64,000 nt of DNA, from assembly GCF_046119375.1 (NCBI RefSeq), contig NW_027362797.1, forward strand, positions 12,400,001-12,464,000. The letters are read 5' to 3'. The position numbers were made by a program, and so were the translations under genes. Position 1 is the stretch's first letter. Every line of letters begins with the position of its first letter. The notes beneath the pieces are model-generated. The model saw nothing but the letters and a program-made list of their open reading frames with translations, made no database searches and had not been told where the DNA came from. Below are positions 1 through 64,000 of the stretch, one piece after another. This DNA is from Phyllobates terribilis (Eukaryota).

Positions 1-620
1 TCCTGCTATGTACACCCCCATCCTGCTGTGTGCACCCCCATCCTGGTATGTGCTACCCCATCCTGCTCCCCCATCCTGTTATGTGCTGCCCCCATCCTGC
101 TACCCCATCTTGCTATGTGCGCCCCATCCTGATCCCCTATCCTGTTTTGTGCATCCCCATCCTGCAACCTCATCCTGTTTTGTGCTGCCCCATGCTGTTT
201 GTTTTGTGCTGCCCCCATCCTGCTATGTGTGCCCCCATCCTGTTATGTGCACCCCCATCCTGCGCCCCATCCTGTTTTGTGCGCCTCATCCTGTTTTGGG
301 CTCCCTCATCCTGTTTTGTACGCCCCCATCCTGCTCCCCATTATGTTTTGTGCACCCCTATCCTGTTACTCCATTAAATTTTGTGCACCCCCATCCTGTT
401 TTGTGCGCCTTCATCCTGCTCCCCCATCCTATTTTGTGCGCCTTCATCCTGCTCCCCCATCCTGATTGTTTTGTGCTGCCCCCCCCCTGTTTGTGTTGTG
501 CTACCCCCTTCCTGTTTGTCTTGTGTTTCCCCAACCCTGTTTGTGTTGTGCTGCTCCCATCCTGTTTGTGTTGTGCTGCCCTTATCCTGTTTATTTTGTG
601 CTGCCCCCATCCTGTATCAC
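1..620. repeat. Degenerate ~20-bp minisatellite (gccccatcctgttttgtgc-like), cut by the window edge
   Basis: Tandem reiteration of ccccatcctg + (t)tttgtgc/tg. The Cys/Pro-rich ORFs here are translations of the repeat. Confidence 0.9.
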
Positions 621-686
621 TTAAAAAAAACACTCCTACTCACCTTTCCATCGCTCCCCTGCAGCGTGTCGCATGTGTTATTTTAT

Positions 687-985
687 TAAAATGGCGCCAG
701 AATCAGCACCTGCATAGCGCGATATCTGGCGCCATTTTAGTGAAGACACATTTACAGAGTGTATATAGAAAATGGCGCCGGAGTTCGCGCCTGCGCATAC
801 CGCACTGTCTGGCGCCATTTTGTTGAAGACTCACTGCAAATGTGCCGCTGGAGATCGCGGTATGCATTCAGTGCCTACGCATACTGCGATCTCCGGCACC
901 ACGCTCCTCTTACTTGTCACCTATAACAGCTGAATGCGTTCTTCTGTCTGGGGCCAGACTGTGCAGGCGCATTGCGCCTGTGCAG
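687..985. repeat. Cluster of short GC-rich hairpins, probably the interior of a non-autonomous DNA transposon
   Basis: Perfect 15-bp inverted repeat taaaatggcgccaga (687-701) / tctggcgccatttta (725-739). A second copy lies at 769-821, and both are followed by tgaagac. Further hairpins at ~845-900 and 961-985. Confidence 0.7.
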
Positions 986-1588
986 TCTATACATGCTTCA
1001 GACGACACATCTCCCGTTATATTATAGATGCCCAATGTAAGTCAACGGGAAACTCAAGCATTTTTCTGGAGATCACCCCCCTCCCCTCAGAGGTCTGCAG
1101 GGGGCCTACAAATTACCAAAATCGATGGGAACGGTGCTCAAATGACATGGGAACAGCATGGGGAAGACCCCTGGAAGCATCTCTGACTCCCAGGTCACTG
1201 CTGTCAACAATGTTGTCAGATTATTATGCCACTTTTACGGACTCACAATAAAACATTCAAAAACTAAACAAAAACAGATTTTCCTGGAAAAAATGTTAAG
1301 GAACATTTTTTCCTGGGTAATGATTTGTATATAAGGCAAATAAATAACCAAAAATGCTCCTCCACACCTTGGGCTATATTCACACGTAAAGTTTTTGATG
1401 CATTTTTGCACTTTTGCATTGCGTTCAACAGTGAAAAATACATTCACCAGTAAATGTAATTTTATCATTTTACTACCTTATCTGCCCATGTGGTGTATGA
1501 GACATAGAATCATAGAATCATAGAATGGTAGAGTTGGAGGGGACCTCCTGGGTCATCTGGTCCAACCCCCTGCTCAAAGCAGGATTCA

Positions 1589-4381
1589 CTAAATCATCTC
1601 AGACAGATTTCTGTCCAGCCTCTGTTTGAAGACGTCCATTGAAGGGGAACTCACCACCTCTCGTGGCAGCCTGTTCCACTCATTAATCACCCTAACTGTC
1701 AAAAAGTTTTTTCTAATATCTAATCTGTGTCTCCTCCCATTTAGTTTCATCCCATTGCTTCTAGTCTTTCCTTGTGCAAATGAGAATAAAGATGATCCTT
1801 CTACAATGTGACAGCCCTTGACATATTTGTAGACAGCTATTAAGTCTCCTCTCAGTCTTCTTTTTTGCAAGCTAAACATTCCCAAATCCTGCAACCGTTC
1901 CTCATAGGACATGGTTTGCAGACCAGTCACCATTCTGGTCGCTCTTCTCTGAACTTGTAGTTAGTTTGTCTATGTCTTTTTTAAAATGTGGTGCCCAAAA
2001 CTGTACACAGTATTCCAGATGAGGTCTGACCAAAGAGGAGTAAAGACCGATAATGACTTCACGTGATCTAGACTGTATGCTTCTGTTAATACATCCCAGA
2101 ATTGTATTTGCCTTTTTTGCTGCTGCATCACACTGTTGACTCATGTTCAGTCTATGATCTATTAGTATACCTAAGTCTTTTTCACATGTGCTCTTGCTTA
2201 GCTCTATTCCTCCTATTCTGTATATGCTTTTTTCATTTTTATTGCCCAGATGTAGTACTTTGCATTTTTCCTTGTTAAAAACCATTCTGTTGGTTGCTAC
2301 CCACTGCTCCAGTTTATTTAGGTCTTTTTGAATCCTCTCTCTCTCTCTTCTCTAGTATTAGCTATCCCTCCTAGCTTTGTGTCATCAGCAAATTTAATCA
2401 GTTTACCCTCAATTCCTTCATCTAAATCATTGATAAAGATGTTGAACAATACAGGTCCCAGGACGGAGCCCTGTGGTACCCCACTTGAGACATTCATCCA
2501 GCTGGATGTGAAGCCATTTACAACCACCCTTTGAGTCCGATCACTAAGCCAGTTATGAATCCACCTAACAGTTGCCTGGTCCATTGCATACTTGGTCATT
2601 TTTTCAATAAGGATGGTGTGAGATACTTTGTCAAATGCTTTGCTGAAGTCAAGATATACTATATCTACAGCATTTCCCTGATCCACCCAGTCAGTGATTC
2701 TGTCATAGAAGGAAATTAAGTTAGTCTGACATGACTTGTTAGTTACAAACCCATGCTGACTCTGGTTAATCACTTCATTCTTATCCAGGTACTTACATAC
2801 ATGTTGTTTAATAATTTGTTCAAAGATCTTTCCTGGTATAGAAGTCAGACTCACCGGCCTATAGTTCCCTGGGTCCACCTTCTTCCCCTTTTTGAAGATA
2901 GGAACAACATTTGCTCTTCTCCAGTCTTCTGGGACTTCTCCTGTTCTCCAAGAATTTTCAAAGATTATGGTGAGTGGTTCTAAAATTTCTTCTACGATCT
3001 CCTTCAGTTCTCTGGGGTGTAATTCATCTGGACCTGGAGACTTGAACTCATTTTTGTTAGCTAAATATTCCCTCACAATCTTTCTGTTTACAGATAACTT
3101 GGATTCCTCTATTCCTTTAAAAGGACAGTGAAGATCAGTTGATGTTACATTTTCTTTCTGAGAGTAAACAGATGCAAAATAGGAATTAAAAAGTTCGGCC
3201 TTCTCAACATCCTCTCTTACCATTTCTCCATTTTCATCCTGTAAAAATCCTATAGCATCTTTGACTTTTCTTTTACTTTTGACATACCCCCAAAATCCTT
3301 TTTTATTGCTTTTGACATCTCTTGCAAGCCTTAATTCATTGTCAGCTTTAGCTAACCTGATACGTGCCCTACAGGATCTGCAGACTGCATTATAATCTTC
3401 TTTAGATATGCCTCCCTCTTTCCATTTAATAAACATTTCTTTCTTTCTTTTTAGCATGTGTTTAAGTTCTGTGTTCATCCATCCTGGTTTCCTTAAATGC
3501 TTCCCATTCTTCCTACTTTTCGGGATTGTTAACGATTGTGCTTTGAGAATCTCATTTTTAAAAATTTCCCATCCTTCCTGGACATTTTTGTCCTTAAGGA
3601 CATCCAGCCATTGGATCCCTCCTATTCTCTTTCTGAGTCTCTTAAAATCTGCCTTTCTAAAATCTAACCTTGAAGTTTGAGTCTTCACATGTCTTCCTCC
3701 TGTAGTTATCCAAAATTCTATAATAGCATGATCGCTGCCTCCTAGGGTCCCAGCCACCTTTACCTCCTCAACCATTTCCTCCCTGTTTATAAGGATTAGA
3801 TCCAAAGTAGCAGATCCCCTTGTTTTCTCCCCTACCTTTTGGAAGATAAAGTTGTCAGCAAGAGAGGATAAGAATTTGCTTGACCTGTTAGTTTTACTTG
3901 AGAGAGATTCCCAACAAATGTCTGGATAGTTGAAATCTCCCATGACCACTACGTCATATTTTTTGGAGAACTTGGTCATTTGATACATAAAGAGTTCATC
4001 CATATCTTCAGCTTGCCCAGGTGGCCTGTAGTAAATGCCTACAATGGTGTCCTTTCCGTTGTTCTCTCCTTGTATTCTTACCCAAACAGTTTCCACAGAA
4101 CTCCCAGTCTCTGAAGCTTCAATCTCTGTGCAGATATACGCTTTTCTAACATACAATGCGACACCTCCTCCTCGTTTATCAAGTCTGTTTCTTGCAAATA
4201 AGTTGTATCCTTTTAGCCTTTTATTCCAATCATGTGTATCATCCCACCAAGTTTCAGTGATTCCAATGACATCATATTCCTTTTCCTGCATTAGTAGTTC
4301 CAATTCTCCTTGTTTGTTGCCCATGCTTTGTGCATTTGTATAAAAAAATTTTAGTTTGTGATTGGTTTCTCTTCCTCCCAT
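1589..4381 (-). pseudogene. CR1 ORF2 (endonuclease-reverse transcriptase), two frameshifts
   Basis: 687-aa ORF with [33 protein letters not shown] and FADD. It continues in ORFs 1902-2285 and 1589-1933 after frameshifts at the (GA)n near 2335-2345 and near 1950. Confidence 0.93.
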
Positions 4382-4503
4382 ATTTTTATTATTTAAATTG
4401 TTTTGTCTTTGTTCTTCCTTCCCACTTCCAGTAGCAGAGATCTCAATAGTATTTGTCAGCTGTATGGCTTTTTCTGGCCTTTTGCTTCCCTTCCCACATT
4501 GTT

Positions 4504-5465
4504 CTAGTTTAAAGCTCTCCTGATGAGTGTAGCAAGGCGACTTCCAAATACACGTTTTCCAGTCTTCGTAAGGTGCACCCCATCTCTAGCAAGTAGTCCA
4601 TCGTATAGGTAATTCATTCCGTGATCCAGAAATCCAAATCCTTGTTGACGGCACCATCGACGTAGCCAGTTGTTCACCTGTAGAATCTTATTCCACCTCA
4701 TTGTTCCATGGCCATCCACTGGGAGGATGGATGAGAAGACCACCTGCGCTCCCAATTCTTTCACTTTCTTGCCTAAGTCTTCAAAGTCACTGCAGATGGT
4801 TTCCAGGTCCTTTCTTGCGGTGTCATTTGTCCCCACATGTATTAGCAGGAATGGGTAGTGATCTGTAGGTCTGAAGAGTCTTGATATCCTGTCAGACACA
4901 TCTTTAATTTTTGCTCCTGGAAGACAGCACATTTCTCTTGAGGTTATGTCTGGTCTGCAGATAGCGGCCTCTGTTCCTCTTAGCCGGGAATCCCCCATGA
5001 CCACCACTCTCCGTTTTTTCTTCACAACATTCTTCTTTCTCCATCCAGGAGGATTCTGAGGGCTTACAAGGTTATTCATTGCTGGCAAAGTCTTATTTTG
5101 CTGTATTTCTTCATGGTTCTCCTGCGTGAGAGCCGGGTACTGGTTCCTGAGCAGGATGGGTGCTGACTGCCTCTCGATCCTCCTGCTTCTGTGGGTCACA
5201 TGCTTCCATTCCTCTGTTTCATCAGGTGCAGTTCGAATTTCTTCTCTTTCTGAATCATGAAGAGATAATTCTGCTCTGTCTAAGAACTCTTCACCTTCCT
5301 TAATGATTTTCAAGGTAGTTAACCTCTCTTCTAGATTTCGCAACTTTTCCTCCAACAGGGACACAAGCTTGCATTTCTGCATGTGAAGTTTGGCTTTTCC
5401 ACTGGCAAGTCTGTGAACATGTAGCAGGATATGCAGCTCACCAAATGGCTCCTGGACTCTTCCAT
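4504..5465 (-). pseudogene. CR1 ORF1 (N-terminal Cys zinc finger + SGNH-type esterase), one frameshift
   Basis: ATG at 5465 gives MEESRSHLVSCISCYMF...C, then a frameshift near 5380 into the ORF with GDS, HVGTND and DGVHL esterase motifs. Confidence 0.88.
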
Positions 5466-5949
5466 GTTCTTACTGTTAATGTTCTGAAAACAGTGAAAAA
5501 AGCTTCAAAATGCCGGCGCGCGGTTTACCGATGTACTGTTTTCAGCTCCAACAGCCAAAATCCAGTGTTCTTTGAGCTCGCGGAGACTCTTCACTTACCC
5601 CAAAATGCAGTGAGAATATGCAAATTATCTCCTCAGGACTCCTCCCCTGGTTTACCGATGTCCTCTTTTCAGCTCCAACAGCCAAAATCCAGTGTTCTTT
5701 GAGCTCGCGGAGACTCTTCACTTACCCCAAAATGCAGTGGGAATATGCAAATTATCTCCTCAGGACTCCTCCCCTGGACTCCTCAGGACTCCTCCCATGA
5801 TCAGATACATCCTGTTTCATTTATAAAGAAGGGACTTTGAAAGTCACAAAGCCTATTTTTACAGGGCCATCAGGCAGCCCTTACTATTGTTAAAGGGCCA
5901 ACAGTCGGCCCTCACTATTATTAGAGGGCAATCAGCCGGCTATGCTTTG

Positions 5950-6660
5950 TTGTTCCCATTATTAAACAGTGGGTCTCCTATACTGTTATTGCGTATGCAG
6001 TGACTGCAAGGGCTGCCAAAAATTTGGATGCACCCCAATACCCCTTTGAAGAGATGTAGAGGAGGGCATCCTTAAAAAAAATGTTCCCATTATTAAGGAG
6101 TGGGTCTTCTATTGTGGTAATGCCAATGCAGTTACTGCAAGGGCTGCCAAAAAATTGGACGCACTACAATACTTCTTTGAAGAGATGTAGAGGAGGGCCT
6201 CAGTAAAAAAAATGTTCCCTTTATAAAGTTGTGGGTCTCCTATACTGTGATTGCACATGCAGTGACTGCAATGGCTACCAAATATTTGTATGCATTACAA
6301 TACCCCTTTGAAGAGACATAGAGGAGGGCCTCAGTAAAAAAAAATTGTTCCCATTATAAAGGAGTGGGTCTCCTATACTGTGATTGCACATGCAGTGACT
6401 GCAATGGCTGCCAAAACTTTGAATGCACTCCATTACCCCCTTGAAGAGATGTAGAGGAGGGCCTCATTAAAAAAAATTGTTCCCACTATTAAGGAGTGGG
6501 TATCCTATAGTGGTAATGCCCATGCAGTGACTGCAAGGGCTGCCAAAAATTGGACTCACTGCAATACTCTTTGAAGAGACGTAGAGGAGGTCCTCATTAA
6601 AAAAATTGTTACATTGTTAAGCAGTATGTCTCTTATACTGGTAATGCCCATGCACTAAGT
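5950..6660. repeat. About six diverged ~120-bp tandem repeats (hAT subterminal array)
   Basis: The unit gcagtgactgcaagggctgccaaaa...gaagagatgtagaggagggcctc...gggtctcctatactg recurs at ~120-bp spacing. Confidence 0.85.
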
Positions 6661-8987
6661 GCATGGGATGAAAAATATTTACCCCTGGGGAGTATACAGG
6701 AACATACTGTATAACATACAGAATGTTAGAGGTAGGCCTTTCAAAAAATTTCCTATGGGCATCATAAACACCCTTAAAAAAATGATGTGGGTATTTCATC
6801 ACCGTGACCCTGGTGATATGGTGGTGGAGGATGAGGAGAAGGAGAAGGAGGAGGACAACAGAAAATAGACTAAATCAGGAAGCATATATGCTTGTTTGGG
6901 TGAGAAGAGGTGCATAGGAATAGACTCCCTCCCAAAAAAAAGCTACTGGATTTGACTTCATATTCCGCTGCTATTATCCGGTGGTGTTGAGGAGTCTGGC
7001 CCAATCCAGCCCTTATTTATTTTGATAAGAGTCAGCCTGTCAGGATTTTGACAGGCGGATGAGTCTATCAGTTATAATGCCCCCGGCGGCACTAAAAACC
7101 TACTCTGACAAAACGCTAGCAGCAGGGCAGGCCAGGATCTCCAAGGCGTAGAGAGTCAGTTCATGCCACGTATCTAGCTTGGATACCCAATAGTTATAAG
7201 GCACAGAGGAATCACGGAGGACGTTGGTACAGTCGGCAAGGTACTCCTTCAGCATCTTCCAAAACTTTTCCCTCTCTGTTAGAGTACCCCACGAATCAGC
7301 GCAGGGCATGTTCTGTGAAACGTGCTTGTGTAAGGTGGGGACGGTATACCAGGAGAAATAGTGGCAGCTGGGAACCAAGTACTGAGGGACAGACACCGCC
7401 ATCAGGTTGTGGAAAGATTCTGTTTCCACAAGCTTAAAAGGCAACATTTCAAGTAAAAGCATTGGAGAAATGTGGGAGTTTAGTATTGTGGCCTATGGGG
7501 CATTGGCTGCGTATTTGCACGTTCATTCAAAGGACTGGGGTAAGGGACAACTGAACGCTGCACTGGGACAAGGACGTGGACGGTGATGGTTGCAAGTGTG
7601 CGATAACATGTGCAGGGTGGGGGCATCTTTGCCTACGCCATGGACAGAGGATTGGCGTGCACACACAACAGTGGAACGGGTAGTAGTGTCTCCTACAGAA
7701 AAAGTTTCTGGACCCTGTCATTCGGCCTAACTAGTCGGGTGCATTGCTGTCATGTGCCTGAGCATGCTGGTGGTGGTCAGGCTTGTAGTTTTGCTGCTCC
7801 TGCTGATGCTGGCATGGCAGTGTTGCAAATGGCCTTTTTGGGGTTCTAGACAGTCTTTAAAAAAGAGCCAGACTCTGGAAGAGCTAACAGTTGGACTGGC
7901 AACTTCCCTTGTGTTGATGTTCAGGGGAACAGTTGCCCACCTTGTATCTGTGGCCACCCCACTACTTGTTCCTGCCTGTTGTGGTGCTACAACTTCCTCT
8001 CTGGTGCTAGGAGGACGTGTGTGCCGTCTCTCTGAAGTCGACTCAATCTAAGCTACTTTCCCTGTGTCTGTCTCCCCTTGCTGTCTTTAGCTGTCATGGG
8101 GGGTCCCCCCTTCCCTATCCAGGGCCTAGTACTAGGGAAATACAGGGATAGGTTCCTGTGTGGTGATTGGTGAGGAACCAATATAGGGAAGGTAGGGGAG
8201 ACAGGGTGATGGCAGGCCAGCCTAGGAGGTCTCCACTTCCCCCTTTCCCTAGTGTCTGGGCTCCCTTCCTCTCGTTCATTCGTGTCGCACTTTGTCTCTC
8301 CTACACTGTACGTGACACTCCCACTCTTTCTGTGCTGCTGTCCTCGCTAAACATGTCACCTTGCCAGGTTGGGTCAGTGAATTCATCGTCCACCACCTCG
8401 TCTTCCATGTACGCACACTGGGCCTCCTCCTGACTTGCTTGCAATTGTGTCTCATCATCATCATCCACCTCCTGCGACAGTTTCTCACCATTGCCTTCAT
8501 GTGATTGTGGCTGCTCAGATATTTTGGCACCGCTACATGCGATCTCCTCTTGCCTCGGGCCATGCGAGAGGCACAAATCTATAAATGAAAAAGTGAACAG
8601 CTCTTCGGAGTGTCCAAGTGTGGGATCATTTGTCTCTGGGCACTCGGCATGGTGGGAGGAAGGAGGATCATAATGAGGAATATGTGGTCCAGACTCACGG
8701 CTACTGAGACTTTTTTTTTTTTTAAATCAAATAAATTTTTATTAAACATATTCTGATCATACAATATTTCTCAAAGCATTAAATTGTGAAAGAAAACATA
8801 ACATACCCAAACATCCCTTCAATTCCCCCCCCCCTCCCACCCATTCCGACAGCATTCCCCTCCCCTATGTTATATCTTAAGAAACAAAGACAAAAAAACT
8901 CATATTAACCAATTATGGTAGAAAACCAGAGGTGCATTATACAAATATTAGTTTATACTATATGATACATGTTTGAAATCAGTGCTC

Positions 8988-11800
8988 TCACATTCCCTTA
9001 TATTGTATCCAAGGCTCCCATATCTTTCCAAATATATTCTGTTTCCCTCTTTTTTCATATATACCTCTTTCCATCTGTATAATGTATTCTACTTGTTTAG
9101 AATATTCTTCCCCCGAGGGGGGGTCAACTCCAGTCCAATTTCTTGCTATTACTTTCCTAGCACAGTAAAGTAGTCTAGCAATGGTTATTTTAATATTTTT
9201 ATCAGCTAAGATTTCTTCCACATAGCCCAACAAGCATGTAATAGGATCACCAGAGACACCGCATCTATACGCCCCTTCAATCGTAGCAACAACCCCAGAC
9301 CAAAACCTTAATAGCCTAGGGCATTCCCGCATCATGTGAAATATGCCCGCCTCCCCTTTTCCACATCTTGGGCACTCTGAGTTAACCCTCAGCCCCATTT
9401 TGTGCATAATTACCGGAGACCTATAAACTCTGTGAATTACATAAATGTGTGACAGTCTTGCAGGTTCGCTCATAGAAAGCTTAGGTATATACTCCAGGAT
9501 GTTTTCCCAAATATCTTCTCTTATGAATCCCACTTCCTCTTCCCATTTACTTTTAGATCTCAATGGAAACTCCAGGAGAAATGTATGCATCAAGTCTCTA
9601 TACGTGCTCGAGATTACTCCCCTGGTACCCCCCTCCTAACAAATCTACTCCAGTACTAGATCTGCTTCCACTACCAGTCGTTGTTTGGTTCTTTGGGATT
9701 TAATTGCATGATTAACCTGCCCATAGTGATACCATTCTGTATTTGGCAGCAAGAATTCTTTCTGCAACTGCGAGAAAGGTTTAAGACTTTCCCCCTCCAT
9801 TATTTGATACATATAATTAATTCCTCTACCTGTCCATTCTCTTATATTACCAATCTTTTGTATCTCTGGGAGATTATTATTATTCCATATAGGTGTAAAC
9901 TTGGTTAGTCCCCTTACTCCCCTTACCTTCTTTACTGTGTTCCAGGTTTTATGTATAAGATCTATTGTAGGCATTTTTTCCCCCAACCTATTCATGTCTC
10001 CTCCCTCCAGGCCCTCAAGTATCTGTCTTTTCCCAATGGAATACTCCAATATTGTTTTAATAGATCCGCCAGACCCGGAGCATGACCACCCTTTAAAATG
10101 CTGACTCTGAGCTGCCAGAAAATATATTTCCAGGTTTGGCGGCGCCAATCCGCCCTCATCTTTGGGTCTTTGGAGAACTTCTTGCCTTATTCTTGCCTGC
10201 TTCTTCCCCCATACCAGAGCTCTGATCATCACATTTAAGGACTTAAATCTCTATTTAGATATCCACATAGGAGCGTTATGTAAGACATACGACAACTTGG
10301 GCATCAAGATCATTTTAAAAATGTTTATTCTCCCCATCACTGTTATATGTAGTTTAGTCCATATATCTATTTTAGTTTTCACGTTTTGAAGTAATGGTGA
10401 TAAATCGATATTAAGGTAGTCTGTTACTGGTAAAGATACTTGTATTCCCAAATATTTAAATACTTTTTTACACTGCAAGTTATTGGCTTCCTTTTCTCTA
10501 TCTGTCCATTCTACCTCTCGATCCACTTTAAACAAAACTGATTTGGACCAGTTAATCTTCAGCCCCGATATCGCCCTGAACCTCTCAATTATCTGCATGG
10601 CACAACTCAATGACTCACATGGATCACCCAAAACAATAAAAGATTGTCCGCATACAGAGCAATTTTTTCCTCTAATATTCCATACTTGAACCCTTGGACC
10701 TCCTTTGTTTCCCTGATGACTGCAGCCAAAGGTTCGATTGCTATAGCAAAGAGGAGCGGTGACAGTGGGCACCCCTGTCTGGTTCCCCTATTCAAATGGA
10801 ACGAAGGGGATATCGCTCCGTTAACTCTAATCTTAGCAGTAGGTTGGGAATACAACAATTGAACCCACTCGATAAACCTTGGTCCAAAACCGAATTTTTG
10901 CATGACTCTCCACAAATATTCCCATTGTACACTATCGAACGCCTTTTGGGCATCCAGTGAGGCGATTACTCTACGACCTGGGTTATCAGTCTGTAATTGG
11001 AGATTAAGATACAATCTTCTTATATTAACCGCACTAGATCTATTGGGCTTGAATCCCGACTGATCCGGATGTATCAAGGAGGAAATGATCCCAGTCAACC
11101 TATTAGCCAGGACTTTGGCCATGATTTTAACATCAGCTGTCAGCAAAGAGATTGGTCTATATGATTCAGGTATTCTAGGGTCCTTCCCCTCCTTAGGAAT
11201 CACCACTATCACCGCCTCCCTCATAGAAGCAGGCAGCAATCCTCCCTCATTGGCCTCTTCAAATACTTTCAATAGTTTAGGCAACAAAAGTTCTGCAAAT
11301 TGTTTATATACTTCTGACGGTAGCCCATCCATACCCGGGGCCTTCTCATTACTCATGCCATGCAGAGCAATCTCCATCTCCTCCACAGTAATGGAGGAAT
11401 CCAACCTCTCTCTGCTCTCATTGTTTAGCTTAGGGAGCGACACTAAATCAACAAAATTATCTATCTCCTCAAATGCCACTATCCCTTCCGAGGAGTAAAG
11501 TTTTTTTTATAAAAGTCTCTAAAGATTTTCAGTATCCCCTCCAGTTCTGTAACAACCCTCCCCTTATCATTTACCATTTCATGGATAAATGAACTACTCC
11601 TTTGTGCCGATGCTATAACTGATAATAGATGTCCCACCTTCTCCCCCTCAGCATAGAAACTGGCTTTCCGGAACGCCTGTATTTTTGCCATTTTATCTAT
11701 TAAAATCTTATTTATCTTAACCTGCGCATTCCTAAGGTCACGCTGGGTTTCAGGTGTATTATTATTTACTAGATGGTGGCCCGATTCTAACGCATCGGGT
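8988..11800 (-). pseudogene. L1 ORF2 remnant (linker, RT, C-terminal Cys knuckle), fragmented
   Basis: KAPGMDG, YRPISLL, RGTRQGCPLSPLLF and YADN, plus C-terminal CPRC...H...C, spread over several frames. No endonuclease motifs upstream. Confidence 0.92.
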
Positions 11801-11989
11801 ATTCTAGAATATATATGCGGCCGACCGGGCGCAATTAGCAGAGCGGTGTTTAAATTTGTCGCCAAAATCGCTGATTGGTCGCAGCCGGCAACCGCGACCA
11901 ATTAGCAAAGCGGTGTTTAAATTTGGCGGCAATATCGGTGATTGGTCGCGGGCTGATCTGACAGTTCCATGTGCAGATGTTACATAAAG

Positions 11990-13443
11990 ATTTAGCATTA
12001 ATATCAATCCATTCTGTGGCCTCCTCTGGCTTTACGAAAAAGAAAACTTTATCCATAGCTACCACTCGCAGTTTGGCAGGGAACAACATTGAGTACGTTG
12101 CACCCAGTTCTCTTAGACGTCTTTTAACTCCTCCAAATTGCATTCGCTGCTTCTGGACAGCTACCGAATAATCAGGGTATATGCAAATCCGTTGGCCATT
12201 TATTGTAATCTCATCACACTCCCTTGCTTTGCGAATAATGATGTCTCTGTCCCTATAGTGGAGTAGCTTTGCAATCATAACACGCGGTCCTTTGCCCGGG
12301 GGTTGAGGCTACATTAATACTCTGTGTGCACGCTCCACCGCGTAAAATTTAGTGAGAGAGTCCACTCCAATCTTCTCTCTCAGCCATTTCTCAACAAAAT
12401 CAGTGGGCTCTCTTCCTTCAGACTTTTCTGGAAGTCCAACTATCCTAATATTTCTTCTGGAGCGGTTCTCCAGATCATCATTTTTGGCCATAACTTCAGA
12501 AATTTGTTGTTTAAACTGTTTTTCAGACTTTGTGAGTTTATTAATCCGATCCTCAGTCTCTCCCACTCTGGTTTCCACCTCACCAGTCCTGGTATTAACC
12601 TTTTGCATATCTTTTTTAATGATAGCCACTTCAGATTGTACACCCAGGACTTGCTGTGTTAATGTAGTTAGTGCCTGTTTACAGAAAGACACCACAGCAA
12701 ACACATCCTTGATAGTGGGGTTCTCCAGTATATCACACTCCTCCTGTGTTGTCGCAGACATCATCTCCCCAACAGTATAATTACTCCCTGGGGACATTCC
12801 TCCTTCTCCCTCAGTCAGTGGCGCCATCACTTCTTCCCCGTCCACCTCCTCCCCTCTATCCGACTCCTGCTGATCGGTGCACTCCACATTGCGGGCATAT
12901 CTCTCCAGCTTCGCCGCTACACTCATGCGGCGTTGGCAGGCTGCGCTAGCTTTGGCCGCCTCCTCCCTCTTCTCAGCGCCATCTTGGAAGCTGCTTCCTT
13001 CTCCCCAGACCGCATCTTTCTGTCTCCGGCATGTCATACCAGCTCACCTCCACACGCCGCTGTGTTAATGTAGTTAGTGCCTGTTTACAGAAAGACACCA
13101 CAGCAAACACATCCTTGATAGTGGGGTTCTCCAGTATATCACACTCCTCCTGTGTTGTCGCAGACATCATCTCCCCAACAGTATAATTACTCCCTGGGGA
13201 CATTCCTCCTTCTCCCTCAGTCAGTGGCGCCATCACTTCTTCCCCGTCCACCTCCTCCCCTCTATCCGACTCCTGCTGATCGGTGCACTCCACATTGCGG
13301 GCATATCTCTCCAGCTTCGCCGCTACACTCATGCGGCGTTGGCAGGCTGCGCTAGCTTTGGCCGCCTCCTCCCTCTTCTCAGCGCCATCTTGGAAGCTGC
13401 TTCCTTCTCCCCAGACCGCATCTTTCTGTCTCCGGCATGTCAT
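11990..13443 (-). pseudogene. L1 ORF1 (coiled coil-RRM-CTD); 5' part tandemly duplicated, one internal stop
   Basis: Motifs NRSRRNIRIVGLPE, VERAHR, IYPDYS and LFPAKLRV. 406-bp tandem duplication at 12655-13060 / 13061-13466. Stop codon at 12309. Confidence 0.9.
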
Positions 13444-14560
13444 ACCAGCTCACCTCCACACGCCGCAGCCCTCCCGATGATCCGCAGCACTTCCCACACC
13501 TTCCGGTCGGCTGAGGCTGGCGGTGGCGGCCGGAACGGATCTCCTAATTGACTAGGCACCGCCGGGAGAGCGCGAAAACACGTCCACTCACATTGCCTAC
13601 CTGGCTCCGCCCCCCACGGCTACTGAGACTTCACCATGTGGAAGACAGGGTTGTGGTGGTGGTGGCAAACTGACTGGAAGCATTATCTGCTATCCAACCA
13701 ACAACCTTTTCACACTGCTCTGGCTTCAAGAGTGGTGTTCTGTGGCCCCTAGTAATTGGGACAGGAAGGTAGTTCGACATGGTGTGGGTGTTTGTTGTGC
13801 TCCCTCAGCAGACACAGTTTCATCTTGCCCATGGTCTTGGCCTCACCATCACCATCACGTCCACTCCCCCGTCCCTTGCCACGCACCTTGCTAATTTTAA
13901 ATGGAGTATATTTGGCACGCTCCACAAAATGACTGTATTATTACTGCAGTAATATGGGATTACGCATGATGACCACGGTTTTAGGCAGTGGCCTTGTAGT
14001 GTGGTATTGGTCCGCGACCAAGTGTGAGTAGGTTCAACAACACACAGCTGGCAGACTTGAAATGGAGTGTAACATTTGGCAAACTCTAAAAAATTTCACG
14101 ATTATTACAGCAGTAATATCGGATCATGTCTGATGATGGGCAAGTTTCTCTGCTTCCACAATTTTTGGATGTATTTTGCTAACAAGCAAATGGAGCAGTA
14201 AAAATGGTGCACTATATTGCTTTTAAAACAAATAATCAAGATTGTGAGCAAAACAAAAAATTAGCCCTGATATCTAGGGCTATGGATATCTGTAACAGCA
14301 GCAGACAGCATGTGCAATGGACCCTATTCTGCTGTATACACTGTCCACAAACTCTGCCTGCCTAACTCCTGCTGTGATCCGGATTAATATATGCAGCTTG
14401 ATTAGTCCTTAGAAGGACTGTTAGGTCAGATGGATATATATCTTGCTGTGGAATACCTAATACTTCACTAATAATCTGCCATTTCTCTCCCTCACTCATC
14501 AGTATCTCTCCCTAATCTGCCTGTTTCAGGGGTAGACTGTGACGAGCATAGGGTCCCGGG

Positions 14561-14702
14561 TCTTATATAGACCTGATGACGCTATGTGGCCAATCAATCA
14601 CTGTAATGCCACAACCAACATGGCTATGGCATTACAGTGAGTGGCAGGCAATCCCCACATGTTTATTTGCTGTGTAAAGAGCGCCAAACATGCGGGGCGG
14701 GG
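14561..14702 (-). promoter_or_regulatory. Putative hAT transposase promoter (TATA, CCAAT, GC box)
   Basis: ctatataaga on the - strand (14561-14570), ccaat (14590-14594) and ggggcgggg (14694-14702), upstream of the transposase start. Motif evidence only. Confidence 0.4.
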
Positions 14703-15345
14703 ACCCGAGCTCTCTCCTGAGCGTCCCGGAAATACTCGCCGAGCGCCAAGCATCTCCAACAGTGAGATGCTCAGGTAGTTGACTATCGAGCAATTGTGAG
14801 CGTGATAAATTGTAGTAATAAAATTTTAAATTTCTCCAATTTCAAGCAGTGTCATATTTGTAATAAAAATTCTCATGTTGGGAAGTGGGTATACGGGTGT
14901 AGAATGGGCTAATGTGATGCAAATGCCAGGGAGGGATTTCATTACCAGTCCAGGCCTGGTCTCTAAGTAAAGATACTTCTTAGCACTTGAATCCGGATTT
15001 CTTCTAAATACGTAATTATGTTTTTTAATGTGTATAACAGATATTAATAATTTATCTTAGATCATAAAAATATCCTTTTGCATTCCAGCATCTGGTACTG
15101 ATGCTCAGTCTATGGTGCTGTTGCCTTAACTGTTGCTAGGCAACTTCCTTATAAGGTGAAATGCCCCTTTAAGATTCCATCACAAGATTCCATCATGTCA
15201 TCACTGCTATTATGACATCATAATTCACTACCACTACTTATACAAGTGTTTATAGGCCCCCTGTCACAGTGATACCCCGGTGTCATTGTTTTCAGTGTTT
15301 AGCTATTTACTAGTGATATACTGATTGCGCTTGGATTTGATTGAA

Positions 15346-18182
15346 ATGTCTGGAATTCTTCCAGACAAATTTCAGGAGTTGGCACTACTCCAGGGGATTC
15401 TTACCACCTATACCCCTGACATTGTGCTACCACTACCCGATGGCGTCCTCAGCTTCACTTACCGGCTGGTTATGGAGTTGGTAAGGGACTGCCTGACCAA
15501 ATATCACCAAGGTCGCATTACATTTGAATATCTTGAGCATTTACAGCAGAACATCAAGACATTAGTAGAACAGGTAAATAGCAGACAATCTGCACAATTT
15601 ATTATTATTATTGTTGTTATTATTATTAGCAGGATCAAATGTTATTGTTATTATTATTATTGTTATCATTACTATTAGTATAAAGAGGCTTAGATGGTCA
15701 CCCCTATATAGTAGTATGATTAATAGTAATACAATTTAGATTTTCTCCTATGTCAGGCAGGGTTATATTTGTAACAGAGATCCCCAGTGGGTGTAAAAGT
15801 GTAGCTTGGATAGGATTGATACAAATGTCAGGGGTTGATTTCATTCCCAGTCCAGCCCTGATATCTTAGAAAAGATACTTCTTTTAGAACCTGAATCTAG
15901 ATTTCTCAGAAATATCATAAATACGTAATTATGATTTTTACTGTGTATAGTAGATATTAATAATTTACCTTAGAGCATAAAAATACCCTCACTGATCAGA
16001 AGAGAAAAGTACCCATAGCTCTTTCTTACATTCCAGCATCTGGTTCTAATACTTAGAATATGGAGTTGTCACCTTAACTATTGCTAGGCAACGTTCTTTT
16101 AAGTTGAGATACTCTGTTAAGATTCCATCACAACATTCCATCACGGCATCACTGCTATTATGACATCATATTTCACCACCACTGCTTATACAAGTGTATA
16201 TAGCCCTAGTGTAACAGTGATACCCCGTGTATCTAATATTGTATTTAATAATTGTGTATTTAATAATAATTGAATACAAGTTTATTTAAAGGGAACCTGT
16301 CGGGTCCCCCATGCCCTGTAAACCTGCAGTATTCAGCCATGTGTGATAAAAACCCCTCCCTAACCAGCCCTGTGTAGCATAATTCGGGTAAATTAATTAT
16401 TTAAAAAAAGTATTTATAACCTCCACTTTCCCTATGCTAATGAGGGTTTTGACTAGCTGATGGAGCGTTAGTTCCCCAGTCTAGTCAGCTCTCTTCTATG
16501 ATATCCCTTTGGACGTGATAACATAATTTACATGAGCATGGAAGAGGGGTGACTAGTCTGGGGAACTAACAAGCCATCAACTAGTCAAAACCCTCATTAG
16601 CATAGGGAAAGCAGAGCTTATAAATGTTTTTAAAAGAATTTATTTAACCGAATTTATGTTACATGAGGCTAGTTAGGGAAGGGGGTTCTATCACACATGG
16701 CTGAATACGGCGGGTTTACAGGGCATGGGGTATCTGATAGGTTTCTATACCAAATATCCAGCTATGTAGTAATTATAGCTGCAGATAGGAGCAAAATGGT
16801 GACATAAATGGCCTCCTAGATTCTGCACTTTCCCTCATTATTTTCCTTTTCTATATATTTGCATTTTGATAGGCTGAAGAAAAATCCCAAAGTGGAGAAT
16901 TGGCCTTTTTTAAACAACTGGCCCAAAATGTCCTGTGTATACTGAAGAGTCCGGCCCGCTCACCGGAGCACCTGGTAAGGATCCATCGTCTTCTAAATCA
17001 CATGTCCTTGTTGTCTGATCTTCTCCAGATTACCAGTCATATAGCAGAAGGTCAGATTTATGATGTTAGAGGCCTCCCTGTCATCTCCAGCCAGGCACAG
17101 GATATTATGACAGCCTGTTCCTGTGGCTCCATCATCTGTGATGACAGTCTGTACTCAGCGATACGGAGTTTGTATTCTGTATCTGTTTTGCTCGATCATC
17201 ACAATTTTCTTCTGGTAAATGCTGCTGTTCTGATAATAGAAGTTATTAGAGAACAGTTGTAGATACAAGTCCCTTATTTATTAATGTGGATTTACTAGAT
17301 GGGGCGGCTGTGAATAGTCCTCTCAATATTGAAATTATCCAGTAAATCCAGGTTTAGTCCTTCCTGCTTTGTGTATACAGTAATTTAGTATTTGTGAAAT
17401 GTTATACTAATTGTACATATTCTAACCATCAGGAAACATCAGAAGGTGACTCCGAAGAGGGGCAAAACGTGAATATGCCTGACTTTAATATTAGTCAGCT
17501 AGAGGTAGAAAATGATCTGATGGAAGGTAAGCCGATCATCTAATATTTTACATTCAAATATCGAGATATTATAGAGAACCACAGAGAATATGTAGATTTA
17601 TTCTTTATCCTCTGTATAGACTATAATGGAGAGGGCTCATGGAATTCTGCTTCTCTCCTCTGTGCTCTTCTCAGCTCCAAAATGTACAAGGTGGCTCATA
17701 GTTCCCCAATTATGTAATTGTTCAAGAATTAATCAGATCCTGAACAGTCGCACATTTATGGTGCAGTATATCTATCTATGGATGTGCCATACATGTATAC
17801 AGTATGTACAGAATACCATAGACCTAGTTTTATATCATTTACAGAGGTCTTGTCAATTCCTTCATTATATGGATGTGTTGTATATTAAGTACTGATACAG
17901 ACTGATAAATGACATCTCTTCATTATTTTATCATTATTTTAGAAATAACTGTGCCGGCAATTACTGATGGAAAATGTGAGACACCAGAGATCCACGAATC
18001 TGCCAGTGTAAGTATCAGAGAAGTCTGTATATCATCAGATAACGGGGAATGAATTACACATATAATATTACACCCCAGATGACAATGGGATATCTCTGCT
18101 CTTAGGCAGATCAGACCTATTGTGTGTGATGTTATTATTCCTGCTCTCTCCTTTGTGTTGTCCCTTATCCTCCCCTGCCATA

Positions 18183-18268
<86 letters not shown>

Positions 18269-21200
18269 CATGAAGGGTTTCCCCTTATAATATAATAGTG
18301 TCTGCAGAGGGTCAGACTTGCATCACGTCTTCTACATGTGCTGCACTGTAATCAGCAGGGACATAATATAGAAGGGAGACGTTCCTGCATCTGGAGCTTC
18401 TATGTCTTAACATAATTTCTTATTATTTCTAGGCCTTGAACGGATCATTGAATGTGGGGAGAAATCCTTGCAAGACTGACTACAAACCGATCAAACTGAT
18501 CAGCAGTGGAGCTTTTGGGTGAGCCTATGGTTTGGGATAATATACATTTCCTAGGGCTCCTTATGGCGATGCCTCAGTCTCTGTGCCCTGCCAGTACAAT
18601 GTTACCACAGAGAAATTATACGAGTCCACATCACTGTCCACTAGAATTGAGCGGATCTGGCAAAATTCAAATTCGTCTGATCACGCAGACTTTCATCCGA
18701 TTTATGGAGAAGTTATTCTATGCAAATGTATTATTCCTTATTACGCTCTGGATCTCTCCTGACCCCAGAGCCTAATAAATGTAAAAAATGAAAAATACAC
18801 TTACTTACCTTACCACTCAACTCTCCAATCCCTTCACTCCTCACCGTCACTTGTCCAATTCTCACCGCATCATCAGAACACCGCAGCTCAGTCTAGGCCA
18901 GAACTTCTGGCTTTGAGGAGGTCCAGGAGGGTTCTATACAAGCACATGAAGGGTCACAGCGTCATGATGTGATCCTTCATGCACTTGCACAGAATTCTCC
19001 AGGACATCTTCGATGCTGAATGATCCAACCAAGCCTGAGAGACGTTTGGATGTCAGCACTTACAGAAGAGATTTGAGGATGCAGCAAAGTCCAGTCGGTT
19101 GAGTTGGAAGGACTGGAGAGATGAGTGTAAGAATTTGTTTATTTTTTAACATTTTGATGGTCTTTTAAGGTTTAGAAAATAGTGGCCAACGCCTGCCATT
19201 TTGCTCATTGCGTGAGGAAGCAAATTACAAAAAGAAAATCGCCATTTTGGCGAATGCGGATCTTTGTAAAATTTAAGTAGAATTCTATTCCACTCAAATT
19301 TATTTGCTCATCTCTACAATCCACGTCTAATTGTCACTATTCAGGTCATTCAGGATGTGGCATGGATGAGGATCTCCCATAGATGATCATTTATGTAATG
19401 TTATTTCATGGATTTCTAGTGTTGGCCGTACATCTAGTATTAACCATTAGTACAGGAGATCATTTGAAGATGTCTATAAACAGAACGTTAGTAAGAATTC
19501 ATTATAAATCATGGATTTTTCTCCTCTCCAGGACCATCCACTTAGTGCGCCACAAAGACACAAACCAGACATTCGCTATGAAGAAACTGGACAAGCGGAA
19601 CTTGAGAGATCCAATAAGCCTGGAACGTGCCTTTCTAGAGAGGGACATCCTAACATTCTCTGATTGTCCCTTTGTGGCCTCCATGTTCTGCTCCTTTCCA
19701 ACTACCCATCATCTGTGTATGGTCATGGAGTATGTAGCAGGTAGGTCATATCTATCATATCTATATCCAGCCCGGATCTGCTTATCTCTAGCACCTATCT
19801 GTTACCAAGATGCCCGAAAAATTATTATCTCTGTGAAGTCTCCGGCGTACGTCCTCACTGAGCGTGGCAGAAATCTCTACTATGGCTAAAAGGAGGATTT
19901 GACTCTATTATAAGAGTTTGTATAGATGAGCATTTCATAGAGAAAGTAATAAGAGGCTTGTAGATGAAGCCCGGCTCTGCCTTTCTGTATAGGGTCACTC
20001 TGCAGTATATAGTATACGCTCTACATTATACAGTATATAAAGCAAAACCACAAATGTGCAAAAGCTGCAAAACAAGTGCAATGAAACAATGTCCAATATA
20101 AAAACATGAATCTGTATTAGTCACATGGAATCCATAGTTAAAAATAACAAGGTAACTCCTACAACAAAGGGACACTACTACGGCCAAAAAGTATAAGCTA
20201 TACTATGTATCTTACAATTAATAAGCTAAATAAATATATAATTCATAGAGGTGTCAGCAATCTGTCAGCATGGTATAATAGAATCTTGTTGATGTTAATA
20301 TCTAACCATGAGAGGAGAGTGGATAGCTATATGTAAGAAAAAAAGCGCATAGTTGTACTTACACTATATGGTGAATAGACACCGCTTCAACACAGACGGC
20401 TGCAGACTATTATAACACTGCAGACTATTATAACACTGCAGACTATGCTAAAAAATACATCACTGATCAGACAAATTCATGGGCAGAATATAGTAAATAC
20501 TGGTACTCCAATTAACAATTGTGAAGTTCCTCTGTGATCCCTCCTAGAAATGTCGGAATAAGGCTGAATTCATACGTTTGTGTGTCACGGTCTGAGTACA
20601 GACCATTATTCACAGACCGGCCATTGGTCTCCTGACCTGAACTTTACATATTTGCTTATGCGCTTGTTAATTTCGGGTCAATATACCGGCTGCCAGTCCC
20701 TGGATGATGGTTGGACTCAGACCGTGACACACAGATGTGTGAATTCAGCCTTAATGTTATAAATTGTCAGTATAATTCGAGTGTACCAGCAGTCTGTCCG
20801 TGTCCCATTATTTCTCACAATATCAGACTGTGTAAGAACACATCTCATTGAGAAGGGGAAAGGTAAAAACCAGATGTCAGCCGGGACAGCCGGGCAGTCA
20901 GTGCGGTGGCTGGTACCTTCAGAATGCTATTAACCTGCAGATTAAACCCATTGTAACAAACCCTCTCCTGTCATATTTTCTTTCTTCTGTAGGAGGAGAC
21001 TGTGACACTCTCTTGAAACACTGTGGGCGTTTACCTGTCCCCTTGGCTCGTATGTACATCGCAGAAACAGTTTTAGCTGTTGAATACCTGCATAGCTACG
21101 GTGTAATGCACAGAGACCTGAAGCCTTCAAAGTAAGTGACCCTTGATGTACAGTAAATACGAAAAAGTCAGAAATTGTCATAAAGTCTATGGGTTATTAT

Positions 21201-24200
21201 TTGGGGCTTATACCATCCTTTTTTTCACAGTCTCCTGGTAACATCAACCGGTCATATTAAAGTCACCGATTTTGGGCTGTCCAAACTCTGCCTCATGAGA
21301 CCAACATCAAACATCTACAAGGCTCCAACTGAGGACATCACCAGAGAGTTCTGTGATAATGAGGTAGGCACCAACTTTTTCTTTACTGATCTCATATATT
21401 TCTCCTTCTCTGATATTTTCTCATTTAGAAAACATTTCCACTAATGCTATTGGTCACAATTATTTTCACTGATCATCATCTCATTCCTCTGTTGGTTTCC
21501 AGACTTGTGGCACCTATAGTTACACAGCTCCAGAAGTGCTTTTACAGGAAGGCTATGGAAGGCCAGCTGACTGGTGGTCAATTGGAATCATCCTACATAA
21601 ATTTCTTGTAGGACGTGTACCATTTCGTGGGCGTTCCCAATACGAGACTTTGAGCCGTATTTTATGGGGTAAGTAAAAATATCTGAATGATATGTGATGT
21701 CATTGTTTTTTGATTAGGTTGGTTCTGTGGATTAGTTACTTGTGTTAAGGCAAAAGATTTTATTTTTAATAAAGTAAATGAAGAGGTTTCATTTTCTGTA
21801 ATATTTGCTTTTTATATAACAGATGACATAACTTGGAAATTTAATAATTCTGCTCCTTCACCCGATGCTCAAGATATCATCACTGAGCTGCTCAGAAAAG
21901 ATCCAGCATATAGACTTGGGACAGGTAATGTATATAAAAGTATTAATAATAACTTATTACACCTCTGTGACAAGAAAAATTATTACATCCATGAGGATCA
22001 GCACTGAAGTGCTCTACTCTACCAGCTTGTGCATTCTCCATTCTTCATGCTATGACTTTCACTATATTCCCTTCACTTTGGCTCTGTTACATCTTCAGTT
22101 CAGCTTAACATAAAATGTACAGATATGGAACCATCTCCCTGACAATGTCTGTATATCTTTCTATTGTCTTTTATTTTCTAGGAGGAGCAAATGAGATCAA
22201 GATGCATCCATTTCTGGAAAACTTGGACTTTAACAATCTTCTAAGTAAGAAGCCACAGTTCATTCCTCATATTAAGTCAGATGAGGACACCCGCTACTTT
22301 GACAGTAAGTAGAATGAGACGTTATCTTCAGAAAGCTGCTGTTTGTCTTGTCTTTCATTTTATGCGACAATCAGTCTCCATAATTATTATAACCTGGTGA
22401 CTGTCTGTAACTAGTAATCTCTAATAACACTTGTACTTTGCAGCTCGACGTAGCAGATACCAACATAGTGATTTAGATGAGGAAGACTCAAGTGAGGACA
22501 ATGACTGGCCAGAAATCCAAAAGTTTCTATCATCTTCTCATAGGCTTTCTAAAGTAAGTATGTGACCCAAAAGATCAATAAAACCTATAACTAAGATAAA
22601 GTTTAGAACTATACATATATTTTATTTTTCTCCATGCTTTAGCTCTGTTCCATCAATACCAAAATGATGAACAATGAAGAACCCAAGTCACCTCCAGGGT
22701 ATTCCCCAGAAAACGCAAAACATTCAGACATGTGAGTAAATTACTATTATGGGGTTCAAGTCAGATGTATGTTCAGAACACCAAATGCAAGACAAATGTA
22801 ACTCAATACTAAATCCAGGATCCATGACCCCTTGATTGCTCATCACCGTGGTTCTGGCTTGTGAGAATGCTGGTGATAAAAGGTGATCATTGAGACCAGC
22901 CATTCATTTCCAGATCATTACAGGCTAACATTACTAGTGATTCTCCATTCTTGCCGGGAGTCCTGAGCATTGCATCCCCTCCATGTTATCCAAACGTCCT
23001 AACAGGCCTTGCACACAGATGTTCTTCCCTTTTGTATTGTTTTCACTTGTAATTTATATTTTTCTCTTCTACCAAACAGGCAGAAAGAATCTTCCTCTCC
23101 TGAATCTGATGGTGACAAGCAGCGTTTCACTGCCAAAGACAGCCAGTCATCCCCATTGTCAGGTATGTACAGGTCTATTGGCCATCCTATTACAGCCTCA
23201 GATCAAAAAGTGTAATGTGAACGTGCACATAAAGGCTCAGAAAATTACTACCTATAAAACAAAGTACAGTCCAGCACTTCATTGTGTAAAAAACTCACTC
23301 TTTTATATAATGCATTAAGTTATAAGGAGCCATTCAGTCTTCTGCCAAACTGATATTGAATACTGTACCCATGGCTCCATATGAGCCTATACTGATCCTC
23401 CTTATGTCCTTAATGTTACACTGATTATAAGGCAACACTGTGGCATCCTGCAAGTAATGTGATGGTAATAAGGCGTCTGTTATTTTTGCACCATAATAGA
23501 AAGAATATGTCATATCGTATACATAACATAATCTAAGGGTCTGAGAAATAGATTGCCTTGTGATCTGATTAATATAAAAACTGACAACACATATCAGGTT
23601 TTATATTAATCAGTTCACAGGGCAATCTATTTCTCAGACCCTCAGATTATGTTATGTATATATGACATATTCTCTCTATTATGGTGCAATAATAAATTAC
23701 GAGGACTACAGGATACAAGAATAAGATACCTCTATAAAGATACAAAGCTAATCTTTTAGGTGTTTATAATCTACATCTTTTTCTTGATTCTTGATTAGAA
23801 CTTCCAGTTCAGGGGAGAAGAAAATCTGCATTGAGAAAACAACAAGAAGCAGAAAAAGTAGAAGAGGGGAGAAGTAGAAGAGGTAAGTGTGACCACAAGC
23901 TCCATGTTGTGTGATGTCAGTCAGTGAGAAGAAGTCATGTGGAGCAGATGTTCTCTGTCAGTGGTGGGATTGTCACCTGCACAATGACTGACAATGACCC
24001 CGCACCTCTGTAAGGATAAGACTCCTCTACCGTCCTGCCACAGTGACACCACCGTAGTATCCTCTAATATGGAGTGCCATTACTTACATTAGTTATGTCT
24101 CCTCTCATAGGTTCTATCTTCCGTCGGCTGATATCATCCTGCCGGCGAGGATTATCCAGGGCTGCTCATTCCATCAGAGAAAGCTGTATATTTGCAGCCT

Positions 24201-24250
24201 GTCAGCGGGGCAGCATAAACATCTCGAGAGCAGAAAGACCCCACGTCTAG
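15346..24250 (+). CDS. MAST-family (microtubule-associated Ser/Thr kinase-like) AGC kinase lacking PDZ; 650 aa, 16 coding exons
   Basis: Exons assembled by hand: 15346-15573, 16873-16974, 17433-17526, 17943-18007, 18433-18518, 19532-19740, 20993-21131, 21231-21363, 21503-21668, 21823-21924, 22182-22304, 22444-22553, 22643-22731, 23080-23162, 23799-23882, 24111-24250 (1953 nt). All introns are GT-AG, phases are consistent and there is no internal stop. An in-frame TGA at 15322 precedes the ATG. DUF1908-like [16 protein letters not shown]; kinase motifs [45 protein letters not shown]; AGC tail EDTRYFD. No ortholog is assigned, so no symbol is given. Confidence 0.93.
16290..16748. mobile_element. 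Fold-back MITE, Kolobok/T2-like, in intron 1
   Basis: Begins TTAA|agggaacctgtc and ends with degenerate gataggtttc. Long internal inverted arms (ccatgccctgtaaacc...attcagccatgtgtgata versus its reverse complement at 16690-16730). Confidence 0.8.
18186..18263. repeat. (TA)n microsatellite in intron 4
   Basis: Direct reading of the sequence. Confidence 0.97.
18642..19316. mobile_element. Non-autonomous hAT MITE in intron 5
   Basis: TIRs tagaattgagcgg / ttgctcatctcta, similar to the end of the hAT at 38581. Flanks ctgtccac / caatccac match 6 of 8 as a decayed 8-bp TSD. Confidence 0.75.
20562..20750. mobile_element. PIF/Harbinger-like MITE in intron 6
   Basis: ~36-bp near-perfect inverted termini (ggctgaattca.ac...gtgtgtcacggtctgagt), flanked by taa / tta. 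Confidence 0.8.
23486..23689. repeat. ~200-bp near-perfect palindrome (MITE remnant) in intron 14
   Basis: The arm ttgcaccataatagaaagaatatgtcat...attaatataaaa is mirrored by ttttatattaat...atgacatattctctctattatggtgcaa, with a short loop near 23585-23595. Confidence 0.85.
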
Positions 24251-24712
24251 CACCCTGAAGAGGGTGCAGCATGTCCACCATCAAAGCTGCACCTCTATGG
24301 AAGGATTTGTACCATCTGCCTGTGGCCTTCTGACCAGCAAGGAACATCTGCAGAAGAAGAAGGCCCCTCCAAAAACATCTCATCATTCTTCCATGATATT
24401 CTTAATTAAAAAAAAAATCAAATTGAATAATGTTCATTTGTATTTAATGGAATATTACTGACATTCATGGCATATCAGTACGATACGTTATATATGTCTA
24501 GTGCGAGGGGTTACAAACAGGAGAATATCCGTTTCATGTCTTAGATTTACCCTATAAACCTTGGCCAAAAGTGGAGGAGAGGACGAGTGATCCTGTTACA
24601 TCTATGAATGACAGTCAATCCAAGGAAAAACATGTTCTGATCCCTAGATTTTCAAGACACTTGAACCCTTATACCTAAATGTGGCTTTACTTAAGTGTTA
24701 TCCATAGGAAGC

Positions 24713-25930
24713 TGTGACGCCTCTACTCGAAAGCCCTTTTCTTTACCCTGGGAGATGGGGGACTCAGAGTTGGGTCCCATGATGGAGAGATGGGGTGCAG
24801 CCGTGGCCCGGACCCGACCCATGCTCAGGGCCGTCACAATTAAAAGGATGGTGTGGGCTTATCCGGGTTGAGTGGCTGATTCCGACTACGCCACCTGTGG
24901 CACCTGGTGAAGGCCACCAGCAGTCCGCTGAGGCATGGTGTTATGGCGGCCCAAAGTTATTACTACTCCCCACAGGCGGAGCAAGGCCTCAGGGCAGAGA
25001 GACAGGATGACAGGGGTAGTAGTAGAGGAGTACGGGTGCCGCGTCGTGCGGTGTAGCGCAGAATAAACAGTCCGGAGGCCGTAGGGGTGAACTTCCAAGG
25101 CTTTACTCACATTAGAGATGGCAGAAGGAAGGTGACTCCCTGCTCCCCGCGGAGTCCTGCGGTCACCAGGGACGGGGGTCCTACTACCTCCGAGCAAGTC
25201 CAGCATTCAATCAGGACCCCGCACCAGAGTGTTCCTGAACTACAGACCGTATCCTTTCCTGTCTGTGTGTGTAGATAGGCCGGGTCTCCCTCTGAACTCC
25301 TCTCAGAAAAAGGGCACGGGTGGCAGCTCCGCTCCTTCCGATACCCGGTGGGATCCTGACCAGGACATGGAGTAGCAAGGTTGGGTGTCGGGGGCCGGTA
25401 CCCCTCTTGCAGCCGGACTCCCACTGAATATATTAGGTTGGCGAGGACAGGTGGCGTATACCGCTCCGTCTGCATCCTCCCTGGGATCCATTTGCTGTGG
25501 AGCTACAGGTCCACACAGGATCCACTTTCAGGGTAGGAGATCACAGTACATGACAGCCAGGCAAGATGACTAACCAGGACCGTCAAAGACCGGACTACCA
25601 GGACCAGCGAAAGACTAGATTCCCAGGTCCAGCGAAAAGACCACGAACCAAGATGGCTTTTTATTAAATATGAATTTTAAGATGTCACTAAATTGTAAGT
25701 CCTCCACCCTCACCCACTAACTGGTTCCCCTAACTCTTGGTTCACCAGTATCCCTGTAACCAGGAGGGCAGCACCTAGTGCATACTAGCCCCCTCTGGTG
25801 GAGAAATATGGTGTTGGATGCTAAGGTTGGGTCCCGACCATGACACTGTTCTTACCTCAGAGGAGGGACACTACACTCCATTAAAGAAGTGCAGCATCCC
25901 TGTGGCGGTCGAACCCTCAGGGGCGCCACA
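24713..25930 (-). mobile_element. Gypsy solo LTR (1218 bp)
   Basis: Termini tgtgacgcc...ggggcgccaca. 4-bp TSD AAGC (24709-24712 / 25931-25934). Orientation inferred from motifs shared with the other LTRs. Confidence 0.9.
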
Positions 25931-26048
25931 AAGCAGTTCCTGTGCTGTACATCCTGGGGTTCGCAGCAGCCACATTCCCCATATCCACCTAATAAGACAT
26001 ACTGTACTCCAGTCATATGAATTCACTTCTGGGAAAAAGCCTTTAAAC

Positions 26049-26251
26049 TAGGGCTGTGGGGTCAGTAAGCCAAACTTCCATCTATAATAATTACGAATAA
26101 AAAATGTACTGCAACAAATAAGAGTAAATATTCAGCAATTTATACATGAAAATAATTTATATTATACAATATTAACAATATAGACGTTTTTACATTTTTC
26201 TTCATGCAGCTGGAATCGGTACCTTCTTCTGATACTAACTCCACAGTCCAG
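26049..26251. mobile_element. Small hAT-like MITE (AGGGCTGTGGAGTC-type termini)
   Basis: tagggctgtggggtcagtaagcc at the left and ctaactccacagtccag at the right. Flanks ctttaaac / ctttttat match only partly. Confidence 0.5.
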
Positions 26252-26284
26252 CTTTTTATTCTTTCCTGCTCCCCAACATTAAAA

Positions 26285-26397
26285 TTACAGCATTTATGAT
26301 GAGTTTACCTACGATAAAAATTACAGACCTCTCCATGCTCTGTAGGTGGGAAAACTTGCAAAATCATCAGTGTATCAAATACTTATTTTCCCCACTG
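26285..26397. mobile_element. Tc1/mariner terminal fragment
   Basis: Ends ...gtgtatcaaatacttattttccccactg|TA, a Tc1-type inverted-repeat end followed by TA. Confidence 0.7.
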
Positions 26398-26459
26398 TAT
26401 ATATTTTATTTTATAGGCATCCTCTGCATAAAAATAAAAAATCATACTCACACGTATTA

Positions 26460-26826
26460 CTCCAAGACAGTATAGTCCTCCATACAGTATTATGGGCACC
26501 ACATAGTCCTCCATACAGTATTATGGACCCCATATAAGGCTCCATATAGTATAATGGACCCTATATAATGCTCTATACAGAATAATGGGCCCCATATATT
26601 GCTCCGTACAGTATTATGGGCCCCCATATATTGCTCCATACAGAATAATGGACCCATATAATGCTCCAGATGGAATACTGGCCCCCATATAATGCTCCAA
26701 ACAGAATGCTGGCCCCCCATAATGCTTCATACAGAATAATGGACCCCATATAATGCTCTTTACAGAATAATGGGCCCCGTATATTGCTCTGTACAGTATT
26801 ATGGGCCCCATATATTGCTCCATACA
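26460..26826. repeat. ~32-bp minisatellite (catacagtattatgggccccatataatgctc-like)
   Basis: About 11 diverged tandem units. Confidence 0.85.
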
Positions 26827-26931
26827 GAGTCTGTATCAGGAGTGTAGCAGGCAGAGTCTGTATCAGATGTACAGCAGGCAGAGTCTGTATCAGGAGTGCA
26901 GCAGGCAGAGTCTGTATCAGAATGCAGCAGG

Positions 26932-27410
26932 TGTTGAGGGAGGGCAATAACCCTTCACGGTTGACCAAGTGAGTGTCAAATTATTATGTTGATTGCAATC
27001 CCCAGAAAACAAAACGGAAACAATGTTCAGTATTGGGAGGATTCAAAGAATCTCTGATCCCGTTTATTTTGCTTAGCATTTTATATTGTTTTGAATATTT
27101 TACTACAGTACTATAGGCTAACCAATGTTAGTACAATTATTACGGAAACACATATTTGGTCATATTATCATCGTTAGTTCGAAGCACTATGGAAATTGTT
27201 CAAGGTCAATCTGGGCCTAAACTAGTTAGATAACAGGAGCGGAGTGTCTGACAAAATATAAAATGTTCTTGTGAGAAAAAGTTAGTGTGGGAAAGTTCCA
27301 TGGGAAGAGAAAGAAAGAAGTATGTTATGCAATGAGTGATAATAACATGATTTTAAAGCAAGCAGACAAAATGTAGTTGCTCTAGCATGAGTATCAATAT
27401 GTCCTTTTCA
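26932..27410 (-). repeat. ERV 3' LTR
   Basis: Similar to 30800-31289 apart from substitutions and small indels; preceded by the PPT on the - strand. Confidence 0.93.
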
Positions 27411-27617
27411 TTCCCCCCTAAAAATTATGTTATTATCAACAACAGAGGTGCTATCCCAGGGTCATGCTTTGAGCCTGAGTTACATTGGTCTTCACTCACT
27501 TAGTGCCCTTGTTACCAATCGAGGCTGTCGCGGCATGTCCATCCCCCCTTGTTTGTTGACATAATCATAAAGCTCTGATCTTCAGACGTGAGGTTGGTCG
27601 GGGCATGCGGGGAAAGG

Positions 27618-29700
27618 TCATCTAAAGGTCATCATTCCCTTGTCGTTCAGGTCCTCAATGCTGGTTACATCTGGGAGGTCCGTGTACAGTAGCACTGGAT
27701 GTCGGTTTACAGCGTTCTCCTTGCTCTCTGATGACTGGCAGGTTTTCTTCATGCAAAATGGGATACAATAAAAGACTAGTTTTAGTAAGACATATATTAA
27801 CAAGATGCAAGCAGCAATATGCAACACTCCTTGTAATATTCCAGAAATCCACCCACCAATCCCTTTAAACCAATTAGCAGGATTTAAAAAGGAAAATGTA
27901 TCAGACCACCAATGGTCTTTGGTCAATTCGTTATGTTTGTTATATTCTTCCCTGAGTTTCCTAATGTCTTCCATTTTAGTCTTTAACCGTATGGTAGAGT
28001 CGGGGTCAATATAGTGACAACAGGCTGGGCCTATAACCTGACACATCCCTCCTTGAGCTGCTGTCTAATAGTCCAGCACTAAAGTATGTTGATTGGCCAC
28101 TATAATAAGTTGATTCTGCACTGCAACAGTAGTATTAATTACTTCCAAAATATTCCAAATCTGATCATCTAAGTAATCAGTGACTTCCACTAATTTGTCC
28201 CACATTTGTGTTACCATAGGGTAGAGGAAGACAGTACTGACTATCTTATTGGGTATACCCATTTGTACTAAATGAGGTCTTCCTGATGGGCGTGGGGTGT
28301 TGTCTTTGGCAAGTTTATAGATGGTATGAAGAGGGATGGCTCTCATATCTACTTTACTATGGGGAATAAGATAAGTGGCTGGAGTTAGCCGGGCCAACGT
28401 ACAAGTCCCCCCTACTCCGACTGGGAGCCATTTATACGCATTATTCCCACAGACCCAATATTTGGCTGATGGTAGATCCCATAAAGCAGAGTGCTGTAAT
28501 ACTAACTTATGTACCAAATCGATAAAAACTGTGTTATTTGATAGCATACACCATGAAGGCATTTGTCCCAGGGGGCTACAATATCCAACTTCTGGATTAC
28601 CACATGTTGGATCACTAGACTTATATTCAGAAAATTCATGTTTTACTGCTGTTGCGGTTGTCAGGAGCACTTGGTATGGTCTGTCATACAATGGTTCTAG
28701 TCCGTGTTTCCGAACATGCTTCTTCACATACACATAATCTCCGGGATTAAGGATATGACAACCTTCTGCATCAGCTGGATCTGGAATAGAAGATGATACT
28801 AACGCATGGGTGTTAGTTAAGGCTTTGGCAAGCTGAATCACATATTGCACAACATAATATGTTTCTTCTGATAATTGTTGTGGGGTAAATCGAGCTATAG
28901 CTGGTTGTGACCTAAATAATATCTCATAGGGTGACAGTTTCTGTTTCCCTATGGGGGTGGTGCGTATGTGATATAGTACAATGGGAAGGAGCTCAGGCCA
29001 CTGGGCCGTAGTCTCCTGCATCATTTTGGTTAACTGCCTTTTCAGTGTGCCATTCAATCTCTCCACCTTGCCGCTTGACTGTGGATGGTAAGGAGTATGC
29101 AGCGCCACTGTTGATCCGATCATGGTAAGTATTTCTTGATATACACATGAGGAAAAGGCTGGTCCTTGATCACTTTCAATAATTTCTGGAACTCCATACC
29201 GGCAAACAACTTCAGAGACCAGCTTCTTGGCGGTAATCTTGGCAGTCATGTTTGGAACGGCGAATGCTTCTGGCTAACTGGAAAACATATCCACTACCAC
29301 TAAGCAGTATTCATATCATCCTGCTTTAGGGAGAGTGATGTGCAATCGTTGGAACGGATACTCTGGTTTGGCAAGGTGTTTTGTCGGTACATTCTGTAAT
29401 CTACCTGGGTTGCAGGTTTGGCATATTGTGCAACCTTTGTTCTGTGCACTTAACACGGTGGAAATTCCTGAAGCCCAATAGAGTTTCTGTACCAGTAGCA
29501 AAGCTTGATTCTTCCCTCGATGTACCGGTCCATGGGCCTAGGCCGCAACGGCTGGATACAGGAGTCGAGGCAAACAGTACAGTTGTTCCTTCTTCCATAG
29601 CCCATCTATCAATTTAGCACCCGCCTCCTTCCACGACTGGCGTTCTTCTTTAGAGACTTTCTGCTGTGTGGAGCGTAGCTTTGTGATTGGAGGGACTGGT
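27618..29700 (-). pseudogene. ERV integrase fused in frame to the env 3' half; one nonsense codon in the TM ectodomain
   Basis: HHCC (HGPVH...CTICQTC), core ESDQG...HPQSSGKVERLNGTLK and GPY/F-like PLYDRPYQVLLTT are joined at ~28640 to SU (YWVCGNNAYKWLP) and TM. The TM has an ISD-like LVLDY*TAAQGGM, CX6CC CQVIGPACC and a transmembrane helix. Confidence 0.9.
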
Positions 29701-30079
29701 TGATACTCTCTTGACATAAAAGTAATTGAAATAACCAGGCTTCATCTCCTCCGCTATTTCTACATATCCTTCATCACAAATCTCATGTGCGACTTTCCTG
29801 AACTTCTCAGCGTCTTCCAACAATCCACAGTCAACTAATCTACCCCTTTGCTGCCGGATGCCTTCATCCCACAACACAGGCTGAAGCCTCCCCTCCACAG
29901 GAAAATTTAACAGCTTAAACACTTTTGGTACATTCTTAAAAGATCTTTTCCCCTCTCAACTGACCATGATATTCATCACATCCTCTCCCTCCTGTCTCTC
30001 TCTCTTCCCTCCTGTCTCTCTCTTTCTCTCCCTCTCCCTCCTCCAGGGGAGACAAATTCTTTCTGCTCCACGGAAACAT
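29700..30079 (-). pseudogene. Probable ERV gag N-terminal (matrix) remnant
   Basis: First ORF after the leader (MFPWSRKN..., then a frameshift in a GA-rich run, ...KVFKLLNFPVEGRLQPVLW...), joined by deletion to the end of pol. The gag call rests on position and on recalled similarity to frog ERV Gag. Confidence 0.5.
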
Positions 30080-30779
30080 TGATTAATCACTACAACTGAC
30101 AAAAATATCCTTAATTTGTGCACAGCACGAGTCCAGACCTCAGCTGCTGTTTCACTGACTTTATTTCACCCCTTCCCGTCGGGGAGTCTCGAATGGCCAG
30201 ATGAAAGGAGGAGAACTCTCGTCCGCAGTTCTCCAGACACTAGATATATGTATATCTGTGTGAGTGTCCTACCCAATCTTCGATCACCCGCCCCGAACAG
30301 GTTTACCCCAAACAGTTTAGGGGAAAGAAGGAGAGCTCTTGCCTGCAGCTCTCCGGACACTAGATATACATATATCTGGGTGCGTGCCCTACCCAATCTT
30401 CGATCACCTGCCGCGACCGAACCTAACAGTGTTCAGTCTCCTAAGGATTTTTGTCAGAAATTGAGAAAGATTCACACAATATTCACTTGTCAATCCGAGG
30501 TGATACTGCTTTGAAAGTAAATAATATCAGACCCCTAATGGGACTACACCCCTTATAGTCTCACCTTTGACTATATCCAACCAAGATATATCCGAAGATA
30601 CTGTAAACAACCACACACCACGTGGAAACCATGCCAAACGGTCAGTGTCACTAGTAAAGAACTTGTGCACTTACCCTGGCTTTTTGTGGGGGATGATTAG
30701 TCCCAATTCCAGTGGGGGAGGCTGAAAGCAGGTCTCTCTTTGTGGACGTCCAGAGGTGGAGGGGCGTCCCTGGTTAGGG

Positions 30780-30797
30780 ATCCGAGTCAGGGCTCCA
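30780..30797 (-). promoter_or_regulatory. Primer-binding site for tRNA-His
   Basis: TGGAGCCCTGACTCGGAT matches 16 of 18 nt of TGGTGCCGTGACTCGGAT, the complement of the vertebrate tRNA-His 3' end (recalled, not searched). Confidence 0.8.
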
Positions 30798-30799
30798 GC

Positions 30800-31289
30800 T
30801 GTTGAGGGAGGACAATAACCCTTCACGGTTGACCAAGTGAGTATCAAATTATTATGTTGATTGCAATCCACAGATAACCAAACGGAAACAATGTTCTGTA
30901 TTGGGAGGATTCAAAGAATCTCTGATCCCGTTTATTTTGCTTAGCATTTCATATTGTTTTGAGTATTTTAATAGCCAATCAACTCTGCAGCCATACTACA
31001 GTACTATAGGCTAACCAATGTTAGTATAATTATTACGGAAACACATATATGATCATATTATCATCGTTAGTTCGAAGCACTATGGAAATTTTACAAGGTC
31101 AATCCTGGCCTAAACTAGTTAGATAACAGGAGCGGGAGTCTGACAAAATGTTCTTGAGATAAAAAGTTAGTGTGAGAAAGTACCATGGGAAGAGAAAGAA
31201 AGAAGTATGTTATGCAAGGAGTGATAATAACATGATTTTAAAGCAAGCAGACAAAATGGAGTTGCTCTAGCATGAGTATGTCCTTTACA
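30800..31289 (-). repeat. ERV 5' LTR
   Basis: TGTAAAGGAC...CTCAACA on the - strand, followed after 2 nt by the PBS. Confidence 0.93.
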
Positions 31290-31769
31290 CAGGTAGAGTC
31301 TGTATCAGAGTGCAGCAGGCAGAGTCTATATCAGGAATGCAGCAGGCGGAGTCTGTATCAGGAGTGCAGCAGGCAGAGTCTGTAACAGAGCGCAGCAGGC
31401 AGAGTCTGTATCAGGAGTGCAGCAGGCAGAGTCTGTATCAGGAGTGCAGCAGGCCGAGTCTGTATCAGGAGTGCAGCAGGCAGAGTCTGTATCAGGAGTG
31501 CAGCAGGCAGAGTCTGTAGCAGAGTACAGCAGGCAGAGTCTCTATCAGAGTGCAGCAGGCAGAGTCTGTAACAGGAGTGCAGCAGGCAGAGTCTGCATCA
31601 GGAGTGCAGCAGGCAGAGTCTGTATCAGGAGTGCAGCAGGCAGAGTCTGTAGCAGAGTACAGCAGGCAGAGTCTGTATCAGGAGTGCAGCAGGCAGAGTC
31701 TGTATTGGGAGTGCAGCAGGCAGAGTCTGTATCAGGAGTGCTGCAGGCAGAGTCTGCATCAGGAGTGTA

Positions 31770-34700
31770 GCAAGGACTGGTACGCAACATTACACAACTT
31801 AGACTGCAGAACAGGAACGTTCCACTACAGCCAACCCAATAGATGAAGACCCAATCAGGATTCCCCACATTTAAAAAAATTTGTGGCAGATCACTTATTT
31901 CACTACTGTACAAATAGTGTAAATAAAACCCACACCTCTTCCAGTACAGCCAACCCAGGAGATGGAGACCTAACCAGGAGTGTTCACATTGCCCTAAATG
32001 AGGGCCTAACACCACCGAAGTGTCATCAATGTCATCAGACTACAAGTAGTTTAACACAGACTCATACCTGTCCTACTACAGCCAACCCAAGAGATGCAGA
32101 CTCAATCAGAAGTGTTTACATTTTAAAAAATAGGGCCTAAGACCACCATTTCCGTGGCCAACAGATTGGAGATGGTGGAGTTCAACCTCTTAGCTTTTTC
32201 ATGTGTAGGATGAAACAATCTTTTACGTGACCACAACAGCGGGATTGAGGGCTGGCTGCAGTGCTGAGAGAGGGCAGAGTACGGTGAAACGGACAAACCG
32301 ATAGACTGTGAGTGAGGTGCAGGCGAAGATGTTATGGTGGATTGAGAAACGTGTGGTGTGATCAGAGAAACAAACACAGCAGGCATGTCTGCTTCACTTA
32401 CAGCTGACGGGTTGTCACTCAGCCTAACTGCAGCGGGTATACAGCTGGTTCTGTTGGACACCTGCGTGACACCAATTGGCATGGTAACAGAGGAGGAGGA
32501 AGAAGCAGCAGAGGTGTTTGATGGGGCAGCTGATGGTTGTTTATTGAAAATCAATTTAGAGTTTATTACATTTACGTACCCGTTTGGGGAGAATAATATC
32601 TGCACCAAATGCTCAATTTCACTACAATATAACTATAGAAATGCATGGAGACCAAACCTCTTCCACTACAGTCAACCCAATGGATGGAGACCCATTCAGG
32701 ATTCCCCACATTTCCAAAAATTAGTGGCAGAGGCCAGCAAAGTGTAATCAATTTCACTATAGTAGAAATAGTGTGAATGAGACCCACAACTCTTCCTGTA
32801 CAGACAACCCAAGAGATGGATACTTAACCAGGAGTGTTCACATTGCCCTAAATGAAGGCGTAACAAACACCACCGAAGTGGCATCAATTTCACTAGAGTA
32901 TAAGTATTGCAAAGGAGGCCAAAATCAGTTCCTCTACAGCCAACCCAATAGATGGAGACCCAATCATGATTCTCCACATTTCAAAAAATTTGTGGCAGAC
33001 ACTTGCAATGTCTCATCAATTTCACTACAGTAGAAATAGTGTAAATAAGACCCACACATGTTCCAGTACAGCCAACCCAGGAGATGGAGACCTAACCAGG
33101 AGTGTTCACATTGCCCTAAATGAGGGCATAACACCACCAAAGTGGCATCAATGTCATCAGACTACAAGTAGTTTAACGCAGACCCAAACCTGTCCTACTA
33201 CAGCCAACCCAATGGATGGAGACACAATCAGAATTCTCCACATTGCCCAAAATTAGGGCCTTAAGACCTGCAGCAGCAGCAAGAACAGACACAGAAGCCA
33301 TATCCCAGGCTGCAATTTCAAGAGATCAATGTAGCACACTCAAAATGACAACATCGCCTACTCTGTACAGTCTGCAATTGGGGTGCAAAAGTCCTTGGAG
33401 ATTCATAACTTGTTCATCTTGATGAAAGTTAGGCGGTCTACACATTCAGGGGACAGCTGGGTGCCCTTATCCATCAAGACGCTACCAGCAGCGCTGAAGA
33501 CATGTTCAGAGAGAACACTGGCTGCCGGGCATGATAAGACCTCCAAGGCATGAGAGGCGAGCTCAGGCCATTCATCCATTTTTGAAGACCAAAATGGAAA
33601 AGGGTCCAAGCCCTCCCTGATGGTATTGATATTGAACTATAGATACTCCTGCACCATCCTCTCCAGTCGTTCACTACGTGTCAGACTTGTACTCTGTTGT
33701 GCTGGTGCCTGAGCTGGAGCAAAAAATGTGTGAAAGGACTCCCAAAAATTGCTTCTGCCACTTACTCTGCTGCTGCTGCTAATGTTTTGGTGTTGACGAA
33801 CTGACGTGCCGGAGGTTGAAAAACTACAGCTGTGATGCACACTGTGTGCCCAACTGTTACCTTGGGGAAAACCTTTATTAAGGTTGCTTAAAAGCTTGTT
33901 TCGATACTCCAACATAAGCGGGGCCCTTTCCAGGGTGGGAAGCATCTGGCAAAATTGACTCTTATAACGTGGATCTAACAGAGTGGCAACCCAGTAGTCA
34001 GCATTATTTCAAATCCTAACTATTCGGGATCATGTTGCATCAAGAAGGCACTCATATGTCTGGCTCTTCCTGGAGGTCCAAAGCCAGGCTGTATTGTGGG
34101 TTGTGTGACACTGATGTTTGTTTCCTCCGTCCCCTCCTGCCAACCACCTTCAAGCGAGAGGGGATGATTATCCTCTTCATCCTCTGACAGCTACTTGCCC
34201 ATCACCTCTTCCTCCTCCATTAGTTCCTCAGCTCTTGCACCTTCACTTACAGTTTGCCTGGTATCACCAAACCCCCTCGATTGCTGTAATCCACCGTCAC
34301 TTGGCATCCGCCTGTGTGCTGACAGTCTGGAAATTCGAGACATTGGTATGCCTTCCGCATCCTCCTCTTCTTCTGGGGCCACCACCTCCTGCCGCAGGTT
34401 ATTCAAAGATTGCTCCAGTATGTATATGACCGGAATAGTGATGCTGATGATGGCATCGTCAGAGCTAACCAGTTTAGTAGCTATTTCCAAACCGTGCAGA
34501 AAGGTGCAGAGGTCCTTAATCTGCTCCCACTCCGTAAACGTGATATGCCCTAAGTTCATACTGCGTTGCCCCAAGCTATACGTCATGACATACTGCGTCA
34601 GAGCTCGTTGCTGCAGGCACAGTCGCTGCAACATGTACAGAGTAGAATTCCACCACATCGGCACATCAAAGATCAACCTGTTAACTGGCAGGGACAAAGA

Positions 34701-37700
34701 CCTCTGTATCAATGCAAGTCGATGACATGAGGGGTGCGAACAGCGGAAGTGAGCGCACAGCTTCTGTACTTTGTGACGCAGCTCATCCAGGCCAGGATAG
34801 TGGCGGAGAAATCGCTGTAACACCAGGTTGAGGATGTGAGCCATGCAAGGCACTTGTGGGAGCTTGCCTCGGCCTTGGGCCACTAACGGGTTCGCACCGT
34901 TATCGCATACGGCCTTCCCTGGCTCTAGGTTCAGTGTAGACAGCCATTGCTCAAACTGAGCCTGGTGAGCTGCCCACAACTCTTCACCTGCATGACTGCG
35001 ATCTCCAAGGTATATTAATTTGAAGACTGCCTGATAACTGTGAGCCCTGATTGCGCAGTATGGAGGTGGCGTGTATTCGCTCTGCACCCTTGGAATGCGT
35101 GTCTCATTAAGGCAGAGGTTGAGTGCACAGGTGGAGGCCCTAGAGGAGGTGGAGGACGCAGAAGCAGTGGAGAAAGTGGGAAATACAGAGGTTTCTTCTA
35201 CAAGATAAGGGGATTACAAGATTTGTGGAGCAGCCCCTTCCCGCCTGCCCCCACAGCCTCCAGAGTCACCCAGTGCCCAGTCAGCGAGATGTAAACACCT
35301 TGGCAATGCTTACTCGTTCAGGTATCTGTGGTGAAATTCACCCTGGCACATGTAGATTTAGAAAAGGAATGGGTTATGTTGTCAGCTTTCTTAGAGAAGT
35401 AATGGTGACTGGGCAACTGGTACTGGGGGACTGTGATGGCCATCAGTTTTCAGAAACCGTCTGTATCTACCAGGCGGAAAGGCAGCATTTCCGTGGCTAA
35501 CAGTTTGGAGATGGTGGAGTTCAACCTCTTAGCTTTGTCATGCGTAGGATGAAACAATCTTTTACATGACCACAATTGCGGGACCGAGGGCTGGCTAAGG
35601 TGCTGAGAGAGGGCGGAGTATGGTGAACCGGAAAAACTGGTGGAGCGTGAGGTGCAGATGTTACGGTGGATTGAGAAACATGCAATGTGCTCGGTGAAAG
35701 AAACACAGCAGGCGTGTCCGTTTCTGTTACAGCTGACGGGCTGTCACTCAGCCTGACTGGAGCGGGTAAAGAACCGGAGGTTCTGCGATGGGAGACCTGC
35801 GTGACAATATTTGGCACGGTAACAGATGAGGAGGAAGAAGCAGTGTATGCGTTTGATGGGGCAGCTGATGGTTGTTGAGGTGCTCTGGCCCGCATTTCAG
35901 CGCGGTAAGATTCCCAGCGTAAAGAATGTTGTTTGAGTATGTGAACGTTCATGCATGTAGTAGTCAAATTATTGCATTTTTCCCTCTACTAAGTTTTTTA
36001 TTGCAAAGATTGCAGATAACGTGAGTTGGCTCATCCTTTGCAGTGACTGCTGACTGCTGGCCACAGCCACGATTGTGGCTAAGGATGCAGTTCTCCTCGA
36101 GTTTGCATCACTCCGTGTCTGCGCTGTACGGTGAAATGTAACCTCCTCGTCTTCCTCCTCCACCTCCTCAGATGAGCTACTCGGCTGCGCGACTTTGGGT
36201 TCACATCAAGTAGGATCTTCAACCTCATCATCATCCAATGTGTTAACCCATTCCTTGCCCTCAGAGTGACCCCTCTCTTCTTGTTGCCCTGACAGCACAG
36301 TACAGTCCGCATAAGCCACAGGTATCTGAGTTTCATTGGGATCACCTCCCTCCCCTATGGTTAACGTCTGGTGATGAGGGTCAGGAACCTGCTCGGACCC
36401 TACTTCGTCCTGCCCCGAATCCAAGTAAAAAAAATTTTGGGCATCGGTGCAGATGCTTTCCTCCCCTTGACTTTGTGACTGTTTGGAGTACACTTCTGAT
36501 GCCCATGGTATAGAATGGGTGAAGAGTTCTACAGAGTCGCCCATCTGTGGTTGGCTACAGTCAGTTGGGCAGTTGGCCAGTTGTGACGCGGGGGGATGCA
36601 TGGGTAATTGGGGTGCCACCTCTATGGACTGTACTGCGTGTGATGTTGAGGTGGAGGAAGATAAGGAGAGGGCACTGGAAGCAGAGCTTGCCATCCACTG
36701 GAGCACCTGCTCTTTCTGAGCCTTATCAACAAGGCGTATCGCTGTGCGGCTGCCAAAGGGAGGGAGTGCAGTAGGCCACCCACTAACATAAGTTGTCAGT
36801 TGTCTTTGGATAGGACCTGTTTGTGTTGGTTCACTAGTGCTTTCACTAACATTATCACGTACCCCACGTACACGTTGAACACTAAGCTTATTCCCCCTTC
36901 CACCACGCCCTCTCTTTTTCACACTCATGTTGGTCAGATACAGTGGTAGGAGCACGCAATTAACTAAAGAAAAATAAGTTTTTTTCTGTGAAATAGCTCA
37001 GCACACATCTGAGTTTCAGCGACACTAAATGACAAGGTAAGATATGGCCTGCCATATAACGTTACTAAACAACAAAGGAGATTTGTTAGTGTGCATGAGG
37101 CCGAAAAAACCTACGAGATATTCTCCAAACAATTTCAAACTGAGATGTCCCCTGCTGTATTACTTTAGGAACAGAAGAAATTTTTTTTGGAATGTGGATG
37201 AGGCCAGTATCACATAGAATATATGCTCCAAAATATTTCAAACTCAGATTTAGCCAGCTGTACCACTTTACTCGGAACAAAAAATACTTTTTGGGTTACT
37301 CTGCATAAGCTCTGCGTCCAGCTGACTTTGACCGCCACTGATGTAGTAGCTTGCTTATAGCTCTGTATGACTTTTGGCACAGGAATATTTTTGGACTGGG
37401 CCTAGTAAGAGAAGTTTTTATTTTTTTACTGTGAAACCAGGACAAGTTCAACGCCACTGAAATAGGATCTGCCTTTTAGTAGACTGGATCAACTTTGCCA
37501 CAATAAAAAAACCTTTGGTGGACTCTGCCTGCCAACCAAAAATATATATAGGTTTGACTCTGCGTACAAGCTGAATTTGACCACCACTGACGAAGTAGCT
37601 GGTTTATAGCACTGTATGACTTTTGGCACAGGAAAAAATATTTTTTGGACTGGGCGTAGCAAGAGAAAAAATGCATTTTTTTACTCTGAAACCAACTGAA

Positions 37701-38581
37701 GTTCAACGCCACTAAAATAGTATCTGCCACTAGAAAAAACTTTAGTGCACACAGCTTTCAATATCACAATAGCAACAGAAAAAAAAACAGATTTAGTGCT
37801 CTGCAATAAGAAGCTCTGCAGACTGTGCAGAGCACAATTTCCACCCCACTAAATGAAAAGGTGCACTCCACTTGCTTCATCACATTAGCAAGCGCAAAAA
37901 AACATTCAAGGTATAGTGAGACATGGAGCTCTATACCAGCGGTGCACAGCACTATTGTATGGCATGGGCCCTCTGTTTCTGTCAGAATCTCAGTACTTGC
38001 ACAAGAACACCAAAAATATGCTGCACCAGCGGTTGCTGAGGTACACAGGCCAGGAATTATCTACACTATCTGACTACCACACAAGCGCCCATCTATCTAG
38101 CTAATATCTCTCATTACACAGGAGAACACTGAGCTGCGTCTGTCTCCAGCAGTGACATGGACATAATGGCGCTGAGGGAACATGGCCGCTTTTTATATTG
38201 AGAGGACATGTAGAAGCCCTTATGTCTGGACAGTGTTGATGCTTCCTGCGCTATGATTGGCTGACCGCGCTTTCCTCAGTTAAAGTTACCGCCTACAGAA
38301 AAAGAAAAAAAACATTGCGCCACTGATCTGACCTGATCTAAGCTCTCCACAGCCCCCACACTCACCTGGCACATGTCACTGCTCATCATACACTTGCACT
38401 ATGCTAACAAAACTGTTCAAAACGCCGTGGTTGCTCTGTATTTGCGGTCCCGCGCAAATTCATCAAACTTTTCCGATTTTAAGAAAAATTGCTTGCCTTT
38501 GCAGTCACAAATCCGAATGTGCCATATTTGTGCCAAATTTGAAACTTTCGAACATTCGCCAAACAAATTTGCTCAACACTA
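31770..38581 (-). mobile_element. hAT (Ac/ZBED-type) DNA transposon, decayed formerly autonomous copy
   Basis: Right TIR tttgctcaacacta ends at 38581. Subterminal tandem arrays at 31770-33330 and 37190-37750, with the transposase pseudogene between them. The left TIR was not found. Confidence 0.8.
33403..36930 (-). pseudogene. hAT transposase pseudogene, near full length with multiple frameshifts and stops
   Basis: N-terminal MSVKKRGRGGRG, BED finger CNLC...TTTCMNVHILKQH (~36030-35930), TTDT*TS catalytic-D region, PCMAHILNL, WWNSTLYMLQRL, and hATC WPELASHALEVLSCPAASVLSEHVFSAAG. Confidence 0.93.
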
Positions 38582-39552
38582 GTCATAAGGGTAAAGGGAA
38601 AAATGAGGAAGAATAGGTCATGCATTCTCAATATTTTCCACTAGAGGACAGTGTTGTTTTACTTCAGTAAAAGGGACATTATTTTAGAAAGTTAAACAAT
38701 ATTAGCACAAAACAGAATTTCCCACTATAAAGCAAGATCTCATTTGGCAGGGTTACCAATAACAGTTCAGTAGCTGGCAATGAAAATGTGAATCCAGTGT
38801 GGTATGAATCTATGTTGTATCGATCCATAATACAGCAGCTCATACTGAGAGGCTGCGTCAAGCGTCTTTTTTTTTTCTCTACGTGAAAAACATGAATACA
38901 GATTTATACAAAATCTGCGAGAAAATTTGCAGCACGTCATATTAGGAAGAAATCGCCCCCTAGAATGAATTCTGTATGGAAACCTCCCCCCGCAGAGTGC
39001 CTATAGCGCTGAGGGTCTGATTTTACACAGAGTATTTTTATCATGTTTTTTTTCTATTGTGCTTTCATTGACATTTTCACAGTTTTCTGCTTAAAACACT
39101 GGACAATTATATAAAACACAACAAAGCAGAATATTACAATGTCTATATACGCAGCTTTTGGGAGGTTTGGGGTCAAAAAGTGACAAAATAAAAACTGCTA
39201 CCAAAATTGGTTGTTAAAAATTGCATTAAACACTTGAAATACAGGGCGTTATAAAACTCTTGAAGGAATTCAATTAGGGAAAATTGGTCATTGGAAAGGC
39301 GGCAAAAACATATTTACAATAAATATTTTCCGTGACTTTGTGATGTATGTAAAAGTCACTAGCCACAATCCAACTAGACTGTTTCTGTCCTCACTCAATA
39401 CACTTGCATTGAGCAAGGTAGAGCCCATCTAGTCAGATTGTGGCCAGGAGTATGCATATCTAAAACTTGTGGTCACATGACCGCCGTTCTATAGGGTCAT
39501 CACACTTTTTTTGCATAAATTTATATTGAGGCCCCTCCTGTAGTATCATCAC

Positions 39553-41115
39553 TGTGGTACATCGCTCACTTAGCTGCACATGGAGGTAGACACAGGTAAG
39601 CTGTCTCTTTAAATCTCTTGTTGGTTTATTAAAATGCGGCATAAACCAACATTGAGTCCATAAAAATAATCACGGCCCTTTGGTCAAAATAGGAAAGCAA
39701 ACAAAGCAAAAGTGGTCATGCAAAACACAGTCCTTGTGTTAGCAGGGGTTCACCTGCCCAGAGTTTAGCAACTCCACATGGTTCTGGTCAGCTCGACACA
39801 ATCATGTCTGGAGTTAGTGACTCGCCCCCTGGGCTGTGGGGCACTCGGATCCGGGCAGTAGGGGAACGATGGGAGTAGTAGTGGCAACCCGGTTCCGTGG
39901 CTCAGGGTGGTCAGGCCAGTGGTAGTCCGTTATGTGCTGTTGATTATGTCCGACTACGCCACCCGTGGATTTGCGGTCATTAGGAACCGCCGCTGCAAGG
40001 CAGACCGCTGGGGCTGATGATGTATGCAGCTGAGATGGTGTGACTCCCCACGGGAAGAGTGCGGCCCCAGGGCAGTGTAGTGGATGTTGGGAGTGATGGT
40101 AGTGAGAGTCCCAGTGCTGATAGTGCTGGAGGAGCAAGGAGCACGCAGACAACAGGTTGCAGTCCAGGGTCTTTACTAGAACAGGTAAATTGACCCACAA
40201 ACAGTCCCAGCTAAGAGGGGACCTGGATGTCTGAGAGCAACAGGGAAATTGGCCCTGGTCAGGGTGAGGGTGTATGCCTACCGTGCTTTCTGTGCTCCTT
40301 CTGGCTATCTCCTCCTTATAGGGTAACAGCCCACGTTTCCGAGCTTTCCGTGTATTCTCGCCTGTATGGCCGGCAACGTGGGTTCCTTTCTGCTCCCAGC
40401 CTTGTACGGCTTTGCTGGTCCCTTCTGTTGTGGCAGGGCCTCCAGGCTTCTTAGGCCAAGGAATATACAGTCCCCTGCGGACTGGTTCTCTGCTGGAGGA
40501 TGTGGAATCCTCCCAGCCTCAGACACCAAAGTCTGGTAAATTAAGTTCGTTATCTGCCAAGACAGGCTCACTTCGCCTCTTGTCTCTGGCTTGTGGCTCT
40601 CCTACTGCCACACTTCCTCTTAGGTGCAATACAACTGTCCCTCTCTGCTCTGGGACCTGAATCCTGAGACAGGTCGTCCAGCTCTCCCTAACCCTGCCCC
40701 CAGCACCAGCTTTTATAGGGGCAGCCAGCTCCCCCTACTGGCCTGAGACAGGAGGTACTGCATGCTAATGTTCCCCTGACTAGAGAACCTCCCCCTTGCT
40801 CTCAGACACAGCTTTATTACATTTTGTGGCATCCAGGCCAGGGTGACACATTAGCATCCCCAGACTTACTGAACTGAATGCCTCAACAGGTCGAACATTT
40901 AAACCCCAGACCACACCCTGGGGTGGAGATATGGTGAACGACCTCCCACCTGCTCTATAGTCGTTCACCAAAAAAAATGGCCCATTTAAATATGGCTGAT
41001 TAATCCTCTCAGCACATAACATGCAGGAGAAGACTTCCAGGTTTCACATCACTGAAACTAATAGGCTCAGTGAAACATATCTCCCCTCCAGCACTCTGCA
41101 AGTGACTTTGTCACA
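39553..41115. mobile_element. Solo LTR (~526 bp net) of a different family, interrupted by a Gypsy solo LTR
   Basis: tgtggtac...ctttgtcaca with 4-bp TSD TCAC (39549-39552 / 41116-41119). Confidence 0.75.
39818..40850 (-). mobile_element. Gypsy solo LTR (1033 bp)
   Basis: tgactcgccccc...ccagggtgacaca with TSD TTAG (39814-39817 / 40851-40854). Its left part is similar to 44851-46170. Confidence 0.92.
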
Positions 41116-42079
41116 TCACATATAGAGTCTCTCCTACAGTGTAATCACATATAGAGCCCCCCATAATATAATAACATATAGAGCCCCCCATATTGTAATC
41201 ACATATAGATGTGTGGCACCCCAGGAGTCCGGTTGCCACAGTGGCATTGGCTCCCTCACAGAGGGTGATGCCATGCCTGGAAGCAAGGAAGGGTCCCCTA
41301 ATCAGGTTTGCCAGCATACAACACTTTCCTGGCTCCAGACCAAAAAGGGGAGCCCCTCCCCTTTACACTGGAATCTGGAGGCGGGGTTAATAAGCGTGAG
41401 TTGAGAGGAGTTGGAGAAAGGAGGACAACGAGGAAGGACTTGGGGAAGGGAGCTGTGAATAAGCTCGCCCCAGAGGGAAGCGCAAGTGGGAGCGACACTT
41501 AAGGAAGGCCCGAGCTGCCTGCCATACAGGTGAGGAAAAAGACGCTTTACTCAGGGACGAGGGCCGCAGCATAGCTTCAAGCAGCAGGGCCAACGAGAAT
41601 AGCGCAGAGGGAAGGCCTACAACTCCACCTGGTGAGGTGGATCCCCAACTTGGTTCCAGGTCGCCCAGACCTCTACTACCAGCTAGTACCCGTGCCCCGG
41701 TCGGCTTAACAAACCACAAGTAAAGATAAGAGGAAACCGCCATTAAGCTGTGGACTGGTCATTATCTGCGCCATCACCTGCATTACACCGCACCAACAAC
41801 ATCTACCTCCACAATTCTACATATACTGCCCTGGAGCTTAGCTCTGCCTGTGGAGAGCTGAACCAACTCTGCTGTGTCACCACCAGCTCCAGTGGATCTG
41901 CACCGCAGTGGTGGCCCTATATAGCCGCATACCACAGGTGGCGTCACGAACATTATCTCCAAAAACTTTATTCACCTTTTACTTTCCCTTTAATTAACCG
42001 GGTCACTGCCACCGTGACATCCCCCAGCATCGACCGGCCCGGATACCGAGTACCCCACGGCCCAGGGGGCGCGTCAACC

Positions 42080-42097
42080 TGGCGTCACGAACAGGAT
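42080..42097 (+). promoter_or_regulatory. Primer-binding site for tRNA-Ser(CGA)
   Basis: TGGCGTCACGAACAGGAT lies 3 nt after the LTR end and equals the complement of the vertebrate tRNA-Ser(CGA) 3' end as recalled. Confidence 0.85.
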
Positions 42098-42298
42098 AAA
42101 CAAAGCCCGGTATAACTGGGTACTGTGTGCTATAGACTTTACTGAACTCTATCATCACGTCATTTGCCGTCAGCCGAGGGGAAGTTGGAGGCCCGATCCG
42201 GAACCACCGGGTAATCGATGCCTCTCGCCGGCAGAGCGGCATACTGGTACGTCAGCAGAAACCCAGGACCTGGCTGAGGTTCACTAGGGGGGAGGAAG

Positions 42299-43287
42299 AT
42301 GCCCAACCTGGGAGAGGATTCAGCAGCAGGCGCAGCCGCCGCCACTGTAAAGCCGTTATCAATGCCATATATACCAGGTGCGGCGTGGTTGCCCTAGTAC
42401 TCAGGGGAGTCGCACACCCTAAGCGAATTTGAGGAGAGACTGCTCAGTTTGTTTCAAGTGTACCCCCTGTCTGAGGAGCAAAAAGTCAGCATCCTCATAG
42501 GCCAGCTAATCGGTGCAGCCCAGAGGGAGGTGAAGTCCAGGCCGGGCAGGGACAAAAGCACTGTTAAGGATATTCTGGCCCTGTTGAAGGAAACCTTTGA
42601 CACCCGCACAGCAGCAGAGATTTAAATGAAGTTCTACGGGTGCAAACAAAGGGTGCAGGACAGTGTACGGGACTATGCTCTAAACCTGCAGGAGCTGCGG
42701 GCCATTAAACAGGTAGACCCCTACAGTGTGCAAGACGAGGACAGATTGCTAACTGAGCAGTTTATCGAGGGGCTCCTGTCTAACGCTCACCGGACACAAC
42801 TGCGCATTATGGCTCTGCAAAACCCTGATCTGGACTTTGCGCAATTTAAAGACAGCAATCCGGGTGCTGCGAGAATCAAAGCCAAGTGGCACTGCACCCC
42901 TCCAGCGCCCAGCTGTAACATACCACCAGGAGGTGGCATCCTTTTCCCCGGCACCTGTGGAGGCTGACACGCAGACCCTAGATAATGACCCCTCTGCAGA
43001 CCTACGCCTTCAGGTCCAGGAGCTGACCAAAAGTATGGCTACACTAACCAAAACCGTGCAGGCCATGCAAGTGTCTCCAAAAGAAAGAATCCAGCTGGCC
43101 TCCAGTCCAGATGACGTCTCGTGGTGACGACAGAGAAGGATTCCACCGACCAGAGGGAGAAACAGCGATCGCTGCGACCAGGACTGACAACCCATCTGCC
43201 GTCGCTGTCAAAAGGCGGGGTACCTCGCAAGATTCTGCGATTTAAACGAGCAACCCCTGGGGCAGAGGGCCAACCCCCAGGAGTAAG
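42299..43287 (+). pseudogene. Gypsy A gag (PNMA-like capsid + zinc knuckle), with stops and frameshifts
   Basis: MPYIPGAAWLP*YSG...EQKVSILIGQLIGAAQREV..., RDYALNLQE, LLTEQFIEGL, and knuckle CRRCQKAGYLARFC ending at TAA near 43286. Confidence 0.85.
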
Positions 43288-44850
43288 ACGACCAGGCCCA
43301 CAGAGCTGGCGAGACAAGTACGTGGGAGGACGACCGGTCCTACCTGGCGTGCTTGTTGGCATCTCGATGAATGCGGTGCTGGACACTGGTTCCCAGGTGA
43401 CAACGATGCCACATATCCTTTATAAATGATACTGGACTGATTCAGACATTACCCGCCGTCCAGATGAACATATTAACATCTATGCCAGCAATGGTCAGCC
43501 CTTGCCTCAGGTGGGGTATAAAGAGGTGACCATAAAGGTTGGCCGAGTAGAATTGCTATCACAAGGGATGATTATTGTTGATATTGATCGCCGAGAAAGC
43601 CATCCTATGATAACCTTAGGCACCAATGTGATAGAGAATTGTCTTGGGGAAATTATTGTTTTGTTGCAACAGGTCGCAGAGTCTGCCAGCTCTGGTCAGC
43701 AGCGAGTTCTGCAAAAGGAGATCAAACCCCTGATGCAGAGACAACAGGTAGAGCTGTCTGGAGGAGAAGTCGGCATTGTCAGAATGAGTGATCCATTTCC
43801 CATTGCAATGCCCCCTAGGAGTGAAATGTTAATATGATGTCGGGTAGCCATAGGTCTCAGGGGTCAAGATTATCAGGTCCTGGTAGAACCCGTGTACTCT
43901 GATAGTAGGCCCACCATCTTGACAGCCAGGGGGTAGTCGATGTCCGCAAGAGGAGAGTACCGATACGCGTCCTGAATTGTGGGAAGAAAGATGTCCATTT
44001 ACCCCGGTATGCTACCCTTGCTAAGTTATTCACTGTCAGTAACAATGCAATAAAGGCAGTGGAACCCTTGCCTCCGTCCGAACAGGCGGAAGACAATGGC
44101 CCCAAGGGTCAGATGGAGGATTGGTGTCAGAAGCTACAAGTAGGCACTGACTCAACCCCTTTGCACCAAAAGCATGGAGTATACCTGGTAGTCCAAGAAT
44201 ATGAGCGAGTCTTTAGCAAACACCCACTAGACTTTGAGCAGGTAAAAGGGGTCCAACATCATATCCCCACAGGAGATCATCCCCCCATTAAAGAGAGGTA
44301 CCGGCCTGTACCACCAGCTCACTATCAATGTGCCAAAGGACTGTTACAGGAGATGAAGGAGGCTGGGGTAATCAGAGATAGTTGTAGCCCCTGGGCAGCT
44401 CCATCAGTCCTCGTTAGAAAGAAAGATGGTACAATGAGGATGTGTGTTGATTACAGGCAGATTAACCGCATTACACATAAGGACGCCTACCCATTATCCA
44501 GAATTGAGGAATCATTAGCTGCACTGAGATCTGCTATCTATTTCTCCACTTTAGATCTCACCAGTGGGTATTGGCAGGTTTCTGTGGCAGAGGCGGACAG
44601 AGACAAGACCGCGTTTACGACACCAATGGGCCTCTGCGAGTTCAACTGCATGCCATTGGGGCTCTGCAATGCCCTGGGAACTTTCCAGCGGTTAATGGAG
44701 TGTTGCCTAGGACACAAAAACTTCGAAACCATTCTGCTGTATTTAGATGACGTAATCGTCTACTCAAAGACGTACGAAGATCACCTGGAGCACCTGGCCA
44801 AAGTGTTCGAAGCCCTATCTGGTTATGGCATGGAAGTAAAGCCGTGCAAG

Positions 44851-46170
44851 TGACTCGCCCCCTGGGCCGTGGGGCACTCGGAGCCGGGCAATCGGGAAAC
44901 GATGGGGGTAGTAGTGGCGACCCGGTTCCGTGGCTCAGGGTGGTCAGACCAGTGGTAATCCCTTTATAAGTTTTAAGCGATGTCCGACTACGCCACCCGT
45001 GGATTGCGGTTATTAGGAACCGCCGCTGCAAGGCAGACCACTGGGGCTGATGATGTATGGAGCTGGGACAGTGTGACTCCCCACGGGAAGAGTGCGGCCC
45101 CAGGGCAGTGTAGTGAATGGTGGGAATGATGGTGGTGAGAGTCCCAGTACCGGTAGTGCTGGAGGCGCGAAGGAGCACACAAACAACAAGTTACAGTCCA
45201 GGGTCTTTACTCACAGTTCATTTGTTCCGGGTCACTTCTGTCAGCAGTGACCGCTCGAGCCGTGCTGCGTCCACCAGGTGTGGGGCTCGGTCAACTCCCA
45301 GGCAGCTCAGAGGTATGGCTCAGGACCCCCTTCAATCCTTCCTCTAGCCTGCCTCACCAGTGACCCACTTTTGTCCATCTGCCGCGGATCTGCGCGGGTA
45401 AACGTGGGCCCCGTTCCCCGCTGTCCTTCATGGTGCCTTCCTAGCAGGTTTGAAGAGGTGCTGCACCAATAAATGGTCACAGCCTCCAGTCTTTGGCTGA
45501 GAGTTGTTTCACCTCCACCAACTTGGGATCCGGTACCCTTAATCTGCCTGACCCTTCACCCGGTATTCTCGTGGGTTCTTAGGGTCCCTTCCACCTTCTT
45601 GTTCCTGAGCCCCTCTGTTCCTCTGTCTCTTCTTCTCCTCTTTTCTGCTCCTCCTTCTTCTCCTTTCCCGTGGAGCTGGGCTGAGAAGGAACCACAGCTC
45701 CCCTTCACCTCCTCTCTCTCTCCACTCTACTCCTCGGCCTTTCTCTAGGCCCACTCTGGAGTAGAGCTCCTACAGAGCCTCTACTCCCTGTCTTCTCCTC
45801 AGTCTGCACAGACTGACTGAACTCCACCCAGAGCTAAGATGGTGCCCACTTTTTATACCTCCCTATAGCCATGAGCCCAGGTGACCAGCAACCAATGGGC
45901 TCCTATCTACGCTCAGGAACCAACCCCTATCTGCTCCTACATCACTGGGTTTTCCTCCCCCCTCCCCACTCCAGCCAGGGACATGGTCTGTCGTACCTTC
46001 ATTTCTGTCTAATGGTAGTACCGTTGAGCTCTCCCTCGGAAATGGGGTGAGTGTGCTGTATGCAGCTAACTGAGCCCTGGTCCATACTCCATCCTTACCC
46101 GGGAGTGGAATACCACACCTCTGGCAGAGGTGCAATACCCCTGTAGCGGCCAAGCCCTCGGGGCGCTACA
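44851..46170 (-). mobile_element. Gypsy solo LTR (1320 bp) inserted in the RT of Gypsy A
   Basis: tgactcgcccc...ggggcgctaca with TSD CAAG (44847-44850 / 46171-46174), splitting KPCK|CHLLKPK. Confidence 0.93.
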
Positions 46171-46874
46171 CAAGTGCCACCTGTTGAAGCCCAAGGTGCA
46201 GTACCTAGGTCATGTGGTAAGCGCCGAAGGTGTAGTACCAGACCCTGAAAAAGTCACCGTGATCAAGGTCTGGCCAAGACCCTCCACTATCAAAGAAGTG
46301 CGGCAGTTCCTCAGGCTAGTAGGCTACTACAGGAGATTCATCAAGGGTTTCACCAAGATAGCAGCAACCATGCAGGACCTCTTAGTGGGCCAGTCAAAGA
46401 GGGCCAAGATCCCGAATCCTCCGTTCAAATGGGGTAAACCAGAAGACGAATCCTTCACTCGACTGAAAGTGGCTCTTACGGGAGACGAAGTCCTGGCCTA
46501 ACCCGACTATGGCCAACCCTTTATACTCCATATGGATGCCAGCAACGTAGGATTGGGAGCGGTGCTGTCCCAGGTACAGCAGGGCAGAGAGAGAGTGATT
46601 GCCTATGCAAGCAGGAAGCTCCGTCCCACGGAAAGGAACCCCGACAACTATAGTTCCTTTAAGTTGGAGTTTTTAGCCACAATCTGGGCTGTAACAGAGC
46701 GCTTCAAACACTACCTCGCCTCCTCCAGATTTACAGTCTTCACAGATAACAACCCGCTGACGCACCTGGAGACTGCAAAGCCTGGTGCCGTAGAACAACG
46801 ATGGATGGCTCGACTGTCCAACTACGAGTTTACCATCAAGTATCGGGCAGGGCATAAAAACGCTAATGCTGATG

Positions 46875-48121
46875 TGTGGCGCCCCTGAGGGTTTAGTCGC
46901 CACAGAGGTACTGCATCTCACCCAGAGGTGTGGTATCTCAATCTCAGGTAAGGATAGAGTGCTGCCCAGGACCCTAACACCCCCATCCAACACTACACTA
47001 CTCCAGAGCAGCAGGAGGGGCAAGATGCGTCTCTTTTCCTGCTGAGCCCTGTCCCTGGCTGGAGTGGGGGGAAACAAGTGAAGGGGAACCATGTATTGGG
47101 TGTGAGTGGAGGAAGAAGATTAGGGGAGCACTTAGAAGGAGGATATAAAAGAGGGAAGCAATCTTGGGAATGTAGTCAGTCTGAGGAGAACAGTGAGAGG
47201 AGCAGGAGCTCAGCAGGAGCTCTGCTCAGGAGGAGGGCCTAGCCAGAGAGGCCCAGGACAGACTGAGGAGAAGGAGCAGGAAAAAGAGCTCCAGGAGCGA
47301 AGAGGGGATCCCAGGGGTACGGGCAGTGCTGGAGGCCACCCGTACGCCCGAATCTACCAGGCGGTGGAGGGATCGAGCCGCAGAGGGGACCGGCCCCTAA
47401 CCAGTGAGAATTATAAAGTTCAACTAGAAACCGGAGGCTTCTGTACTTTCAGGGTGCAGTTGCTACATCCGCACTCATTCTCTAAAAAGGTAGCCACATA
47501 GGTTCCAGGGAACTCCAGGTTGCCCAGAAAGATCCGAGGATACCGGCTTGGGACACTGTTTGCGAGGCGCAGGGCAGGAAGGGTGAGAGCCAGCGCAGGA
47601 AGATGGCTGAGAAGGGCATGTAGAACGGGGTCCTGTCAGGCACTCTTGAAATACCTGGGGGATTGCTGAACCCCTGCCCGGTGAACGCAGCACAACGTGG
47701 GAAGTTATGATCTGCAGTCGTAACCAGGAGCAAAGTGAGAACTGTGAGTAAACCCAGAAGACTGCACCCCACTGTCTCTGTGAATTATTGCTGCGCCATC
47801 ACCCCCTGCACTACACTGCCCAGCATCATCTACAACATCTATAACATCTACACTGCCCTGGAGCTAAGCTCTACCTGTGGAGAGCCAAACCAACTCTGCT
47901 GCATTAACAACAGCTCCAGAGGACCTGCTCCGCAGCGGCGGCTCCCTTTAGCCACATACCACAGGTGGCGTCACGAACTTTATATAAAAGCTATAAATCC
48001 CCTGTAAATAACCCCTTTTAATGACCACCCTGGGTCACGGACTGGGTCACCGCCACTGTGACATCTCCCCTAGCAACGACCGGCCCGGCACCGAGTAACC
48101 CACGGCCCAGGGGGCGCGTCA
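46875..48121 (+). mobile_element. Gypsy solo LTR (1247 bp) inserted at the end of the RNase H of Gypsy A
   Basis: tgtggcgcccc...ggggcgcgtca. TSD GATG (46871-46874 / 48124-48127) with 2 extra nt (TC) at 48122-48123; splits ANAD|ALSRMP. Confidence 0.9.
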
Positions 48122-50719
48122 TCGATGCGCTGTCCAGGATGCCCAACTTGCCAGATGGGGGAGAAGACCCGGAAAAGCTGGAGGAGATAGAGTTACCGGC
48201 TTTCCATCATCACGGGGTGACCCAGTACTCCCACTGTGTGAGGAACAAGCTCTCCGCCAACAGAGAGGCCACGTTTAACCCGTTGCCCCACCATGGATGG
48301 GCAGAGACGCAGGATAGCGTCCTGGCTGTCCACCTAGTAAAGGAGTTGCTGACACAAGCTGACTCACACCTTGATCCAGATGCTCCACAGGAGACCCAAC
48401 AGTTGTGGAAGGAGAAGGGCAAGCTGTTCATCTATGAGGGAAAGCTGTGTCGAAGAAGCATCAACTTCCGGACACACGAACTGGTCTGGCAGGTGGTAGT
48501 CCCGAAGCGGGATATGCCAATGGTCTTAGAGGCGTACTACGATGGAGCAGGACACTTCGGGTGGAAGAAGTTGTAAGTCCTGCTACGTGAGCGATTCTAC
48601 TGGGCTGGCATGAGGAAAGCAATCAAGGGATGGTGTCGAGAATGTGGTCCATGCAACCTGAGAAGGAAAGACCGTGATGGCCAGAGGGCTCCCCTGCAGC
48701 CCATAATCACTAAACAACCACTTGAACTGGTAGCCTTGGACCACATGAAGCTAGCCCCAAGCCGGTCAGGCTATGTCTACGCTCTCACCATAGTAGACCA
48801 CTAATCCCGATTCCTGGTAGTAGTGCCAGTGAAAGATCAGATGGCTAAGACGGTAGCCAAAGCATTTCAACAACACTTTTGTCACCCCACGGTTACCCTG
48901 AGCGAGTGCTTATCGACCAAGGCCCAGCCTTTGAAGAAAAAGTGTTTCAAGAATTTTTTAACTTGTATGGCTGCTAGAAAATAAGAACGATGCCATATCA
49001 TCCCCAGACCAACGGGTATTGCGAGAAAATGAACCAGGTGGTAATAGACCTGTTGAAGACATTGCCCCTTGAGGAACGTACCCTGTGGCCAGAGAAGTTA
49101 CCAGATTTGGTGGACCTATACAACCACATCTCAGTGAACTCCACCAACGGTACACCCGCTTACCTGATGAGAGCAAGACCTGGCAAGTAACCCATTGACT
49201 TAGAAATTGGGAGTTTTAACACCTGAAATGACATCACCAGATGCAGACTGGGATACGAAGCGGCAGCAACAATACCGCAAGGTGCAAGAATGTGTGGAGA
49301 GAAGGTTGTCCCAGGCAAGACAGTAGAAAACTTATAATCAGCACGCACCTGCAGTTCCCTTGTCACCAGGAGAACAGGAACTCAAAAGGAAAAGATGAGT
49401 TCACAAATTAGATGATCAGTGGGAGGTTGAGCCATACACCATCTTACCATCAAATTTTGACAACACCAAGGTGTGCCTCATCAGTAAAGATGGAGGAGAG
49501 ACATCAGCGGCAGTCTCACGAGACCACCTGAAGATATGCCCTGATCAATTGAGACACAAAGAGGAAGATCAAAACAGCCCCCATCACACAGAAAAGAAGG
49601 AAGAGACGGTCCAAACCATCCTTGGAGAATTTCCCCGGTCCTGGACGCAGGTGAATCAAGCAATCGTGGTATCTGTCTTAACCTTTCCCCAAGTAGCCTC
49701 ACCGGAAGCCACAGAGACTCTAGAACAGCAGAGAGACCAGTCAGCCCCAGAAACAGATGCTTCATCAGCAGCGGATCAGGAGAATCTACCCCCTGCTAGT
49801 GGTGAATCTGTCATACCCATGGTGAGTTTAGGAGTTCGCAGAAGGCGATCTGGTATACCAGTACTACGTAGGTCCACAAGAAGCGTAGTGAATAATGCAA
49901 CCACCATACCAGCGGTAGACACTAGAGACCCGGGTAGGTCATTTGCAACAACTGTACTGCATAGATCAACCTATAGTACCATAGGTCAGCTCCCTGCCTG
50001 TTATAGGGACTAAGAAGTAGTAAAATAATAGTATATGGTGTATAGTTGTAACCGTTAAGTAATCCTGAGTATATATAGTTATTCAATTTATGGACAAATG
50101 GACCACAGGACTAGGTGTGGTCAGTACAATGCTGAATAAAGTTGATTGTTGGCCTTGAAAATAAACCATAGGCGTGGCTGAAAACCAGGCCCACCAACAG
50201 GGTGCCCTGAAGTCACGCCAAGGGACGATACACGAAGTGGGTTGAGGCGGTTCTCACCAACCAACCTTCAGGTATCCAGAAAAAAAGTCAATTCCTGGAT
50301 TGTGGCGTAAAGACTAAGCGCCGCAGTGACTGCTACCAATTTATGTTGTGTTTTTGTGATTTTTGCTTTTTGAGACTTTGTAAACTATTTGTAATGTGAA
50401 TTGTTATTGTTGTTAATTGTTCAATTCAAAAGGTGTCCTCAGTCTGGGAGTACTGAATTTAACTAGGGGGGAATGTGGCGCCCTAGGGAGTCCGGTTGCC
50501 TCCCTCAAAGGGGGTGATGCCATGCCTGAAAGCAAGGAGGGTTCCCTAATCCGGTCTACCAGCATACAACCAGGGGTGGATTAAGAGTAGCAAGGGCCCC
50601 GGGCAGTTTAGAAGGCGCGGGCCCCCCCCCCACACCTGATTTATCACGTGACATGTCACATGATCCCCTGTGATAGATCATGTGATAGTTCACGGGAAAT
50701 TAATTTGGCACAATATTAA

Positions 50720-51122
50720 TTGTGCTGCCTCATCTGAGAGCAGCACAATATAGGGGCAGATACCCTGATTCCAGCGATGTGTCACTTTTTCAGCTGCTTG
50801 TCATTTTGAGAAAATCACCGTTTCATCTGCTGCAGATCTAGCAGCTCTCTGAATGCTGCGCTCTGTATAGCCCCACCCACACCACTGATTGGCAGCTTTC
50901 TGCCCATGCTCAGTGTACACAGAAATCTACTGATCAGTGATGGGGGTGGGGTCCTACAGAACTTACTAGTCATCTAGTGATAATTACCTTCTGACAAATC
51001 AATGATTTTATCAAAACAACACTAAGCAGCCCAGTAAGTGACACATTACTGGAATCAGTGCCTCTAACCCTACATTATGCTGCTCTCAGATTAGGTGGCA
51101 AAAACATGATGACAGATTCCCT
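50720..51122. mobile_element. Kolobok/T2-like MITE remnant
   Basis: Right end gacagattccct|TTAA and internal inverted arms (atctgagagcagca / tgctgctctcagat). The left end is missing. Confidence 0.6.
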
Positions 51123-51528
51123 TTAAAGGAGCTGTAAACACAAAAAAGTTTGTATTAAAAAAAATACAAGCCATTTGTGAAATTAACTTTTTTTCATTGT
51201 TAATTCACATTAGACTGTATCTTCAACACTTTTGTCAGCAAGTCTTATTACAGACTCTGAATAGGGCAGCTCTCTCCCTCTCCCTCAGCAGAAAGTCACA
51301 GCATGGTTAAAAAACGGGATCTTTTATGATTTTCTCATAATAAATAAAAAAGGACATGCAAGTCCTCCAAACTATTTTCCATTTCTCTATAGGGGTGGTC
51401 CTAAATCTTTCTTGTTCTTTAGTTGATCACATGTCAAAAAGGCAAAGCATTTACTATGAACTCGCCTAAAAAAATATACACTGGGAGAGTAATATCATCA
51501 TCTGCATGTAAATATTCCTTGACTCTAA

Positions 51529-51928
51529 GGGCTCGCTCACACTGTCGTATAACACGGCCGAATGCTAAGTGATGTTTTATCAGATAGGACTCGGCCCTAT
51601 GTTATACTATGGGACAGTGCAGATCTGCGATTATCGGCATGAGAAAATAATCTCATTCGATATTCGGACCATGTGCACCCATACAAGTCTATGGGTGCAC
51701 GTAAAACATTGGACTGCACACGGATGTCATCCAAGTGCAGTGCGATGAACACTCACAGAGACTATGGAGAAGATGGAGAAAGTAAGTTCTCCATCTTCTC
51801 CATATCTGTGCTGCGAGAGAATCGGATCACACTCAGTTGAAGCTCTGACAGAGTTTGAGCCAAGTGTCATTAGCATAATTGGCCCTATTCTCTTGCATGA
51901 GAGAATATATGGCTTAGTGAGTGGACCC
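51529..51928. mobile_element. PIF/Harbinger-like MITE
   Basis: TAA|gggctcgctcac...gtgagtggaccc|TAA. Confidence 0.75.
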
Positions 51929-52489
51929 TAAAACTGAATAGCAGTGACGGACAGGCACCTCACAAGCGGGATCCAGGTAGCTCTCAGATGTCATGTAGGT
52001 AGGGCTTCATTCCATGGGGTAGGGCTTAATTTCAAGGTATATAAAAAAATGGACTTTAAATAAAAATTAAATGAACACAAAAAGCACTAATTGAGTTATT
52101 TTTTTCGTATTTATGTTTGCAGCCCCTTTAAAAACCCTTTGAGGACCAAGGCACATATATGTCCCATAGTTTTAAACTGGAAAAAAATTTGATTGAATAA
52201 AATTTAAGGTCCTCGAAGGTTTAAGTAGGTCATAAATTCATACGAATACTTGCTCATACAATTGCACATGCCAAAAGATGAAGAAAAACAGAATCAAAAA
52301 TATGACATTAAGTGGAGCACTTACAGGTATTCAAGGTGAAAGAGACCAGCAAAGGCATCTTCTCGAATGACAGTAAATGAGTTAGAATTCAGCCAGCTGA
52401 AAATGAAGACAGCAGGTTAGAAGCGAACCAGACTTTATGGTGCTCAGAATTAGTCAAGCAGAATTTATTGACTGCTCTTGCAAAGCACT

Positions 52490-53380
52490 GAGACTCCCGC
52501 GGTGTATAGATGGCGCCGTGTGGCCTCCCGCTGTGTATAGATGGCGCCGTGCGGCCTCCCACTGTGTATAGATGGCGCCGTGCGGCCTCCCGCTGTGTAT
52601 AGATGGCGCCGTGCGGCCTCCCGCTGTGTATAGATGGCTACGTGCAGCCTCCCGCTGTGTATAGATGGCTACGTGCAGCCTCCCGCTGTGTATAGATGGC
52701 ACCGTATAGATGGCTACGTGCGGCCTCCTGCTGAGTATACGTGTATAGATGGCTACGTGCGGCCTTCTGCTGAGTATAGATGCCGCACAGCGCCCCCCCC
52801 CCAGAGACAGCAGGAGGCCGCACAGCGCCATCTATACTCAGCGGGAGGCCGCACGTAGCCATCTATACACAGCGGGAGGCCGCATGGCGCCCCCCCAGAG
52901 ACAGCAGGAGGCCGCACAGCGCCATCTATACTAAGCGGGAGGCCGCACGTAGCCATCTATACACAGCGGGAGGCCGCATGGCGCCCCCCCAGAGACAGCA
53001 GGAGGCCGCACAGCGCCATCTATACTCAGCGGGAGGCCGCATGTAGCCATCTATACACAGCGGGAGGCCGCACGGCGCCCCCCCAGAGACAGCAGGAGGC
53101 CGCACAGCGCCATCTATACTCAGCGGGAGGCCACACGTAGCCATCTATACACAGCGGGGAGCCGCACGGCGCCATCTCTACACAGCAGGGGGCCGCACGG
53201 CGCCATCAATACACGGTGGGGGGCCGCACGGCGCCATCTATACACAGCGGGGGGGCGCACGTAGCCATCTATACACAGCGGGGTCCGCACGTAGCCATCT
53301 ATACACAGCGGGGGGCCGCACGGCGCCCCCCCCAGATGCAGCAGGAGGCCGCACGGCGCCAACTATACTAAGCAGGTGGC
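52490..53380. repeat. ~31-bp CpG-rich minisatellite in two oppositely oriented blocks
   Basis: gtgtatagatggcgccgtgcggcctcccgct runs to ~52785, then its reverse complement (gccatctatacacagcgggaggccgcac) runs to ~53380. Confidence 0.9.
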
Positions 53381-53389
53381 CGCACGCAG

Positions 53390-53899
53390 TCAAGCACACA
53401 CACAAACATATACAGACATATACATACACGCATAAACACATTTGAAACACAAAAATACATATAAACAGACATCACACAATCATACCTGCCCACACACACA
53501 CAAACAGACATCACACAATGATATCTGCCCCCCCCACACACATACAAACAGACATCACACAATGACATCTGCCCCCCCCACACACACACACACACAAACA
53601 GACATCACACAATGACATCTGCCCACACACACACACAAACAGACATCACACAATGACATCTGCCCACACACACACGCACATACAAACAGACATCACACAA
53701 TGACATCTGCCCACACACACACAGACATACACACACAAAAACAGACATCACACAATGACATCTGCCCACACACACACACACACACAAACAGACATCACAC
53801 AATGACATCTGCCCACACACACACACACACACAAACAGACATCACACAATGACATCTGCCCACACACACACACACAGACATCACACAATGACATCTGCC

Positions 53900-53930
<31 letters not shown>

Positions 53931-54238
53931 AAATCACACAATGACATCTGCCCACACACACACAAACAGACATCACACAATGACATCTGCCTCCCCACAC
54001 ACACATACAAACAGACATCACACAATGACATCTGCCCACACACACACACACACACAGACATCACACAAACAGACATCACACAATGACATCTGCCCACACA
54101 CACACACACACATACACACACACACACATACACACACATACATACACACACACACACACACAGACATCACACAATGACATCTGCCCACACACACACAGAC
54201 ATACACACACAAACAGACATCACACAATGACATCTGCC

Positions 54239-54317
<79 letters not shown>

Positions 54318-54777
54318 ACTCACCATCCCCCGGCTCAGCTCCAGTCCTCAGGCTCTTCGGTGCAGCAGAGCAGGCCGGGTGCGCACTGCGTGACGTCACA
54401 GCTAGGAGACACGGGCGCGCACAGGGCCGTGTCTCCTAACATTTGAAACACAAAAATACATATAAACAGACATCACACAATCATATCTGCCCACACACAC
54501 ACAAACAGACATCACACAATGATATCTGCCCCCCCACACACACATACAAACAGACATCACACAATGACATCTGCCCCCACACACACACATACAAACAGAC
54601 ATCACACCATGACATCTGCCCACACACACACACACACAGACATCACACAATGACATCTGCCCACACACACACACACACACACATACACACACACACATAC
54701 ACACACACACACAGACATCACACAATGATATCTGCCCACACACACACATACAAACATACACACACAAACAGACATCA
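53390..54777. repeat. (CA)n-rich compound repeat (aaacagacatcacacaatgacatctgccc + CA run)
   Basis: Direct reading of the sequence; it is the source of the His/Thr and Cys/Val ORFs. Confidence 0.95.
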
Positions 54778-54922
54778 NNNNNNNNNNNNNNNNNNNNNNN
54801 NNNNNNNNNNNNNNNNNNNNNNNNNNNNNNNNNNNNNNNNNNNNNNNNNNNNNNNNNNNNNNNNNNNNNNNNNNNNNNNNNNNNNNNNNNNNNNNNNNNN
54901 NNNNNNNNNNNNNNNNNNNNNN
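54778..54922. other. Assembly gap (145 N)
   Basis: Run of N. Confidence 1.
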
Positions 54923-56200
54923 GCTCCAGTCCTCAGACTCTTCGGTGCAGCAGAGCAGGCCGGGTGCGCACTGCGTGACGTCACAGCTAGGAGACACGGG
55001 CGCGCACAGGGCCGTGTCTCCTAGCAGTGATGCAGCCGGGCCAGCACAGGGAAGTTAACTGCTGCAGTGCTGGCCCGGCCGATGAAGAAGTAGCGGCGTC
55101 CGCTGCTGGGGGAGCGGTACGGGGCCCCCCTCCCGCCACTGCTACCGGTATGTGCCGCGGCGGCCCGCACATATAATGAGGGCAATCCGGCATTAGACAC
55201 CTCGCCCAGAGCCGCGGGCCCTCTGGAGGCTCGGGGCCCTGGGCGGTCGCCCGGATTGCCCTCATTATAATCCGCCTATGCATACAACACTTTCCTGGCT
55301 CCAGACCAGAAAGGGGAGCCCCTCCCCTTTACACTGGAATTTGGAGGCGGGGTTAGTAAGAGTGAGTTAAGAGGAGTTGGAGACAGGAGGACGACGAGGA
55401 AGGACCTGTGAAAGGGAGCTGTGAATAAGCTCGCCCCAGAGGGAAGCGCAAGTGAACCGGACACCGGAGTCCATGGTTGTGGGGCACTGAAGGCCCAGCA
55501 GCTGAATGCGGAGGGCAGGAGACTGCAGGTCTCCTGGCCCCACCAGACACCCGGCGGCCCAGCAGCACCATAGGGCCCAGCCACGTGGGAGCGACACTTA
55601 AGGAAGGCCCGAGCTGCCTGCCATACAGGTGAGGAAAAAGACGCTTTATTCAGGGACGAGGGCCGCAGCATAGCTGCAGGGCCAAAGAGAATAGCGCAGA
55701 GGGAAGGCCTACAACTCCACCTGGCGAGGTAGATCCCCAACTTGCTTCCAGGCCGCCCAGACCTCTACTACCAGCTAGTACCCGTGCCCTGGTCGGCTTA
55801 AAAAACCGCAAGAAAAGATAAGAGAAAACCGCCATTAAGCTGTGGACTGGTCATTATCTGCGCCATCACCTGCATTACACAGCACCAACAACATCTACCT
55901 CCACAATTCTACATATACCGCCCTGGAGCTTAGCTCTGCCTGTGGAGAGCTGAACCAACTCTGCTGCGTCACCACCAGCTCCAGTGGATCTGCACCGCAG
56001 CAGCGGCCCCATATAGCCGCATGTGACAGGTGGTGTCACGAACATTATCTCTAAAAACTTTATTCCCCTTTTACTTTCCCTTTAATTGACCGCCTTGGGT
56101 CACGGACCGGGTCACTGCCACCGTGACATCACCCAGCATCGACCGGCCTGGCTACCAAGTACCCCACGGCCCAGGGGGTGCGGCAGATGCCCCCTGTAAT

Positions 56201-56443
56201 TTATTTATCATTTATTTATTTTACTCACGCTTTACAGACATTATGAGCACTGTCCCCATTGGGGCTCACAATCTAAATTTCCTATTAATGTGTCTTTGGA
56301 GTGTGGGAGAAAGCCGGACAACTGGGGGGAAACCCACACAAACACGGGGAGAACATTCAAACTCCTTGCAGATGTTGTCCTTGGTGGGATTGGAACCCAA
56401 GACCCCAGCGCGTCAAGGCTGCAGTGCTAACCACCAACCGTGC
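56201..56443 (-). mobile_element. tRNA-derived SINE (V-SINE-like)
   Basis: On the - strand: A box TGGTTAGCACTGC, B box GGTTCCAATCC, V-SINE-like core gggtttcc...ggctttctcccacactccaaagac and an A-rich tail. 6-bp TSD TGTAAT (56195-56200 / 56444-56449). Confidence 0.85.
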
Positions 56444-56598
56444 TGTAATGTAATCACATAGAGATCCCCTCGTAATGTAATCACATATAGAGCCCCCTGT
56501 AATGTAATCACATATAGAGCCCCCATAATGTAATCACATACTGTATAGAGCCGCCATAATGTAATCACATATAGAGCCCCCCATAATGTAATCACATA

Positions 56599-57069
56599 CA
56601 CACCTGGTCAAAATTGTTGGTACCCCTCGTTTAATGAAAGAAAAACCCACAATGGTCACAGAAATAACTTGAATCTGACAAAAGTAATAATAAATTAAAA
56701 ATCTATGAAAATGAATAAATGAAAGTCAGACATTGCTTTTCTGCTGCCACAGAATTTAAAAAAAATTAAACTCATGAAATAGGCCTGGACAGAAATGATG
56801 GTACTCTTAACCTAATATTTTGTTGAACAACCTTTTGAGGCAATCACTGCAATCAAACGATTCCTGTAATGAGCAAACTGCTCCAGTTGTCTCGTGTGTG
56901 AAGGTAGCCTTTTCCAGGCGGCATGTTTCAGCTCTTTCCAAAGATGCTCAATAGGATTTAGGTCAGGGCTCATAGAAGGCCACTTCAGAATTGTCCAGTG
57001 TTTTGCTCTTAGCCATTCTTGGGTGTTTTAGCTGTGTGTTTTGGGTCATTATCCTGTAGCAAGACCCAC
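56599..57069 (-). mobile_element. Tc1/mariner 3' fragment (transposase C-terminus + TIR)
   Basis: TA|cacacctggtcaaaattgttggtacccc terminus. The - strand gives LQDNDPKHT followed, after a frameshift, by a WPSMSPDLNPIEHLW-like segment. Confidence 0.85.
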
Positions 57070-57174
57070 ATCACATATATATGCCCCCCTGTAGTGTAAT
57101 CACATATAGAGCCCCCCCCCCCCCGTAATGTAATCACATATAGAGCCCCCCTGTAGTGTAATCACATATAGCCT

Positions 57175-57830
57175 AGAATAATGACGCTGGCACTCTTGGT
57201 ACAGGATGACACTGACACTAGGGGTACAAGATAATGATGCTGGCACTCTAGACGCAGGATAATGTTGCTGGCACTATGGGCACAGGATAATGACGCTGCC
57301 ACTCTGGGCACAGGATAATGACGCTGGCACTCTGGGTACAGGATAATGACGCTGGCACTCTGGGTACAGGATAATGACGCTGGCACTCTGGGCACAGGAT
57401 AATGACGCTGGCACTCTGGGCACAGGATAATGATGCTGGCACTCAGGGCACAGGATAATGACGCTGGCACTCAAGATACTGGATGACGCTGGCACTCTGG
57501 GCACAGGATAATGACGCTGGCATTTGGGGTACAGGATAATGACGCTGGCACTCTGGGTACAGGATAATAACGCTGGCACTCTGGACGCAGGATAATGATG
57601 CTGGCACTCTGGACGCAGGATAATGACGCTGGCACTCTGGGTACAGGATAATGACGCTGGCACTCTGGGTACAGGATAATGATGCTGGCACTCTGGGCAC
57701 AGGATAATGACACTGGCACTCTGGGCACAGGATAATGACACTGGCACTCAAGATACTGGATGATGCTGGCACTCTGAGCACAGAATAATGATGCTGACAT
57801 TTGGGGTACATGATAATGACGCTGGCATCA
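57175..57830. repeat. 28-bp minisatellite (gacgctggcactctgggtacaggataat)
   Basis: About 23 tandem units. Confidence 0.92.
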
Positions 57831-57989
57831 CAGGCCGGCAGCTGACGTCAGCGCGCACATCGCCAGCGTATAACATCACTGCTGGCCTGTGACTGGCTGG
57901 CGTCTGCGCCTCAGATAGACGAAGGAGAGTCGCCGCTGGAACGGCAGCCAGGTAAGGAGAAACTTTTTTGTAAAGTCGCACTATGAGGG

Positions 57990-58382
57990 CGGAATGGGAG
58001 ATGACATGGGGGCAGAATGGAGTGACATGGGGACAAAATGGGAGGTGACATGGGGGCAGAATGGGAGATGACATGGGGGCAGAATGGGAGATGACACGGG
58101 GGCAGAATGGGAGATGACATGGGGGCAGAATGGGAGATGACATAAGGGCAGAATGGGAAAGACGACATGGGAGCAGAATGGAGAGACATAGGGACAAAAT
58201 GGGAGGTGACATAGGGACAGAATGGGATGACATGGGGCAGAATGGGAGATGACATGGGGCAGAATGGAGAGACATGGGGACAAAATGGGAGGTGACATGG
58301 GGGCAGAATGGGAAAGACAGGGGCAGAATGGAGAGACGACATGGGGGCAGAATGGAGAGACATGGGACAAAATGGAAGGTGA
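57990..58382. repeat. ~23-bp minisatellite (gggggcagaatgggagatgacat), interrupted by Gypsy B
   Basis: Tandem units end at ggtga, immediately before the LTR. Confidence 0.9.
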
Positions 58383-59764
58383 TGACGCGCCCCTGTGCCT
58401 GAGTCGCGCAGCGTTGCGCACGCGGGAGCCTACCCGGAGCCGGATCTGATAGGGGTAGTAGTCTCGTGGCGGTGACCCGGTCCGTGCCCAGGGAGTCAAG
58501 CTGAGTGGCAGTTTTTAGCAGAAGATGGTACGGTGTTCGACTACGCCACCCGTTGAATGCGGCTATGAAGCCGCCGCTGCAGGGCAGACCGCTGAGGCCG
58601 GTGGTAAGGTCGTGCAGCGTAGCTGGTAGAACCCCCAACGGGAGGGGTATGGCCTCAGGGCAACCGATGTGTTAGAAGGGGGTAGCAGGAACCACTCAGA
58701 GACGGTGCGGTGTAGTTCTGGGTCTTTACTGGTGACAAAGTAGACCCTCCCGGAGTACTGGCTAGCGATCGGGGCCTGGTCAGTCCGTGAGCTGATGGGA
58801 TCTCCCCTGGCCAGGCGGAGTTGTAGGCCTCCCCAACTAATCGTACTCTTCTGGCTACCTTGCTAGAGGCGGGTAAAAGTAGCCCACGTCCCTGAGTGTA
58901 CCGTGTGGTGCTCACCCGTATGGCCGGTGACTCGGGGCCTTTTGGTAGCTTCCGCTCCACGTCGCGGTGCTGGTCCCTTGCGTGTGACCGTGCCTTCGGG
59001 TTTCTTGGCCAGAGGACCTGAAATCCCCTGCCGGGCGGTTTCTGCTGCTGGGTAAGGATTAGTCCCCACAGCCTCGGACTCCGGGTCCGGTAAGAACTCT
59101 TCAATCAGGGCGAGCTCTACAGCTTCCAGCCCCTGACCTCTTTTAGTACAGCTCCCACAGAGCTCCTGATCTTTCTTTCCCTATAGCTGCTCCACTACAG
59201 ACCAGACTGTGTCTCTGTCTGTGTTCTCTCACTCTACTCACTAACCCTGCCTCAGCCCCAGCTTTATATAGGGGAAGTTCTTCCCCTCCCAGGACTGGGC
59301 AGGAGGTGTGGCATGCATAGGATGTCTGACCAGGAAACCTCCCACCTGCTCACAGACGTAATATTGCTATCACTGTGGGAACCAGACCCCTGGGGTGCTA
59401 CATTCCCCCCTAGTGAAATTTAGTACTCCGGGACTAAACATATTTTTGTAAAACATAACAAGTAAAAACAGAAACAGTACAATAAAGAAAAACACATTAG
59501 GATGGTCACGGCGTGTCCGCAACCGGGTGCAGTTTTTGAAGAAAACAAGGGTGTCCATTTCACCAAGAGACAGGGAGCCGTAACCAGATAGGGGTCTGTC
59601 CTACCTCGAGTCCTTAACAGTCTTTAGTCCACTCCTGGTTACGCTCCAACATATGTACAAAGGATTCCGGATAATCCTTAAATGACACCTATAAAATAAC
59701 TAAAAATACACAATTATTTACAGGCAACAATAAACAGGTAAATACAAATAAACAGTCTAAACAC

Positions 59765-62700
59765 TTAGATCCTCCAACGTACGGGTAACTGGCCTCTAGT
59801 GGCTCTAGTGGACCTACGGAGCTGACTGACTGGTCCTGAGCTACCAGGTGTAGGAGCTGTCAAAGGTAAACTGGGCAGCTGTCTACGGGCTCTTTGGCTC
59901 ACTAGGGGTACGGCAGGCTCACTATAAGCAGAGGGTTGATCCTCCTGGTCTGCTTGTGTGGGGTCTTCTGCCTCCTGGACCGGCTGCTCTTCCAGCTCTG
60001 CCTGTTTCTCCATAGGTACTTGAGATGCTGGTTGGAGGAAGGTGAGGACGGGTACCACAACTGCGCCATTGACTTGAGTCCAAGACCGAGGGAAGTCTCC
60101 GAGCACAGTACTAACCATATCTTCCCTTTCCTCTGCGGGTCGAGGGTCTTCTTGTTCTTCTTCAGGGCTTCGTAGCTGTTCGGGACACTTCTTCAGGTGA
60201 TCTCGGGAGACAATGGCTGTGGTTTCTCCTCCATCCTTACTGATTATGCAGACTTTCGGGTTCTCATGGCTTGAGGGCAGTACGGTGTACGGGTCCTTCT
60301 CCCACTGGTCGTCCAACTTGTGGAGGCGTCTCTTCCTCTTCAAGACCTGCTCTCCAGGTACCAGGGGAACAGCGGGAGCATACTGGTTGTAAGTCTTCTC
60401 CTGTCTTTCTCTAGCTTGACAGAGACTTCGCTCCACGCTCTCCTGTACTTTCCGGTACTGCTGCTGCCTTTCTGTGTCCCAGTCTGCTTCTGGTGAAGTG
60501 TCCTCGGGTGTCAGGACTCCCATCTCCAGATCAACAGGAAGCTTACCAGGTCTTGCTCTCATTAGGTAAGCCGGGGTACAGTTGGTTGAACCTACCGGGA
60601 TGTGGTTGTATAGGTCCACCAGATCAGGCAGTTTCTCAGGCCACAGACTGCGTTCCTCCAGGGGCAATGTTTTCAGAAGATCTATCACCACCTGGTTCAT
60701 TTTCTCGCAGAGCCCATTGGTTTGCGGATGATAGGGTGTTGTTCTTATCTTCCGGCAGCCATACAGAGTACAGAACTCCTGGAAGACTTCCGCTTCAAAG
60801 GCAGGTCCCTGGTCCGTCAGCACCTGCTCCGGGTATCCATGTGGACGGCAGAAGTGCTGCTGGAAGGCTCTAGCTGCTGTTTGAGCCGTTAAGTCCTTGA
60901 CCGGGACCACCACCAGGAACCGGGAGTAATGATCTACGATTGTGAGGGCGTAGACATACCCAGATCTGCTTGGAGCCAGTTTCACATGGTCCAGGGCTAC
61001 CAGTTCCAGTGGCTGTCGGGTGATGATGGGCTGCAAGGGAGTCTTCTGGCTGGCACGGTCCTTCCTTCTTAGGTGGCACGGTCCACAGTCTCTGCACCAC
61101 CTCTCGATGGTTCCCCTCATGCCTACCCAGTGGAACCGCCCGCGCAGCAGGAACTCCAGCTTCTTCCACCCGAAGTGCCCAGCTCCGTCGTGGTATGCCT
61201 CCAGTACCATAGCCGCGTCTCTTCTTGGCACCACTACTTGCCAGATCAGTTCATGCGTCCGGGAGTTAACCATTCTGCGGCACAACTTCCCCTTGTAAAG
61301 GAACAGTCGACTCTTCTCAATCCACAGTTGCTTGGCCTCCTCCGGAGCGTCTGGGTCAAGGCGGGCATCTGGCTGAGTCAGCATCTCCTTCACCAGTCGG
61401 ACGGCGGGGTCACTGTCTTGCGTTTCCGCCCAGTTGTAATGAGGTAAGGGGTTGAACGTAGCGGATTGCTTACTCCTTACACGGTGGGAATACTGGATAG
61501 TCCCATGCCGGTGGAACGCGGGAAGTTCAACCTCCTCCAGTTCCTCTGGATCTTCCCCCACGTCCGGTAGGTTTGGCATTCTGGAAAAGGCATCCGCGTT
61601 GGTATTGGAGCGTCCTGCCCGGTATTTGATTGTGAACTCAAAGTTGGACAGGCGGGCCATCCATCTCTGCTCCAGGGCACCGAGTCTTGCTGTGTCCAGG
61701 TGTGTCAACGGGTTGTTATCCGTGTACACGGTGAACCGGGAAGAGGCGAGGTTGTGCTTAAAGCGTTCGGTGACTGCCCACACCACTGCCAGGAACTCTA
61801 GCTTGAATGAGCTGTAATTCTCAGGGTTTCTTTCGGTGGGTCGCAGTTTTTGGCTGGCGTAAGCAATTACTCGTTCTTTCCCCTGCTGGATCTGGGACAG
61901 TACGGCTCCTAGCCCGATGTTACTTGCGTCGGTGTAGAGGATAAAGGGCTGGCTGTAATCCGGGTACGCCAGGATTTCATCCCCCGTGAGGGCCGTCTTC
62001 AGCTGGCGGAAGGACTCTTCTTCCAGCTTCTCCCATCTGAAGGGCGGCTTCTGGTTCTTGGCCTTCCTGGACTGGCCTATCAGGAGGTCCTGCATAGGAG
62101 CTGCCTTTTTGGTGAAACCGGGAATGAATCTTCGGTAGTAGCCTACCAACCCGAGGAACTGCCGCACTTCCTTTACGCTGGAGGGGCTTGGCCATTCCTT
62201 AATTGCGGTGATCTTATCAGGGTCGGGAGCCACTCCGTCAGCACTCACCACGTGTCCCAGGTACTGCACCTTTGGTTTCAGGAGGTGACACTTGGAGGGT
62301 TTCACCTTTAGGCCGTAGTTTGCCAGGGCTTCGAACACTTCTGCCAGGTGTTTCAGGTGGTCCTCGTAGGTCTTGGAGTAGACGATGACATCGTCCAGGT
62401 ATAACAGGACCGTCTCGAAGTTTCGGTGTCCCAGACAGCATTCCATCAATCGTTGGAAGGTTCCTGGTGCGTTGCAGAGTCCAAACGGCATGCAGGTAAA
62501 CTCGCTAAGTCCCATCGGGGTGGTGAATGCGGTCTTCTCCCGGTCCGCCTCTGCTACAGGAACCTGCCAGTACCCGCTAGTGAGATCCAAAGTGGAGAAG
62601 AAGTTAGCAGATTTTAAAGCAGCCAAAGACTCCTCTATCCTTGGTAAGGGGTACGCATCTTTGTGTGTGATACGGTTGATTTTCCGGTAATCTACACACA

Positions 62701-63901
62701 TTCTCATGGTGTTGTCTTTCTTTTTAACTAAGACTAGTGGAGCTGCCCAGGGGCTACAGCTATTCCTGATTACCCCAGCCTCCTTCATGTCTCTAAGCAT
62801 CCCCTTGGCGTGTTGGTAGTGTGCAGGGGGTACGGGTCGGTATCTCTCCTTTATGGGAGGATGGTCTCCCGTGGGGATGTGGTGTTCTACCCCCTTTACT
62901 CGCCCGAAGTCTAACGGGTGTTTACTAAACACTCTCTCGTACTCTTGAACCACCCGATAGACTCCCTGTTTCTGGTGTGAGGGAGTGGAGTCAGTACCCA
63001 AATGTAGTTGCTGACACCAGTCCTCTATTGTTTTCTTAGAGCCGTTACCTTCCTCTGGTTGAGATGGAGGCAAGGGTTCCACGGCCTGTACAGAATTCTG
63101 GTTTATGGTGAACAATTTAGCTAGCGTGGCATACTGGGGCAGGTGTACTTCTCTCTTCCCGATGTTTATTATGCGAACGGGCACCCTCCCATGGCGTACA
63201 TCAACCACCCCCCGTGCTGTCAAAATGGTGGGCCTACTGTGTGAGTAGACGGGTTCTACCATTGCTTGGTAGTCTCTACCTCTTAGACCAATAGCTGCCC
63301 GGCACCAAATCATCATTTCACTTTTTGGGGGCATGGCAATAGGGAAAGGGTCACACATTCTCACGCTTCCAATCTCACCACCGGAGAGTTCCACCTGTTG
63401 CCGCCGCATCAGTGCCCGGATCTCTTTTTGGAGCACTCGCTGCTGGCCGGAGCTGGCGTTCTTGGCAACCTGCTGTAAAATGAAAATCACGTCTGCAAGA
63501 CAATTTTCAATCACATTAGTTCCTAGCGTTATCTTTGGGTGACTCTCGCGCTTGTCAATGTCTACAATGATCAGTCCCTGTGCTGCCAGTTCGACTCTAC
63601 CGACTTTAATGGTCATCTCTTTGAATCCGATCTGTGGCACGGGTTGACCATTGCTGGCGATGATACTCAAGTCGTCGTCAGGGTAGCGGGTTATATCCGA
63701 GTCATTCCAGTACTGCTTGAAGAGCACGTACGGGATGGTGGTGACCTGTGACCCGGTGTCAAGTAGGGCACTCATAGGAATGCCATCCAGTACCACAGGC
63801 AAGACTGGACGTCCTCCCACATATTTGTCACGCCAGTTCGATGGGCCTGGTGATCTTATTCCTAGGGGTCGGCCCTCTACCCCAGGTTGTGCCAGTTTAA
63901 A
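59765..63901 (-). CDS. Gypsy B Pol polyprotein (protease, RT, RNase H, integrase), predicted to be entered by -1 frameshift
   Basis: 1351-aa uninterrupted ORF, open back to the slippery site at 63901. Motifs LDTGSQVT, YLDD, DASNIGLGAVL, HHCC (HDGAGH...CRDCGPC) and the D-D(35)-E core (VDHY, TDQG, GLCEKMN). Confidence 0.95.
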   Translation of the reverse strand, partial: FKLAQPGVEGRPLGIRSPGPSNWRDKYVGGRPVLPVVLDGIPMSALLDTGSQVTTIPYVLFKQYWNDSDITRYPDDDLSIIASNGQPVPQIGFKEMTIKVGRVELAAQGLIIVDIDKRESHPKITLGTNVIENCLADVIFILQQVAKNASSGQQRVLQKEIRALMRRQQVELSGGEIGSVRMCDPFPIAMPPKSEMMIWCRAAIGLRGRDYQAMVEPVYSHSRPTILTARGVVDVRHGRVPVRIINIGKREVHLPQYATLAKLFTINQNSVQAVEPLPPSQPEEGNGSKKTIEDWCQQLHLGTDSTPSHQKQGVYRVVQEYERVFSKHPLDFGRVKGVEHHIPTGDHPPIKERYRPVPPAHYQHAKGMLRDMKEAGVIRNSCSPWAAPLVLVKKKDNTMRMCVDYRKINRITHKDAYPLPRIEESLAALKSANFFSTLDLTSGYWQVPVAEADREKTAFTTPMGLSEFTCMPFGLCNAPGTFQRLMECCLGHRNFETVLLYLDDVIVYSKTYEDHLKHLAEVFEALANYGLKVKPSKCHLLKPKVQYLGHVVSADGVAPDPDKITAIKEWPSPSSVKEVRQFLGLVGYYRRFIPGFTKKAAPMQDLLIGQSRKAKNQKPPFRWEKLEEESFRQLKTALTGDEILAYPDYSQPFILYTDASNIGLGAVLSQIQQGKERVIAYASQKLRPTERNPENYSSFKLEFLAVVWAVTERFKHNLASSRFTVYTDNNPLTHLDTARLGALEQRWMARLSNFEFTIKYRAGRSNTNADAFSRMPNLPDVGEDPEELEEVELPAFHRHGTIQYSHRVRSKQSATFNPLPHYNWAETQDSDPAVRLVKEMLTQPDARLDPDAPEEAKQLWIEKSRLFLYKGKLCRRMVNSRTHELIWQVVVPRRDAAMVLEAYHDGAGHFGWKKLEFLLRGRFHWVGMRGTIERWCRDCGPCHLRRKDRASQKTPLQPIITRQPLELVALDHVKLAPSRSGYVYALTIVDHYSRFLVVVPVKDLTAQTAARAFQQHFCRPHGYPEQVLTDQGPAFEAEVFQEFCTLYGCRKIRTTPYHPQTNGLCEKMNQVVIDLLKTLPLEERSLWPEKLPDLVDLYNHIPVGSTNCTPAYLMRARPGKLPVDLEMGVLTPEDTSPEADWDTERQQQYRKVQESVERSLCQARERQEKTYNQYAPAVPLVPGEQVLKRKRRLHKLDDQWEKDPYTVLPSSHENPKVCIISKDGGETTAIVSRDHLKKCPEQLRSPEEEQEDPRPAEEREDMVSTVLGDFPRSWTQVNGAVVVPVLTFLQPASQVPMEKQAELEEQPVQEAEDPTQADQEDQPSAYSEPAVPLVSQRARRQLPSLPLTAPTPGSSGPVSQLRRSTRATRGQLPVRWRI

Positions 63902-64000
63902 GGACAGTACCTTGCCATATGTCCGGGTTGATTGCAGCGGCGGCAGATGGGTTGTCCGTCCTCGTTGTATCGGTCGCTGGGTCTTCCTCTGGCCGGTGGG
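63877..64000 (-). CDS. Gypsy B Gag C-terminus with CCHC zinc knuckle (partial)
   Basis: ...RYNEDGQPICRRCNQPGHMARYCPLNWHNLG*, a CX2CX4HX4C knuckle; stop at 63879-63877. Confidence 0.9.
   Translation of the reverse strand, partial: PPARGRPSDRYNEDGQPICRRCNQPGHMARYCPLNWHNLG

Follow-up and report, generated by a model that had tools for sequence, protein, structure and literature searches.

A conserved tRNA-Ser 3'-end match within the LTRs of Phyllobates terribilis Gypsy elements and its possible part in primer placement

Well inside their LTRs, the Gypsy elements analyzed here carry a conserved match of 10-13 nt to the 3' end of their own primer tRNA-Ser. This inner motif is a real, selected feature, and it is more structured and more widespread than the preliminary description had seen. 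Judging by the sequence match, the tRNA or a fragment of it probably binds at this site, and we tentatively propose that it does so without priming and thereby helps to capture or place the primer. A non-priming dock is suggested because the site changes together with the primer-binding site (PBS), because a predicted helix ends flush against it, because the true PBS is set off by a spacer, and because products of priming at the inner site are almost absent.

Host elements and the inner tRNA-Ser match

The window, i.e. the whole 64,000-nt stretch of P. terribilis DNA that was analyzed, holds elements with an RT-RNase H-integrase pol, TG...CA LTRs, a PPT, a PBS and 4-bp target duplications, as is typical of Ty3/Gypsy LTR retrotransposons. 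Their pol was 97% identical to P. terribilis proteins, mostly 57-79% to those of other frogs and 51-61% to those of teleosts, and relatives of the elements encode a PNMA-type Gag (PF14893). Element A spans 41212-56185, is flanked by the target duplication GATG on both sides and has other LTRs inserted within it. The positions of the LTRs and tRNA-matching sites are as follows.

41212..42076, plus strand: 5' LTR of element A (TG...CA), with the 4-bp target duplication GATG before 41212 and after 56185
55280-56185: 3' LTR of element A, a 5'-truncated copy paired with the 5' LTR at 41212..42076
41939..41951, plus strand: inner tRNA-Ser(CGA) 3'-end site, 13 nt
42080..42097, plus strand: true 18-nt PBS for tRNA-Ser(CGA), 3 nt past the terminal CA
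47966..47978, plus strand: inner CGA site in the LTR 46875-48121, which is inserted in the pol of element A
56031..56043, plus strand: inner CGA site with one mismatch in the element A 3' LTR, where the adjoining arm of helix P1 (see below) is likewise decayed
24882..24893, minus strand: inner AGA/TGA site in the solo LTR 24713-25930 (target duplication GCTT)
39950..39961, minus strand: inner AGA/TGA site in the solo LTR 39818-40850 (target duplication CTAA)
44984..44995, minus strand: inner AGA/TGA site in the solo LTR 44851-46170 (target duplication CTTG)
58537..58548, minus strand: inner AGA/TGA site in the Gypsy B 3' LTR (58383-59402)
59768..64000, minus strand: Gypsy B pol, with the domain order RT-RNase H-integrase

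The motif had been described in all seven related LTRs of the window, and it was found in each of them. The exact CGA-type sequence TGGCGTCACGAAC stood at 41939, at the true PBS (42080) and at 47966, while the copy at 56031, previously given as exact, reads TGGTGTCACGAAC with one mismatch. On the minus strand, the AGA-type motifs at 24882-24893, 39950-39961 and 44984-44995 were exact as described, and the one at 58537-58548 has one mismatch. Searching the window for the CGA type with up to two mismatches gave 4 matches against 0.71 expected, a number reached in 0/100 shuffles. The corresponding AGA-type search at two mismatches is weak by itself (6 found against 2.17 expected, 2/100 shuffles), and these sites were accepted despite this statistic because their positions are consistent: in all seven cases, the distance from the inner site to the LTR end that follows is 138-181 nt. 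The motif is present in solo LTRs and 3' LTRs alike, as had been claimed. The PBS that had been predicted for Gypsy B, TGGCGTAGTCGGCAGGAT, was indeed found after its 5' LTR, beyond the window (locus L031).

Gypsy B itself (L031-L032; window 58383-64000) forms a tandem array sharing LTRs, in the order internal region, LTR, PBS, internal region, and L032 has a further LTR and PBS. On the minus strand of L031, the gag-pol overlap just beyond the window contains TTTAAAC, a likely -1 frameshift heptamer. The family of the 24713-25930 LTR (L190-L199) has LTRs of about 1.3 kb ending in GTCACA and an internal region of often only 0.5-0.7 kb; these are non-autonomous elements that retain both tRNA sites. 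An ORF at 28068-29273 (minus strand), with an integrase core and an MLV-type C-terminal domain, is a fragment of an unrelated retrovirus-like element.

The match to tRNA is confined to the last 10-13 nt of the molecule, namely NCCA and the 7-nt acceptor strand plus up to two T-stem pairs. Agreement was near complete over 10-11 nt in the AGA type (n = 29; positions 1-10 in 27-29/29, positions 15-16 in 0) and over 13 nt in the CGA type (n = 30; positions 1-13 in 20-30/30, position 16 in 0), falling to 0-2 by positions 15-16, with an upward bias at the first positions, each site having been placed by its best 11-mer match. Immediately 3' of the motif, U5 was less conserved, the commonest letter mostly reaching 30-60% among representatives picked by the site; this comparison had been set as a check in the preliminary description. 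Like a PBS, the inner site is thus complementary to a host tRNA 3' end; unlike a PBS, it does not lie just outside the LTR and does not define an LTR end, being internal, and short LTRs are almost absent.

A match to host tRNAs had also been expected, and the genome does contain tRNA-Ser(AGA), Ser(TGA) and Ser(CGA) genes whose 3' ends correspond (20 genome places inspected, 6 of them tRNA genes). What we call the AGA type serves the AGA and TGA tRNAs both, which have a common acceptor arm. The first 10 matches of the tRNA-gene pattern were rejected as tRNA genes, being element PBSs extended with tRNA sequence, and most of the other matches were element PBSs with tens of extra tRNA bases. PBSs extended in this way show directly that these tRNAs serve as primers at the outer PBS. 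Many further copies (L130-L139, L173-L179, L182, L183, L185, L187, L189) have the PBS followed by a few to about 40 more tRNA-Ser bases, and these extensions look as if plus-strand synthesis had overrun its usual stop into the primer.

Co-variation with the PBS and occurrence beyond the window

Across the 10.6-Gb genome, 69,769 AGA-type and 8,117 CGA-type PBSs matched exactly. Where inner and outer sites were both exact, AGA/AGA pairs numbered 60,144 and CGA/CGA pairs 4,362, against 3 CGA/AGA and 4 AGA/CGA pairs. The same tRNA-Ser is therefore specified twice in 64,506 of 64,513 exact pairs, and the co-variation of internal and external sites that had been suggested holds, with the proviso that pair counts are non-independent events. 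The seven mixed copies look like recombinants between families. When 60 loci were chosen by the outer PBS alone, 59 had a concordant inner site and the remaining one lacked the region. Forty near-identical matches in the same genome, nearly all on five contigs and probably segmental duplicates, were not counted as independent copies. The region around 41800-42200 recurs about 30 times at 98-100% identity, mostly on contigs C37, C430, C320, C297 and C810, which suggests a large segmental repeat or assembly redundancy.

In a gag tree (45 of 125 cases), one change of tRNA type was needed. An LTR tree of 62 rows, kept after copies with deletions or too little flank had been dropped, needed two changes, though it is compatible with a single origin (p-AU 0.43). 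The huge concordance thus appears, from these trees, to reflect merely one or two evolutionary switches. The site is common to lineages whose Gag is about 37% and whose RT is about 79% identical. A neutral fossil is ruled out, because the site and the PBS switched tRNA type together.

A third tRNA type after the LTR end was sought and rejected: among 532 matches, each of the 30 inspected proved to be one of the two known PBSs altered by point mutation or deletion, or else a chance match in the flank. At L094 and L095, part of a CGA PBS is succeeded by the LTR end of an AGA family and then by a full AGA PBS, likely through a template switch at GCGTCA, which is common to the PBS and the LTR end.

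A metagenome scan for the AGA PBS returned 115 loci, corresponding to 40 distinct contexts in which a CA closely precedes the PBS, many being bacterial sequences matched by chance. Of these contexts, four (L245/L342, L254/L340, L317, L337) have an inner site of 10-12 nt at 37-86 nt upstream of the PBS; in the other 36, the inner match was at most 7 nt. The four LTR families are mutually unrelated, and one has a teleost-type Gag (L245, whose nearest named proteins are teleost PNMA-type Gags at 57-64%). In all four, a stem of 6-8 bp ends at the base before the site, compared with 0.8-6.3% of control positions, the search span for the stem having been chosen after the data were seen. The site never follows a CA in these families, and an AATAAA-type hexamer lies upstream. 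In a further Gag tree, the site occurs in two groups that are about 25% identical, beside 12 Gag-bearing Ser-PBS relatives that lack it. The tree would fit either two origins of the site or losses, long branches making the choice unsure. Since the 12 relatives do without the site, it is dispensable in sister lineages. Searches of viral contigs gave one chance-like match and 0 matches, and a scan of frog loci for other doubled PBSs gave tandem-repeat noise only.

Predicted U5 structure and the search for short LTRs

The seven bases before the inner site pair with a partner about 85-95 nt upstream to form a predicted helix, P1, around which the following elements are arranged in element A.

41719..41724, plus strand: AGTAAA, a likely poly(A) signal by its hexamer, which would put the inner site in U5
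41831-41837 with 41886-41892, plus strand: predicted helix P2 (4/7 pairs with two-sided changes, 97-98% of cells paired)
41841-41845 with 41854-41858, plus strand: predicted hairpin H1, the loop of which contains the P1 5' arm (3/5 pairs with two-sided changes)
41847-41853 (CCTGTGG) with 41932-41938 (CCACAGG), plus strand: predicted 7-bp helix P1, the last base of which is the base before the inner site
41871-41875 with 41905-41909, plus strand: predicted helix P3, nested in P1
41911-41915 with 41924-41928, plus strand: predicted hairpin H2, nested in P1

The P1 arms occur in the compensatory variants CCTGTGG/CCACAGG, CCCGTGG/CCACGGG and CCCGTTG/CAACGGG, with pair counts of 34/18 (UA/CG) and 44/7 (GC/UA) in 53 sequences. 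On 53 diverse LTRs, the structure comprised six helices with 97.1% of cells paired and two-sided changes in 14/29 pairs. Its covariation score was 0.323, while shuffles gave 0.173 and slid controls no more than 0.115, although the structure was proposed by eye from the same, related sequences, so the controls flatter it. The alignment holds 53 of 81 cluster representatives, after gag chance matches, truncated or deleted copies and some near-duplicates had been removed by eye. RNAalifold independently predicts P1, P3 and H2 and extends P1 into the site; P2 and H1 were not recovered by it, the 5' arm of H1 being paired with the site instead. H1 and P1 both covary and have no bases in common, and they could be alternative states. 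A 1-nt loop and a 7-bp stem, as in H1/P1, are typical of an H-type pseudoknot, and the covarying U5 domain may be pseudoknotted. In the window copy, which has a deletion in the downstream domain, folding was no better than in shuffles (z 0.45).

A poly(A)-type hexamer lies about 180-220 nt upstream of the inner site in 120/124 5' LTRs, and it is from this hexamer that the inner site would be assigned to U5. A second predicted U5 domain (window 41990-42076; L033-L092) is closed by CCCTGGG/CCCAGGG, swapped to CCCAGGG/CCCTGGG in 8 loci, and by TGAC/GTCA where the LTR ends; its 5' arm carries a deletion in the window copy.

The geometry differs between the two tRNA sites. A stem of at least 7 bp ends flush against the inner site in 50/59 loci and against the outer PBS in 0/59, and in 56/59 loci the true PBS follows the terminal CA after a mostly pyrimidine spacer of 3-9 nt. 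A gap of 2-10 bp before the PBS is described as common in gypsy-class elements in the available portions of PMC4139406. This CA-PBS spacer (window 42077-42079; L033-L092) was 79% pyrimidine, and the cDNA end would need trimming of variable length.

G-U cells (49) outnumber A-C cells (11) in the helices, which favors a structure in plus-strand RNA. This bias speaks against a role at the DNA level, in which the complement of the site in minus strong-stop DNA would mimic the tRNA end and pair with the PBS of a co-packaged RNA or with plus-strand PBS DNA at strand transfer. Such pairing would explain the co-variation with the PBS without a second tRNA, but a flush helix brings no obvious gain in DNA, and we regard this role as very improbable.

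The preliminary description had taken the CA before the site for a cryptic LTR end. This CA turned out to be part of the P1 arm that covaries with the partner upstream; it reads CG in 19/53 sequences and in most AGA families, and it is absent in 4/4 distant families. The inner CCACA was also said to mirror the LTR start better than the true end does. Over 10 nt, however, the true end matched at 7-8/10 in 6/6 LTRs and the inner CA end at 3-8/10, with two ties and never a better match. A cryptic att end, which should combine a conserved terminal CA with an inverted match to the LTR start, was rejected on both counts.

Priming at the inner site would yield 3' and solo LTRs that end at the inner CA. 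Short LTRs of this kind with their own 4-bp target duplication, which had been named as a possibility, were almost absent from the CGA-type groups examined, with one ambiguous case against thousands of copies that continue. One family group yielded 2 copies whose sequence departs from the LTR immediately past the CA, against 4,724 that continue; the five-place filter used here would, by our estimate, catch between roughly one in four and one in three true ends. An internal deletion accounts for one of the two diverging copies. In the other element (L210/L358), the 5' LTR is complete and the 3' LTR stops exactly at the inner CCACA, with flanks CAAA/CACA (3/4) inside a CA-rich minisatellite; rare priming at the inner site or a deletion between microhomologies would each account for it. 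A second family group had 238 copies with a non-G after the CA versus 11,562 with G, and 30/30 inspected non-G copies continue as LTR, being point mutants or carrying a small deletion. Routine alternative priming with short-LTR progeny is thus not supported in the CGA-type family groups, where such products are almost absent.

These counts bear on the idea that U5 absorbed an old LTR end and PBS, now a fossil or an alternative priming site. The order CA, GG, TGG in CGA families is the canonical att/PBS geometry, and L210/L358 has the 3' LTR end that this history would produce. Yet the CA belongs to a covarying helix arm that distant families lack, and a fossil would not switch its tRNA type. 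As the main function, this reading is largely refuted already, and we consider it the least probable of those discussed, although the site may still have originated by duplication of an old end and PBS.

Candidate mechanism, related systems and significance

The downstream domain holds a third motif, a 7-mer that is CCGTGAC-like in CGA families and GACTAC/GACTGC/GGCTAC/GGCTGC-like, with wobble variants, in AGA families. In element A, it lies as follows.

42007..42018, plus strand: TGCCACC (complement of GGTGGCG) overlapping CCGTGAC

Here, CCGTGAC is complementary to nt 1-7 of tRNA-Ser(CGA) and also to nt 5-10 of the inner site, and it co-varies with the tRNA type. The motif fitted nt 1-7 of its own tRNA better in 34/34 AGA and 15/19 CGA representatives, i.e. 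49 of the 53 anchored ones (13/66 representatives were unanchored, and the window copy was mis-anchored). By complementarity, it could pair with the freed 5' strand of the tRNA, and pairing with nt 5-11 of either site is just as conceivable.

A primer-loading role for the inner site, which we hold as a possibility somewhat short of even, could proceed as follows. In the 5' leader of the RNA, the NCCA of the tRNA would pair with UGGC and stack coaxially on P1, as in T-box discriminators. Branch migration would then open the 7-bp acceptor stem and displace weak cis pairings with the downstream (C/T)GCCAC motifs, after which the freed 5' strand of the tRNA may pair with the third motif. A helix or pseudoknot at the 3'-OH would block extension, and the tRNA would finally be handed to, or held beside, the 18-nt PBS, binding to which is 8-16 kcal/mol stronger by prediction (duplex energies for PBS and inner site of -33.9 versus -25.8 and -36.4 versus -20.7 kcal/mol). 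Binding of the tRNA, coaxial stacking, blocked extension and hand-off to the PBS are all inferred steps.

The same sequences can be read without any bound tRNA. As the inner site equals the first part of the PBS, any cis strand that pairs with one also pairs with the other, and co-variation is no proof of tRNA binding. The inner site could then be an intramolecular decoy or switch that absorbs cis strands complementary to the PBS (GCCAC, CGTGAC/GACTAC) and thereby opens or closes the true PBS. In pseudoknot-free MFE structures of elements A and B, a large part of the inner site is covered by GCCAC motifs lying downstream; cis complements of 5-10 nt occur in 59/59 loci (a raw count with no shuffle baseline), the third motif co-varies, and the RNAalifold extension of P1 into the site points the same way. 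However, such a switch gives no account of a site that starts exactly at TGG, flush to a helix, in five unrelated LTR sequences, and the order GCCAC then GACTAC cannot make one helix with one site. We therefore judge it unlikely.

Equally unlikely in our view is a regulatory sensor, in which uncharged tRNA-Ser or its 3' fragments would switch translation or packaging of the leader, or in which the site would titrate repressive 3'-tRFs from the PBS. Its geometry is that of the T-box, where UGGN lies flush to helix A1 in the available portions of PMC7583486, and alternative pairings exist. The weaker binding predicted for the inner site would make it a poor decoy, and an element gains little by keeping the target of a repressor. 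The site also has no match to the 5' seed of an 18-nt tRF, an argument weakened by the account in the available portions of PMC12853362 that 3'-tRF repression via the PBS can be seed-independent.

The T-box likeness can be taken further. A UGGN flush against a predicted helix is present in the frog and the distant LTRs alike. T-boxes, however, are bacterial, pair over 4 bp only and need Stem I, a specifier and Stem III, as far as PMC7583486 sets this out, whereas the 10-13 bp of the frog site would open the acceptor stem. Neither Stem I, a specifier nor the T-box consensus was found, Rfam gave no match at gathering score in the window, and on 41700-42200 it gave one chance hit only (E 4.5). 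By analogy, a T-box-like RNA module may have evolved in the LTR of an animal retrotransposon, possibly twice, as a pseudoknot stacking the 3' end of uncharged tRNA-Ser, with the leader selecting or loading the primer or switching translation or packaging by tRNA charging; this is a speculative reading, and a shade less likely still than the sensor and the switch. HDV-ribozyme, IRES and CRE (TGACGTCA-like) readings, judged by eye, were rejected: the helices follow another order, gag begins at a distance of hundreds of nt, and no likeness to CRE is seen in the AGA type.

To return to the non-priming dock, related arrangements exist in other retroelements. In FIV and HIV-2, U5 pairs with the 5' end of the primer tRNA, and the frog third motif may be of the FIV kind. 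Li et al. 1997 reportedly, by their title, describe a laboratory-selected HIV-1 isolate with a dual PBS matching different tRNAs. The frog elements likewise have two PBS-like sites on one RNA, but their inner site is natural, partial, directed at the same tRNA and fixed across lineages. The PAS, A-rich loop and tRNA-like element of HIV-1 are U5 aids to primer placement that must co-adapt when the primer changes, as described in the available portions of PMC11181671, and the inner site resembles them in this respect. None of the HIV-1, FIV or HIV-2 U5 elements duplicates the 5' part of the PBS or pairs with NCCA.

Bipartite or multipartite PBSs of Drosophila gypsy, Ty3 and Ty1 are also alike in placing a second tRNA-binding site on Ty3/gypsy RNA, going by what is available of PMC1635307, a site that is predicted in the present case. 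In the same source, Drosophila gypsy has a second 11-nt tRNA site near the 3' end of its RNA that pairs with the anticodon and T stems and is dispensable for cDNA synthesis. There, one tRNA can bridge both sites (PMC1635307, in part); in the elements studied here, the second site lies upstream of the PBS by 40-180 nt and relies on the tRNA 3' end that the PBS also uses, so that it would compete for the tRNA or take a second one. The inner site does not address a different part of the tRNA, as the second site of a bipartite PBS does, and the third motif alone could pair elsewhere.

Gypsy abundance in poison frogs has been reported, with no mention of the PBS in the available portions of the two sources (PMC6278860; 10.1101/2023.11.06.565769). 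In the literature covered, mostly open-access main texts, we found no account of the 5' part of a PBS being copied within the LTR, and Repbase or Dfam notes may hold one. The inner site is likely a variant of the auxiliary tRNA-binding elements of retroelements, and a non-priming tRNA dock would likely be an undescribed replication step. The choice and opening of an uncharged primer tRNA are understood mostly from HIV-1 and the yeast Ty elements, in which these tasks fall to proteins and to contacts with other arms of the tRNA.

For annotation, the motif is a warning that LTR ends in these families can be set wrongly by PBS finders, and a tRNA-end match is present in solo LTRs too. The candidate module is a short RNA of about 300 nt and is directly testable. 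If our reading is true, it would amount to RNA-encoded primer capture in a vertebrate Gypsy group that ranks among the most amplified, with about 78,000 exact PBS copies in this genome, and it would explain why primer switching is rare here, as three motifs have to change together.
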